Part shown: positions 1 to 64,000 of the stretch, in pieces
Numbering within the stretch: the first letter of the stretch is position 1
How the letters are laid out: the number at the start of each line of letters is the position of its first letter
Source: Giardia intestinalis
Lineage: Eukaryota
Length of the DNA stretch: 64,000 nucleotides
Direction: 5' to 3' (one strand)
NCBI GenBank assembly: GCA_000002435.2
Contig: CM018793.1
Position numbers and translations under genes: made by a program
Notes under the pieces: generated by a model
Told to the model about the DNA's origin: nothing
Seen by the model: only the letters and a program-made list of their open reading frames with translations
Databases searched by the model: none

Positions 1-3000
1 NNNNNNNNNNNNNNNNNNNNNNNNNNNNNNNNNNNNNNNNNNNNNNNNNNNNNNNNNNNNNNNNNNNNNNNNNNNNNNNNNNNNNNNNNNNNNNNNNNNN
101 NNNNNNNNNNNNNNNNNNNNNNNNNNNNNNNNNNNNNNNNNNNNNNNNNNNNNNNNNNNNNNNNNNNNNNNNNNNNNNNNNNNNNNNNNNNNNNNNNNNN
201 NNNNNNNNNNNNNNNNNNNNNNNNNNNNNNNNNNNNNNNNNNNNNNNNNNNNNNNNNNNNNNNNNNNNNNNNNNNNNNNNNNNNNNNNNNNNNNNNNNNN
301 NNNNNNNNNNNNNNNNNNNNNNNNNNNNNNNNNNNNNNNNNNNNNNNNNNNNNNNNNNNNNNNNNNNNNNNNNNNNNNNNNNNNNNNNNNNNNNNNNNNN
401 NNNNNNNNNNNNNNNNNNNNNNNNNNNNNNNNNNNNNNNNNNNNNNNNNNNNNNNNNNNNNNNNNNNNNNNNNNNNNNNNNNNNNNNNNNNNNNNNNNNN
501 NNNNNNNNNNNNNNNNNNNNNNNNNNNNNNNNNNNNNNNNNNNNNNNNNNNNNNNNNNNNNNNNNNNNNNNNNNNNNNNNNNNNNNNNNNNNNNNNNNNN
601 NNNNNNNNNNNNNNNNNNNNNNNNNNNNNNNNNNNNNNNNNNNNNNNNNNNNNNNNNNNNNNNNNNNNNNNNNNNNNNNNNNNNNNNNNNNNNNNNNNNN
701 NNNNNNNNNNNNNNNNNNNNNNNNNNNNNNNNNNNNNNNNNNNNNNNNNNNNNNNNNNNNNNNNNNNNNNNNNNNNNNNNNNNNNNNNNNNNNNNNNNNN
801 NNNNNNNNNNNNNNNNNNNNNNNNNNNNNNNNNNNNNNNNNNNNNNNNNNNNNNNNNNNNNNNNNNNNNNNNNNNNNNNNNNNNNNNNNNNNNNNNNNNN
901 NNNNNNNNNNNNNNNNNNNNNNNNNNNNNNNNNNNNNNNNNNNNNNNNNNNNNNNNNNNNNNNNNNNNNNNNNNNNNNNNNNNNNNNNNNNNNNNNNNNN
1001 NNNNNNNNNNNNNNNNNNNNNNNNNNNNNNNNNNNNNNNNNNNNNNNNNNNNNNNNNNNNNNNNNNNNNNNNNNNNNNNNNNNNNNNNNNNNNNNNNNNN
1101 NNNNNNNNNNNNNNNNNNNNNNNNNNNNNNNNNNNNNNNNNNNNNNNNNNNNNNNNNNNNNNNNNNNNNNNNNNNNNNNNNNNNNNNNNNNNNNNNNNNN
1201 NNNNNNNNNNNNNNNNNNNNNNNNNNNNNNNNNNNNNNNNNNNNNNNNNNNNNNNNNNNNNNNNNNNNNNNNNNNNNNNNNNNNNNNNNNNNNNNNNNNN
1301 NNNNNNNNNNNNNNNNNNNNNNNNNNNNNNNNNNNNNNNNNNNNNNNNNNNNNNNNNNNNNNNNNNNNNNNNNNNNNNNNNNNNNNNNNNNNNNNNNNNN
1401 NNNNNNNNNNNNNNNNNNNNNNNNNNNNNNNNNNNNNNNNNNNNNNNNNNNNNNNNNNNNNNNNNNNNNNNNNNNNNNNNNNNNNNNNNNNNNNNNNNNN
1501 NNNNNNNNNNNNNNNNNNNNNNNNNNNNNNNNNNNNNNNNNNNNNNNNNNNNNNNNNNNNNNNNNNNNNNNNNNNNNNNNNNNNNNNNNNNNNNNNNNNN
1601 NNNNNNNNNNNNNNNNNNNNNNNNNNNNNNNNNNNNNNNNNNNNNNNNNNNNNNNNNNNNNNNNNNNNNNNNNNNNNNNNNNNNNNNNNNNNNNNNNNNN
1701 NNNNNNNNNNNNNNNNNNNNNNNNNNNNNNNNNNNNNNNNNNNNNNNNNNNNNNNNNNNNNNNNNNNNNNNNNNNNNNNNNNNNNNNNNNNNNNNNNNNN
1801 NNNNNNNNNNNNNNNNNNNNNNNNNNNNNNNNNNNNNNNNNNNNNNNNNNNNNNNNNNNNNNNNNNNNNNNNNNNNNNNNNNNNNNNNNNNNNNNNNNNN
1901 NNNNNNNNNNNNNNNNNNNNNNNNNNNNNNNNNNNNNNNNNNNNNNNNNNNNNNNNNNNNNNNNNNNNNNNNNNNNNNNNNNNNNNNNNNNNNNNNNNNN
2001 NNNNNNNNNNNNNNNNNNNNNNNNNNNNNNNNNNNNNNNNNNNNNNNNNNNNNNNNNNNNNNNNNNNNNNNNNNNNNNNNNNNNNNNNNNNNNNNNNNNN
2101 NNNNNNNNNNNNNNNNNNNNNNNNNNNNNNNNNNNNNNNNNNNNNNNNNNNNNNNNNNNNNNNNNNNNNNNNNNNNNNNNNNNNNNNNNNNNNNNNNNNN
2201 NNNNNNNNNNNNNNNNNNNNNNNNNNNNNNNNNNNNNNNNNNNNNNNNNNNNNNNNNNNNNNNNNNNNNNNNNNNNNNNNNNNNNNNNNNNNNNNNNNNN
2301 NNNNNNNNNNNNNNNNNNNNNNNNNNNNNNNNNNNNNNNNNNNNNNNNNNNNNNNNNNNNNNNNNNNNNNNNNNNNNNNNNNNNNNNNNNNNNNNNNNNN
2401 NNNNNNNNNNNNNNNNNNNNNNNNNNNNNNNNNNNNNNNNNNNNNNNNNNNNNNNNNNNNNNNNNNNNNNNNNNNNNNNNNNNNNNNNNNNNNNNNNNNN
2501 NNNNNNNNNNNNNNNNNNNNNNNNNNNNNNNNNNNNNNNNNNNNNNNNNNNNNNNNNNNNNNNNNNNNNNNNNNNNNNNNNNNNNNNNNNNNNNNNNNNN
2601 NNNNNNNNNNNNNNNNNNNNNNNNNNNNNNNNNNNNNNNNNNNNNNNNNNNNNNNNNNNNNNNNNNNNNNNNNNNNNNNNNNNNNNNNNNNNNNNNNNNN
2701 NNNNNNNNNNNNNNNNNNNNNNNNNNNNNNNNNNNNNNNNNNNNNNNNNNNNNNNNNNNNNNNNNNNNNNNNNNNNNNNNNNNNNNNNNNNNNNNNNNNN
2801 NNNNNNNNNNNNNNNNNNNNNNNNNNNNNNNNNNNNNNNNNNNNNNNNNNNNNNNNNNNNNNNNNNNNNNNNNNNNNNNNNNNNNNNNNNNNNNNNNNNN
2901 NNNNNNNNNNNNNNNNNNNNNNNNNNNNNNNNNNNNNNNNNNNNNNNNNNNNNNNNNNNNNNNNNNNNNNNNNNNNNNNNNNNNNNNNNNNNNNNNNNNN

Positions 3001-6000
3001 NNNNNNNNNNNNNNNNNNNNNNNNNNNNNNNNNNNNNNNNNNNNNNNNNNNNNNNNNNNNNNNNNNNNNNNNNNNNNNNNNNNNNNNNNNNNNNNNNNNN
3101 NNNNNNNNNNNNNNNNNNNNNNNNNNNNNNNNNNNNNNNNNNNNNNNNNNNNNNNNNNNNNNNNNNNNNNNNNNNNNNNNNNNNNNNNNNNNNNNNNNNN
3201 NNNNNNNNNNNNNNNNNNNNNNNNNNNNNNNNNNNNNNNNNNNNNNNNNNNNNNNNNNNNNNNNNNNNNNNNNNNNNNNNNNNNNNNNNNNNNNNNNNNN
3301 NNNNNNNNNNNNNNNNNNNNNNNNNNNNNNNNNNNNNNNNNNNNNNNNNNNNNNNNNNNNNNNNNNNNNNNNNNNNNNNNNNNNNNNNNNNNNNNNNNNN
3401 NNNNNNNNNNNNNNNNNNNNNNNNNNNNNNNNNNNNNNNNNNNNNNNNNNNNNNNNNNNNNNNNNNNNNNNNNNNNNNNNNNNNNNNNNNNNNNNNNNNN
3501 NNNNNNNNNNNNNNNNNNNNNNNNNNNNNNNNNNNNNNNNNNNNNNNNNNNNNNNNNNNNNNNNNNNNNNNNNNNNNNNNNNNNNNNNNNNNNNNNNNNN
3601 NNNNNNNNNNNNNNNNNNNNNNNNNNNNNNNNNNNNNNNNNNNNNNNNNNNNNNNNNNNNNNNNNNNNNNNNNNNNNNNNNNNNNNNNNNNNNNNNNNNN
3701 NNNNNNNNNNNNNNNNNNNNNNNNNNNNNNNNNNNNNNNNNNNNNNNNNNNNNNNNNNNNNNNNNNNNNNNNNNNNNNNNNNNNNNNNNNNNNNNNNNNN
3801 NNNNNNNNNNNNNNNNNNNNNNNNNNNNNNNNNNNNNNNNNNNNNNNNNNNNNNNNNNNNNNNNNNNNNNNNNNNNNNNNNNNNNNNNNNNNNNNNNNNN
3901 NNNNNNNNNNNNNNNNNNNNNNNNNNNNNNNNNNNNNNNNNNNNNNNNNNNNNNNNNNNNNNNNNNNNNNNNNNNNNNNNNNNNNNNNNNNNNNNNNNNN
4001 NNNNNNNNNNNNNNNNNNNNNNNNNNNNNNNNNNNNNNNNNNNNNNNNNNNNNNNNNNNNNNNNNNNNNNNNNNNNNNNNNNNNNNNNNNNNNNNNNNNN
4101 NNNNNNNNNNNNNNNNNNNNNNNNNNNNNNNNNNNNNNNNNNNNNNNNNNNNNNNNNNNNNNNNNNNNNNNNNNNNNNNNNNNNNNNNNNNNNNNNNNNN
4201 NNNNNNNNNNNNNNNNNNNNNNNNNNNNNNNNNNNNNNNNNNNNNNNNNNNNNNNNNNNNNNNNNNNNNNNNNNNNNNNNNNNNNNNNNNNNNNNNNNNN
4301 NNNNNNNNNNNNNNNNNNNNNNNNNNNNNNNNNNNNNNNNNNNNNNNNNNNNNNNNNNNNNNNNNNNNNNNNNNNNNNNNNNNNNNNNNNNNNNNNNNNN
4401 NNNNNNNNNNNNNNNNNNNNNNNNNNNNNNNNNNNNNNNNNNNNNNNNNNNNNNNNNNNNNNNNNNNNNNNNNNNNNNNNNNNNNNNNNNNNNNNNNNNN
4501 NNNNNNNNNNNNNNNNNNNNNNNNNNNNNNNNNNNNNNNNNNNNNNNNNNNNNNNNNNNNNNNNNNNNNNNNNNNNNNNNNNNNNNNNNNNNNNNNNNNN
4601 NNNNNNNNNNNNNNNNNNNNNNNNNNNNNNNNNNNNNNNNNNNNNNNNNNNNNNNNNNNNNNNNNNNNNNNNNNNNNNNNNNNNNNNNNNNNNNNNNNNN
4701 NNNNNNNNNNNNNNNNNNNNNNNNNNNNNNNNNNNNNNNNNNNNNNNNNNNNNNNNNNNNNNNNNNNNNNNNNNNNNNNNNNNNNNNNNNNNNNNNNNNN
4801 NNNNNNNNNNNNNNNNNNNNNNNNNNNNNNNNNNNNNNNNNNNNNNNNNNNNNNNNNNNNNNNNNNNNNNNNNNNNNNNNNNNNNNNNNNNNNNNNNNNN
4901 NNNNNNNNNNNNNNNNNNNNNNNNNNNNNNNNNNNNNNNNNNNNNNNNNNNNNNNNNNNNNNNNNNNNNNNNNNNNNNNNNNNNNNNNNNNNNNNNNNNN
5001 NNNNNNNNNNNNNNNNNNNNNNNNNNNNNNNNNNNNNNNNNNNNNNNNNNNNNNNNNNNNNNNNNNNNNNNNNNNNNNNNNNNNNNNNNNNNNNNNNNNN
5101 NNNNNNNNNNNNNNNNNNNNNNNNNNNNNNNNNNNNNNNNNNNNNNNNNNNNNNNNNNNNNNNNNNNNNNNNNNNNNNNNNNNNNNNNNNNNNNNNNNNN
5201 NNNNNNNNNNNNNNNNNNNNNNNNNNNNNNNNNNNNNNNNNNNNNNNNNNNNNNNNNNNNNNNNNNNNNNNNNNNNNNNNNNNNNNNNNNNNNNNNNNNN
5301 NNNNNNNNNNNNNNNNNNNNNNNNNNNNNNNNNNNNNNNNNNNNNNNNNNNNNNNNNNNNNNNNNNNNNNNNNNNNNNNNNNNNNNNNNNNNNNNNNNNN
5401 NNNNNNNNNNNNNNNNNNNNNNNNNNNNNNNNNNNNNNNNNNNNNNNNNNNNNNNNNNNNNNNNNNNNNNNNNNNNNNNNNNNNNNNNNNNNNNNNNNNN
5501 NNNNNNNNNNNNNNNNNNNNNNNNNNNNNNNNNNNNNNNNNNNNNNNNNNNNNNNNNNNNNNNNNNNNNNNNNNNNNNNNNNNNNNNNNNNNNNNNNNNN
5601 NNNNNNNNNNNNNNNNNNNNNNNNNNNNNNNNNNNNNNNNNNNNNNNNNNNNNNNNNNNNNNNNNNNNNNNNNNNNNNNNNNNNNNNNNNNNNNNNNNNN
5701 NNNNNNNNNNNNNNNNNNNNNNNNNNNNNNNNNNNNNNNNNNNNNNNNNNNNNNNNNNNNNNNNNNNNNNNNNNNNNNNNNNNNNNNNNNNNNNNNNNNN
5801 NNNNNNNNNNNNNNNNNNNNNNNNNNNNNNNNNNNNNNNNNNNNNNNNNNNNNNNNNNNNNNNNNNNNNNNNNNNNNNNNNNNNNNNNNNNNNNNNNNNN
5901 NNNNNNNNNNNNNNNNNNNNNNNNNNNNNNNNNNNNNNNNNNNNNNNNNNNNNNNNNNNNNNNNNNNNNNNNNNNNNNNNNNNNNNNNNNNNNNNNNNNN

Positions 6001-9000
6001 NNNNNNNNNNNNNNNNNNNNNNNNNNNNNNNNNNNNNNNNNNNNNNNNNNNNNNNNNNNNNNNNNNNNNNNNNNNNNNNNNNNNNNNNNNNNNNNNNNNN
6101 NNNNNNNNNNNNNNNNNNNNNNNNNNNNNNNNNNNNNNNNNNNNNNNNNNNNNNNNNNNNNNNNNNNNNNNNNNNNNNNNNNNNNNNNNNNNNNNNNNNN
6201 NNNNNNNNNNNNNNNNNNNNNNNNNNNNNNNNNNNNNNNNNNNNNNNNNNNNNNNNNNNNNNNNNNNNNNNNNNNNNNNNNNNNNNNNNNNNNNNNNNNN
6301 NNNNNNNNNNNNNNNNNNNNNNNNNNNNNNNNNNNNNNNNNNNNNNNNNNNNNNNNNNNNNNNNNNNNNNNNNNNNNNNNNNNNNNNNNNNNNNNNNNNN
6401 NNNNNNNNNNNNNNNNNNNNNNNNNNNNNNNNNNNNNNNNNNNNNNNNNNNNNNNNNNNNNNNNNNNNNNNNNNNNNNNNNNNNNNNNNNNNNNNNNNNN
6501 NNNNNNNNNNNNNNNNNNNNNNNNNNNNNNNNNNNNNNNNNNNNNNNNNNNNNNNNNNNNNNNNNNNNNNNNNNNNNNNNNNNNNNNNNNNNNNNNNNNN
6601 NNNNNNNNNNNNNNNNNNNNNNNNNNNNNNNNNNNNNNNNNNNNNNNNNNNNNNNNNNNNNNNNNNNNNNNNNNNNNNNNNNNNNNNNNNNNNNNNNNNN
6701 NNNNNNNNNNNNNNNNNNNNNNNNNNNNNNNNNNNNNNNNNNNNNNNNNNNNNNNNNNNNNNNNNNNNNNNNNNNNNNNNNNNNNNNNNNNNNNNNNNNN
6801 NNNNNNNNNNNNNNNNNNNNNNNNNNNNNNNNNNNNNNNNNNNNNNNNNNNNNNNNNNNNNNNNNNNNNNNNNNNNNNNNNNNNNNNNNNNNNNNNNNNN
6901 NNNNNNNNNNNNNNNNNNNNNNNNNNNNNNNNNNNNNNNNNNNNNNNNNNNNNNNNNNNNNNNNNNNNNNNNNNNNNNNNNNNNNNNNNNNNNNNNNNNN
7001 NNNNNNNNNNNNNNNNNNNNNNNNNNNNNNNNNNNNNNNNNNNNNNNNNNNNNNNNNNNNNNNNNNNNNNNNNNNNNNNNNNNNNNNNNNNNNNNNNNNN
7101 NNNNNNNNNNNNNNNNNNNNNNNNNNNNNNNNNNNNNNNNNNNNNNNNNNNNNNNNNNNNNNNNNNNNNNNNNNNNNNNNNNNNNNNNNNNNNNNNNNNN
7201 NNNNNNNNNNNNNNNNNNNNNNNNNNNNNNNNNNNNNNNNNNNNNNNNNNNNNNNNNNNNNNNNNNNNNNNNNNNNNNNNNNNNNNNNNNNNNNNNNNNN
7301 NNNNNNNNNNNNNNNNNNNNNNNNNNNNNNNNNNNNNNNNNNNNNNNNNNNNNNNNNNNNNNNNNNNNNNNNNNNNNNNNNNNNNNNNNNNNNNNNNNNN
7401 NNNNNNNNNNNNNNNNNNNNNNNNNNNNNNNNNNNNNNNNNNNNNNNNNNNNNNNNNNNNNNNNNNNNNNNNNNNNNNNNNNNNNNNNNNNNNNNNNNNN
7501 NNNNNNNNNNNNNNNNNNNNNNNNNNNNNNNNNNNNNNNNNNNNNNNNNNNNNNNNNNNNNNNNNNNNNNNNNNNNNNNNNNNNNNNNNNNNNNNNNNNN
7601 NNNNNNNNNNNNNNNNNNNNNNNNNNNNNNNNNNNNNNNNNNNNNNNNNNNNNNNNNNNNNNNNNNNNNNNNNNNNNNNNNNNNNNNNNNNNNNNNNNNN
7701 NNNNNNNNNNNNNNNNNNNNNNNNNNNNNNNNNNNNNNNNNNNNNNNNNNNNNNNNNNNNNNNNNNNNNNNNNNNNNNNNNNNNNNNNNNNNNNNNNNNN
7801 NNNNNNNNNNNNNNNNNNNNNNNNNNNNNNNNNNNNNNNNNNNNNNNNNNNNNNNNNNNNNNNNNNNNNNNNNNNNNNNNNNNNNNNNNNNNNNNNNNNN
7901 NNNNNNNNNNNNNNNNNNNNNNNNNNNNNNNNNNNNNNNNNNNNNNNNNNNNNNNNNNNNNNNNNNNNNNNNNNNNNNNNNNNNNNNNNNNNNNNNNNNN
8001 NNNNNNNNNNNNNNNNNNNNNNNNNNNNNNNNNNNNNNNNNNNNNNNNNNNNNNNNNNNNNNNNNNNNNNNNNNNNNNNNNNNNNNNNNNNNNNNNNNNN
8101 NNNNNNNNNNNNNNNNNNNNNNNNNNNNNNNNNNNNNNNNNNNNNNNNNNNNNNNNNNNNNNNNNNNNNNNNNNNNNNNNNNNNNNNNNNNNNNNNNNNN
8201 NNNNNNNNNNNNNNNNNNNNNNNNNNNNNNNNNNNNNNNNNNNNNNNNNNNNNNNNNNNNNNNNNNNNNNNNNNNNNNNNNNNNNNNNNNNNNNNNNNNN
8301 NNNNNNNNNNNNNNNNNNNNNNNNNNNNNNNNNNNNNNNNNNNNNNNNNNNNNNNNNNNNNNNNNNNNNNNNNNNNNNNNNNNNNNNNNNNNNNNNNNNN
8401 NNNNNNNNNNNNNNNNNNNNNNNNNNNNNNNNNNNNNNNNNNNNNNNNNNNNNNNNNNNNNNNNNNNNNNNNNNNNNNNNNNNNNNNNNNNNNNNNNNNN
8501 NNNNNNNNNNNNNNNNNNNNNNNNNNNNNNNNNNNNNNNNNNNNNNNNNNNNNNNNNNNNNNNNNNNNNNNNNNNNNNNNNNNNNNNNNNNNNNNNNNNN
8601 NNNNNNNNNNNNNNNNNNNNNNNNNNNNNNNNNNNNNNNNNNNNNNNNNNNNNNNNNNNNNNNNNNNNNNNNNNNNNNNNNNNNNNNNNNNNNNNNNNNN
8701 NNNNNNNNNNNNNNNNNNNNNNNNNNNNNNNNNNNNNNNNNNNNNNNNNNNNNNNNNNNNNNNNNNNNNNNNNNNNNNNNNNNNNNNNNNNNNNNNNNNN
8801 NNNNNNNNNNNNNNNNNNNNNNNNNNNNNNNNNNNNNNNNNNNNNNNNNNNNNNNNNNNNNNNNNNNNNNNNNNNNNNNNNNNNNNNNNNNNNNNNNNNN
8901 NNNNNNNNNNNNNNNNNNNNNNNNNNNNNNNNNNNNNNNNNNNNNNNNNNNNNNNNNNNNNNNNNNNNNNNNNNNNNNNNNNNNNNNNNNNNNNNNNNNN

Positions 9001-12000
9001 NNNNNNNNNNNNNNNNNNNNNNNNNNNNNNNNNNNNNNNNNNNNNNNNNNNNNNNNNNNNNNNNNNNNNNNNNNNNNNNNNNNNNNNNNNNNNNNNNNNN
9101 NNNNNNNNNNNNNNNNNNNNNNNNNNNNNNNNNNNNNNNNNNNNNNNNNNNNNNNNNNNNNNNNNNNNNNNNNNNNNNNNNNNNNNNNNNNNNNNNNNNN
9201 NNNNNNNNNNNNNNNNNNNNNNNNNNNNNNNNNNNNNNNNNNNNNNNNNNNNNNNNNNNNNNNNNNNNNNNNNNNNNNNNNNNNNNNNNNNNNNNNNNNN
9301 NNNNNNNNNNNNNNNNNNNNNNNNNNNNNNNNNNNNNNNNNNNNNNNNNNNNNNNNNNNNNNNNNNNNNNNNNNNNNNNNNNNNNNNNNNNNNNNNNNNN
9401 NNNNNNNNNNNNNNNNNNNNNNNNNNNNNNNNNNNNNNNNNNNNNNNNNNNNNNNNNNNNNNNNNNNNNNNNNNNNNNNNNNNNNNNNNNNNNNNNNNNN
9501 NNNNNNNNNNNNNNNNNNNNNNNNNNNNNNNNNNNNNNNNNNNNNNNNNNNNNNNNNNNNNNNNNNNNNNNNNNNNNNNNNNNNNNNNNNNNNNNNNNNN
9601 NNNNNNNNNNNNNNNNNNNNNNNNNNNNNNNNNNNNNNNNNNNNNNNNNNNNNNNNNNNNNNNNNNNNNNNNNNNNNNNNNNNNNNNNNNNNNNNNNNNN
9701 NNNNNNNNNNNNNNNNNNNNNNNNNNNNNNNNNNNNNNNNNNNNNNNNNNNNNNNNNNNNNNNNNNNNNNNNNNNNNNNNNNNNNNNNNNNNNNNNNNNN
9801 NNNNNNNNNNNNNNNNNNNNNNNNNNNNNNNNNNNNNNNNNNNNNNNNNNNNNNNNNNNNNNNNNNNNNNNNNNNNNNNNNNNNNNNNNNNNNNNNNNNN
9901 NNNNNNNNNNNNNNNNNNNNNNNNNNNNNNNNNNNNNNNNNNNNNNNNNNNNNNNNNNNNNNNNNNNNNNNNNNNNNNNNNNNNNNNNNNNNNNNNNNNN
10001 NNNNNNNNNNNNNNNNNNNNNNNNNNNNNNNNNNNNNNNNNNNNNNNNNNNNNNNNNNNNNNNNNNNNNNNNNNNNNNNNNNNNNNNNNNNNNNNNNNNN
10101 NNNNNNNNNNNNNNNNNNNNNNNNNNNNNNNNNNNNNNNNNNNNNNNNNNNNNNNNNNNNNNNNNNNNNNNNNNNNNNNNNNNNNNNNNNNNNNNNNNNN
10201 NNNNNNNNNNNNNNNNNNNNNNNNNNNNNNNNNNNNNNNNNNNNNNNNNNNNNNNNNNNNNNNNNNNNNNNNNNNNNNNNNNNNNNNNNNNNNNNNNNNN
10301 NNNNNNNNNNNNNNNNNNNNNNNNNNNNNNNNNNNNNNNNNNNNNNNNNNNNNNNNNNNNNNNNNNNNNNNNNNNNNNNNNNNNNNNNNNNNNNNNNNNN
10401 NNNNNNNNNNNNNNNNNNNNNNNNNNNNNNNNNNNNNNNNNNNNNNNNNNNNNNNNNNNNNNNNNNNNNNNNNNNNNNNNNNNNNNNNNNNNNNNNNNNN
10501 NNNNNNNNNNNNNNNNNNNNNNNNNNNNNNNNNNNNNNNNNNNNNNNNNNNNNNNNNNNNNNNNNNNNNNNNNNNNNNNNNNNNNNNNNNNNNNNNNNNN
10601 NNNNNNNNNNNNNNNNNNNNNNNNNNNNNNNNNNNNNNNNNNNNNNNNNNNNNNNNNNNNNNNNNNNNNNNNNNNNNNNNNNNNNNNNNNNNNNNNNNNN
10701 NNNNNNNNNNNNNNNNNNNNNNNNNNNNNNNNNNNNNNNNNNNNNNNNNNNNNNNNNNNNNNNNNNNNNNNNNNNNNNNNNNNNNNNNNNNNNNNNNNNN
10801 NNNNNNNNNNNNNNNNNNNNNNNNNNNNNNNNNNNNNNNNNNNNNNNNNNNNNNNNNNNNNNNNNNNNNNNNNNNNNNNNNNNNNNNNNNNNNNNNNNNN
10901 NNNNNNNNNNNNNNNNNNNNNNNNNNNNNNNNNNNNNNNNNNNNNNNNNNNNNNNNNNNNNNNNNNNNNNNNNNNNNNNNNNNNNNNNNNNNNNNNNNNN
11001 NNNNNNNNNNNNNNNNNNNNNNNNNNNNNNNNNNNNNNNNNNNNNNNNNNNNNNNNNNNNNNNNNNNNNNNNNNNNNNNNNNNNNNNNNNNNNNNNNNNN
11101 NNNNNNNNNNNNNNNNNNNNNNNNNNNNNNNNNNNNNNNNNNNNNNNNNNNNNNNNNNNNNNNNNNNNNNNNNNNNNNNNNNNNNNNNNNNNNNNNNNNN
11201 NNNNNNNNNNNNNNNNNNNNNNNNNNNNNNNNNNNNNNNNNNNNNNNNNNNNNNNNNNNNNNNNNNNNNNNNNNNNNNNNNNNNNNNNNNNNNNNNNNNN
11301 NNNNNNNNNNNNNNNNNNNNNNNNNNNNNNNNNNNNNNNNNNNNNNNNNNNNNNNNNNNNNNNNNNNNNNNNNNNNNNNNNNNNNNNNNNNNNNNNNNNN
11401 NNNNNNNNNNNNNNNNNNNNNNNNNNNNNNNNNNNNNNNNNNNNNNNNNNNNNNNNNNNNNNNNNNNNNNNNNNNNNNNNNNNNNNNNNNNNNNNNNNNN
11501 NNNNNNNNNNNNNNNNNNNNNNNNNNNNNNNNNNNNNNNNNNNNNNNNNNNNNNNNNNNNNNNNNNNNNNNNNNNNNNNNNNNNNNNNNNNNNNNNNNNN
11601 NNNNNNNNNNNNNNNNNNNNNNNNNNNNNNNNNNNNNNNNNNNNNNNNNNNNNNNNNNNNNNNNNNNNNNNNNNNNNNNNNNNNNNNNNNNNNNNNNNNN
11701 NNNNNNNNNNNNNNNNNNNNNNNNNNNNNNNNNNNNNNNNNNNNNNNNNNNNNNNNNNNNNNNNNNNNNNNNNNNNNNNNNNNNNNNNNNNNNNNNNNNN
11801 NNNNNNNNNNNNNNNNNNNNNNNNNNNNNNNNNNNNNNNNNNNNNNNNNNNNNNNNNNNNNNNNNNNNNNNNNNNNNNNNNNNNNNNNNNNNNNNNNNNN
11901 NNNNNNNNNNNNNNNNNNNNNNNNNNNNNNNNNNNNNNNNNNNNNNNNNNNNNNNNNNNNNNNNNNNNNNNNNNNNNNNNNNNNNNNNNNNNNNNNNNNN

Positions 12001-23562: not shown

Positions 23563-25419
23563 TCACGCCTTCCCCCTGCACACGAACCACCAGCAGAGGA
23601 AGCCCACGAGGCCCCCCACGACAGCGATGACAGCCACGGAGATCCCTGCTATGGCACCAGTACTGAGGCCGCTTCTGTTGCCCCCGCTGGGCTTGGTGGA
23701 CACGCACGCCTCACCCTCCAGCCTGTAGTCGTCCCCACACTGGCCGCACTTGTTCTCCTCGCTGCACCTGACGCACCCGTCGATATTGCAGGCGATGCAC
23801 TTCGTTCCGTCTGTGTTCGGCCTCTGGTCTTTACTGGTACAGGCCTCGCACTTATCGCCTGCTCCACAGTGCGAGCATCCGTCAACGGTACATGCGAAGC
23901 ACCCGCTCCCAGCCAGGTTGGGCTTGTTGTTGTTGGTACACGCTGTACACACAGCAGCAGTCATACCAGTCTCAGATGGAGCTGCTGGGGCCGTACATGC
24001 CGAACAGCCATCTACCCCCACATATGCCTTAGAGGTATCACCAGTGCCTACTAGTGTGCCAAGGGAGTTGCTACATGCCAATACAGACTGATTCTGATTG
24101 GTTGCCCCAGGGACTATGAAGTACCTATTGTTGGCATTAACAGCAGTACAGACACCGTTGGCTGCTGTCTTGCACATATGTTGTCCAGGTACTGTATCAA
24201 CCTTGTAACAACCTCCCATATACAAGAAGTAGTTGTTAGTGCATTGTGTACATACACCTTGATCACATTGATTATTTGCTTTAGCACTATTACACTTCCC
24301 ATCTATAGGATACGTATTAGCTTCTCCACAGTATGAGCAATAATGATGCTCTACACCCTTATCATCAATCACTATTGCATCGCAGGCACCAGAAGTTCCT
24401 CCACAGGCAGTATCATCTTCACAGATCTTGGTGCATGTGACAGAGCCAGTACTGCCCTCCTTGCGATAGTTAGGCTTACAGTCAGTGCACTTGAAAGCAC
24501 CGTTGTTAGAGCAGACACTGCAGCCTTCGCGACCCTTATCGTCTACGCTATCGCATGGGACGCACTTCTTCCCCTGTTGATCTGTAGTAGTTACTAAGAA
24601 GTATCCAGTCTTGCAGGTTTCACACTTATTTGGATCACCAGCAACAGAGCATGTGGCACAGTTATCACCACACTTGTCTGTACATGTACTAGTACCACTA
24701 TCAAAGAAGTATCCATCGAGACAGGCTGAGCAGGTTGGATTGTCACTTCCTGTTTTCGTACATGTCTTGCAGTTGGCCTTTCCTTCGTTACCAAGAGTTG
24801 AATCTGTCACATCACTACAAAGAGCACACGTTTTGTCCTCCTTCATAAATAAGGCCTCGTCAGCGCCCTCGCATCCTTCAAGCGTCTTCGCCACGCAGGT
24901 CGATGTCCCGTCGAGGGCCGTCCTGGGGGTCTTATTGGTCCCGCAGTTAGTGCACTTCGGCTTCCCCGTGGCCTTGTCGAAGGAGCATGCCGTGCACTCT
25001 GCGTGTATCGTACTACATGCCTTGCATGTTCCCGACTCCGGGTCAGCATAAGTGTTTCCATCGCATCCAGTATCTTGTACACATTGATTACTCTTCAGGT
25101 ACTTCCCCTCTGGGCACGATGTACAATGATTCTGACCACTTCCATCGCAGGTCAGACAAGCTTCATTACATTTGACACATGTCTGAGAGTTCTTGTAGTA
25201 TCCATCTTGGCACTCTGTACACGTGGCAGGTCCTGGACTACTGTCTGACTTGGTACACTGTGCGCAGTTAGCCACCCCTGTATATCCATCTGCCCCATTG
25301 ACATCATGACAGAGGATGCACTCACTACCAGGCTTCTGAGGTGTAACTGGGTTCTTGAACAGGCCGTTATCTGCTTTACAAGCAGTGCACACTCCTCCCT
25401 CAGCCTTTGTGCATATCAC
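23563..25419 (-). CDS. Variant-specific surface protein (array unit 3). Intact 618-codon body with TM and CRGKA tail, but no ATG and no signal peptide
   Basis: Cys-rich with CXXC repeats and a GGCY motif. The C-terminus is NRSGLSTGAIAGISVAVIAVVGGLVGFLCWWFVCRGKA*. The frame is open only from 25425, preceded by TAG. The first residues WSVICTKAEGGVCTACKADNGLFKNP correspond to residue ~105 of the head VSP. The codon at 25417..25419 is GTG. Confidence 0.85.
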   Translation of the reverse strand: MICTKAEGGVCTACKADNGLFKNPVTPQKPGSECILCHDVNGADGYTGVANCAQCTKSDSSPGPATCTECQDGYYKNSQTCVKCNEACLTCDGSGQNHCTSCPEGKYLKSNQCVQDTGCDGNTYADPESGTCKACSTIHAECTACSFDKATGKPKCTNCGTNKTPRTALDGTSTCVAKTLEGCEGADEALFMKEDKTCALCSDVTDSTLGNEGKANCKTCTKTGSDNPTCSACLDGYFFDSGTSTCTDKCGDNCATCSVAGDPNKCETCKTGYFLVTTTDQQGKKCVPCDSVDDKGREGCSVCSNNGAFKCTDCKPNYRKEGSTGSVTCTKICEDDTACGGTSGACDAIVIDDKGVEHHYCSYCGEANTYPIDGKCNSAKANNQCDQGVCTQCTNNYFLYMGGCYKVDTVPGQHMCKTAANGVCTAVNANNRYFIVPGATNQNQSVLACSNSLGTLVGTGDTSKAYVGVDGCSACTAPAAPSETGMTAAVCTACTNNNKPNLAGSGCFACTVDGCSHCGAGDKCEACTSKDQRPNTDGTKCIACNIDGCVRCSEENKCGQCGDDYRLEGEACVSTKPSGGNRSGLSTGAIAGISVAVIAVVGGLVGFLCWWFVCRGKA

Positions 25420-25494
25420 ACTCCACTATCACTATCACCCATTATCACCCACTATCACCTTCTATCACACATTGTACAGCATTCACTACCTAAG
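25420..25494 (-). repeat. VSP inter-unit junction element J3 (five GTGATAG-like heptamers)
   Basis: Minus strand reads TGA-cttaggtAGTGAATgctgtacaatgtgtgatagaaggtgatagtgggtgataatgggtgatagtgatagtggagtgtgATATGCACAAAGG. Confidence 0.85.
25481..25487 (-). terminator. Poly(A) signal AGTGAAT for the 1024-aa VSP
   Basis: AGTGAAT lies 7 nt downstream of the TGA stop at 25495..25497. Confidence 0.65.
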
Positions 25495-28400
25495 TCACGC
25501 CTTCCCTCTACATATGAACCACCAGCAGAGGAAGCCCACGAGGCCCCCCACGACAACGACCACAGCCACGGAGATGCCCGCGATGGCCCCCGTGGAGAGC
25601 CCGCTCTTGTTGACGCTTCCGCCGGTGTTGTCGCCAGTGCCGTCGCCCATCACGAAGCACATGAACGCACCGGTGGATGACACCGTGCACTGCCTGCACC
25701 CAGCGAGCCCCTCAGAGCACGGATTACACTTTGTCCCAGCACTCTGCGGTTTGTAATATCCAGTGCTGCATGTAGCACAGGCGTTAGCGTCGTTAGCAGC
25801 CGTGCATGTCTCGCAGCTAAGATGGCACCTTTTATTGGAACAATCGCCATTATCAGCCGTTAGACCACTGGCACATTTTGTACATTTTCCTCCCTGCACT
25901 GTAGTACACACTTGCTTGCCAGGCTGTCTATCTGTCTGATAGCAACCGCCATCTTTGAGGAAGTAGTTATTTTCACATTGAGTGCATGCTCCATTACTCA
26001 CCGTAGTGCAAAATCGTGTTCGCGTATTGGCCGCACAGTTGCCATCCAGTGGTGCCTGTTGAGTGTTCTTGCACTTTGAGCAGTATGCAGTTCCTCCTAT
26101 CTGAGCCCCACACTCTGCGCATCCATCGTTTGTAGAACTCACGCTGCACTGGTTCATGCACGTGCCCCCATTGGCAGGAGTATCAGCATCTGTATACTGA
26201 AGCATCCTCCCAGCAGGACAAGCCGTACACTTATCAGCGCCCTCACCCTTGCACTCTACGCACGCATCGTTGCACTTCTTGCACTTTCTGTCAGTGTCAT
26301 TTCCGTAGTAGCCCTTGAGGGTCGTGCAGTCAGATACGCATTGACTGGTTGGGGTGAGGTAGTACTCAGACAGACACTTTGTACAGACCTCCTTATCGGC
26401 ACCTTCACTGGTGCACTCCAAACAGTGCTCTGTGTTACAGTTACTGATTGGTTGGCATTCAGTCGATTCAGTATTAGGTTGGAGTCCTTCGTTGCACTCG
26501 CACACTTGGCTATCCTGTCCGGTGGCCTTGGGGGTAGAGTTAGCAGGGCAACTAGCAACGCACGACTTTCTGTTGAGACCAAAGATGGTCTTCGTATCAG
26601 TCGTACACGTCTTACAAACCACTCCGTTGGCGCCTTTCTCACAAGTGGTGCAGTCAGTTGTTCCAGCCGACACACATGTATTGCACTCCTTTGCTTCTTC
26701 ATCAACGTAGTGGGTTGCCGGACAACCAGCTGTGTCAACGCACGTGCCGGTTGTGGACTCGCCATCCTTCTTCAGGTACTTCTTGGTCCCAGACGTTTTA
26801 CACAGGCTGCACTTCTGTTGCTCCTTGGCCACGCACACAGCGCAATTATCATCTGCACACGCGGTGCACTTCTTCTCGGTAGCGTCGATGAAGAAGCCCT
26901 CCTCATTAGTACACGCCTCTGCGCTAACACAGCTGGGTGCATCGCCAGCTTTAAAGTAGAATCCATCAACACACTCCCCACATATATTGTCCACCACACA
27001 GCTCTTGCAATCACCCACAGAGCATGTCACACACCCACTGCCGTCCTTGTTGGGCACCTTACCACTGTCACAGGAGGTACACACAGCGGCAGTCATACCA
27101 CCATCAGACAGAGCTGTTGGGGCCGTGCATGCTGAGCAGTTGAGTACCCCAACGTATGCCTTAGCATTGTCTTGAGTACCTATTAGTGTGCCTAATGGGT
27201 TACCACATGCTAGTACAGACTGCTGAGCATTGGTTGCCTCTGGGACTACGAAGTATCTATTGTTGGCCGCTTCTGTGCATATCCCAGTATTACCTGCTGT
27301 CTTGCACATATGACTACCTGGTTCTTGACCAACCTTGTAACAGCCATTCATGTATAAGAAGTACCCTTGAGCACACTGTGTACATGTATGACTGTTACAA
27401 GTATTACCTTTCTTATCAGTAGCACAGATGCCATCAATTGGTACCTTAGTACTCTCCCCACAGTATGAGCAATAGTGAAGCTCCTTTCCATCAGCACCGA
27501 TCACTATGGCATCACAAGAGCCAGCTGTCCCCCCACAAGCAGTCTCATCCTCGCAGGTCTTCTCTGTGCATGTATAGTTGTCTGAGGTTCCAACGGGCTT
27601 CCTGTTAGGCTTGCACTTTGTACACTTGAGGGATCCTGCAGGACCAGTGCACTCAGCACATCCATCGATGCCCTCCTGTGCATTATCACAAGGAAGGCAC
27701 TCACCAGTAGGACCACTGCCTTTCATGAAGAATCCAGGCTTGCATTTAGTACACTGATTATTGCCAGCTTGAGTGCAGGTGGCGCAATTCTCGCCACAGA
27801 CTGTGCATGTAGCGGTACCACTACCACTATTTGCGCTATTGTAGTATCCGTCGAGGCATGTCTTGCACTGAGGATTTGTACCAGAATTAGCTTTAGAGCA
27901 TGTGCTACAACCAAGAACACCTGTATTGCCAGGGGTTGAATCTACATTATTACTGCAGAGAATGCACTTTTTGTTCGGTTCAGTTAGAAAGTTCGGACCA
28001 TCGTTCCCGTTTTGGGTACAAGCCCCCTCAGCAATGCAGGTGGTCGTCCCGTCGGCCTCTTCTTTGACTATCTTACCAGTACATGTCAGGCACTTCGGCT
28101 TCTGCAGCGTCGTATCATACTCACATGTGTCGCATCCATCTATCCCCACTTCTTGAGCGTTACAAGCTGTGCACTTGCCGGTGCTTGGGTCGGGGTACTT
28201 ATTTCCAGTGCATTGACCAGCCTCTACGCAAGTGTTAGTATCAGTCTTCAGGAACGTATTTCCCTTACAAGAGGTACAGTGGGTCGCCTCAGTCTCACAG
28301 GTGGCACAGTTCCCTTGGCACTTCTCACATGTCTGAGCGTTCTTATAGTATCCATCTCTGCAGGTATCACACGTGGCCGCTCCTGGACTACCACTTGGTG

Positions 28401-28569
28401 CCGTACATGTGGCGCAGTTAGCCACCCCTGTATATCCATCTGCCCCATTGACATCATGACAGAGGATGCACTCGCTACCCTTCTCTGGTGTTGCAGCCGG
28501 GTTCTTGAACAGGCCGTTATCTGCCTTACAAGCAGTGCACACTCCACTACTGGCCTTTGTGCATATCAC
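25495..28569 (-). CDS. Variant-specific surface protein (array unit 2). Intact 1024-codon body with TM and CRGKA tail, but no ATG and no signal peptide
   Basis: It is about 12% Cys, with CXXC repeats. It ends ...NKSGLSTGAIAGISVAVVVVVGGLVGFLCWWFICRGKA*. It begins with (GTG)ICTKASSGVCTACKADNGLFKNPAATPEKGSECILC directly after junction J4. Confidence 0.85.
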   Translation of the reverse strand: MICTKASSGVCTACKADNGLFKNPAATPEKGSECILCHDVNGADGYTGVANCATCTAPSGSPGAATCDTCRDGYYKNAQTCEKCQGNCATCETEATHCTSCKGNTFLKTDTNTCVEAGQCTGNKYPDPSTGKCTACNAQEVGIDGCDTCEYDTTLQKPKCLTCTGKIVKEEADGTTTCIAEGACTQNGNDGPNFLTEPNKKCILCSNNVDSTPGNTGVLGCSTCSKANSGTNPQCKTCLDGYYNSANSGSGTATCTVCGENCATCTQAGNNQCTKCKPGFFMKGSGPTGECLPCDNAQEGIDGCAECTGPAGSLKCTKCKPNRKPVGTSDNYTCTEKTCEDETACGGTAGSCDAIVIGADGKELHYCSYCGESTKVPIDGICATDKKGNTCNSHTCTQCAQGYFLYMNGCYKVGQEPGSHMCKTAGNTGICTEAANNRYFVVPEATNAQQSVLACGNPLGTLIGTQDNAKAYVGVLNCSACTAPTALSDGGMTAAVCTSCDSGKVPNKDGSGCVTCSVGDCKSCVVDNICGECVDGFYFKAGDAPSCVSAEACTNEEGFFIDATEKKCTACADDNCAVCVAKEQQKCSLCKTSGTKKYLKKDGESTTGTCVDTAGCPATHYVDEEAKECNTCVSAGTTDCTTCEKGANGVVCKTCTTDTKTIFGLNRKSCVASCPANSTPKATGQDSQVCECNEGLQPNTESTECQPISNCNTEHCLECTSEGADKEVCTKCLSEYYLTPTSQCVSDCTTLKGYYGNDTDRKCKKCNDACVECKGEGADKCTACPAGRMLQYTDADTPANGGTCMNQCSVSSTNDGCAECGAQIGGTAYCSKCKNTQQAPLDGNCAANTRTRFCTTVSNGACTQCENNYFLKDGGCYQTDRQPGKQVCTTVQGGKCTKCASGLTADNGDCSNKRCHLSCETCTAANDANACATCSTGYYKPQSAGTKCNPCSEGLAGCRQCTVSSTGAFMCFVMGDGTGDNTGGSVNKSGLSTGAIAGISVAVVVVVGGLVGFLCWWFICRGKA

Positions 28570-28638
28570 ACTCCACTATCACCCTCTATCACCCATTATC
28601 ACACACTATCACACATTGTATAGCATTCACTACCTGAG
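28570..28638 (-). repeat. VSP inter-unit junction element J4 (four heptamers)
   Basis: Minus strand reads TGA-ctcaggtAGTGAATgctatacaatgtgtgatagtgtgtgataatgggtgatagagggtgatagtggagtgtgATATGCACAAAGG. Confidence 0.85.
28625..28631 (-). terminator. Poly(A) signal AGTGAAT for the head VSP
   Basis: AGTGAAT lies 7 nt downstream of the TGA stop at 28639..28641. Confidence 0.65.
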
Positions 28639-30885
28639 TCATGCCTTCCCTCTACATATGAACCACCAGCAGAGGAAGCCCACGAGGCCCCCCACGACGA
28701 CGACCACAGCGACGGAGATCCCCGCGATGGCCCCCGTGGAGAGCCCGCTCCTGTTGGTGCCAGAGGACACACACATGCCATCCCTCGGGACATAGCCCTC
28801 CTCGCACTCCCCGCAGACGCCCTCTGCGCTGCACCGCATGCACCTCTCTATGTCACAGACAATGCACTGGGTGCCGTCCAGGCTGGGTCTCTGGTCTTTA
28901 TTGGTACATGCCTCACACTTGTTGTCTGCGCTGCAGTGAGAGCAGCCCTGGGCCGGACACACATAGCAGGTGCTTCCAGCCATGTTGGGCTTCTTATTGT
29001 CCTCAGCACACACCTCGCACATCCCGTCGATGGCGCAGCTCTTGCACCCGCCGACCGCACACAGGGTGCACCCGCTGCCATCCTTGTTGGGCTTCTTCGT
29101 CTTGTCGCACGCACTACAGACCGCCGCGGCCATCGCATTGGCGGCTGGCGCCTGCGGGGCCGCGCACGCCGTGCAGTCTAGCACGCCGACGTACGCCTTG
29201 TCGCCCGCGGTCGCTCCCACAGGGTTGCCACAGGCAAGCACGGACTGCTGAGCAGCAGAGTCCCCAGGAATCTTGAAGTAGCGCCCGACCGGTGTGGTGC
29301 AGAACCCACTTGGAGCCGCAGAGCACATGAGGTTGCCAGGAGCCTTCGACACATCATAGCAACCACCCATATAGAGGAAGTAGTTGTTGGTGCACCGCGT
29401 ACATACGCCATCGGCGCAGGTATTACCTGCAAGTGCATTGGTGCACTTCCCATTAATAGGGCCATAGCCGGCGCCAACACACTTTGAACAGTAAGAGAGC
29501 ATGCTGCCGTCGTTGCCGACCACGATGGCGTCGCAGGCCCCTGCTGTCCCCCCGCATGCAGTCTCATCTTCACAGGTCTTTGTACACGTATAGTCATCCC
29601 CTGCTCCTCCATTGGACTGCTTCTTATAGTTAGGCTTACATTCAGTGCACTTAAATCCACCGTTGCTAGAACATAGACTGCACCCTTCGCGGCCACCATC
29701 TGGTGTACTGTCGCATGCAGCACACTTCGTTTCACCCTCGGTTTTTAGGAAGTACCCAGGAAGGCACTCAGTACAAGTTGACACATCAGCTGACGTGCAG
29801 GTGGCACAGTTGGAGGCACAAGCCGAACAAGTCTTTGATGACTGTTCAAAGAAGTATCCATCCAAACAACTTGTGCATTCTGGTTTCTGACTTTGCTGCT
29901 TAGTACATGTCTTACACCCGGCAATCCCCTTATCGTTTGCGCCAGCGCCAGGGGACGCATCGCCGCAAAGGGCGCATGTGGTATCGTCCTTCATAAATAA
30001 GGCCCCGTCAGCGCCCTTGCACCCGTCAAGCGTTTTATCGACGCAGGTCGAGGTCCCATCAAGGGTCGTCCTGGGGGTCTTCTGACTACCGCAGGCTGTG
30101 CACTGAGGCTTCCCCGTGGCCTTGTCGAAGGAGCATTCTGTGCAATCAGTTATTGTACTACATGCCTTGCACTTCCCCGACTCTGGGTCAGGATAAACGG
30201 TGTTTGTGCATTCTCCTTCTGCCACACAGCTATTGCCGTCCTTCAGATAGAAGCCCGCTTTACAAGAGGTACACTGGGTCGCCGATGTCTCACAAGTGGC
30301 GCAGTTCCCCTGGCATTGTACACATGCGCCTTTAGCATCTTTATAATATCCATCTTGGCATTCTGTACACGTGGCAGCCCCCTTGTTACTGTCTGACTTG
30401 GTACACTGTGCGCAGTTCTCTACTCCCGTATATCCATCTGCTCCCTTGATATCAGAGCACAGGATGCACTCACTACCAGGCTTCGGTGCTGTAGCCGGGT
30501 TCTTGAACAGGCCGTTATCTGTCTTACAAGTAGTACACACTCCATCACTGGCCTTTGTACATATCTCACTGCCAGGATCTTGTCCTACCTTGTAGCACCC
30601 TCCCATGAAGAGGAAGTACCCGTCGCCGCACTTCCCGCAGGTGGTTGCCGTCTTGTCGAGGGTAGCCCCGTCTTCCTCGGTGCACCCGGCTGCCGCGGCC
30701 TGGGGGGAGCCGGGGGGCCAGCAGAAGCCGTCGACCGGGACGCCCCCGGCCCTGCACTGGGTGCAAATCTCGGTGGCCCCGACCGTCTCGCACTTATTCT
30801 GTGCGCAGGTCGCTGTATGGTTCCCGTCTGGCTGGCAGGCCGCCATGAGCGCGCTCGCCACGAACAGGGGTATCAGTTGGAACAT
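28639..30885 (-). CDS. Variant-specific surface protein, complete. Head gene of the array, with signal peptide, Cys-rich ectodomain, TM and CRGKA tail
   Basis: The first in-frame ATG is at 30885 (MFQLIPLFVASALMAACQPDGNHTATC...), a hydrophobic signal peptide. The 811-codon tool ORF starts upstream at a GTG inside GC-rich non-coding DNA. The C-terminus is ...NRSGLSTGAIAGISVAVVVVVGGLVGFLCWWFICRGKA*. 748 aa. Confidence 0.9.
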   Translation of the reverse strand: MFQLIPLFVASALMAACQPDGNHTATCAQNKCETVGATEICTQCRAGGVPVDGFCWPPGSPQAAAAGCTEEDGATLDKTATTCGKCGDGYFLFMGGCYKVGQDPGSEICTKASDGVCTTCKTDNGLFKNPATAPKPGSECILCSDIKGADGYTGVENCAQCTKSDSNKGAATCTECQDGYYKDAKGACVQCQGNCATCETSATQCTSCKAGFYLKDGNSCVAEGECTNTVYPDPESGKCKACSTITDCTECSFDKATGKPQCTACGSQKTPRTTLDGTSTCVDKTLDGCKGADGALFMKDDTTCALCGDASPGAGANDKGIAGCKTCTKQQSQKPECTSCLDGYFFEQSSKTCSACASNCATCTSADVSTCTECLPGYFLKTEGETKCAACDSTPDGGREGCSLCSSNGGFKCTECKPNYKKQSNGGAGDDYTCTKTCEDETACGGTAGACDAIVVGNDGSMLSYCSKCVGAGYGPINGKCTNALAGNTCADGVCTRCTNNYFLYMGGCYDVSKAPGNLMCSAAPSGFCTTPVGRYFKIPGDSAAQQSVLACGNPVGATAGDKAYVGVLDCTACAAPQAPAANAMAAAVCSACDKTKKPNKDGSGCTLCAVGGCKSCAIDGMCEVCAEDNKKPNMAGSTCYVCPAQGCSHCSADNKCEACTNKDQRPSLDGTQCIVCDIERCMRCSAEGVCGECEEGYVPRDGMCVSSGTNRSGLSTGAIAGISVAVVVVVGGLVGFLCWWFICRGKA

Positions 30886-31074
30886 TAGAGGGTCCCCTGC
30901 TGTGGCCTCTACCCCGTCTGTGGCTACCCAGCACGGCACACGGGGGGAGCGCTGTTCCACCCCTGCCTTGGAGGCCCCTGTCTCGACTCGGCCCACAGCA
31001 CCAGAGCGTGGTGGTCTTCCACTCTTGGGCGCCGCACAGCCCGTCTCCGTGCCCAAGCGGCTCACCCCAGGCAC

Positions 31075-31900
31075 TCATACGACGGAGACCCCCGCGGCAG
31101 TGCTACCGGCAGGCGGGCTGTGCTGATGTCCGGCCCGGCGCAGAGCTCAGAGGGCTCAGAAGGTCATGGCTCCTTTGGTGTCTGCTATGTCATTCTCCTT
31201 GCTCGGTTGACATGCGCGCTGCTAAGAGGGCCCTCATTCACTCGAGCTCATGCCCCCCTGTGGTGACTCTGCTCGACCATCAGCGAGGGTCCCGGTCCTC
31301 CTCCCAATAGGCCGGCCTCAGGTCCCCCGTGATCTGCCAGACCGGGCAGAGCGATCGCGGCGCCCATCAGAGCCTGAGCCGACGGGGCCCGCAGTGCAGT
31401 GCGCCTGGACCCACGGAGATCGTTCACCCGCCCAGTGGGCCACAGCTTCCCCTGCCCTGCTGACAGTCCTCCAGCGAGGGGCATGTCGTTGTGGGGCAGT
31501 CTTCTCGTCCTGCCGTGCACACAGGGCCCAACCGGTGGCCGTCGGACAGTCCCGATGGCATGCCTGAAGCCCCGCCACGGCAAGAGGGCAGCACACGGGG
31601 CGGCCCCTACGCTGCTACAGATTGCAATGGCAGCAGAGACCCCCTGCCCGAGAGGCCCGTGCATTGGCTGTGGCGGCCATCCACTCCATGCGGGCCCGGT
31701 GCGGCGCTCCTGGAGAGCCCTTGCCTCCGGTGGTGCTGACAGGGCTCCCGAGGTACTAAGGCGTCAGACGAGGGACGGGGCCGAGCAGGACTCCCGGCCC
31801 GCATGCAGATGTCTCTGCTGTCTGCCCGGTCCTGTAGAGACCCGAGCCACCAGACATCTACATCTCGGATGGCGGTGCTTCGGGCTACCTAAGACGACCC
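31075..31900. other. GC-rich non-coding block upstream of the head VSP
   Basis: About 0.8 kb is markedly GC-rich compared with its flanks. Only short mutually overlapping ORFs occur on both strands. No Cys-rich or otherwise recognisable protein signature is present. Confidence 0.5.
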
Positions 31901-32602
31901 TCCAGTCGCTAGACTCCCTCTGAGTCTAAATCGTTGTCTGCAAGGTGAATAGCAACTACATAGAATATTGGCAGCTGTAGAGTACTTAGCTGTTGGCGCA
32001 ATGCTTTATGATACATGTTGTGTAGTTGCTAGTTGTCTGCGCACGGTAGCTATTCCTGTATGCCTCACTCTGTAATGGGTGAGATGATAAAAGTAGGAGA
32101 AACTGGAAGGTAGTTGTGCAGGTAGTTTGGAGACTTCATTCTAGGAAGCGTCTACATGCTCCAAAGAAGCTGTGCAGACGTTGAAGCAAAGTGGGAGCGC
32201 TCTCTTCTATCACACTCTAGAGGGATGCGCCCCGTGAAAGATAGCTCTTCTGAAGTCACGGAATCTTTGCTCTGTGACTACATTCTCGCGCCTGCAACCC
32301 TCATTTTCATCTGAAGGCACGTTAGCCGTTAGCTTCTCCAGGCTTGCTCATTGGCTTTCTGAAAAAGGCATGAAAGGTGAGCTCTTCTGCTACTAAACTA
32401 TGCTACATAAGTACCAGAGCAAAGGTGCAGCAATAACTGGGTCATAGCTTGAATTTCACTTCGAGGATAGAATTCAAGAACGGTAATGTGGATCGAAGTA
32501 AAGCTCTAGTTACGTACGCGACATCCACATCTTATACAAGCATCGATGGTGCAGTAATAGCGTAGTCACGCACTAAATGTGAATATTTACTACACTGTGT
32601 AC

Positions 32603-34231
32603 TCAATAACGTGTGTCTCGTATTTTGGGGAGGAGTGCTCCCCGTGACTGGGGATTCTTGGGGATACCATATTTAGGAGGGTTTAGAAACATATTATTGC
32701 CACCAACATTCATTACTGTCAGGCTATTACCCCTGGACGGTGCTTCTCGAACCTTCGCTGCTCGAGACCCTGACCGGGACGCAGGAAGAAACGGAAGTCC
32801 ACTGTCTTCAACATTCAGCGCATAGTGGGACTGTCTGGTTGCATTTGAGATAGCTCGCGCTTGTGCAGCAGCTGGGGACAGGGATTGCTGGACAGGATAA
32901 TGATAGTTAACAGTGTTGTGCACGCTGTGTGCAGGATAGTTTGTATGATGCTGACCAAAATTAGACATGACCATAGGTCCAGTAATATTTGACACGCCCA
33001 TAGTCGTACCTGATGGTCCTATTGTATGATAGGTGGAGTGACTGCTGCCAGGCTTCCCAGAAGAAGTTGGTACCGTAGTTGCTGGATACCCGATGCCTAA
33101 GCTGCTGGCCCCAATATTCTGCCCTGACTGTGCGGTGGGATTAATGGAATGGGATGAAGTAGTGTGTAGGTTGTGTTGAAGATTTTGCTGAAGTTGTGTG
33201 CTGCTTATGTCTCCTGACAATGTGTTTGATGAGTACTGGGGCTCCTTAACAAGGGGACGAATACCCATGTCTTCCATGCACTTCATTTCAAGCTGAAGCG
33301 CTCGCTGACGTACAGAATCAAAAAACTCGTGATCTAGACACTGTGTTGCGCTCGGCCTTTCCGCAGGGTCCATCTTCAACATCATTTTGAGAAGAGAGAT
33401 TGCTTGCTTGTCTTTTATTTTTCCTGTAAGCTTCTTCTCCAGTCCCTCGGGCCGCGAGGTAGGAAACTCCACGCCGATGAATTTGGGATTTCGCAAAAAC
33501 TTTTCCATCTGCTTCCGAGTAAGGTTTCCGAGTACACGCTGAATCAAGTACAGCTGATCCACGTCACTGTCCCCGGCAAAGAGAGGCTCTGATGTGATCA
33601 TTTCTGATATTATGAGGGCCGCCGCCCATATATCAACTGTTTGGTTATAGTCAGTAGCGTTCAGTAAGAGCTCCGGAGAGCGGTACCATCTAGTGGCAAC
33701 ATAGTCTGTCAAATTAGACTGAGGAAAATTCCCAGCAGCTCCAGCCGTTTGGGCACCGTTTATATGGCGCGCAAAGCCAAAATCACAGAGCTTTAATGTC
33801 CACTCACCATGCTTCTTGACTAGAAGAAGATTTTCCGGCTTCAAATCTCTGTGACATATCTCCATGAACTCCCACAAAAATTCGACACCACGAAGCATCT
33901 GAAAGGTTAGAAGCTTAACAGTTTCTATTGGAATCCCGCCAGGACTGTCTTCTATCAATTCTAAGAGGGTTTTCTCGCAATATTCAAAGACTAAATAGAG
34001 CCGTTGCTTGCGCTTGAAAGCCTCTTTGAGACATACTATATGAGGATGCTGCGCGTTTTTCAAGATCTTGACCTCCCGGAGTGTAGTCTTCTTGAAAGTA
34101 GAGTCTTCTGGGTCATCCGTATCTTTGAATTTCTTAATGGCAACCAGCTCGTTTGTCTCCTTATTCCTGCACTTTAAAACGACTCCATATGCTCCTTCCC
34201 CAGAGACGCCTAGGATCTCGTACTTGTTCAT
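32603..34231 (-). CDS. Ser/Thr protein kinase, CDKL (cyclin-dependent-kinase-like) family, with a low-complexity C-terminal tail
   Basis: MNKYEILGVSGEGAYGVVLKCRNKETNELVAIKKF is the Gly loop with VAIK. The protein carries HRDLKPENLL, LCDFGFAR, the TDY activation loop LTDYVATRWYRSPELLL and DVDQLYLI. It aligns closely to CDKL1. The ATG at 34231 is preceded by AATTTAAAAAGCAAAAGAGATAT. The tool ORF start at 34303 is TTG. Confidence 0.8.
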   Translation of the reverse strand: MNKYEILGVSGEGAYGVVLKCRNKETNELVAIKKFKDTDDPEDSTFKKTTLREVKILKNAQHPHIVCLKEAFKRKQRLYLVFEYCEKTLLELIEDSPGGIPIETVKLLTFQMLRGVEFLWEFMEICHRDLKPENLLLVKKHGEWTLKLCDFGFARHINGAQTAGAAGNFPQSNLTDYVATRWYRSPELLLNATDYNQTVDIWAAALIISEMITSEPLFAGDSDVDQLYLIQRVLGNLTRKQMEKFLRNPKFIGVEFPTSRPEGLEKKLTGKIKDKQAISLLKMMLKMDPAERPSATQCLDHEFFDSVRQRALQLEMKCMEDMGIRPLVKEPQYSSNTLSGDISSTQLQQNLQHNLHTTSSHSINPTAQSGQNIGASSLGIGYPATTVPTSSGKPGSSHSTYHTIGPSGTTMGVSNITGPMVMSNFGQHHTNYPAHSVHNTVNYHYPVQQSLSPAAAQARAISNATRQSHYALNVEDSGLPFLPASRSGSRAAKVREAPSRGNSLTVMNVGGNNMFLNPPKYGIPKNPQSRGALLPKIRDTRY

Positions 34232-34337
34232 ATATCTCTTTTGCTTTTTAAATTCCAGGTTTTTGGGACCGAGGGTTCCCGTTAAGGGTTTACTTAGAAG
34301 CAAGCCGAATACAGGATTTTAGAGACCACACCGCAAC

Positions 34338-35948
34338 TCAGTCTTTTCTTTGATCCTTGGCTGGCTTTTTCTCGCAGAGCATGATGGCGTTCCGGCATTC
34401 TTCGTAAGCTTCCGTAGACGCAAACTTGCTTTTATACTTCATAAGACGATTTAGAGGCGTTTGCCCGTTCAATGCAGGTATATTTCCCTCCAGAGGACCC
34501 AATGCTACAATCATGTCCCTGTTCGCCTTCGTGATGGATATCAGTAGACCCGTTTCGCCCTTGGCATCTGGAATTCTTGCTTCGTGCTTGGCAAGCAGGC
34601 GCACTGTATCCACATTAGCTCTCTCTACTGCCATATGAAGCGCTGAGCGACGCTTGCGAGCCGTCAATCCCGATTCGTGAAGGCAAAGAACTCTTGCTGC
34701 GTCATAGTTATTTAGTTGTGCTGCCTTCATGAGGGACGTATACCCATACATGTCTCTAGTCCGTACCTCGTACGGCACGAGCTCCTCTATACAATTAGTA
34801 TGGTTCCCAATCGCCGCCATCATGATCGCAGTTTCATCTCTCATATTCCTTATGCGAACCTCTCTGATCAGTAATCTTACTCCGTCAAGGAATCCTGTTC
34901 TGGCTGCTATCATCAGCGCAGTTGTCCCCGGAGGAAACGATACTGTCTTATCGTCTATATCAAGGACCAAGGTCTTCTCTGTTGCGTGTCCAAGAAACGA
35001 GAGGTTTTCGTTGAGAGCCACAGAATCCTTGTTGTACACTGCATCCATGAGAGGCGTTTTCCCACCTAAGGCAACCGGCTTCTGATATCTTTTCGAGTCT
35101 GCAAGAAAGAGCTCATGCGAGTTAGCCAATGATGTCTTTTTCATAGGTGGCTCTTCACTAGTACTAGTAGTGCATCCATATCTACCAGAGTTTGCCGAGG
35201 AATCGCCATTAGTCAACTGAGTGGGAGTCTTTGGGGCCTCGCCTCCCAACATAGCATGCAGAGAGAGCGCCTGTATGTGGCTCTCCTGTGAATTATAATC
35301 GTCCTGGTCGCTCATGGAAAGATCTATGACAAAAGGGACCATGGAGAAGCAACTAGTGAAGCTGCGCACGTCATCGACACTTGTCAGCCCAAGCTCTACC
35401 GCAGTAAAAAGCGTTCCAGTGTCCTTCCTTAGGTCATATGGGGTTTTTCCGTGAAAGTAGCTGGATAAAACCTTAGACATTCGTTTCAAGGTCAATGTTG
35501 AACTTTGCTCACAAATTTCTGTTAGTAGCTCTACTTCCTTCTCCTGTATGCAGCATTGGATGCGTTTAACTAATTGTACAAAGGCATCAATGATGGAAAT
35601 CTCTGTACACTGGGACCGAACGTATGGGATAAGAGGCAGATAGTCGCCCGGAACAACAATCTTTTCTGGGGATAGAAGAGGTGTACAGCCCTCTGAATGG
35701 ATCAGCATGGACCGTTCCAATATCCCTAGCGCTAATGTAGCTCCCATACCTTCTAAAAATCTCACTTCACGCTTGATAAATAAGGCGGTAAGATCTTCAA
35801 GTGTGGGCATGTATCTCGAGGTTGAATTCGCCCACGCAACACGCGGAAGATCATATATAGCTTTATAGGGAAGTGCAGTTTGTAAAGGTAACTGTTTGTT
35901 AAAGTAGTAGGCAGAGCTTTGTACCGAATTACGCTCCAGCTCTGTCAT
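34338..35948 (-). CDS. Ankyrin-repeat protein (Giardia Protein 21.1-like)
   Basis: The C-terminal half has at least four ankyrin repeats: TALMIAARTGFLDGVRLLI, TAIMMAAIGNHTNCIEEL, TSLMKAAQLNNYDAARVL and SALHMAVERANVDTVRLLAKH. The ATG at 35948 is preceded by TTTTAAAAAGTGG. The tool start at 35993 is GTG. Confidence 0.65.
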   Translation of the reverse strand: MTELERNSVQSSAYYFNKQLPLQTALPYKAIYDLPRVAWANSTSRYMPTLEDLTALFIKREVRFLEGMGATLALGILERSMLIHSEGCTPLLSPEKIVVPGDYLPLIPYVRSQCTEISIIDAFVQLVKRIQCCIQEKEVELLTEICEQSSTLTLKRMSKVLSSYFHGKTPYDLRKDTGTLFTAVELGLTSVDDVRSFTSCFSMVPFVIDLSMSDQDDYNSQESHIQALSLHAMLGGEAPKTPTQLTNGDSSANSGRYGCTTSTSEEPPMKKTSLANSHELFLADSKRYQKPVALGGKTPLMDAVYNKDSVALNENLSFLGHATEKTLVLDIDDKTVSFPPGTTALMIAARTGFLDGVRLLIREVRIRNMRDETAIMMAAIGNHTNCIEELVPYEVRTRDMYGYTSLMKAAQLNNYDAARVLCLHESGLTARKRRSALHMAVERANVDTVRLLAKHEARIPDAKGETGLLISITKANRDMIVALGPLEGNIPALNGQTPLNRLMKYKSKFASTEAYEECRNAIMLCEKKPAKDQRKD

Positions 35949-36212
35949 CCACTTTTTAAAATGCAACACCCTCCATTCGCTGTCGATACCCACTGCTCTG
36001 CATACCTTCTTCTATACGTGCACGCGGTGAAGTGCAACTAACACGCAGAAATTGCCCAATCAGTCATGAATATCAAGAGATAAAATTGTATCTACAAATG
36101 TACCTTAAGCGGCGTAGTACCGCACTTGCTCTATTAAAGCGTGTCACTGTTAGATGGCGATCAACATATAGTAAGCTACTGCTAAACAAGAAGACAAAAT
36201 GCGTATTTCAGA

Positions 36213-36635
36213 ATGACGAGATATCGCGTAACGAGTTTTTTGAGAAAAGAAATGCTTGTTGTCCTCTTAGCCACAGCGACACTTGCGTCTTATGCAGATA
36301 GATATATCCTCAACCCAGGTGGGCATATGTTTGCAACATTCGCCTCGTATGACTTAACAATTGCTACCTCTTCTGATGTGATTAATGTCTTGCCAAGTGG
36401 TCTTTGCGAGGAGACGCCTAGCATAGTTCCACAAGAACAATCATATATTCAAAGCTTGATCCATGAGAGAGAAGCCCTCAGAACCAAAAAGGAGGTGCTT
36501 CAAAAATTCTCACACCAGGCTCCAAAGGCCATCATGGCAATGGATGCAATCCAGCAGAAAATAGATGAAATTGAATCTAAAATACAACAAGCTCCAATCC
36601 TCTATGATATAGTAGACACAGACTTAACGTCTTGA
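36213..36635 (+). CDS. Hypothetical small protein (140 aa) with a signal-like N-terminus and predicted coiled-coil C-terminus
   Basis: An ATG-initiated ORF carries the hydrophobic stretch MLVVLLATATLASYA. The C-terminus is helical and charged: EREALRTKKEVLQKF...IQQKIDEIESKIQQ. It sits in a 700 bp gap between divergent genes. No homolog was recognised. Confidence 0.35.
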   Translation: MTRYRVTSFLRKEMLVVLLATATLASYADRYILNPGGHMFATFASYDLTIATSSDVINVLPSGLCEETPSIVPQEQSYIQSLIHEREALRTKKEVLQKFSHQAPKAIMAMDAIQQKIDEIESKIQQAPILYDIVDTDLTS

Positions 36636-36698
36636 GGCCCATCACAATCGAAATCCCAGTGAATCAAGTAAATTATCAATTAGACCTGGTTCATATAT

Positions 36699-37028
36699 TT
36701 ATTTCTGGGCATTCCCTGCGTCACTCCCTGCAGGATTACTATCGTTAGCAGACACGCAGGGAGCAAGGTTCATAACCAAGACCTCATTTATAATACAAAA
36801 CTCTCCCTTCTGTCCTGGATTGTCCAGGAGACGTGTTGTTGGAAGAGTTTCGCGGTGAATCTGGAAGATGTTATTACCCGCGGTACCAAAGGACAAGTCT
36901 GGAACGTCAAGGTACGAAGGCAGCTTGAGAGGGAGGCGTATTTGTGTGCTAGGAGCCGCAAGCCCAGAGTCTAGAGATAGCAAGTAGTATTCTTCACTCA
37001 CGACATCCTGGGAAACAATCTCCTGCAT
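36699..37028 (-). CDS. Hypothetical small ORF (about 110 aa)
   Basis: The ATG at 37028 (MQEIVSQDVVSEEYYLL...) is divergent from the PP2A-B'' gene. It has no recognisable domain and may be non-coding. Confidence 0.2.
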   Translation of the reverse strand: MQEIVSQDVVSEEYYLLSLDSGLAAPSTQIRLPLKLPSYLDVPDLSFGTAGNNIFQIHRETLPTTRLLDNPGQKGEFCIINEVLVMNLAPCVSANDSNPAGSDAGNAQK

Positions 37029-37103
37029 GCCCCAGATCAAGGTGTTTCGCAATTTTTGATAAGATCTTGTGTCTTCACTTTTTTGAAAGAAAAACCGATT
37101 CCG

Positions 37104-38465
37104 ATGACATCTCTGGGTGCCATGCTAAAGGAATTTGCTGAAAGGCACCCCATCATTGAGCCGACGTATGCTGAAATGCAGAAGCAGATTTCAGCCTTCC
37201 TCCCGCCAATCTCTCCGTCTGTGTCAGTTCCTTTGTTTTCAAACCCCGGACTTCTTTCCTCAAGAGACGACCTTCAGGACACCTTTTATCGCATCAGCCG
37301 CACAGCCACACTGCGAAAGGTCTACGAACCCCTTCAACTCTGTACGATAAATGACCTCATAACGATCGTGGATACGCACACGCCAGCTGATCAGTTGATT
37401 GACTACAGGATTTTCCGTAGGATTCTAGCTGATATCTATCAGCGGAGCCCGATTTACAAGAATATTCTGACAGTTAAGACGTTTCTTGCTTTACCGCGTA
37501 CGAAGGACGTGGCGGCTTATCCTATAAAGACTCTCAAGTTCCACTCTGACGTTGTCAAGCTTTCTATTGTGCGCATTGTTTCTTCAGCCCAAACTCGAAT
37601 TACGCTTACAACGTGCGATGTTGACGGAAAAGGCTTTCTTTTAGAATCCGATGTTGAAAACTATATACTCGATATCTCGCATCTTTATCCACACTTGCAG
37701 GACTGTGACGAAGTGTTTCGCCCGTTCTATCTCTGCACCATCATCAAGCCCTTGTTTTTCTTTCTCGATCCTTATCACCGAAAGCGCATAGCTATATCAG
37801 ATTTGTTAATCAGCCCGTATCTTGACCAAATCTTTGCTAACCCATCTGATCAGCCGCAAGAAGCCCTGGGCACCCTGCAAGGGCCACTCGCACAACGCTA
37901 CTTAACTTGGTTCCATCCTGACGCTGTAATGGATCTCTACACCTCCTACATCAGCGCTGATACCGACCAGGATGGGCTCTTGAGTGATAAAGAGTTAGCA
38001 GCGTTGGCCAAATATAAGTTCACTAGCAGATTTATCAAGGCGTTGCTCTTGACAATTCAAACATTCAACGGCAAAATGGATTACCGTGGCTTCATAGATC
38101 TAATGCTCTGCGTCTCCTTCCCGCGCAGCAAAGCTGCGGCAGTCTATATCTTCAAAATACTAGACTTTAATTGTAAGGGACATCTAACTAGAGACGATGT
38201 GCTATATTTCCTACAGGAAATGGTAGATGGGCTTCAGGGGTACTGCGGCGAGGGCGTGAAGTTTAACGTCGATGACCTTTGTGATGAAGTGTTTGACAGC
38301 ATCTCTCCCAAAAGCAACAGCATGGTTACTCTTTCGGACATAATTAGCTCTCGTAGCGGCGACATTTTGATTACCTTTTTAATTGATCCACTCTTGTTCA
38401 TTGAAAAGGAGTTGCAGCTTCAACAAGGCCACGTGATGATGAGGCCCTTGCCTTTTGAGGTCTAG
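37104..38465 (+). CDS. Protein phosphatase 2A regulatory subunit B'' (PR72/PR130, PPP2R3-type) with EF-hands
   Basis: DLYTSYISADTDQDGLLSDKELAAL aligns to the PR72 EF-hand FWELDTDHDLLIDADDLARH. YIFKILDFNCKGHLTRDDVLYFLQEM...TLSDIISSRSGDILITFLIDPLLFIEKEL aligns to PR72 [26 protein letters not shown]...ITLQDLKRCKLANVFFDTFFNIEKYL. The true ATG is at 37104. The tool start at 37056 is TTG. Confidence 0.75.
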   Translation: MTSLGAMLKEFAERHPIIEPTYAEMQKQISAFLPPISPSVSVPLFSNPGLLSSRDDLQDTFYRISRTATLRKVYEPLQLCTINDLITIVDTHTPADQLIDYRIFRRILADIYQRSPIYKNILTVKTFLALPRTKDVAAYPIKTLKFHSDVVKLSIVRIVSSAQTRITLTTCDVDGKGFLLESDVENYILDISHLYPHLQDCDEVFRPFYLCTIIKPLFFFLDPYHRKRIAISDLLISPYLDQIFANPSDQPQEALGTLQGPLAQRYLTWFHPDAVMDLYTSYISADTDQDGLLSDKELAALAKYKFTSRFIKALLLTIQTFNGKMDYRGFIDLMLCVSFPRSKAAAVYIFKILDFNCKGHLTRDDVLYFLQEMVDGLQGYCGEGVKFNVDDLCDEVFDSISPKSNSMVTLSDIISSRSGDILITFLIDPLLFIEKELQLQQGHVMMRPLPFEV

Positions 38466-38512
38466 AGCATGAGGGGTTATAGAATGCACTGAACCAAACT
38501 GATTCCAAGCTT

Positions 38513-41500
38513 TTAGTCTGATGAACCAGGTCGGCGTTTAAATTTGGTGTCTCTCCACTCCACCAGGATATTGTGGCCAAACATGATCACGGATTTGAGA
38601 TGTTTTAGACGGCCAGTCGACCAAATGAGAGCAATGATGCTAATTGTATAGACAAAGACTACGACGACTAAAACAATCACCACCGTCACAATCCTGTTAT
38701 AGAGGTATGTGTTTATTTGCTTGGACACCGCCTCCATCGCTACCTGAAGAGTGTCACTCATTACTCTAAAGGTTTCTAAGTTGCTTGTGAGGTTGATGTT
38801 ACTTAGAGGCACAAGAAGGTTTAAAATCTGACCTAGAGTGATACTTCCGGTAACGTTGGTGCCATTGGTGCTGTTGATGAGATTGATTGTATAATTAGCA
38901 TTGATTCCGAGAGGACTAATTTGGTCTGCGATATGAGTTATCCTCGTGAGGGCTGGGATACTCAATTCTGTAAGCCTCTCATACAACTTCCTGCAGGACA
39001 CATGACCCGTCGTCACGGATTCGTGTTGGTTCCAATAGAGGAGCGTTGAGTCTATCTCTGCAGAGAATCCTTGGATCCTCTCGCCAAAGCGCACACTGGG
39101 GCTACTAAACTTCAGCACATACTCAGAGCCATAGCAGATTGACTCTAGCATGATACGTAGCAAATGTATATGCTCTGCGTGAAGATCACAGAAAGACTGA
39201 AATCTCTGCGCGCTTTCCTTGATCGCAATCTTCTCTTCCACACTTAAGTTGTCCGTTGACGAGTATGAGTACTTAGATGCATATTCCGGGTGTGTTTCGG
39301 CCTCTGTAATCAGATACTGGTTAATGTAGCGGACGCTTTCTACAAGCATGGGCATGCCCTTTACATAGCTACTTATGCTGTAGTATTTTGCATACATGAA
39401 AATAAGCCCTATGCTCCCCCATAGAAAGAACAGCCCAAAGGTTCCAATAAGTAACGGAACTAGTGTATAGAAGACGATTTCTCCTAAAAAGAGCTGTTTT
39501 GTCCCAACGATTTGCGACGACGCTATCTTGTCAAATAGCTTTCGCACCTTGTCATTCCTATGAAGATGCTTTGCAGCATGCTCATCCATCTGCATGTTAT
39601 ACATGCTGTTCACCATGTGCCCTGTCTGCTCCAGTAGCATCTCGACTTCAATCGCAGAAACCTCCTGTGGAGAGTCTGAAGAACTCGAAGGGCTATCCTT
39701 GAGCATTCTAGCGTACACTGTGTATATGGGAAGGGAAGAAAATACTATACTGATCGATATAGTAACCAGCGTAAGGAGAACACTGCAAATGATTAACAGA
39801 GACCTAACTTCGAGCTTAGAGTCGTGCTCTTTTTGCTTCTGGACAAAGAGAGACATTATGCCATCGTAGAGTCTGCCAAAAGCATACTCCATTCCCATGT
39901 TTGCCTGATCAAGAGTATCTAGATGCATCTGAGCAATAGAATCTAAAATATTAATGTGGCTGTCTGGAGAATCTGCGGTTGGCTGATAGAGGGCTAAAAC
40001 GTAATTGTCTCTGAGATGTTTCTGAATTAAAATTGAAAAGCTTCTTTGCTCTGCAAACGAATAGAATGACGATAGCACTTCCTCGACAGTTCCCTGTGTG
40101 AACCTAGCGTTTCCAAGGTTCTCATTCCATCTAATCAGGGGTATATTCGGCTCTATTAACTTCTTTGCTGCATAGATGTACTCCTGGATGGAAATAGGAA
40201 AATCACTAAGGATGTAAGAGCTGTATGAAGGCATGGAGTTATAGAGCTGGAGCTCAGAGATATACGATGTCTCATTGTATCCGGAAAGCGCAGCATTCAA
40301 CAGGTCTTCCTTCAAGGCAGATATATTGTAGTAATCTTGGCGGTTTAAATGAGGAATGAAGAAGCCGTAGTAGTAGAGAAGCGATAGGCTTTCATGATAT
40401 ATAGTATCTAAGCGGTCTTGTGCCGGAACGAACACGTCTGTTGGTGAGTAGGCAACTGGTTGGTCTAGAAACGTCGCGATGCTGTCTCTTCGATAACGAA
40501 GGTGATAGCTGCTTAATTCATGGAGCGAGCGAATTAAGGCGTATTCTCTATCGATGCGAAATGCATATGCTAGATTAAAACCTGACAAGGAGACCAGCAT
40601 ACAGCCAGCAAGTCCTGCTGAAAAAATTCCGATGATTATCAAAATGTTAATATATTTTCTGATTTTCCCGGAGTTGAACCCGTGACTATGTCCATTAGAG
40701 AAGAGCAAGTGCTTGAAGCTCCAAAAAACATAGAGGCTGCAATAGAGAGCTAGAGGAATAATTGTTAGTAGAAGCACAGACAAGGAGATGATGGACATTA
40801 TGAAGTTAGTCGAAAGATTAAGGTCCACCAAACGGATTGTACCCGATGTATCTTTGAGTATATATTCCGTGAAGTTGCCGAACAGATAGAGCTTCATGGC
40901 ACGTTTCATAGTATCGTACACAGACTCACTGGAATTTTTGGGGCCCAAGTGAATCTCAACCTCTTGGTTAAAGCGCGCAGAGAAGAGATAGAAGAGGCTT
41001 TTGAAGCTTGTCATGTCCAGTATCTTATTTGCATGGTGATATAGGTCGCTGAAAGACCGCACAGCATCCTTGTTGGGACTATCGAAGTAATCTACAAGGA
41101 GAGTTGCTGGGGATCTTGGGTCCAAATAATGCTCCAAAGAATACGTATCATATAAAAGATTGCTGAAAAGTGTCTTCTTTAGGACGCATTCTGCGCTATC
41201 ATTTTCAACATCATAGTTTGTAGCGACGAAGTCGTAGGAGCTATCTTTTGCTTTGATCATTGGCAGCTCCAACATCGTATTTGAAACGTCTATAAAGTAG
41301 CGCAGAAGCTTGTAATATGTCAGGACCGTACTGTCGCTATAGAACGGCTTTACTTCTAAATGGTAATCGAGTTGGCGATGGATAACATTGCCGTCTCTAC
41401 GAGTATACTCAAGAAGTTGAGACGGAGCAACAATGCGGGTTAAGAACAAGAGGGGGGCTCGAAGCACAGTGAACAAATAACGAGGAGCCGTCAACAATGG

Positions 41501-44500
41501 CTCAAACACGAATGTTAATGCGTAGAACAAATTGCTGCATGGAGCTAAAATCCTTGCATAGGAGGTAAGCGGTATGGAGAAGACGTTGTACCTATTGAAC
41601 TCCGAAAACATGCTTTCTAACTCCTCAACATTGAGGTGCTTGACTGCGCTGGTATAGGTTTCTTTGTAAGTAGAAACGTTGGCGCCCATGCGAATGTTCC
41701 AGATCCCTGTTTCAAGATAGTTCAGCATGTGCTGAAAAAAGTGCAACTTCCGTGTCAAGAGGAGCGCAGACTCTGATGACATTACACGGTGGGTCAATGT
41801 CATGGAAATAGACCCCAGCACGTGAACAGATGCCACCGAAAGTACTACAGACAATATGACCAATAGGAGAAACAAACAGATAGGTTGGATGTTGTCTGCT
41901 TTGCGCTTTAAAGCCACGTATCGATAATTCATCTTGGAGTGCCTGGCGTTGATAACATTTATTGCACCTTCAACAATTTGCTTTTCTTCTGCTGATTGTG
42001 TGCTTAATGAACTTAGAAGGTCCAACTCACCCTTCAGCCTCGTGCACGTCTTCTCAAGCGCTTCCAGTCTTGACTTGAAGGATATAAAGATGCCCAAAAA
42101 GGGGCAGCAAATGAACACTCGCTGCATGAATGTTAAGCTGAGTGTGCTATCAGCTTGCTTTTTAATCTCTTTGATTTTTTCTAATACCTTGTGCGCCATC
42201 AGGTTGCAACAAAATCTCCTAGATTGCTTGAAGTGACTGACCCTGTGGCTTGATGATGTTGATCTGGTCTCTGCAATTAGACTCTCATTGTTCAGGTCCT
42301 CTGAGCGAAGGGGTGTGCTAAACCGTGATTTGGTTGTGCTTCTGTCACCCGTATTCTGTGAGCGACTGTCTAGCATAGTAGACAAGATTTCGGGACAATG
42401 ACGATGAGAGGATGATAGAAAAGATTGCTGGTTCTGCTGGCTCGTAGATGCCTCTGCTATTCTTGGCAATTCTCCGTGAGTCTTAACATCGTCTACCTCT
42501 TGAACAGACGGCTCTGCAGACGTTGCTGGGGTCTGCATCGTAGTCCCCGAAGCTCTTGTCTGGAGTTTAGATGTGCTAATACTTGTGCTAAAAGGGGTCA
42601 TCCGAGACTGACTAGATGACTTGTTAATGTGGGGGTCTCTTAAGAGCATCTGCAAGGCATTAATATCGTAAAACTGGATCACAAAGTCACATATCTTAAA
42701 ACAGATCGCGTTAGATAAACGAGAAATGTCATTGTAGTTAAGCTGCTGATAAATGCTGAGAATTCTAAAGAAAACAATGATGAGTTTGCGAAACTGGATG
42801 CTGCGGATAGTTGATATAACGATAACAAGACATAGCGTGCATATCAGTATGTGAATTGGGAGCTCTATGTTGAAAAGGTATTGAACAGCGAGATCCCTTG
42901 CGACTGTGGAATATAGAATCAACTTCTTGACCCCCTGTGGCGCTGTTTCAAAGATATTTTGATCAAATAACGGGGTCGTCGTGAACCTCGAATCATCAAA
43001 CTTGATATGGAACCTCTCGTTGTCGGGCAGATACGTCTTCTGATACAATAGAGACGACAAGATGTCTGCATATTCTCTGAAGGATACGGTATAGGCAAAA
43101 ATTGGGGATAACGCCTTGGACTGCTTAAGCACACTAGGAGTTATGCTAATACGAGGGATATAATTCTCCAGCTGTGCCTGATATTCCCACAGCCAGTGAA
43201 AGGTCTCTGGTATTTGCAATACTTTAGACAGTAGCGGGTTTGTTCGCATAACACTAATATATGAAAAGATTTTGGAGGGGTCTATGATCCCAGAGAGCAA
43301 ATCTTGGAAGGTCTTGCTGGGAGTTGTTAAATTGGTAAAGAAGCTTAAGAAGATTGTAATGTCATCACTATTCTCGTTGTAGAGCTCTGATGGAAATAGA
43401 TTGATCAGCTGAGACTTGTAGAAGGAATCGTTTTCTAGTGCGTTGACATCATTTGTTATCGCATTGCTGCTACCATTGTAAAGTAAGTAGTCCTGCGTGG
43501 AACTTGATTCGTTTCCATTTAGAAACGAGTACTGGGACAGGTGCGTTAAGATCCCGTTGCACAACCCTTCTCCATAAAAGCATGACAAGCTCAGACTCGC
43601 AGTGGCTACAGTCTCATACTGCTTCCGCATCTCCGCGGAGCACTTACCTCTAGTGTTGCTTGTGAGTTTCTTATCAATCGACCAAAGTCTAACGTTGTGT
43701 ATGTATTTATAGAGTAGAAGATCTAAGTAGTCTGACAATGTGAGACCTCTAACCCACAGATCGCCAAGATAAAAATAAATTATACAAAAGAGTACAAAAA
43801 GGAAGAGAGCCGTTCCTGCTAAGGATATGTAAAATGATGCAGTTGTATGGGGAGCGTTATCTAGCTGGTGAGGTAGATTGAACCAACCCTTTAGGGTCCT
43901 CATGCGTTCTGATATGAAGCCTAGATGCACCTTTCTCCCAACAATTGAGATTGCCCGGATTCCATCTGCACGCTTTGCAATCTGCTCTTCAAGTTGTCGC
44001 CTATAGGTTTTGCTCAGATTTGCACCAAAAATATCATTCTCATGAGCGGCTGCATGTTCTTCGTGATTGTGCGAATCAAATAAGGAGCCCAGATACCCTC
44101 TAGCCTTGATGTCAGAATAGTTATCTATCTGCGGGTCATAGTGCTGCGAAATGGGCAAGCCTTCGCTGAATATTTCTGTACTAGAATTGTCATTACCCGC
44201 AGAGCTCTGTGAAGCCGGCGTGTTTCGTCCTGAACTGTGCACGTGGTATAAGCCAGACATGCCGGGACTGTCGTGATGTGCCACGTTGATTCCGCTGTGT
44301 GTATGAACTACAATATTTAAGAAGCTTCTCAAGTGAGGCGTCCTATCTGCTTCTATCGCTTCTGGTATGATCTCTCTGCAAATCTTTGCAAAGCGTGCCG
44401 TATCCTTTGGGCAGAAATTAAAAGAACGAAGAAAACCATAATACATAAACAAAATCGATTGGTCCTTGTGTCGAATTGTAGTTGTGGACGAGAGGACTTT

Positions 44501-47500
44501 TCTTACGATACAGAACTCATTGTAGATTAACTGTAGTACTGTCACAAGGGTCCAGTTTTGCAAGGTAAGAGATTGATGACTCTTTGCTCCGAGAAGATCG
44601 TGATACATCGAGGTTTCCCCCTGGCCCCTAGTTAAGGGCTTGAAAAGTACTATAAACCCAGACAACAATCTAAAAAACCGAAGGAAATTGTTTTTAAATA
44701 GCGTATCCACAAATATGTGCCCAGTATTCCCTACTGTGAGGATGGAGTTGTTGTTATCTGCCGCCTCAAATGTATAGATGTTCTCAATCAAATCGATGAG
44801 TACAACTAATGTCATAATTGAGAAAGTATCTTGTGAAACGCCCCCAACGCGAACAATCTTTGCCTCGGGTCTAATTAGCTCCCCAACCGCCTGAGTGAGG
44901 AGTTTCTCGCTAGTAAGTAACTCGGAAACGGAGTGCTTCTCATCCTTAGAAGAAATACCGGCCAAGTCCCGCTGTACTTGCTCAGCGGTGTAATTACCTG
45001 GGGTGGGTACTGGATGGCCTCTTACTGGTGGTGTTGGTGCTGTTGTTGCGAAAGCCAGGTTTGAACTTGATCGGGACACGGACGAAAAGGCAGAGTCGGT
45101 TATTGCGATCGGTTCTAGCTTAGTTGAACCGAGAATAATTGAGGATGATGTGTCCTGTGTTTGGTCCGAGACCACAGACTCACAATACCCATTTGAATGG
45201 CCCTTATGAGGTTGTTCAGGGACCTTTTCCTGCTTCTTGGCATGCTTCTTCTGCTTTTTTCTCCGCCATATCTGTACCAAGTTTGGCCAGCGGGCTAGCT
45301 TGAATAGGCTGTTTTCAGATCTATTTCCCAAAGGATCTACTATCGTTTTAGTCTTGCGTTTACCGAAAATAAATTTCTGAAATGTGTTTTGGCCTATTGA
45401 AGTATTAATATATGCATAGTATTTAATGAGACGTGAAAGGGCAACTGCCGGAGGAAGATCATAGGTGATCGAGGGCGCAAACCTTGTACTCCATCTTTCC
45501 GTTGTGCCGATACCCAGTTTTCCACCGTCAGTTCCATCATCTACAAGATACACTTCATCTCCAGATACTTCTTTTGGACTGGAGAGTGTGTACTCCGAGT
45601 TCTCAAGAGAGGTGTACTTAATTCTCTGCTCCCGCAAGAAAAGCTGAAAGCTGTGTCCATATGGTGTAGCAGATCCCGGTGAATCATCTAACAATTGAAA
45701 TTGTGAGTGCATAGTACTGCGCCCAGCTAGATGCGCATCTGACCAGCACTTGAACAAAGGGGTGAAAACCTCCCTTTCGCTATACGTGTGTATGGTCACT
45801 AGTGTGCCCTTCTCAAAGCGGCTGTACAGAGTGGGCACGTAGGGAACTATAATCACGGTTCGGTCCTTTCCATCCGGCATCCTCTGTTGCAGATATGTGG
45901 AGTCTGTATCTGCGATCTTAGACCCTTGACCCTGTATCTTAACTGTAAAGGCGGTAAAAGCGGGCACATATGGGAACAGAGTGTCATAAATCAGAGAAGG
46001 ATAGCTCACCTCCTGATAGACAGACTCCAACTCAAAAATCTTGAAGTCAATCTTAGGGAACAAGGAGAGCAAGTGGGTCTTAAAGAAGTACTGCGCAGGC
46101 GATAGATGTTTTCCTGCTAGTGAAATGAAATTGAATAAAGTCGTCGTATCTTGATGGATTGCAGATTGATTTCCAGTCAACTTTTTAGAATTTAGTGCTG
46201 CAAATTGGAGCGTCTTCTGATGAATTTGTTCTTCGTAACGCTTGTTCCCCGTCATCCCAGTGTAATTCAACATAATTTCCAGAATAGTGCCGAAGTATAT
46301 AAAGACCCAGGGGCTTGCAAAGTAGCTCCAGGCGAAGTCCAGGGCCATAGTAAGCTCCGCGCTATGCAATATGCGTATGTGAGAAATGCTTACAGATTTG
46401 GTGAAAATGACAGCCAAGATCTGGCCAAACTCTGCACAGGTCGACGTTATAAATGGTACAGCATACTTCCTTGCCAAATACATTGCAATACAGTGCTCGC
46501 GATAAAGATGTTGGGGCATGAAAAACGAGTCCGTAATGGTCCGGGCCTCGGATGAGACGAGCACAGAACATATATCGATATATCTGAAGAAGCTTGTGCT
46601 GTGCAATTGAGACGCCAGCTCCTTGTAGTCATCCGCCTTTGTGGCGCTGTCATTGAGAAGAAGAAGAATAAACCCCAAGATTGCCATTTCAATCTTCTCC
46701 TGTCTAACAATGAGACAATTAAAAATAAGCTTTATCAAATATCTATCTAGTGCTGTATCCATTCCGTATGTGCGAAGCTCACAAAGTCGCGCAAGCCTGA
46801 TATTGTGGATAGAAAACTGCTCAAGGAGAAACGGTGGCTGCTGTCCGCGTGCATGCAAGGCAATTCCATACTTTTTATTCAAGAGGATTTCCTCTTGTGG
46901 GGTGCCCAAATTAACAAGGTCTATATCCTTAGAAAGGGTCATTCCTCTAACAAACTCGTAGAAGGACAACAAAAGGGACAGAGGATAGTAGATGCATATT
47001 AAGTACAGCAGTATCCCCGGAGGAAAAAGGAAGATCTTGGTGTTGAAGTAAGTTGTGGCCTTTTGTGTTTCTATGCTTAGTTGAATGCATGAGGCTTCAA
47101 ACCTGTGGATTGGAATCCCGTCTCTTTCATTGCAGTTTCTGACAAAGGTGGTTAGAAGCGCATATAGCCTAGATGACGATCTTCCCATCAGGCTGCTTCC
47201 CTCTAGGAACCGCATGAAGGAAATGGAGCGAGTGAAGTGCTCAACGCTGTCATGGTATTTGCTGTACTTATAAAGGACCATGAGTAACGCAATTAGTAGG
47301 GCACTTAGATACGTAATGGCATAGAAGCCTGCACTGGAAAGGCCTGGAGAAATTGTAGAAAAGAAGTACACTAGTGAACTAATTACCGTTATAGATGCAG
47401 TATACACTGTCACAAAGGTCAAGAGGATGTTACTAATAAGTGACGCAAAGATTTCAGCTTGAATTACAAAGAATATTAAGATGAGTGAGTGAAGTACATA

Positions 47501-48139
47501 GATGTAGTTGTCATAAAAAGGGTAGAGCTGTGCAAGAAAAGGCCCCAACGAAAAGAGCTTAATAATGGCCAGGAGCTGGCGAGTATCCAACACTGCAGAA
47601 ATAGTTAATATGTGGACATTGTGAACGTTAAAGCGGGAGATGATATTCAAATCAATGACTTGCTTAATAAGCCACCCCAACGTCAAGATCACGAGCCAGA
47701 GGATCTTCATGGAGGTACGAATATACACGACTTTGGCTATAAACTGACCCATGTTAATTAAAATCGGGGCTTCTGTCACTAAAATTAAATTGGTGCATAG
47801 TCCAAAGCTAAACCAATAGATATATGGATGCCGGAGAAGGGCGCGACTCAGGTAAGCTGTTAAAAGATAAAATAGAACGGCTCCTAGATATGCAAATGCT
47901 GCAACAGAAATAACGACTCTTTGCCAATCATCAATACCACACAGGAATCTGCTGATAGAAAAGGGAAGATGGGTGTGGTCCATCATACCCGGGGCTATGC
48001 ACATTCCTACGATGTTCTGAAAACCGATGAGTACAAAAACTATTAATAGCGGTCCAAGGGTTGTCTTATAGAGGTAATTATTTGGCCGCCAGCGCACAAA
48101 GCCCTTAGAAATAATTAAGAGTAGCCGGCGTAGGCCCAT
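38513..48139 (-). CDS. Very large (3208 aa) multi-pass integral membrane protein, function unknown
   Basis: A single uninterrupted ORF starts at the ATG at 48139, preceded by AAAAAATAAGTGAT. An N-terminal 350-aa block holds at least eight hydrophobic helices. Hydrophobic hairpins then recur about every 450–500 aa, near residues 1000, 1490, 1790, 2240, 2690, 2790 and 3150, separated by large soluble domains. No catalytic motif was recognised. Confidence 0.7.
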   Translation of the reverse strand: MGLRRLLLIISKGFVRWRPNNYLYKTTLGPLLIVFVLIGFQNIVGMCIAPGMMDHTHLPFSISRFLCGIDDWQRVVISVAAFAYLGAVLFYLLTAYLSRALLRHPYIYWFSFGLCTNLILVTEAPILINMGQFIAKVVYIRTSMKILWLVILTLGWLIKQVIDLNIISRFNVHNVHILTISAVLDTRQLLAIIKLFSLGPFLAQLYPFYDNYIYVLHSLILIFFVIQAEIFASLISNILLTFVTVYTASITVISSLVYFFSTISPGLSSAGFYAITYLSALLIALLMVLYKYSKYHDSVEHFTRSISFMRFLEGSSLMGRSSSRLYALLTTFVRNCNERDGIPIHRFEASCIQLSIETQKATTYFNTKIFLFPPGILLYLICIYYPLSLLLSFYEFVRGMTLSKDIDLVNLGTPQEEILLNKKYGIALHARGQQPPFLLEQFSIHNIRLARLCELRTYGMDTALDRYLIKLIFNCLIVRQEKIEMAILGFILLLLNDSATKADDYKELASQLHSTSFFRYIDICSVLVSSEARTITDSFFMPQHLYREHCIAMYLARKYAVPFITSTCAEFGQILAVIFTKSVSISHIRILHSAELTMALDFAWSYFASPWVFIYFGTILEIMLNYTGMTGNKRYEEQIHQKTLQFAALNSKKLTGNQSAIHQDTTTLFNFISLAGKHLSPAQYFFKTHLLSLFPKIDFKIFELESVYQEVSYPSLIYDTLFPYVPAFTAFTVKIQGQGSKIADTDSTYLQQRMPDGKDRTVIIVPYVPTLYSRFEKGTLVTIHTYSEREVFTPLFKCWSDAHLAGRSTMHSQFQLLDDSPGSATPYGHSFQLFLREQRIKYTSLENSEYTLSSPKEVSGDEVYLVDDGTDGGKLGIGTTERWSTRFAPSITYDLPPAVALSRLIKYYAYINTSIGQNTFQKFIFGKRKTKTIVDPLGNRSENSLFKLARWPNLVQIWRRKKQKKHAKKQEKVPEQPHKGHSNGYCESVVSDQTQDTSSSIILGSTKLEPIAITDSAFSSVSRSSSNLAFATTAPTPPVRGHPVPTPGNYTAEQVQRDLAGISSKDEKHSVSELLTSEKLLTQAVGELIRPEAKIVRVGGVSQDTFSIMTLVVLIDLIENIYTFEAADNNNSILTVGNTGHIFVDTLFKNNFLRFFRLLSGFIVLFKPLTRGQGETSMYHDLLGAKSHQSLTLQNWTLVTVLQLIYNEFCIVRKVLSSTTTIRHKDQSILFMYYGFLRSFNFCPKDTARFAKICREIIPEAIEADRTPHLRSFLNIVVHTHSGINVAHHDSPGMSGLYHVHSSGRNTPASQSSAGNDNSSTEIFSEGLPISQHYDPQIDNYSDIKARGYLGSLFDSHNHEEHAAAHENDIFGANLSKTYRRQLEEQIAKRADGIRAISIVGRKVHLGFISERMRTLKGWFNLPHQLDNAPHTTASFYISLAGTALFLFVLFCIIYFYLGDLWVRGLTLSDYLDLLLYKYIHNVRLWSIDKKLTSNTRGKCSAEMRKQYETVATASLSLSCFYGEGLCNGILTHLSQYSFLNGNESSSTQDYLLYNGSSNAITNDVNALENDSFYKSQLINLFPSELYNENSDDITIFLSFFTNLTTPSKTFQDLLSGIIDPSKIFSYISVMRTNPLLSKVLQIPETFHWLWEYQAQLENYIPRISITPSVLKQSKALSPIFAYTVSFREYADILSSLLYQKTYLPDNERFHIKFDDSRFTTTPLFDQNIFETAPQGVKKLILYSTVARDLAVQYLFNIELPIHILICTLCLVIVISTIRSIQFRKLIIVFFRILSIYQQLNYNDISRLSNAICFKICDFVIQFYDINALQMLLRDPHINKSSSQSRMTPFSTSISTSKLQTRASGTTMQTPATSAEPSVQEVDDVKTHGELPRIAEASTSQQNQQSFLSSSHRHCPEILSTMLDSRSQNTGDRSTTKSRFSTPLRSEDLNNESLIAETRSTSSSHRVSHFKQSRRFCCNLMAHKVLEKIKEIKKQADSTLSLTFMQRVFICCPFLGIFISFKSRLEALEKTCTRLKGELDLLSSLSTQSAEEKQIVEGAINVINARHSKMNYRYVALKRKADNIQPICLFLLLVILSVVLSVASVHVLGSISMTLTHRVMSSESALLLTRKLHFFQHMLNYLETGIWNIRMGANVSTYKETYTSAVKHLNVEELESMFSEFNRYNVFSIPLTSYARILAPCSNLFYALTFVFEPLLTAPRYLFTVLRAPLLFLTRIVAPSQLLEYTRRDGNVIHRQLDYHLEVKPFYSDSTVLTYYKLLRYFIDVSNTMLELPMIKAKDSSYDFVATNYDVENDSAECVLKKTLFSNLLYDTYSLEHYLDPRSPATLLVDYFDSPNKDAVRSFSDLYHHANKILDMTSFKSLFYLFSARFNQEVEIHLGPKNSSESVYDTMKRAMKLYLFGNFTEYILKDTSGTIRLVDLNLSTNFIMSIISLSVLLLTIIPLALYCSLYVFWSFKHLLFSNGHSHGFNSGKIRKYINILIIIGIFSAGLAGCMLVSLSGFNLAYAFRIDREYALIRSLHELSSYHLRYRRDSIATFLDQPVAYSPTDVFVPAQDRLDTIYHESLSLLYYYGFFIPHLNRQDYYNISALKEDLLNAALSGYNETSYISELQLYNSMPSYSSYILSDFPISIQEYIYAAKKLIEPNIPLIRWNENLGNARFTQGTVEEVLSSFYSFAEQRSFSILIQKHLRDNYVLALYQPTADSPDSHINILDSIAQMHLDTLDQANMGMEYAFGRLYDGIMSLFVQKQKEHDSKLEVRSLLIICSVLLTLVTISISIVFSSLPIYTVYARMLKDSPSSSSDSPQEVSAIEVEMLLEQTGHMVNSMYNMQMDEHAAKHLHRNDKVRKLFDKIASSQIVGTKQLFLGEIVFYTLVPLLIGTFGLFFLWGSIGLIFMYAKYYSISSYVKGMPMLVESVRYINQYLITEAETHPEYASKYSYSSTDNLSVEEKIAIKESAQRFQSFCDLHAEHIHLLRIMLESICYGSEYVLKFSSPSVRFGERIQGFSAEIDSTLLYWNQHESVTTGHVSCRKLYERLTELSIPALTRITHIADQISPLGINANYTINLINSTNGTNVTGSITLGQILNLLVPLSNINLTSNLETFRVMSDTLQVAMEAVSKQINTYLYNRIVTVVIVLVVVVFVYTISIIALIWSTGRLKHLKSVIMFGHNILVEWRDTKFKRRPGSSD

Positions 48140-49528
48140 ATCACTTATTTTTTAAATCGCGCCCTCACCTTTTTCAATCAAGATAGCACTGTGAGTATAA
48201 CAATTGCTCACGATTGGCAAAGGTATGCAAGGCTACAAAAGATGTACGCATCAGTAACACCTTGTAATTATGCCATAAGAACTTGTACGACTTAGTACTG
48301 CTTTACTGAATCCATAGTGCTATTTGCTCACCAAGCTTTTGCACATACCACTGATACACACGAATGCTGGGTATGTTCTTGCATCTAATTGTACCAATCG
48401 ATATGTAGTTTAGATAGATTGTAATTTTGCGGACGAAGTATCGTCTTCTATGCTGCTTCATACTGCTGCGCATCACCTTGTTGTAGTAGGAATCCTTCTT
48501 TAGGTTTTTGTGTCTATTGCTCTACTCATGCTATACTGAGAGAAACATCGACTGTCTGGAGCAGTGCAAAAAGCTTCCTAGCTGCAGGGTATTTCCGGAG
48601 TTTGAATAAGGAGTGTCTCCGGAGCGTGTCCCTTTCTAGGTTATCACCTGCCATTTCTGGTATACCGCCAAATGATGTACAAACTTTCAAGTCAGTGCAG
48701 CCGGTCTCAAGTTAATAGCAGCAACGCTCCTAGATGATAAAATAGCCCCAGAGGTGTTATGAAGCCAGTACATGGAATAATTTTATCTAAAGGCTCTGCT
48801 ATGCATGCATACTGTCTCAATGGTTCCAAGATAGTTGTGATCACTTGCCTTTAAGTGAGATGCTTGTAGTGCGGTGTGCAACCGCAGCAGACGTTGGCTC
48901 CGCTGCCACGTAGATCTTAAGCAATGATCTGTAGCATCCACAAGTATGCGGCTAGTTTAATATTGATCATAAACTGGAATGCCTTAGTCCGGCTGACTAT
49001 CACAAGTGACTGTGCAAAGATATGGGCACTGAGTAAACGGATATAACTAAAGAGAGCGGAAGTTATAGGGGTGCAATGCTCACTGACAAGTTGGAGGTTG
49101 AGGTACAGAAAGCTTCAGTCACCCTCGAGGTCCGTTCTCTTGTTACCATAAAGCATATCTGACATTGGTAGTAAGTATAGAGAGAAGGTTGTTACCACAA
49201 TACACACTTAGAGTAGGAGGTTTCGATAGACCAACCTTCGAATATGACGTATCCACAAATAAGAGCAAGACTTTCATAGAGAATTGAGGAGGTAGGACAG
49301 CATCAAGGCGCTCAACCTGGGCAAGGTTTATAAAACCTGTAAAGGACAGGTTGCAATCAAACTATCAAGTATTGACGTCAAAACCTTTTACACAATTCCT
49401 CCTTCTATCAAGACACGACACTAGTGTCTACTAAATTGGGCTCGACAAGCATAGCCGTCGTATTTCATGTTAATAAGCTAAAATGTTTTATCGTTTAATT
49501 CTTTGAGTAGCCAAATCAACGTATTGAT

Positions 49529-51040
49529 ATGCTAGTACTACTACTATTTTCTATTGCTTTGGGATGTGCCCTGGGTACACCTTTTACTAACGAACCTGAA
49601 CATGGAATGGGTGTCCGCTTCACCCGACGCGGACTGGAGAAGTTCTGCCAGAAGGGCTACTCTATCATTCCTGACGTTATCTCTGCTCTTCCAGCGTTTC
49701 CAGAGATACCCATAACTGTCGGGATTTTGCAGATTACTCTCTCCAATATCAGACCCCGTGCAGTGCGTGTTTCAACCATGAAGGTTTATTTGCAAGACAA
49801 CAACTTTGTCAAGATGGAGGCTCGGGACGGCATCATGCAGATCTCGATGCGGCTTAAAACTACCATTACTGGGATCACCGGGACCGTCGACTGCATCTTC
49901 ACCCTCAAGGACTTCGGGGCAGACATCTCCCTGAGGCTCGGAGACGACCCCACCTGCCCGTACCATTTCGGGCTTTCCGAGATATCGAACGTCGTGTACT
50001 CGTCTGGGCTCGACATCGATGCCATCGGACTTGACACGGGGGGATCTGTCCTTGCAACTGCCATCCAGGGCATGGGGCCCACGCTGGAGACCCTGGTGAA
50101 GGATACTGTGCTGCAATTCCTTTTAGATACCATCTTTAAGTCGATAAAGCAGTCAATGCTTAACCTGCCCATAGTTGTCCAGATCAACAATGACTACATG
50201 TCTGACCAGCGCTACATCAATGGCATCAATGTCGTCGATAACAAGATAGTGGCAGACCAAGGTGGCTTTTCAATGATCGTTGCTATCCCAGATTGGTCGG
50301 TCAGAGCTCTCTATCCAAACAAGATCACCTCTCCCCCTCCGAAGACAGTCTACACCGACAGGGACTATGAGTTCTATGTAGACAGGGAGTCGGTCAACTC
50401 CTACCTGTATGCCTGGCACGTGGCGTATGACAAGTTCAAGGCAGACGGTCTCACTGTCCCGTACAGCACCATCAGGGGGCAGAACATACCCGGCCTTGCA
50501 GAGGCTCTTGTGAAAGCAGGCATGTTAACCGATGTCAGTGATCCCGGAAATGATGTCACCCTGACTCTATCGGTCAGTCCCTCCAAGGATGCCGCACCCC
50601 ACATCCCGTGGATCGGGGCAGCTGCACTGTTGACCAATCTCACAGGAACACTTGTTGTGACAACCAGCAAGGTATCAGGCCAAACTCCGGTGACTTTAGC
50701 CAATCTCGAGGGCAATGTGCTCTTCTCTTCTGCGGTCAAGCTTAGGAAGTTTACCTACGGGTTTAACAACGACCAAGTTCGTGCATATGCAGAGTTCCTT
50801 GATGTGTACGATATTGCCACCAAGAAGCACAGCGAAGGGATGGATGATCCTGTTCCTCTACTGAAGCGTCTTCTTCTAGATAAGTACCTCCCCCTTGTTA
50901 ACCCGATCCTGGCCGAGACAGGGGTGGCCCTCATGAACGGGAACTTCATCGACTACGCTACCATCGACACTGTTTATCTGTGCAGCGAGGACAGAGTGCT
51001 CTTTGTTGCTGACATCGAGAAGAATCGATATTTTTCCTAA
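49529..51040 (+). CDS. Secreted BPI/LBP/CETP-family lipid-binding protein-like
   Basis: The signal peptide is MLVLLLFSIALGCALG. Next comes GMGVRFTRRGLEKFCQKGYSIIPDV, matching the BPI/LBP N-terminal signature (PGVVVRISQKGLDYA...). The ~480-aa mature length fits a two-domain BPI fold. The AT-rich initiator TAAAATGTTTTATCGTTTAATT lies upstream. Confidence 0.5.
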   Translation: MLVLLLFSIALGCALGTPFTNEPEHGMGVRFTRRGLEKFCQKGYSIIPDVISALPAFPEIPITVGILQITLSNIRPRAVRVSTMKVYLQDNNFVKMEARDGIMQISMRLKTTITGITGTVDCIFTLKDFGADISLRLGDDPTCPYHFGLSEISNVVYSSGLDIDAIGLDTGGSVLATAIQGMGPTLETLVKDTVLQFLLDTIFKSIKQSMLNLPIVVQINNDYMSDQRYINGINVVDNKIVADQGGFSMIVAIPDWSVRALYPNKITSPPPKTVYTDRDYEFYVDRESVNSYLYAWHVAYDKFKADGLTVPYSTIRGQNIPGLAEALVKAGMLTDVSDPGNDVTLTLSVSPSKDAAPHIPWIGAAALLTNLTGTLVVTTSKVSGQTPVTLANLEGNVLFSSAVKLRKFTYGFNNDQVRAYAEFLDVYDIATKKHSEGMDDPVPLLKRLLLDKYLPLVNPILAETGVALMNGNFIDYATIDTVYLCSEDRVLFVADIEKNRYFS

Positions 51041-52732
51041 ATCTTGCATCACGTATATCCTCGCACGTCGAGGGTTCAGTCTGTACCATATGAACGGCTT
51101 GACTGAACGAACGCGTGTCTTATTAGTAACACTACTTAGTAGTAAATGTTTGTAGACCTCCTCGGCGAAACGCCTTAGGCCAGGGCTTCTGAGCATCGAC
51201 GTGCACCGTCGCACTGATGATGCACAGGAGCATGAGTCTTCTCCAATGACGAGGACAAGCGGACCGGGGAGATGCGTGTGCTCGTGAGCTCCTGGGCTGG
51301 GCTTAGCAGGGTCGGCCGATGGACGTTTGCAATCACAGACCATGACATTGAGAATGCATCTTCAGCGTGTCACAGATAAGCCCTGGTATCCCTGAGCTCT
51401 GGAACTGCAAACCGGATCCCGTGCAGACATGTGGGCGTTGAACTGTATACTGAGCCGCGGACGCTTGCTTTGTTCCTTGATCCTCGGGATTGGATACATG
51501 GTCACTAGCGATTGACTGTGCTCCCTGCCAAATGCACCAGCTATGCGCCGTCATGGCTGCACACATCCATTCACAGTATGCGATGTGCCTACTATCCGGG
51601 TAGACACTAATCCTTAGTCGCAGAGGCTACTTGCAGATACGCTCAGCCACTGCGGCCTCTGACTGTATCTGTGTACTGGGGCAGCTCCGTGCATGCCTGG
51701 GCCCTTGTCGTGCAGCTACCCTTTGCCTACAAGCGTCCACTTGCACATGCTAGCCTGACTGCTGTCGACGCCCCGTGTGTCCAGCAGGCGTAGTTACAAT
51801 GAAGACACAGGCTAATGACCACTATGCAGTCGTTGACACACGAGTAACAGCTGTGCCGTGCAACTGCAGTCGATTCTCACCATTTACTAGGCACCAAGAT
51901 GAAAGTGACGCACTGTGGGACCTACGCCTTTGTGTGCCTTAGATCTACGACCCTCGATCCTAGTGTTGGTTCAGAGGTCTCTTGCTTGACCACAGTGGGG
52001 GTCTTGCAATGGTGTGCTCTCAGTCCCCATGGTCAAGATAGGGTGACTGGTATGAGTCACGACGCATATCCTGCTCATGCTCAGACAGACGGACGCTCCA
52101 GAGGCTCCGAAATACACGGTGCTCTCCTGTTCTGTGGGAATCGGTATGCTCAGGGATACCCGGGACTTGGATGTGTGTCCGGGTGGGCACCAGGCACTCC
52201 GGCAACACTGGCGGTAGAGTGGGATAGGAGACAGGTGTATTCTGTCGGGTGCTGATGGCAGTGCTCCCGGTGGCCATCCACTACACGTGCCCGTCCGTCT
52301 CATAAGGCCAGGTTGGCCTGCACAGCCCCTCAATGTGGTCAGCTAATGGGAGACCCAGTGGAAGAGAACCCTCGGAGACCGGAATCCATGGGAGACGGGT
52401 GGACTCAGACACTGGTCATGCAAGGAGCTGCCATAGCCCTATCGAGCTCCAGCATTTGCTTGAAGCAAAAAGAAGGTTGTTCTGGTAGATTCAGGACATG
52501 TCGGAACCATCAGATCTAGTAGAAGGAGACAAACATGAATACTATTTCATAGTGAAAACATTGTCCAGCTAGTGGCCACCATTTTTTCACCTTGGAAACA
52601 ACGCTTGAGGCCCCATACATTCAGTTAATGGTCATGAATAGTGGTACTGTGTAATAATTCTATGCCCATAGTAGTTGGTATTGGCGTTTTGTTAGCGCAA
52701 GAAGGTCTAGTTCAGCCATATCTGTGCACTAA

Positions 52733-52765
52733 AAATTTAAATAAAGAATTTAAAAATACCCTCTC
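52733..52765 (+). promoter_or_regulatory. AT-rich Giardia initiator/promoter element for the first annexin-like gene
   Basis: AAAATTTAAATAAAGAATTTAAAAATACC lies immediately 5' of the ATG at 52766, the typical short Giardia promoter architecture. Confidence 0.5.
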
Positions 52766-53626
52766 ATGCATTTAGCGCAATCACTTGAAGAGCTCATTGC
52801 ATCGAGAAATGTGCAAGATGCGGTTAAATTTACAGCTGCAATGACCCAGGAGCAAAGGCTCACCATATCAGAAGACTTTCAAGAGCAATATGGCTCAAGT
52901 GTGGGAGATCATATTAGAAAGCTGATGTCACCATCAAGTTCCACCTCTCTTCTAATAAATATGTGGCTTCCTACAAAGATACTCCGTTTGCGTGTGTTAG
53001 AGCGGAACTTTAAGGAGCTCGTGCCTCTGGAGCTAGCGCACTGTGCAATCACCTGTCCCCAAGAAGAATTTGTAGAGATCTGCGACATTTACAATACTAC
53101 GGCGAAAGCCTCTCTGTATGCGGGGATTCGCAGGCAATGCATTGGGCCAGAGCCCTGGAAGTATCTCGTTCAACAATGGGTCACCTTCAATCATGGATCT
53201 ATAAGCAATTTGGTTTTTCTGAGAGACCAAGCGCGTTGTGCAATCGAAAGTGTCGACGGGAGGCTCTTCGTGGACACCATTTTCAGCGCAGATCGTACCG
53301 TTTGGCCAGTTGTCTGCAAAGAGTACGAATGCCAATATGGAGCACCACTGATCAAAGACCTAGCTGTGTTTGGTGAGGATTCTGCCCCTATTCTTTCGTT
53401 TGCATGCTTATTTATCTGTGACCAAACGCTAGCAATCTCTTATTTACTCAACCAGTTTATCATGACAGGTGACAATGATGGCGCAGGAATCGTATCCGCG
53501 CTGTATTCGGAAGAATGGCATGGGGTTCCTATGGCATATGTGCAGTATGGTTCTTTGAAAGAGGACATACGTGCCAACTTCAGCTCCCGATACACTGAGG
53601 CACTTGCAACAGTCTGGAAGATATAG
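52766..53626 (+). CDS. Annexin-like protein, alpha-giardin family (paralog 1 of 3 in tandem)
   Basis: 286 aa. Annexin-repeat-like helices are present, e.g. ISEDFQEQYGSSVGDHIRKLM, compared with the alpha-1 giardin IAKAYVASYGKELPDDIKKAL. The C-terminus ...YTEALATVWKI resembles the alpha-giardin ...ILRTLWRVK. Confidence 0.5.
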   Translation: MHLAQSLEELIASRNVQDAVKFTAAMTQEQRLTISEDFQEQYGSSVGDHIRKLMSPSSSTSLLINMWLPTKILRLRVLERNFKELVPLELAHCAITCPQEEFVEICDIYNTTAKASLYAGIRRQCIGPEPWKYLVQQWVTFNHGSISNLVFLRDQARCAIESVDGRLFVDTIFSADRTVWPVVCKEYECQYGAPLIKDLAVFGEDSAPILSFACLFICDQTLAISYLLNQFIMTGDNDGAGIVSALYSEEWHGVPMAYVQYGSLKEDIRANFSSRYTEALATVWKI

Positions 53627-53680
53627 TAAAGGCGACTGTAGTTTTGACGTTGATTGGCGGTATTGCTATTCCATAAAATT

Positions 53681-54613
53681 ATGTCCTACACTCAACTGAG
53701 TCGAGAGCTTCATGGGCTGGTTGAGGCTGGAGATGAGGTTGGCCTGGCTGTGTTTACTCGCAGGTTCAACGAGCTTCAGCGATCAGAGATGCAGATAGCC
53801 TATCAGGCTTTTCGCGGAGTGGACCTAACGTCCGAGATAAATAAGCGCCTTAAGAACAAAGCTCATGCAGAGCTCCTATCTTCGCTGTGGAAGGAAAGGA
53901 CCACAAATATCGTGGACACGCTCCAGGTCTTGATTAAGCGCAAGAAGAAGTGCCCCAGAGTCGTGCTTTCTGTGGTGTTTGGTAGTTCTCAGAACCAATG
54001 GGAGAAGGTGTCGGCAAGCTGGACAGCAATGTATAAGAATGATCTTTTGACTGCAATCAAGCAAGCCATTCAGCCTAGTGATTTTGTGAATCAGCTCATT
54101 GATAAGTGGGCAGCGGGGCCGCGATCTAACAATGGACAGCTTCGAGAAGGTGCCTATGCTTTAAAACAATCTTTACATGGAGAGGAACAGCCAGCTTTTG
54201 CAAATATTGACGATACAATGGACTACGACAAACTTTCTACAATTCTTGCCACCACCTCCTCCACAGAATGGCCTACCATAGTTTCCATTTATGAAAAGCT
54301 CTCAGGTGTTGCATTCGATAGCCTCCATATATTAGGTTCAAAGAAGTCCAAGATGGCATATGACACAGAGATATTGCACCTCGCAGCCCAGTTTGCTCGC
54401 AGCCCGGCAGAAGGCGTGGCTTATGCATTGAACTGGGCTGTTACTGACAAGGATCTTAGCGACATTTGTTCTTTGACAGCCCTCTTTGTCGACAAGGCTC
54501 CTCAGACAAACATCAGGTACCAGAAGTACGGGGTTCTCCGAGATGATCTCATAGCTGTGCTTACAAGTAAAGTGGCGGCTCCTATCGTCGAGCTTTGGGC
54601 TCCCGAGGCATGA
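53681..54613 (+). CDS. Annexin-like protein, alpha-giardin family (paralog 2)
   Basis: ELHGLVEAGDEVGLAVFTRRFNELQRSEMQIAYQAFRGVDLTSEINKRLKNKAHAELLSSLW fits the annexin repeat consensus (L..A...D.......R...E...I...Y....G..L...I......S...LL.L). The tail is ...PIVELWAPEA. The ATG at 53681 follows CCATAAAATT. The tool start at 53654 is TTG. Confidence 0.55.
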   Translation: MSYTQLSRELHGLVEAGDEVGLAVFTRRFNELQRSEMQIAYQAFRGVDLTSEINKRLKNKAHAELLSSLWKERTTNIVDTLQVLIKRKKKCPRVVLSVVFGSSQNQWEKVSASWTAMYKNDLLTAIKQAIQPSDFVNQLIDKWAAGPRSNNGQLREGAYALKQSLHGEEQPAFANIDDTMDYDKLSTILATTSSTEWPTIVSIYEKLSGVAFDSLHILGSKKSKMAYDTEILHLAAQFARSPAEGVAYALNWAVTDKDLSDICSLTALFVDKAPQTNIRYQKYGVLRDDLIAVLTSKVAAPIVELWAPEA

Positions 54614-54640
54614 CGTGGATGGATGTTAGTAAATTAAAAG

Positions 54641-55738
54641 ATGTCATACGGGAATATAGTAGGCCAGATAAGGGACATCCTAGATAACAGAGACCTTAAT
54701 GGGCTAATAGATGCAACAATTAGATATTCTCGACGCCAGCGGCGAGAGATCTCGCACCATTATGAAGAGTCATATGTATCAAGTTTTTCGCCAGGGAAGG
54801 AAGAAGAAGCCACGCAGCCCCTGAAAACAAGGAGAACAGTGTCAGAGAAAATGAGAAAGAACTACTTGTCAGATGCTGCGGATACCATCTTATCTGTAGA
54901 AGATACGGGGGTCATCCGACGTGATCTAACTGTAACAGAAGCACGGATGTTAGACTTAGCGACGATGGTGGCAGCAAGTAGCTATTCACCAGTGCTTGCA
55001 GAAGACATAGGAAAGTGCTTTAGAGGTGACGTGGGGGCTCTTCTTTCTTACTGGTGGTCAGACCCACTTGATTTACAATGCAGACTTCTCCACGATGCTT
55101 TGCGAGGAAAGGGGTGGCACGAGTATGTAGTCTCGATGTGTGTGTTTATGTGCCGGACAGAGGTTGACTGGCTGCGTCTCTGCAACACTTGGCATGCTAA
55201 GCACGGGACCGACCTTCGTGAACACGTTTACAAATGGGCGAATCCAAAACGCTCAGGGCATTCACTAGTGCTTTCGTGGCTGACCTACGATAAAATCACG
55301 TCTCCAAGTGCAGATGCAGATGCACTGACAATCAAGGAGGCTCTTGATAGGTCGGATCCCGACTTTGATTCTATAATCAGGGTTTTTGGTCTCAGATTGC
55401 CTGAAGAGTGGAAGGTAATCGTAGCTGCATACAAGAGAAGGTTCGGACACACTTTAGAAGAGGCCCTTGCCTCGATTCGATCTAAGCAGAAAGACAAGAT
55501 CTTCTTTGCCCTAGCACATGCCTCACTTCTGGGGCCAACTGCATTCACATGCTCTGTCCTTGATATTGCTGTACAGAATAAGGCATCTCCATCGTACTTT
55601 GCACTGATAGCAGGGGCCTTCTGTGATGCTGCCCTGAGAGGGGACGACGTATACGCAGACGAACTCTATAGCACTCTCACGCGCTACCCGCGGCAGTTCA
55701 CGGAGATATTCGTGAGCTTGTGGACGGCGGCGCCATAG
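54641..55738 (+). CDS. Annexin-like protein, alpha-giardin family (paralog 3, with an acidic/Lys-rich insert)
   Basis: 365 aa. It carries IRDILDNRDLNGLIDATIRYSRRQRREISHHYEESY, LLHDALRGKGWHEYVVSMCVFMCRTEVDWLRLCNTWHAKHGTDLREHV and the tail ...FVSLWTAAP. The ATG is preceded by AAATTAAAAG. Only 27 bp separate it from paralog 2. Confidence 0.5.
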   Translation: MSYGNIVGQIRDILDNRDLNGLIDATIRYSRRQRREISHHYEESYVSSFSPGKEEEATQPLKTRRTVSEKMRKNYLSDAADTILSVEDTGVIRRDLTVTEARMLDLATMVAASSYSPVLAEDIGKCFRGDVGALLSYWWSDPLDLQCRLLHDALRGKGWHEYVVSMCVFMCRTEVDWLRLCNTWHAKHGTDLREHVYKWANPKRSGHSLVLSWLTYDKITSPSADADALTIKEALDRSDPDFDSIIRVFGLRLPEEWKVIVAAYKRRFGHTLEEALASIRSKQKDKIFFALAHASLLGPTAFTCSVLDIAVQNKASPSYFALIAGAFCDAALRGDDVYADELYSTLTRYPRQFTEIFVSLWTAAP

Positions 55739-55985
55739 GAGCAAAGCAAAATTCGTACCATTGTTTACTCTTATAGGAGCCTACGGTCAGTAAACTGCTG
55801 CGGAGCCTGTCCGACGCTCTACTTGCTCCTGGCCTTCATGTGCCGCCTCTTACGCTTGAGCTTGCGCATACGCTTCTTCGCCCACTTCGCCCTCATAATT
55901 TCGTTTTCAAAGTCCTTCTCCTGCACTGTCCTTTTACCGTTTAATGCAGTATTGCTTATGATGCAGAACACAGATTCCCATCAAT

Positions 55986-58900
55986 ATGGAGGAGGGTACA
56001 AGGCACACAATACCGCTCCAGGACATTGTACGCGAGGCGCTGGCAGAGCAGGTGGAGTCCTTCACCCCCATTAAACCACCTCCGCCGCACTTTCTCAACG
56101 AAATTGCAGCTGGACGTAATCGTCAAGCTGCTCGGAGCCAGATGCTTGAGGCGGCACGGAAGAGGGTTTCGGAAAGAAAGGACAGCAAACGGTCCCACAC
56201 CGCCAACATGGATTACTTCACTGGTGATACTATTAATCTACGCCACCTTCGGGAGGAGAAACGTCGAGCAGCTCTCATTGTTGATCGTGCAAACTATCTA
56301 GAGCACGTGGAGGATACTCGTAAGCCACTGCAGCTCTCCAAGAAAGAGATTGAATTTCACAGTTACTTATCAGGAAATATCTATTCCCAGACGATTGTGC
56401 TCACCAATCCAGGACCAACGTCTCGGAGGTATAATATTCTACCTCCGGATGCACCTTTTACTTGCGCTACACTTGCAGGGGAGCTGAAGCCGGGGCTTTC
56501 TAAGACAATAGAGGTACTCTTTCGTCCAGAAAGCTGTGCAGATGCTCAAGGTGTACTTACAGTCCGAGCAAAAAATTTTCAAGCAGTAGTGCCAATTCGA
56601 GCAGCGAATGAAAAGGCTAATTTCGTGTTTTTAGATTGCTGTTTAGACAATAATGAAAGCTCTGACATCTCGAACATCAAAGTAGAAGAGATAGCGCCTT
56701 CAGACTCACGTAAATATAACAAAGTGTTTAACGTCGATCTGGGTCCAATGATGTGTCGCCACGCACAGAAGCACAACCTTAGTCTTATATTGCAACACAA
56801 GGCCACCATGCCATGGCAAGAGTATGTGCAAACTCATAGGTTGCCAATTCAATCACAATATGCAGAGCAACCTCAGGAAGTTCCAATCCTACATTCGATC
56901 CATGTTACAAGTGTTTCAGTAGAGAACTCTAGCGGTGAATGCAAGATGGATTTATATCTAAATAAGGAATCGTGTGAAGGTTGCTATTTTCCGCTAGATC
57001 CTCCGCTGAGCGGCATGCGAACAAAGCTGGGGAAAGACAGACACGCGCGCTTAGAGACTGCTATGGCTCTTGCAGAGAGCGTTGGGCTTCTGGATCCTGC
57101 TGGGGTAGGTATTCATCTGCGGACTTCGTTCAGAAAAGATGCGAGTCTGAATGCGGATAGCCCAGTCGCTGTTGGTTCTTTGTCCTCATCTGCTAGAGAT
57201 AGGCCGGAATATCTGTGTAGAATGGAGCCGGATGGCATATTGTCCTTGGAGCTGGAGTTTGGAGATAACATACAAGCGACAGATACGCATATCGTTTCTA
57301 TTCTAACTGCAGAACGATCGTCCTTGGAGATTCGGCTGCAAGGATACATTAGCAGTGGGTTTGTCGAGATATCTTCGGTAGGCTCTACGCCCCTATCTAC
57401 CAAACCACGTAGTCTCATCAATATCAGCCAATTTCTCGATGGAAACTATACCCTTCTACCAGACCAGCTTTTGAATATTAAAACTAGCCTGTATACTGAT
57501 GGAGTGCAGAGGCTTCCTATTTACATTAATATTAGTAGTCTTCCCGACAAGCTGCTGCATGTATCATTATTGGAGTATACCCATGAGTTAGCCAGAGGTA
57601 TTGTGCCTGCAAACAGATTTCTTGAGAATCCACGAGCAGCATACCCCTGCGAATACATCGATACTGTTCGTCCAACTTCTACAAGTAGCTCGTCTCAATT
57701 GGGTATCTTTTCAATTCAGGATATCAAAACCCTTGCTGACATCCCAACAGAAGATAATGGTCAGATTGACAGCTATATGAAAATACTCAATCTATATTTG
57801 CATTTTTCTGAAAACATTACCACACCACAGAGATGCATCTTGGAACTTTCATACTATCTTCCTGGTGTGTATGCACCGATATTGCGAATTCTATTCACTG
57901 CTGTTCCTATCAGACGTAATCCAGCTTCAGTCAACATGCTGGAGACGGCATTAGCAGAACAGCTGCTGATAAACAGTTTGACGGAGCTCCGATCTGAAAA
58001 GAGAACCGATTATATATTTATTTCCAAGCCGTCTATTGACTTTGGTCTAGTTGCCGTATCTGAGACGGCCAGATTCTGTTTCAGCGTCCGTAATTGCAGC
58101 AAGACAGTCTTTTTCCCATTCATAGTGAGTATAAATCTGAAATCTCACGCAGTATCTATTACAGCGGGCCAGACTCCAGGAGGAATCAATTTCGTCTTGC
58201 ATGATAACACAATAGAGGGGAAGAGTCGTAAAATCTCAGAGACTGTTGAGTTCCCAGATGTTGTGGAGATGCTAGATAATGCTAAGCGCACTTCAGCTAT
58301 TGAAAAGCTGAAGCCGGTCATCACCACAGCTGGAATGGAGCTGAAGGGAGATGATGAAGCTTGTGAAGAAGATGTTTCTCAGTTGAAACAGGCTCTTCCA
58401 GGAAATGTTAATGAATTCCTCAAGCATAACAAGGTATTTGTACCAACTAATGTCCCAACCATCAGAACAACTCAAGGTAATACAAAAGCGCTCAAGGAAC
58501 TAAAGATAAGCAAGCACTTGGCTAACAGCTGTCTCGGTACTAGCACTGGATCTGGATTAAGTGTCAGTGGAAAAGCTTCCATCACATTTGGGGTCACCCA
58601 CTCCAACGACGCAGAGCACACCTCTTCCGTTCCTGAACTAGAGACTCTTAAGTCACGGATGCTGAAGAACAAAGGGAATATAACAGGACTCAACGATGTG
58701 CTGAGTGTTTATCCCTCTTGTGGTATTCTTCCACCTCGTACACAGGTGCAAATTAATGTGGAGCTTTGTCCTCTATCTATAGGTCCCATAGAGGCATTTC
58801 TGGTTATAAACACACCCTCGTCTCAATATTATGCCAATGTCATTCGGAGGATACAGGTACACTTGAAAGAGCAAGAAATGCGCATGTCAACTTATCAGTC

Positions 58901-61900
58901 TGGGTTGAACAAGACGGCCCTAGATCGCATCTACAAGGAGCGTTGCCTTGTAACAGTCCCCGAGCTCGAGCTTATACGCTATCAAGAAAAGCTTAATAAT
59001 ACGCGTCTTTACTCTGCGTCTGACAAACCTATAGACGGTATACTAGGCCATACTAGAAGCACGGCAAGTCTTACCCATGTTAGAAGCAGGAAAAGTCTTA
59101 AGAGCTTAACAGATACGTCTTCACTGGACGACGAGCAGCCGCTGTGGCTTGGGAATGCGGATACAAATCTTTCGGATGACACTAGAGATGAATTCCTCAC
59201 TGAAACTCCCGAAGGAATCATGTCTAATGATAGAGACGTCTGTTGTAGGGTATTTGGTGTTGTTGCTGCACCATCTGTAGCATTTCTAGAAGAATTTATA
59301 GAGCCGACAATGGACAGCGTTAAGTCTGTTACCATTCATCTTAAAAATACTGGACTAACAGAGATAACCGTCAATCTAACTGTTCTGAAAGGAGATGCAA
59401 TGCTAATCCAGCCCATCACCGATGAACAGCGAGCGATACTGACACCAAACTCACTCATGGCATTGGTTAACTCGACCCTTTTACGAAAAGATATTACACT
59501 TACATTGGGTGTTAACGAGACTATACCAGTAGACGTGATGCCTGGTGCCGAGCACGACTCTTATGTTGTGGCGCGCAAGGAGCTATCCTCTTTCGGAGCG
59601 TTAGCGTACAAAATTAGTAAGGACCAGCTAGATCTTTCTGACAACGTAATGCTTTCTGCAGTTCTTATTAAGGCCCGAGTAGAGTCTCCGCGGCCTTATA
59701 TCTACCTTGCTAATGATCCACAGAATAAGTACATAATTAGTGACCCTAAGATACCCCTTACACCAGAGATATTCCTAGATACAAAGCCATACAAGCCGGT
59801 AGTCGTTGAATTCGTTATTGCTAATCCATCCGGCAACCCCTTTACTGCCGAGCTCACAACAGGTCCCGACTTGGTTGCTCCCAGTACTATCAAGATCCCG
59901 CCCAAATCAAAAACGTTTGCCGCTTTTGCAATTCTTCCAGATAGATCCGGTCAGATGACTACGTTTATTAATTTCCACGATTGTCCAGTGCGAATTACCC
60001 TTAACGCAATTGGACCAGATATTGTTATCTCTTCTCCCTATATTAAGAACTCTAATTTGTTGGTTGATCATCAAGGCATGGCAGACGACGTTCTTCCTAT
60101 TACTGGGCCACTGGACCTCTCTAAAGACATGTCAGTTAGCCACAGACAACCAAAGAAGAGCTCAAAGTGGGACGAGATATTAGCCATTTTGCCAAACAGA
60201 ATCATCCACGTGCCTCTTACTTACACTGAACTAACAAATATAATCTCTGACTGTGTGGATACGCGGTCAGTAGATAACGAAGGAGACGACCCCGGTGACC
60301 CTAACGAAGATGCAACACAATCACAGATGGAAGTACTAGATACTCATCTAGCCGGCGGAGTCAAGCTGCCCAGCTCGCAGCAAGAAGCCTTTGCCCCTGT
60401 AAATAGGGACGCAAATCCTATATACCGCATGACAATAGAGGACACAGGAAAGGTGGTGCGTCCCTTGCAAAATTATCTTGACATACTTGACAGCAAGAAA
60501 TATGGAACCGTCATCTCTCAAACTGCAACTTTCAATCGTAGAGAAAACAATAAAAAGCCGCTAGATTTTTCTCGTATGCTGACAAGCAGAGAGCGATTCC
60601 TTGAAATCAGACAGTATCTGCCATCTATCTCTTTCAGCAAGACTGTCGGTGAAACAGCCAGTAGGGTATGTATTAATGTATTCAACCCCACAGTCACCGA
60701 TATGGACGTCGATATCAATGTCTATGACATCCCCAGCAGCTTTATAGGACTGAGAGCTGCACGAGACACTTCTGGCCATATCTATTTACATCCCTCGGGA
60801 CCATTTGTCTCTGAGTCTGTAGAGCACAAGCCTGATTTTGGGCGTCTAGGTCCAGAGTTTGACATGACTGTGCTGCATAGTGACCAGAATTCAGAATCAG
60901 CTACAATCAATACCCCTTCAACTCCAGCAGTGGACTCTACCACGGGTCACCATTTTGCAGCGCAGCTATTGCAGAGGAATGATGATAAGGGGAAAGGAAT
61001 CAACAAGTATTTTAAGGCATCGCCTGAGCACGTGGTTGTTGGCTCTCAGAAGTCCGCAAAGGTCTACATAGAGACCATGAACTTTGACGCCTTTCGAGAG
61101 TTTGAGGGGCTACTAAGTATAAAAGGGCTCTTCTTGTTGCTGAAGTGTCAACGTGTGCAGCCTCAGATATCTCTCAGCGACGGTATTGAGCTTATAAACA
61201 TTGCTGGCTCGTACGAGCGAGATACAGACTTGTTGCTCAATATTTCCAATCCTACGGATGACTGTATGTACACCTTGCTGTTGGACGTGCCTCCGCCCTT
61301 TGAGCTTCTTCAGAAGGAGCTAGCAGTTACCCCTACGCTTTTACGGCCGCACGGACTGCTCAGCTTCAAACTCATCTTACCTGCAGTCAATTGTCTCAAG
61401 ATGGCGCAAAACCAGTGGGTTGGGAAAGTCCCGAGGTCTCTTGAGGCAGCAACGACAATTCTAGATTTACTCAAGCAAGAGAGGACCAAGTTCCTGTTTG
61501 ATTCTACGCTCACCGTCATATTTCCAGAGTGTCGTGATGCGGAGAATACACCATATAATATTGTCTTCCCGATAGCATGTAGGATTGATGCGCCTGCCAT
61601 CACCCCAGAGTTCAGTAATGTAACCTTTCAACCAGCCTTTGTGGGTGAGTACTCTACGAAGTACATCAAGATTGAAAATCCAATCCATCTCTCTGCGTCC
61701 TGGGAAATGCTCCACGTACCACTAGGAGATGCGCAGAAGGTTGCAAACTTGGCCATTAGGAAGCTTCCACCCATGCATCATTTAGAGAACCTGCGCGAGC
61801 TCAAAGAGAAATACCTAGTCAACGAGCTTAATGACATTAAGGCCATTCTTCAGGCTGTGAACAGCACGTTTACGGAGAAGGCTTATGGATCTCTGTTTTA

Positions 61901-62186
61901 TGATGGGCTGACAAATACTATCATGGTCGATGATCCATCAGTCTTCACATTCGATTGCTTTAATGGAGTCATTGAGGGGCACAACAATACACACCCCTAC
62001 AAAAACTTCACAATTACGGCCAGATTTACTCCTGCAGATAACACGAAGAACTGTGCACTGTGTGCTACCAAGGATGGCGAAAAGAAAATAAAATTCTTTT
62101 CAGTATTCTATATTAGAGTGTATGGTGGTGCCGGCGCGTGGATTTTCATGACTGGAGAGGTCACGGAAGATATCTTCCAAATATGA
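55986..62186 (+). CDS. Large (2066 aa) ASH/MSP (PapD-like) domain protein, flagellar-associated type (CFAP65/CFAP74/Hydin-like)
   Basis: The N-terminal domain IEFHSYLSGNIYSQTIVLTNPGPTSRRYNILPPDAPFTCATLAGELKPGLSKTIEVLFRPES has the ASH/MSP fold signature. That signature is a hydrophobic strand, then a LxNxG motif, then F......G.L.PG.S..I.V.F.P. Similar modules recur, e.g. PVVVEFVIANPSGNPFTAELTTGPDLVAPSTIKIPPKSKTFAAFAILP and KSVTIHLKNTGLTEITVNLTV. Confidence 0.45.
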   Translation: MEEGTRHTIPLQDIVREALAEQVESFTPIKPPPPHFLNEIAAGRNRQAARSQMLEAARKRVSERKDSKRSHTANMDYFTGDTINLRHLREEKRRAALIVDRANYLEHVEDTRKPLQLSKKEIEFHSYLSGNIYSQTIVLTNPGPTSRRYNILPPDAPFTCATLAGELKPGLSKTIEVLFRPESCADAQGVLTVRAKNFQAVVPIRAANEKANFVFLDCCLDNNESSDISNIKVEEIAPSDSRKYNKVFNVDLGPMMCRHAQKHNLSLILQHKATMPWQEYVQTHRLPIQSQYAEQPQEVPILHSIHVTSVSVENSSGECKMDLYLNKESCEGCYFPLDPPLSGMRTKLGKDRHARLETAMALAESVGLLDPAGVGIHLRTSFRKDASLNADSPVAVGSLSSSARDRPEYLCRMEPDGILSLELEFGDNIQATDTHIVSILTAERSSLEIRLQGYISSGFVEISSVGSTPLSTKPRSLINISQFLDGNYTLLPDQLLNIKTSLYTDGVQRLPIYINISSLPDKLLHVSLLEYTHELARGIVPANRFLENPRAAYPCEYIDTVRPTSTSSSSQLGIFSIQDIKTLADIPTEDNGQIDSYMKILNLYLHFSENITTPQRCILELSYYLPGVYAPILRILFTAVPIRRNPASVNMLETALAEQLLINSLTELRSEKRTDYIFISKPSIDFGLVAVSETARFCFSVRNCSKTVFFPFIVSINLKSHAVSITAGQTPGGINFVLHDNTIEGKSRKISETVEFPDVVEMLDNAKRTSAIEKLKPVITTAGMELKGDDEACEEDVSQLKQALPGNVNEFLKHNKVFVPTNVPTIRTTQGNTKALKELKISKHLANSCLGTSTGSGLSVSGKASITFGVTHSNDAEHTSSVPELETLKSRMLKNKGNITGLNDVLSVYPSCGILPPRTQVQINVELCPLSIGPIEAFLVINTPSSQYYANVIRRIQVHLKEQEMRMSTYQSGLNKTALDRIYKERCLVTVPELELIRYQEKLNNTRLYSASDKPIDGILGHTRSTASLTHVRSRKSLKSLTDTSSLDDEQPLWLGNADTNLSDDTRDEFLTETPEGIMSNDRDVCCRVFGVVAAPSVAFLEEFIEPTMDSVKSVTIHLKNTGLTEITVNLTVLKGDAMLIQPITDEQRAILTPNSLMALVNSTLLRKDITLTLGVNETIPVDVMPGAEHDSYVVARKELSSFGALAYKISKDQLDLSDNVMLSAVLIKARVESPRPYIYLANDPQNKYIISDPKIPLTPEIFLDTKPYKPVVVEFVIANPSGNPFTAELTTGPDLVAPSTIKIPPKSKTFAAFAILPDRSGQMTTFINFHDCPVRITLNAIGPDIVISSPYIKNSNLLVDHQGMADDVLPITGPLDLSKDMSVSHRQPKKSSKWDEILAILPNRIIHVPLTYTELTNIISDCVDTRSVDNEGDDPGDPNEDATQSQMEVLDTHLAGGVKLPSSQQEAFAPVNRDANPIYRMTIEDTGKVVRPLQNYLDILDSKKYGTVISQTATFNRRENNKKPLDFSRMLTSRERFLEIRQYLPSISFSKTVGETASRVCINVFNPTVTDMDVDINVYDIPSSFIGLRAARDTSGHIYLHPSGPFVSESVEHKPDFGRLGPEFDMTVLHSDQNSESATINTPSTPAVDSTTGHHFAAQLLQRNDDKGKGINKYFKASPEHVVVGSQKSAKVYIETMNFDAFREFEGLLSIKGLFLLLKCQRVQPQISLSDGIELINIAGSYERDTDLLLNISNPTDDCMYTLLLDVPPPFELLQKELAVTPTLLRPHGLLSFKLILPAVNCLKMAQNQWVGKVPRSLEAATTILDLLKQERTKFLFDSTLTVIFPECRDAENTPYNIVFPIACRIDAPAITPEFSNVTFQPAFVGEYSTKYIKIENPIHLSASWEMLHVPLGDAQKVANLAIRKLPPMHHLENLRELKEKYLVNELNDIKAILQAVNSTFTEKAYGSLFYDGLTNTIMVDDPSVFTFDCFNGVIEGHNNTHPYKNFTITARFTPADNTKNCALCATKDGEKKIKFFSVFYIRVYGGAGAWIFMTGEVTEDIFQI

Positions 62187-62197
62187 TACTTTTGCAA

Positions 62198-63121
62198 CTA
62201 GAAGATTGATGTGCTGGTACTAGAGATGCCTGTTGTGTACTGCTGCTTCAGCTCCTTATACTTGTTATCTATTGCTGTGTTTTGAAGATGAACCCGTTTC
62301 TGAAGGTTGTGATAGTATTCAGACATGTGGCTGTCAAAACTTACATATCCTTGGCCAGGGGGTGTCTTTAATTCACCCCCCTCAGCGAAGATATCACTTT
62401 CTACATACTGAGGTAGTAAGGATTCCTGCGGTGGGGGTGCCACGGTAACTAACGATGAAGGCTGCTCAGATGCAGGGTTGAAACCGACTTCAACCGCAGT
62501 GGGGCCAGGTGGTGCAGGTTTGGCCGGTTCATCTTCATGAATACAACATTGGCAAGGGCGTGGAAGCGGCGCAAATGATGGAACTGGTGGTTTGGGATCT
62601 GGATAGCCCGGGTGACGTCGCCTATGATGGGCCAGCAGGAATTCATAGGCTCCGAACATCTTCCCGCAATGTAGACATGTTGGTAGGGCCTCGACAACCT
62701 CCGGACGCACAGACATTAGCCTATACATCATGTTCTCTGTCTCATGCTTTTGTTGTATGTGCTTAATCTCAGCCTTCAGCCTCTCAATCTCTTGTTGCAG
62801 GGATACTGCCAGATTGGGATCTGTTTGAGGAGTGACAAGCTCTCGGAGATATGCCTCACACTGAGATGTAGTGTAGAGAAGATACTGTGCAAAATATTGC
62901 TGCACTTGGCAGAGCTTTACCGCCCAGTTTGGTGTGTTTCTACTGCACACAAAAGCCCCTATATCTCCGTACACTAATGAACTCAGTGACGTGTTCAATC
63001 TAGCTATGTCCATATAGTCAGGGTTTAGCTCCATAACCTGCCGTTCATTAAAAAGCCCTGTGGTTCTTTGAAAGGTAAATTCGCTAGTTGGCGTGAAGTC
63101 TATGGTAGAAAACGGTTCCAT
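62198..63121 (-). CDS. DZIP1-like single C2H2 zinc-finger protein (ciliary basal-body type)
   Basis: The N-terminal Dzip-like region is FTFQRTTGLFNERQVMELNPDYMDIARLN...CQVQQYFAQYLLYTTSQCEAYL. A coiled-coil follows: LQQEIERLKAEIKHIQQKHE. The single C2H2 finger is CLHCGKMFGAYEFLLAHHRRRH, compared with human DZIP1 CHLCDKTFMNATFLRGHIQRRH. The C-terminus is Pro-rich. Confidence 0.5.
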   Translation of the reverse strand: MEPFSTIDFTPTSEFTFQRTTGLFNERQVMELNPDYMDIARLNTSLSSLVYGDIGAFVCSRNTPNWAVKLCQVQQYFAQYLLYTTSQCEAYLRELVTPQTDPNLAVSLQQEIERLKAEIKHIQQKHETENMMYRLMSVRPEVVEALPTCLHCGKMFGAYEFLLAHHRRRHPGYPDPKPPVPSFAPLPRPCQCCIHEDEPAKPAPPGPTAVEVGFNPASEQPSSLVTVAPPPQESLLPQYVESDIFAEGGELKTPPGQGYVSFDSHMSEYYHNLQKRVHLQNTAIDNKYKELKQQYTTGISSTSTSIF

Positions 63122-63163
63122 AAGCTGTAGCTCCGCTCCAAATGTTTATTAAAAGTTTTGAAG
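63122..63163. promoter_or_regulatory. 42-bp bidirectional AT-rich initiator region between divergent genes
   Basis: AGCTGTAGCTCCGCTCCAAATGTTTATTAAAAGTTTTGAAG separates the minus-strand ATG at 63121 from the plus-strand ATG at 63164. Confidence 0.5.
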
Positions 63164-63808
63164 ATGTCAGGCAAGTACGACTCGTCCCTCACCGTCTTTA
63201 GCCCCGACGGACACCTTATCCAGGTCGAGCATGCACATAAGGCGGTTGAGCGAGGAACATCTGCGGTGGCAGTCCGCTCTGCAGCAGGCATTGTACTTGC
63301 CATTGAACGTAAGCAGACAGCAAGGTTACAGGATCCACGCGCCTCCCAGAAGATCTTCGATGTAGACGACCACATCATTGCAACATTTGCTGGACTCACG
63401 GCCGATGCTCGCGTCCTTATTGATAGGGCAAGGCTGGAATGTCAAGCGTATAGGATGACGTATGATGTGGCCCCGTCTGTAGAGATAATTGCCAAGGCTG
63501 TTGCGAGCATTCTACAAAGCCACACGCACAGGGGAGGCACTAGGCCCTTTGGGGTCTCGATCATTCTGGCTGGAAATGATCTCAATGGTTCCCATGTATT
63601 CATGTGTGATCCTTCCGGAGTGTATACCGAATGGAAGGCACTGGCCATCGGAAACCAGTGTGTCACCATAATAGAGTTTTTGGAGAAGAAGCTAAAGGAG
63701 GGAGAGCCGCAGAACACAAATGATGCACTTTCATTAGCAAAGGCTGCACTCAGTGAGCTTATTGATGTCAACGATGAGACATTTCAGTGCAAGGTATTGA
63801 AGGCCTAG
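63164..63808 (+). CDS. 20S proteasome alpha subunit, alpha-7/PSMA7 (yeast alpha4)-like
   Basis: [57 protein letters not shown]...[65 protein letters not shown]...[15 protein letters not shown] matches PSMA7 [20 protein letters not shown]...[25 protein letters not shown]...RRPFGISALIVG...DPSGTYHAWKANAIG. The ATG is at 63164. The tool start at 63158 is TTG. Confidence 0.85.
   Translation: [214 protein letters not shown]

Positions 63809-64000: not shown

Follow-up and report, generated by a model that had tools for sequence, protein, structure and literature searches.

How are the units of a VSP array in Giardia intestinalis joined to one another, and does the joint itself have a role? In Giardia WB more than half of the VSP repertoire lies in arrays, the purpose of which is unsettled, with a reservoir of donor sequence set against a graveyard of discarded genes. 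Here we describe the four short junctions of one such array, found in a 64,000-nucleotide stretch of contig CM018793.1 that was analysed as a whole (the window), and relate their parts to sequences elsewhere in the array, in other Giardia loci and in metagenome contigs. The joint at these junctions is real, specific to array junctions and shared with other arrays. It probably represents a VSP poly(A) signal combined with a minisatellite scar, for the most part an inherited duplication scar of the linear array that was spread by unequal crossing-over or gene conversion.

The array and its units

The array in the window is a VSP linear array, a kind known from Adam et al. 2010 (BMC Genomics 11:424), here in Giardia intestinalis WB, assemblage A. 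Five VSP units (A to E) lie head to tail on the minus strand and are separated by intervening regions of 61, 61, 75 and 69 nt (Table 1). Adam et al. 2010, in its treatment of the intervening regions, gives their lengths (overlapping up to 241 bp, with a mean of about 60 bp); the anatomy of the tract, its variable copy number, the deletion relation between forms of the joint and the block of identity are described here from the sequence. According to the same account, the first member of an array starts with a PyAatgTT initiator and has a long non-coding region upstream, downstream members have neither Inr nor ATG and are regarded as silent cassettes or as genes that have been discarded, and arrays tend to terminate contigs. 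In the window, a TAATGTT at 30887, with about 1.7 kb of non-coding DNA upstream of it, opens unit A, and units B to E have no ATG or Inr at their starts.

In arrays of this kind the units are CXXC-rich VSPs, in which a conserved 3' end of about 117 nt encodes the TM segment and CRGKA (Adam et al. 2010). Here, CRGKA followed by a stop is present in A, B and C, all of which match Pfam PF03302 (E-values 1e-39 to 1e-84); the TGA is preceded by ...CRGKA at three of the four junctions, the fourth CRGKA being broken by a 1-nt deletion. The protein of unit A is 100% identical to WB VSP P0001, and the unit bodies are only 67–77% identical to each other. The open reading frame of unit B begins at a GTG (28569); an exact protein match to it was not found on record, the best match being 81%, and the missing record is consistent with treatment of the unit as a pseudogene. 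An older WB annotation calls unit C from an internal ATG (P0099, 427 aa). Units B and C stay open over 1024 and 618 codons despite the missing start, which a pure 'decaying scar' picture does not predict.

Table 1. Coordinates of the array units, the junctions (J1 to J4), the parts of J4 and related sites in the window
Feature	Position	Strand	Description
Unit A	28639..30885	-	Complete head VSP gene, 748 aa; Inr-type start TAATGTT; signal peptide MFQLIPLFVASALMAAC; CRGKA end
Unit B	25495..28569	-	Open 1024-codon VSP cassette; CRGKA end; ATG, Inr and signal peptide absent
Unit C	23563..25419	-	Open 618-codon VSP cassette without start
Unit D	21255..23501	-	Frameshifted VSP cassette; 1-nt deletion breaks CRGKA codons
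Unit E	19833..21193	-	VSP cassette, heavily decayed; stops in all frames; cut off by run of N at 1-19832
J4, TGA and VSP extended poly(A) signal	28623..28641	-	(tg)ACTCAGGTAGTGAATGC; hexamer AGTGAA at 28626-28631
J4, TATACAATGT block	28613..28622	-	Predicted cleavage at about 28615-28619; contains Inr-like CAATGTG
J4, C-free decamer tract	28576..28612	-	GTGATAGTGT GTGATAATGG GTGATAGAGG GTGATAG; 4 copies
J4, frameshifted codon remnant TGGAGTGTGATATGCACAAAGG	28554..28575	-	G-S-E-I-C-T-K of truncated next unit
J3	25420..25494	-	J4-like architecture; tract 25426-25468, 5 copies, two just 6 nt apart
J2	23502..23562	-	J4-like architecture; tract 23512-23536, 3 copies (GTGATAGAGG GTGATAGT ATGATAG)
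J1	21194..21254	-	J4-like architecture; tract 21203-21227, 3 copies; 1-nt insertion (CAATGGTG)
Block of about 157 nt centred on J1	21153..21309	-	Identical to J2 block (about 23462-23617) but for two 1-nt indels; abrupt drop in similarity on both sides
Site homologous to start point of units B to E	30524..30600	-	Inside head gene A (…PGSE|ICTKASDGVCTTC…); fifth copy of repeat family D7

Anatomy of the joint

Each of the four intervals runs on the minus strand from a TGA stop to the first in-frame codon of the next VSP open reading frame. The initial annotation, made from the letters of the stretch, had read a single architecture into all of them, and alignment of the junctions, with a mean column identity of 85%, bears this out. 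Read along the minus strand, TGA is followed by CTYRGGT, AGTGAAT, GCT(G/A)TACAATG(G)T, a series of GTGATAG-like copies and TGGAGTG(A/T)GATATGCACAAAGG, in that order. A search for TGTACAATGTGTGATAG with at most 3 mismatches gave 3 matches in the window against 0.19 expected, all of them at junctions, and J1 was missed solely through a 1-nt insertion.

The part next to the stop belongs to a known signal. VSPs and VSP pseudogenes are reported to carry a specific extended poly(A) signal of 16–17 nt, ACTTAGGTAGT[AG]AA[CT]GC or ACUUAGRUAGURAAYRY, located 0–15 nt past the stop (PMC3091692; bioRxiv 10.1101/2022.03.07.483299 section 13; Jerlström-Hultqvist et al. 2010). The AGTGAAT that had been recognized at the outset as a Giardia poly(A) signal makes up this published element with the CTYRGGT before it and the GC after it (PMC3091692; bioRxiv 10.1101/2022.03.07.483299). 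It begins at the A of TGA, is exact at J3 and has one mismatch each at J1, J2 and J4, and the first ~20 nt past each stop match, with 0–1 mismatch, at the published distance. The published signal covers just a quarter to a third of the junction. Using literature distances of 13–16 nt from the start of the hexamer, we predict cleavage inside T(G/A)TACAATGT; use of the signal at internal junctions is likewise a prediction. Of the earlier suggestion that the flanks serve as a recombination or processing signal, the processing part is accounted for by the known VSP poly(A) signal, and for a recombination role, unproven as it is, the near-identical block around J1 and J2 (below) gives indirect support only. 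A published MEME search of the 200 bp downstream of VSP genes yielded no additional motif, which fits a tract that is confined to array joints. The published miR2 target, the seed part of which is the first 10 nt of VSP 3'UTRs, was rejected as an explanation: the overlap is limited to those 10 nt, in the poly(A)-signal part and outside the tract.

Beyond the predicted cleavage site, and so in a position from which it would be absent from mature mRNA, lies a repeat tract that contains no C. The copy numbers first given for it (3, 3, 5 and 4) are correct with one mismatch to GTGATAG allowed. The repeat unit is not the heptamer that had been assumed, the period being 10 nt, a GTGATAG core plus a 3-nt spacer (TRF). 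TRF reports period 10 with 3.9 and 4.0 copies and 83–86% matches at J3 and J4, and three units stand head to tail at J1 and J2. GTGATAG occurs 15 times in the window against 5.83 expected; 11 of the 15 are within junctions, to which tandem pairs of the motif are confined. An ordinary minisatellite or microsatellite likewise has tandem 10-nt units, point variants, spacings of 6, 8 and 10 nt and copy-number differences among paralogues. Those found here are 3, 3, 5 and 4 copies in the window and 3, 3, 3, 3, 7 and at least 4 copies in three metagenome contigs (L004–L006). The unit variants, irregular spacings and differing copy numbers fit replication slippage, and the microsatellite-like slippage that had been anticipated is plausible as judged from these paralogous junctions (3–7 copies). 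Unlike an ordinary minisatellite, the tract always has the same place within a composite joint that different arrays have conserved, and its final copy runs on into the codons with which the next unit begins (GTG ATA TGC in L004 and L005). A WGATAR core is present in each decamer, with the copies phased at one helical turn; GATA-type factors in Giardia were not found in the literature searched.

At its far end the joint passes into the next unit. The GGAGTG there had been taken for an element that already encodes the first residues of that unit. Residues are indeed encoded, but they are those of a 5'-truncated cassette, the downstream units having no ATG, Inr or signal peptide. Nor does GGAGTG stand as a separate element: TGG-AGTGAGATATGC is the GGC AGT GAG ATA TGY (G S E I C) of unit A with a 1-nt deletion. 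The remnant at J4 was compared with the internal unit A sequence GGCAGTGAGATATGTACAAAGGC, and the two fall in the repeat family of which the site in the head gene is the fifth copy. In a related contig a long form of the joint occurs, in which the tract runs into ...GLLFIGGCYK...PGSE ICT. The odd stretch GTGATAGTATGATAGTGG, common to J1, J2 and the junction L006_a, is followed in L006_a by 66 extra nt ending in CCCGGC before AGCGAGATATGC. The joint in the window appears to be a 66-nt deletion derivative of this longer form; a deletion is favoured over an insertion because the extra 66 nt are homologous to VSP coding sequence.

Other kinds of element were considered for the joint. Structured RNA was rejected on two null results: no Rfam match at E≤1 was found in 19833-32500, and unusual folding of the junctions was not seen on either strand (z-scores of −1.07 to +1.70 against shuffles). 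A G-quadruplex was rejected by inspection, the G-runs being short and widely spaced. The 3' motif of the Giardia splice consensus is ACACACAG; neither this nor a Giardia-type 5' splice site was seen on the sense strand, and an intron joining the units was rejected by the same means.

Distribution of the joint and exchange between units

In degenerate form, the joint reads AGTGAATGCT[ACG]TA[CT]A[AG]TG followed within 5 nt by at least 2 copies of [AG]TGATA[AG]. The motif was not found elsewhere in the window beyond the four junctions, nor at non-VSP genes in the 44 kb of the window remainder that was searched and in 101.6 kb of other Giardia loci, a small sample. The same joint is present at 7 junctions in three independent ENA Giardia metagenome contigs from different samples (L004–L006), and in four further WB array proteins the N-terminus, as annotated, runs across a joint of this kind (for example, MLYSDSDSDSAMWCGGDSGGVGLFFMGGCYK). 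Neither of the distributions named beforehand as speaking against the element, a wide presence at non-VSP genes or absence from other VSP loci, was therefore observed. The expectation that it would occur only at VSP 3' ends holds in part. It is VSP-specific in the loci sampled, but what it marks is the array junction: in five solitary or terminal VSP 3' flanks the poly(A) signal is present and the tract was not found.

In the sampled arrays of assemblage-B type (L034, L035) the units are connected by another kind of joint, which lacks both the poly(A) signal and the tract. The assemblage B 'VNDPAGV...' partial VSPs were rejected as a second poly(A)-fused junction, since their AGTGAAC sits in a conserved GC-rich upstream region and not past a stop. 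A scan of JGI metagenomes for GGTAGTGAATGCTRTACA returned 26 matches, about the number estimated beforehand from pattern length and collection size, none of them Giardia-like.

Identity between units is highest between about −100 and +190 relative to the stop, and J1 and J2 share a near-identical block amid units that are otherwise diverged (Table 1). Head gene A and the decayed unit D have a tract of 300 nt in identical form; it is internal to the units, without a junction boundary, and shows that conversion operates in the array. On whether conversion tracts start or end at the repeat, there are two events in all, the J1/J2 block centred on the joint and the A/D tract lying inside the units. 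The near-identity of J1 and J2 fits passive homology and an active signal equally well.

Origin of the joint and alternative readings

The joint is built of three layers. The stop and the VSP-specific extended poly(A) signal ACTYRGGTAGTGAATGC would direct 3'-end formation of the transcript of the upstream unit; the C-free tract, with 3–5 copies of the 10-nt unit (GTGATAG plus 3 nt), follows past the predicted cleavage; and a frameshifted remnant of the G-S-E-I-C codons opens the 5'-truncated next cassette. A longer ancestral joint, preserved in the related contig, may have lost 66 nt to give the form in the window. Unequal crossing-over or gene conversion would have spread this form and kept its copies uniform, with the conserved TM–CRGKA coding end, the joint and the initial ~100 nt of the unit that follows as the substrate, and the copy number of the tract would drift by replication slippage. 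We infer both slippage and the role of conversion as the homogenizing process. Conservation of the T(G/A)TACAATGT block and the tract across arrays of different isolates could also reflect constraint instead of descent plus conversion.

That the joint is a local artefact, whether through recent duplication in tandem or through a repeat that was collapsed or wrongly assembled beside a gap, is suggested by the 19.8-kb run of N that adjoins the array and by the near-identity of J1 and J2. It is extremely improbable given that the unit bodies, at their level of divergence, are not recent copies, and that the same joint recurs in three metagenome assemblies independent of one another and, by implication, at several further WB loci. 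A different origin would make the sequence before the tract a vestigial gene start: the downstream gene would once have been complete, CAATGTGTGATAG would be what decay has left of its initiator, its ATG and the opening codons of its signal peptide (CAATGTTGTTGATAG = M L L I A), and the GTGATAG repeats would have grown from that remnant by slippage or, alternatively, from GGT GAT GG (the G-D-G of KCGDGYFLFMGGCY). A real VSP start, in L033, reads CAATGTTGTTGATAGCG, and the junction shares 13 bases with it in an alignment that has two 1-nt gaps. Of 5000 shuffles only 43 reach this score, as do 14 of 5956 genomic windows, figures that overstate the significance as the resemblance was noticed first and the comparison is post hoc. 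The remnant also lies exactly where the start of a downstream gene is expected, and in assemblage-B-type arrays the downstream unit has retained the coding region for a complete signal peptide, its start being mutated, CAGTGTTGTTAGC. However, the long-form joint can also be aligned with the sequence coding for KCGDGYFLFM, from which the repeat core could have come instead, and intermediate forms were not found among the joints sampled, so that we treat a vestigial start as possible but on balance unlikely. It is very improbable that the G/T-rich, C-free tract acts in the manner of a metazoan GU-rich element, strengthening cleavage or stopping read-through. The tract does start 3–8 nt past the predicted cleavage, its first copies are GU-rich (UGUGUGAUAG), and solitary VSP 3' flanks are likewise G/T-rich past the signal; yet solitary VSP genes, including the expressed type, manage without the tract, its copy number is free to vary from 3 to 7, and a long-read mapping study of Giardia reports that GU-rich motifs, far from being enriched, are depleted past the poly(A) signals and that CstF candidates are of low confidence or ambiguous (PMC9014877).

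A further reading is that the decamer tract and its flanks form an active recombination boundary, a break-prone or protein-bound site that would start or delimit conversion of silent VSP cassettes into expressed genes. One tract lies directly upstream of every start-less cassette, at the four junctions of the window and at the seven in L004–L006, and the same tract precedes cassettes that are cut short at different places on their 5' side (GLLFIGGCYK, ICTKA/ICTAA and a stub of only the last 70 aa). The junction-centred identical block of about 157 nt between otherwise diverged units and the conversion seen between A and D agree with such a role, and a role as recombination cassettes has been suggested for the downstream array members (Adam et al. 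2010). However, the A/D tract, the one clear case of conversion, is internal and not junction-bounded, passive homology explains the J1/J2 block just as well, and VSP switching is described as epigenetic and not by way of DNA rearrangement, in the account of PMC2996952. The assemblage-B-type arrays, with their tract-free joint, further indicate that the tract is not a conserved requirement of VSP arrays, nor present throughout the silent arrays of the family. We consider an active boundary improbable.

The 70-bp repeats of Trypanosoma brucei are a short, imperfect, strand-asymmetric repeat of variable copy number upstream of silent, often defective, VSG genes. The Giardia joint is alike in placing a repeat upstream of the cassette, with a conserved 3' end on the other side of the cassette, and by this analogy the tract might be a Giardia counterpart of the trypanosome boundary repeats at which conversion between cassettes and expressed VSP genes begins or ends; we think this doubtful at best. 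The two repeats have no sequence similarity, switching in Giardia is regarded as epigenetic or post-transcriptional, and conversion tracts that start in the Giardia tract are proposed by analogy only. If the analogy were true, the pseudogene arrays would be a working donor library for new VSPs.

With the joint as a scar alone, which we judge most likely, the result is mainly an aid to annotation. Being specific to array junctions, the joint can be used as a sequence tag to find and count array units and to anchor long-read assemblies that break at arrays, and its copy number can be used to genotype isolates. The junction-centred block of identity and the 300-nt A/D tract, taken together, show that sequence moves within the array, which makes the idea of a cassette reservoir testable.

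Anatomy of the junctions and the VSP poly(A) signal

The array comprises a head gene (unit A) and four downstream cassettes (units B-E). Unit A matches a WB VSP on a 4.02-Mb contig at 100% identity, and units A, B and C hit Pfam PF03302; units B and C carry no ATG, initiator or signal peptide, and the start point of units B-E is homologous to residue ~108 of unit A (...PGSE/ICTKASDG..., the slash marking the start).

Coordinates of the VSP array, its units, junctions and repeat tracts, and of comparable joints in assemblage-B-type arrays
Feature	Position	Strand	Character
VSP array	19833 to ~30885	minus	five head-to-tail VSP-family units
Unit A	30885-28639	minus	complete gene; TAATGTT initiator-type start, signal peptide MFQLIPLFVASALMAAC, C-terminus CRGKA
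Unit B	28569-25495	minus	open reading frame of 1024 codons ending CRGKA
Unit C	25419-23563	minus	open reading frame of 618 codons ending CRGKA
Unit D	23501-21255	minus	frameshifted
Unit E	21193-19833	minus	many stops; continues into N block
Junction J4 (A/B)	28570-28638	minus	decamer tract at 28576-28612
Junction J3 (B/C)	25420-25494	minus	decamer tract at 25426-25468
Junction J2 (C/D)	23502-23562	minus	decamer tract at 23512-23536
Junction J1 (D/E)	21194-21254	minus	decamer tract at 21203-21227
Joint in contig L034	11842-11895		assemblage-B-type
Joint in contig L035	4101-4144		assemblage-B-type

The initial annotation proposed one composite element at all four junctions. The observation is real and its description mostly right: the intervals run exactly from the stop codon to the next unit's first in-frame codon, the parts follow in the order described with 85% mean column identity in an alignment, and the tract copy numbers of 3, 3, 5 and 4 (J1 to J4) are correct. 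The repeat is not the proposed heptamer, as Tandem Repeats Finder gives a period of 10 rather than 7, the unit being a heptamer core extended by three variable bases and, now and then, spaced at 6 or 8 nt. Nor is the 'GGAGTG' preceding (A/T)GATATGC a linker: TGG-AGTGAGATATGC is VSP coding sequence minus one base, corresponding in a full-length VSP to GGC AGT GAG ATA TGY (G S E I C). The 17-mer TGTACAATGTGTGATAG, at up to three mismatches, occurs three times (0.19 expected), always at a junction, and J1 escapes this search solely through a 1-nt insertion. GTGATAG is found 15 times against 5.83 expected, with 11 copies inside junctions, and tandem pairs of the motif lie at junctions only. A lone GTGTGATAGAAG at 32207-32218 (minus strand), ~1.3 kb 5' of unit A, equals 12 nt of J3; it has no adjacent poly(A) signal or VSP remnant and is probably a chance copy. 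Every decamer contains a WGATAR core (TGATAG or TGATAA), the cores being phased at ~10 bp, or one helical turn, and the sense strand of the tract is entirely C-free; a literature search found no GATA-type factor of Giardia.

The VSP-specific extended poly(A) signal occupies the stretch that starts at the A of TGA and ends with AGTGAATGC; it is given as ACTTAGGTAGT[AG]AA[CT]GC at 0-15 nt past the stop (PMC3091692) and also published as ACUUAGRUAGURAAYRY, for which VSPs or VSP pseudogenes make up 323 of 327 genomic matches. The published hexamer-to-cleavage distance is 13-16 nt, and the poly(A) site is predicted inside T(G/A)TACAATGT, a few bases 5' of the first GTGATAG, so the tract would be absent from the mature mRNA. 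A miR2 target seed match also falls within the first 10 nt of VSP 3'UTRs (PMC2583053); it touches only the poly(A)-signal part. That the tract acts as a GU-rich downstream processing element is unlikely, as GU-rich motifs are depleted 3' of Giardia poly(A) signals (PMC9014877) and solitary VSP genes have no tract. A search for structured RNA gave no Rfam match and folding z-scores of -1.07 to +1.70.

Occurrence in other Giardia arrays

The same architecture is present at seven junctions in the Giardia contigs L004, L005 and L006, from three different ENA metagenome assemblies, each with a stop, CTYAGGT, AGTGAAT, GCT(A/G/C)TA(C/T)A(A/G)TGT, followed by 3-7 GTGATAG-like copies. Four proteins of the older WB annotation (XP_001703902.1, XP_001706653.1, XP_001707667.1 and XP_001707663.1), whose joint DNA was inferred by back-translation, have N-termini such as MLYSDSDSDSAMWCGGDSGGVGLFFMGGCYK, which correspond to translation from an ATG within AGTGAATGCTGTACA, across the GTGATA repeats and into the next unit. 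Five VSP genes, solitary or terminal and drawn from an ENA contig, isolate DH, GS_B (two of them) and P15, have the poly(A) signal in common and diverge immediately after it; tandem motif pairs were found neither in 101.6 kb of other Giardia loci nor in 177 kb of unrelated DNA. The sampled assemblage-B-type arrays (L034 and L035) use another recurrent joint, without poly(A) signal or tract, in which the first of the two units breaks off within the TM region (GISVTKSS...C*), a spacer of ~45 nt follows and the next unit keeps its signal-peptide coding region, its start being CAGTGTTGTTAGC, not CAATGTTG. By these comparisons, the joint is specific to array junctions and common to assemblage A-lineage arrays, and is not universal in VSP arrays.

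Adam et al. 2010 (PMC2996952) described VSP 'linear arrays' in WB that contain more than half of all vsp genes, with intervening regions averaging 60 bp; there, an initiator and a long upstream region belong to the first member, and those downstream of it, without initiator, are proposed to be silent cassettes for recombination or discarded genes. VSP pseudogene arrays without the 5' portion are noted in a 2022 preprint (10.1101/2022.03.07.483299). The junction is a joint of this known kind. The known signal makes up a quarter to a third of it, and the remainder is a lineage-specific decamer minisatellite with a damaged cassette start. Its sequence-level anatomy is, as far as we could find, undescribed; newly detailed are the period-10 tract with its variable copy number, how long and short forms relate, the identity block centred on the junctions and the confinement of the joint to arrays, all of which add to a known picture rather than define a new type of element.

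Many assemblage B 'partial' VSPs begin VNDPAGVSIDSLCRP (L003, a further Giardia locus, 2940-3062; L034 9880-10000; L035 2150-2225), preceded by a conserved GC-rich segment ending ...AGTGTGAGTGAACGATCC, pointing to a further family of VSP units that are 5'-truncated and have an upstream joint in common.

History and upkeep of the joint

In L006_a, one of the L006 junctions, seven tract copies run into ...GGGACTTCTCTTCATAGGAGGATGCTACAAG...CCCGGCAGCGAGATATGC (G L L F I G G C Y K ... P G S E I C); because the tract enters GLLFIGGCYK, this unit begins ~18 codons upstream of the start point of the window units. A peculiar stretch, GTGATAGTATGATAGTGG, is common to L006_a, J1 and J2, after which L006_a has 66 additional bases of VSP coding sequence, ending CCCGGC, before both forms continue as AG(C/T)GAGATATGC. 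On the simplest reading of this alignment, the window joint would be a 66-nt deletion product of the long form. The final repeat copy of the L004 and L005 tracts runs seamlessly into GTG ATA TGC, and L006_b and L006_c join the same tract to a stub encoding the last 70 residues only; across these forms, the poly(A) signal and tract are constant and the 5' truncation of the next cassette varies. The coding sequence at the fusion point, GTGAGATA, resembles the repeat core, a likeness that would favour slippage or microhomology-mediated deletions. The core itself possibly came from the VSP start or the KCGDGYFLFM coding region, sources that are not exclusive. Aligned with a real VSP initiator and start, CAATGTTGTTGATAG (M L L I A; contig L033), CAATGTGTGATAG has 13 matching bases and two 1-nt gaps; 43 of 5000 shuffles and 14 of 5956 genomic windows score as high in this post hoc comparison. 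The long form also aligns with the KCGDGYFLFM coding region, the core-like part being GGT GAT GG.

At 67-77% nucleotide identity (BLAST segments), the unit bodies are old copies; from ~-100 to +190 around the stop codon, identity climbs to 80-93%. J1 and J2 have in common a ~157-nt block from the TM-coding end across the joint to CTGCTTGTAA, identical bar two 1-nt indels and with abrupt loss of similarity on either side; J3 and J4 show the same kind of likeness over a longer stretch. Recent whole-unit duplication cannot give near-identical joints between diverged bodies, a pattern that requires gene conversion centred on the junction or, alternatively, crossovers within the conserved ends that exchange the unit bodies. 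That conversion operates in the array is indicated by head gene A (29245-29544) and decayed unit D (22243-22542), which share a minus-strand direct repeat of 300 nt, 100% identical (284 nt exact), and elsewhere are ~70% identical or less, or unalignable; the repeat looks like a recent conversion tract linking an expressible VSP to a pseudogene cassette within one array. Most likely, the decamer tract and damaged cassette start were inherited from one ancestral duplication joint, with unequal crossing-over or gene conversion most likely maintaining uniformity. That the tract plays an active part in recombination of cassettes, which would be the interesting outcome, we consider improbable.

Condition of the array units

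The farther a unit lies from the head gene, the more it has decayed: unit A is complete, B and C are start-less but open, D is frameshifted and E has many stops. Simple neutral decay does not predict start-less open frames as long as 1024 and 618 codons. The window is N throughout 1-19832, an assembly gap or padding that truncates unit E; the array may extend further. The older WB protein XP_001705784.1 (P0099) is unit C (23563-25419) read from an internal ATG, bar two residues (...LACENPLG... in the protein, ...LACSNSLG... in unit C), reflecting either an assembly-version difference or a second near-identical copy. The region 5' of the head gene (31080-31900) is unusually GC-rich, at 62% in the 30001-32000 bin versus 43-50% elsewhere, and the 2022 preprint (10.1101/2022.03.07.483299) mentions a high GC content 5' of VSP genes; the unit A reading frame is open for 63 codons 5' of its ATG.

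What the first reader, a model, noticed from the sequence alone, without database searches (positions are those of the whole stretch)
38513..48139. 3208-aa modular polytopic membrane protein of unknown function
A single 9.6 kb ORF has a dense N-terminal TM bundle. After it come about seven repeats of a large soluble domain followed by a TM hairpin, roughly every 450–500 aa. No kinase, transporter or channel signature was recognised. It does not end in a Piezo-like PFEW pore module. The architecture suggests a giant receptor or scaffold, possibly specific to diplomonads.
Basis: seen in the sequence. Interest (0 to 1): 0.5.

Follow-up and report, generated by a model that had tools for sequence, protein, structure and literature searches.

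The report
Giardia-only giant orphan membrane protein
This is a real, expressed and strongly conserved Giardia gene (GL50803_96605) for a 3208-residue membrane protein with about 16 membrane spans. It matches no known protein family and its function is still unknown, which is common for Giardia genes.

Summary
The 9.6 kb ORF (window 38513-48139, minus strand) is real. It is Giardia duodenalis GL50803_96605, annotated only as a hypothetical protein.

- **Conservation:** it is one uninterrupted ORF of 3014-3460 aa in six lineages, at 21-85% identity. dN/dS is about 0.1 along its whole length.
- **Expression:** published RNA-seq shows it transcribed, with mRNA about 5-10 fold enriched in cysts.
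- **Architecture:** an N-terminal bundle of about 8 TM helices is followed by 1044 TM-free residues. Then come eight conserved TM helices that bracket four loops of 240-340 aa.
- **Repeats:** Self-BLAST and profile-profile comparison find no sequence repeat.
- **Homology:** Pfam, NCBIfam, PDB profiles, a 1.84-billion-protein HMM search (N-terminal 930 aa) and metagenome and prokaryote scans find nothing outside Giardia-like organisms.
- **Structure:** both AlphaFold2 models failed (pLDDT about 32), so fold-level homology remains untested.

Best reading: a lineage-restricted, probably non-catalytic membrane scaffold or sensor, with helical exoplasmic loops and a large cytosolic platform. This is a low-confidence inference. 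It is an ordinary Giardia orphan of moderate-to-low interest until it is localised or folded.

The parts
38513..48139 (-). Complete ORF, 3208 aa plus stop. It is Giardia duodenalis GL50803_96605, annotated 'hypothetical protein'.
   Evidence: ORF listing and translation. 100% identical database entry. dN/dS 0.08-0.11 between assemblages.
48144..48157 (-). AT-rich stretch (ATTTAAAAAATAAG) 5-18 nt upstream of the ATG. It resembles a Giardia initiator or promoter.
   Evidence: Sequence read. The promoter interpretation rests on general knowledge of Giardia promoters and was not tested.
46940..48139 (-). aa 1-400: N-terminal bundle of 7-8 TM helices, starting near 31, 75, 110, 146, 213, 238, 271 and 375. 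The segment between TM7 and TM8 is the best-conserved block (EHFxRSxSFMRxxEG ... RNxNxxDGxPxHRFEAS).
   Evidence: Hydropathy in six orthologues. Alignment. 26-39% identity to P0006 in this part.
45350..46939 (-). aa 401-930: conserved TM-free domain, mostly helical in a low-confidence model and probably cytosolic. dN/dS is 0.04-0.05.
   Evidence: (secondary structure only).
44870..45349 (-). aa 931-1090: fast-evolving S/K-rich low-complexity linker. dN/dS is 0.30 and the alignment to distant orthologues is mostly gaps.
44345..44869 (-). aa 1091-1265: second conserved TM-free domain. dN/dS is 0.03-0.04, and it aligns to P0005 with E=1e-5.
43829..44344 (-). aa 1266-1437: S/H/G-rich variable linker.
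42806..43828 (-). aa 1438-1778: module 1, made of TM9, loop L1 (303 aa) and TM10.
   Evidence: Both TM helices are conserved in P0005 and P0006. Loop statistics.
41882..42805 (-). aa 1779-2086: cytosolic segment C1. Its flanks are K/R-rich, it has an S/T-rich disordered stretch (about 1836-1990), and a probable coiled coil precedes TM11.
   Evidence: Eight K/R residues in the flanks. Composition. A weak HR1-like coiled-coil match at E=0.022, below the family cut-off.
40745..41881 (-). aa 2087-2465: module 2, made of TM11, loop L2 (341 aa) and TM12. L2 contains a conserved, moderately hydrophobic hairpin at aa ~2195-2235 (window 41435-41557).
39743..40645 (-). aa 2499-2799: module 3, made of TM13, loop L3 (263 aa) and TM14. 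L3 holds the only N-x-S/T sequons conserved across orthologues (N2605 in 5 of 6, N2622 in 6 of 6).
39479..39742 (-). aa 2800-2887: 88-aa connector between modules 3 and 4, inferred to be cytosolic.
38624..39478 (-). aa 2888-3172: module 4, made of TM15 (a long helix of about 25-29 residues), loop L4 (241 aa) and TM16.
38516..38623 (-). aa 3173-3208: basic C-terminal tail (8 K/R in 36 aa), inferred to be cytosolic.
   Evidence: The assignment uses the positive-inside rule and is an inference.

Best explanation
**Shown**
- GL50803_96605 is a genuine single-copy gene. It is transcribed and under strong purifying selection.
- It encodes a membrane protein of about 16 passes, found only in Giardia and two Giardia-like relatives.
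- It has no sequence-detectable relative in any known family.

**Inferred from hydropathy, charge bias and conserved sequons**
- Both termini are cytosolic.
- An 8-TM N-terminal bundle anchors about 1,000 residues of cytosolic conserved helical domains and disordered linkers.
- The C-terminal 1,770 residues cross the membrane eight more times.
- Those crossings display four loops of 240-340 aa (L1-L4) on the exoplasmic face. They are joined on the cytosolic side by a 308-aa S/T-rich and coiled-coil segment, a 33-aa connector and an 88-aa connector.

**Speculative commitment**
- No catalytic, nucleotide-binding or transporter signature exists, and the loops are Cys-poor and predicted helical.
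- I therefore think it most likely acts as a non-enzymatic membrane scaffold or sensor.
- In this picture the exoplasmic helical bundles are formed by extension of the flanking TM helices. They couple mechanically to a large cytosolic platform.
- Its main role would fall in the cyst-to-excyzoite window, where its mRNA is about 5-10 fold enriched.
For: **Real gene**
- Intact ORFs of 3014-3460 aa occur in six lineages and are collinear end to end.
- dN/dS is 0.106 and 0.076 overall and below 0.17 in every structured module.
- An AT-rich initiator-like stretch lies just upstream of the ATG.
- RNA-seq log2 CPM is 7.8-8.5 in trophozoites and encysting cells, 10.2-11.2 in cysts, and about 8 in excyzoites, in three replicates (PMC8700996 Table S1).

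**Architecture**
- The hydrophobic segments sit at the same alignment positions in all three deep lineages.

**Topology**
- The N-terminus (6 K/R, 0 D/E), C1 flanks (8 K/R), the 2466-2498 connector (4 K/R, 0 D/E) and the tail (8 K/R) are all basic.
- The only sequons conserved across orthologues lie in L3.

**Orphan status**
- Pfam, NCBIfam and PDB profile searches give nothing.
- The 1.84-billion-protein hmmsearch with the N-terminal profile returns only P0001, P0005 and P0006.
- Word-indexed searches of 5.8 billion proteins return only Giardia sequences.
- Metagenome and prokaryote scans are empty.

**Helical loops**
- DSSP of the C-terminal model shows long helices running out of TM13, TM14, TM15 and TM16. 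This model has low confidence.
Against: - No localisation, proteomic or phenotypic data were found. The gene is absent from the organelle proteomics supplement searched and from every main text searched.
- Both AlphaFold2 models are unusable (pLDDT 32.2 and 32.6). The helical-loop picture and the whole 'scaffold or sensor' idea therefore rest on absence of evidence for anything else.
- Charge bias is ambiguous for L3 and L4 (6 and 4 K/R in their flanks) and for the N-terminal bundle.
- Only the N-terminal 930 aa were searched exhaustively. The middle and C-terminal parts were searched only through word-indexed or pattern-based methods.
- Cyst enrichment is in relative CPM and is shared by the adjacent rows of the table. 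It may reflect regional regulation or mRNA stability rather than a specific role.
Confidence: 0.4

Rival explanations
1. It is an extremely diverged orthologue of a conserved eukaryotic polytopic protein. Candidates include Piezo-like, Prominin/TTYH-like, Pecanex-like, NDC1-like nuclear-envelope proteins, and RND/NPC1-like proteins. Giardia's fast sequence evolution would have erased the sequence signal, so only a fold comparison would reveal the relationship.
For: - Giardia proteins are notoriously divergent. In PMC6312909, 3,251 of the 4,901 proteins modelled were 'hypothetical'.
- The alternating pattern of TM, large loop, TM, short connector, TM, large loop in the C-terminal half resembles the Prominin/TTYH and sensor-loop topologies.
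- A loop of about 240 aa between the last two TM helices recalls the position of Piezo's cap.
- Fold-level homology could not be tested, because both models have pLDDT of about 32.
Against: - No Pfam family of any of these proteins matches at E<=10 in any of six orthologues or in any segment.
- hhalign of the C-terminal profile against human PROM1 gives probability 0.2%.
- There are 16-18 hydrophobic segments rather than about 38, with a 1,044-aa TM-free gap, and no PFEW motif.
- The exhaustive N-terminal profile search found no bridging sequence in any other eukaryote.
Confidence: 0.25
2. It is a channel or transporter. Either the conserved 8-TM N-terminal bundle is a transport or pore domain, or the four TM-loop-TM units assemble around a central pore as a covalently linked pseudo-tetramer. 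The exoplasmic loops would act as a gate or sensor.
For: - Conserved polar or helix-breaking residues lie in or next to the N-terminal helices. Q41, T122, P125, K159, S233 and S249 are invariant in all six sequences.
- There are four topologically similar two-TM units.
- The N-terminal bundle is the best-conserved region.
Against: - No transporter or channel family matches.
- The two halves of the bundle show no internal duplication, as many transporters would (hhalign probability 0.1%).
- The four units show no mutual sequence similarity.
- Very few charged residues are conserved inside the TM helices.
Confidence: 0.2
3. It is a gene-model artefact: a chance long ORF, or several genes or a pseudogene read through as one.
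For: None beyond the unusual length and the lack of annotation.
Against: - A 3208-codon stop-free frame in 44% GC DNA cannot arise by chance.
- The same single ORF exists in assemblages A, B and E, in a fourth G. duodenalis-like lineage, and in two distant relatives.
- dN/dS is about 0.1 in every module.
- The gene is transcribed.
Confidence: 0.02

Closest known systems
Prominin (CD133) / Tweety-homologue (TTYH) membrane proteins
   Same: TM helices alternate with large exoplasmic loops of about 250-300 aa, joined by short cytosolic connectors. The loops are predicted helical, at low confidence. There is no catalytic domain.
   Different: - These families have 5 TM helices and about 400-900 aa, against about 16 TM helices and 3208 aa here.
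- PF05478 and PF04906 give no match.
- hhalign against human PROM1 gives probability 0.2%.
- They lack the N-terminal 8-TM bundle and the 1,000-aa cytosolic region.
- The resemblance is topological only.
Piezo mechanosensitive channels
   Same: Both are giant (>2,500 aa) multi-pass eukaryotic membrane proteins. In both, a loop of about 240 aa lies between the last two TM helices.
   Different: - Piezo has about 38 TM helices in nine 4-TM units. This protein has 16-18 hydrophobic segments and a 1,044-aa TM-free gap.
- There is no PF(X2)E(X6)W motif.
- No Piezo Pfam family matches.
RND-type / sterol-sensing-domain proteins (Patched, NPC1, Dispatched, SCAP)
   Same: Both have large exoplasmic loops inserted between TM helices of a polytopic protein.
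   Different: - Neither the Patched nor the sterol-sensing Pfam family matches.
- The TM arrangement is not the (1+5)x2 pattern.
- Here each loop is bracketed by single helices.
Pecanex (giant ER multi-pass proteins of unknown biochemical function)
   Same: Both are very large polytopic proteins with long low-complexity cytosolic regions and no catalytic domain.
   Different: - Pecanex_C (PF05041) does not match.
- From my own knowledge, Pecanex TM helices sit in the middle of the protein. They do not lie at the extreme N-terminus and in the C-terminal half, as they do here.
Bacterial chemoreceptor / histidine-kinase periplasmic sensor modules (TM, helical bundle, TM)
   Same: The unit architecture matches: TM helix, alpha-helical exoplasmic loop, TM helix.
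   Different: - No HAMP, kinase or methyl-accepting output domain is present.
- There are four units in one eukaryotic chain.
- Neither Pfam nor NCBIfam matches.

Membership tests
Piezo | Sequence match to the Piezo Pfam families | tested here: not met
   hmmscan against Pfam-A at E<=10 gave no Piezo family. This covered the whole protein, ten segments and six orthologues.
Piezo | About 38 TM helices arranged as repeated 4-TM units | tested here: not met
   There are 16-18 conserved hydrophobic segments, and residues 394-1437 are TM-free.
Piezo | C-terminal pore module with the PF(X2)E(X6)W motif | tested here: not met
   A regex search for P[FYW]EW and PFE found nothing.
Prominin / TTYH | Sequence match to PF05478 (Prominin) or PF04906 (Tweety) | tested here: not met
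   No hit at E<=10.
Prominin / TTYH | Profile similarity to a bona fide member | tested here: not met
   hhalign of alignment A3 (aa 2075-3208, 5 sequences) against human PROM1 gave probability 0.2% and E=0.25.
Prominin / TTYH | Five-TM topology with two large exoplasmic loops formed by extended TM helices | tested here: inconclusive
   The C-terminal six TM helices with three loops of 240-340 aa alternate in a similar way. The helix extensions appear only in a model with pLDDT 33.
Prominin / TTYH | Shared three-dimensional fold | not testable with these tools
   Both AlphaFold2 jobs gave pLDDT of about 32. Foldseek on those models returned only noise, with best E-values of 0.98 and 1.7.
RND / Patched / NPC1 (sterol-sensing domain) | Patched or sterol-sensing Pfam match and the (1+5)x2 TM arrangement | tested here: not met
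   No Pfam hit. The TM spacing is incompatible.
Pecanex | Conserved Pecanex_C domain (PF05041) | tested here: not met
   No hit at E<=10.
Giardia VSP / high-cysteine membrane proteins | Cys-rich ectodomain with many CXXC motifs and a PF03302 match | tested here: not met
   The protein is 1.2% Cys with one CXXC and has no PF03302 hit. Two neighbouring ORFs in the same window hit PF03302 at 1e-42 and 1e-83.
Receptor kinases / cyclases / ABC transporters | A recognisable catalytic or nucleotide-binding domain | tested here: not met
   No Pfam or NCBIfam domain of any kind. The PDB profile search found nothing below E=0.4.

The most novel reading that the evidence does not exclude
The protein founds a new class of giant membrane proteins confined to Giardia. 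An 8-TM bundle would be fused to four non-homologous TM, helical ectodomain, TM units that assemble into one exoplasmic sensing or gating structure. That structure could, for example, sense excystation cues such as acid, bile or protease, or could conduct ions, and would signal through the 1,400-aa cytosolic platform. With no host counterpart, it would be a parasite-specific surface target.
Probability: 0.12. Interest if true: 0.65.

Novelty: categorically new. Interest (0 to 1): 0.3.

Why it matters
If the protein proves to be a stage-specific surface or endomembrane machine of Giardia, it would be parasite-specific with no host homologue. That would make it useful as a drug, vaccine or diagnostic target. 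It would also open a view onto how a highly reduced eukaryote builds membrane functions from lineage-specific parts.

For now its importance is modest.
- 'New' here means unclassifiable by every sequence method tried. It does not mean a demonstrated new mechanism.
- Most Giardia genes share that status: 3,251 of the 4,901 proteins modelled in PMC6312909 were 'hypothetical'.
- The practical value of this work is a corrected architecture, proof that the gene is real and constrained, a narrowed taxonomic range, and a cyst-enriched expression pattern to guide experiments.

Tried and rejected
1. **Internal repeats.** Self-BLAST and hhalign of all module pairs, in local and global mode, with 5- and 6-sequence profiles, found none. 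The two apparent hits are slice overlaps.
2. **AlphaFold2.** Models of aa 1-930 and aa 2075-3208, each with a 5-sequence alignment, gave pLDDT 32.2 and 32.6. Both are unusable.
   - Foldseek against the PDB on both returned only long-helix noise.
   - I left the third fold-search job unused, because no usable model existed.
3. **Deeper homologue collection.** Three word-indexed searches found only Giardia sequences.
   - The exhaustive HMM search added one sequence, P0006.
   - Two metagenome scans and one prokaryote-genome scan were empty.
4. **Family libraries.** I ran Pfam on the whole protein, ten segments and six orthologues, and also ran NCBIfam. The only sub-threshold matches are noise or coiled-coil composition: DUF4029, Lsr2, HR1_TOCA at E=0.022, PARM, TMEM132_C and DUF3069.
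5. **PDB profile searches.** The best E-value was 0.46.
6. **Prominin hypothesis.** Rejected at the sequence level. A PDB search with PROM1 also found no solved relative to use.
7. **Literature.** No main-text mention exists under any locus tag.
   - The gene is absent from the supplements held for PMC3986054 (organelle proteomics), PMC7641422, PMC9928461 and PMC6312909.
   - PMC6312909 modelled only proteins shorter than 1,500 aa.
   - PMC12472542 has no supplements held.
8. **Synteny with the distant orthologues.** None of ten window neighbours occurs on L001 or L002.
9. **Source organisms of P0005 and P0006.** Not determined. The SRA run numbers appear in no paper. The only clue is that L002's G+C of 54.6% matches the 54.7% reported for G. 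muris.
Full report
**The observation.** The window is Giardia DNA. Its first 19,832 bases are N. The neighbourhood carries VSP genes, alpha-giardin (annexin) genes, a protein kinase and an ankyrin-repeat protein. An ATG-to-TAA ORF of 3208 codons lies at 38513-48139 on the minus strand, and no other ORF of 150 aa or more overlaps it. It is 100% identical to 'hypothetical protein GL50803_0096605 [Giardia duodenalis]'. An AT-rich stretch (ATTTAAAAAATAAG) ends 4 nt before the ATG. From my own knowledge, that is the usual look of a Giardia initiator.

**Is it a real single gene?** Full-length orthologues exist in several lineages:
- assemblage E (P0002, 85% identity);
- assemblage B (P0003 and cluster members named GL50581_228 and GSB_153914, 70%);
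- a fourth G. duodenalis-like lineage (P0004, 69%);
- two much more distant relatives known only from unannotated SRA assemblies: P0005 (3460 aa) and P0006 (3014 aa), at 21-26% identity.

All are single uninterrupted ORFs, and they are collinear from the first TM helix to the C-terminal tail. Codon-aligned Nei-Gojobori estimates give dN/dS of 0.106 (A vs E) and 0.076 (A vs B). Each structured module scores 0.03-0.16, and only the 931-1090 linker reaches 0.30. Table S1 of PMC8700996 lists GL50803_96605 at log2 CPM 7.8-8.5 in trophozoites and throughout encystation. It rises to 11.2, 10.3 and 10.2 in cysts and returns to about 8 in excyzoites. A chance ORF, a pseudogene or a fusion of genes is therefore excluded for practical purposes.

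**Anatomy.** I computed Kyte-Doolittle hydropathy (19-residue window) on each orthologue and averaged it over the three deep lineages.
- The N-terminal bundle has hydrophobic helices near 31, 75, 110, 146, 213, 238, 271 and 375.
- Residues 394-1437 have no convincing TM segment. The 1106-1124 peak contains D and E.
- Eight strong, positionally conserved helices start at 1438, 1760, 2087, 2447, 2499, 2781, 2888 and 3154.
- A weaker conserved hydrophobic hairpin at about 2195-2235 is stronger in P0005 and P0006.

Basic residues concentrate in the N-terminus, the flanks of 1779-2086, the 2466-2498 connector and the C-terminal tail. The only N-x-S/T sequons conserved across orthologues (N2605, N2622) lie in the 2518-2780 loop. 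By the positive-inside rule, I infer that both termini are cytosolic. I also infer that the four loops L1 (1457-1759), L2 (2106-2446), L3 (2518-2780) and L4 (2913-3153) are exoplasmic. The charge signal is ambiguous for L3, L4 and parts of the N-terminal bundle, so this remains an inference.

The TM-free cytosolic mass holds two conserved domains (401-930 and 1091-1265) and three fast-evolving low-complexity stretches. Conservation is highest in the N-terminal 600 residues, especially the blocks EHFxRSxSFMRxxEG and RNxNxxDGxPxHRFEAS between TM7 and TM8.

**The repeat claim.** Spacing between successive TM helices is 322, 327, 360, 52, 282, 107 and 266 residues, and only 2447/2499 is a tight hairpin. 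Self-BLAST finds nothing. hhalign of every module profile against every other gives probabilities below 2%, with 5 or 6 sequences and in local or global mode. The only higher values come from overlapping slice ends. The two halves of the N-terminal bundle are not detectably duplicated either. What repeats is a topological unit (TM, loop of 240-340 aa, TM) four times, not a sequence.

**Search for relatives and known families.**
- Pfam-A gives no family at E<=1 for the whole protein.
- At E<=10, all six orthologues and ten segments give only isolated sub-threshold noise.
- NCBIfam gives nothing.
- PDB profile searches give nothing better than E=0.46.
- An exhaustive hmmsearch of 1.84 billion representative proteins, using the 930-position N-terminal profile, returns only P0001, P0005 and P0006.
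- Three word-indexed searches of 5.8 billion proteins return only Giardia sequences.
- Two metagenome scans and one scan of 185,579 prokaryotic genomes return nothing.

No relative from any organism other than Giardia and the two Giardia-like assemblies surfaced in these libraries. The contig carrying P0006 has 54.6% G+C, close to the 54.7% published for G. muris, but the source organisms remain unidentified. One caveat applies: only the N-terminal 930 residues received the exhaustive search.

**Structure.** They gave mean pLDDT of 32.2 and 32.6, with no residue above 50. Foldseek against the PDB with these models gave only long-helix noise, with best E-values of 0.98 and 1.7. The secondary-structure strings suggest that the loops are largely helical. 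They also suggest that long helices run out of TM13-TM16 into the loops. At this confidence that is a hint, not a result.

**Specific candidates.**
- **Piezo:** the TM count is wrong, there is no 4-TM periodicity, there is no PFEW motif, and no Pfam family matches.
- **Prominin/TTYH:** the alternation of large loops and short connectors is similar, but PF05478 and PF04906 do not match. hhalign of the C-terminal profile against human PROM1 gives 0.2% probability.
- **RND/NPC1, Pecanex, VSP/HCMP and catalytic receptors:** each fails its defining sequence test.

None of these families can claim the protein. The Prominin-like and sensor-loop resemblances are analogies of topology only.

**Most likely function.** I keep three levels apart.
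- **Shown:** it is a real, constrained, transcribed gene that is cyst-enriched, lineage-restricted and encodes a polytopic membrane protein.
- **Inferred:** both termini are cytosolic, four loops are exoplasmic, and about 1,450 residues lie in the cytosol.
- **Speculative:** it is a non-catalytic scaffold or sensor whose exoplasmic helical loops couple to a cytosolic platform, acting mainly around the cyst-to-excyzoite transition (confidence about 0.4).

The rivals are a diverged member of a known family that only a fold comparison could reveal (0.25), a channel or transporter (0.2), and an artefact (0.02).

**Verdict.** By exclusion, the protein belongs to no known family. In Giardia that is the rule rather than the exception, and no localisation or phenotype data exist. 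I rate interest at 0.3. The most novel reading still open is a Giardia-only giant sensor or channel for excystation, at probability about 0.12.

Noticed in passing
window 1-19832: The first 19,832 bases of the window are all N. Real sequence starts at 19833.
   Followed up: no
window ~32600-48139 (rows GL50803_27836, 20315, 27835, 17157 and 96605 of PMC8700996 Table S1): Five consecutive table rows, ending with this gene, all rise about 1.8-4.8 log2 CPM in cysts. Most of the rows that follow fall. If the table follows chromosome order, these are the kinase, ankyrin-repeat, small-ORF and EF-hand neighbours, which would suggest a cyst-enriched gene neighbourhood. I did not verify the mapping of IDs to ORFs.
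   Followed up: partly
window 48140-49528: A 1.39 kb gap upstream of the gene has no ORF of 60 aa or more. The published median Giardia intergenic length is 81 bp. The gap is collinear with, and 68% identical to, the equivalent 1.43 kb gap in assemblage E, and it has no Rfam match. Its content is unexplained.
   Followed up: partly
window 37056-38465 (+): A gene for an EF-hand protein converges on the 3' end of the giant gene, with 47 nt between the two stop codons. This pairing is kept in assemblages A, B and E, but not next to the distant orthologues.
   Followed up: partly
window 25495-28569 and 28639-31074 (-): Two tandem variant-specific surface protein genes match Pfam VSP at 1e-84 and 1e-42. 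They lie in the most GC-rich part of the window, up to 62%.
   Followed up: no
window 52766-55738 (+): Three tandem annexin / alpha-giardin genes.
   Followed up: no
window 55986-62186 (+): A 2066-aa ORF has an ASH / CFAP65 / HYDIN-type Ig-like domain near its N-terminus. It is probably a flagellar protein.
   Followed up: no
L001 2646-10004 and L002 1-7917: In both distant relatives the orthologue sits beside another very large unannotated ORF. In L001 this is a 2452-aa ORF whose end overlaps the orthologue's start by 4 nt. In L002 it is a 3504-aa ORF on the opposite strand. Neither has a Pfam hit on record.
   Followed up: no
window 41435-41557 (aa ~2195-2235, inside loop L2): A proline-containing, moderately hydrophobic helix-turn-helix lies here. 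It falls below the TM threshold in G. duodenalis but above it in P0005 and P0006. It could be a re-entrant hairpin or two extra TM helices. Topological parity is unaffected either way.
   Followed up: partly
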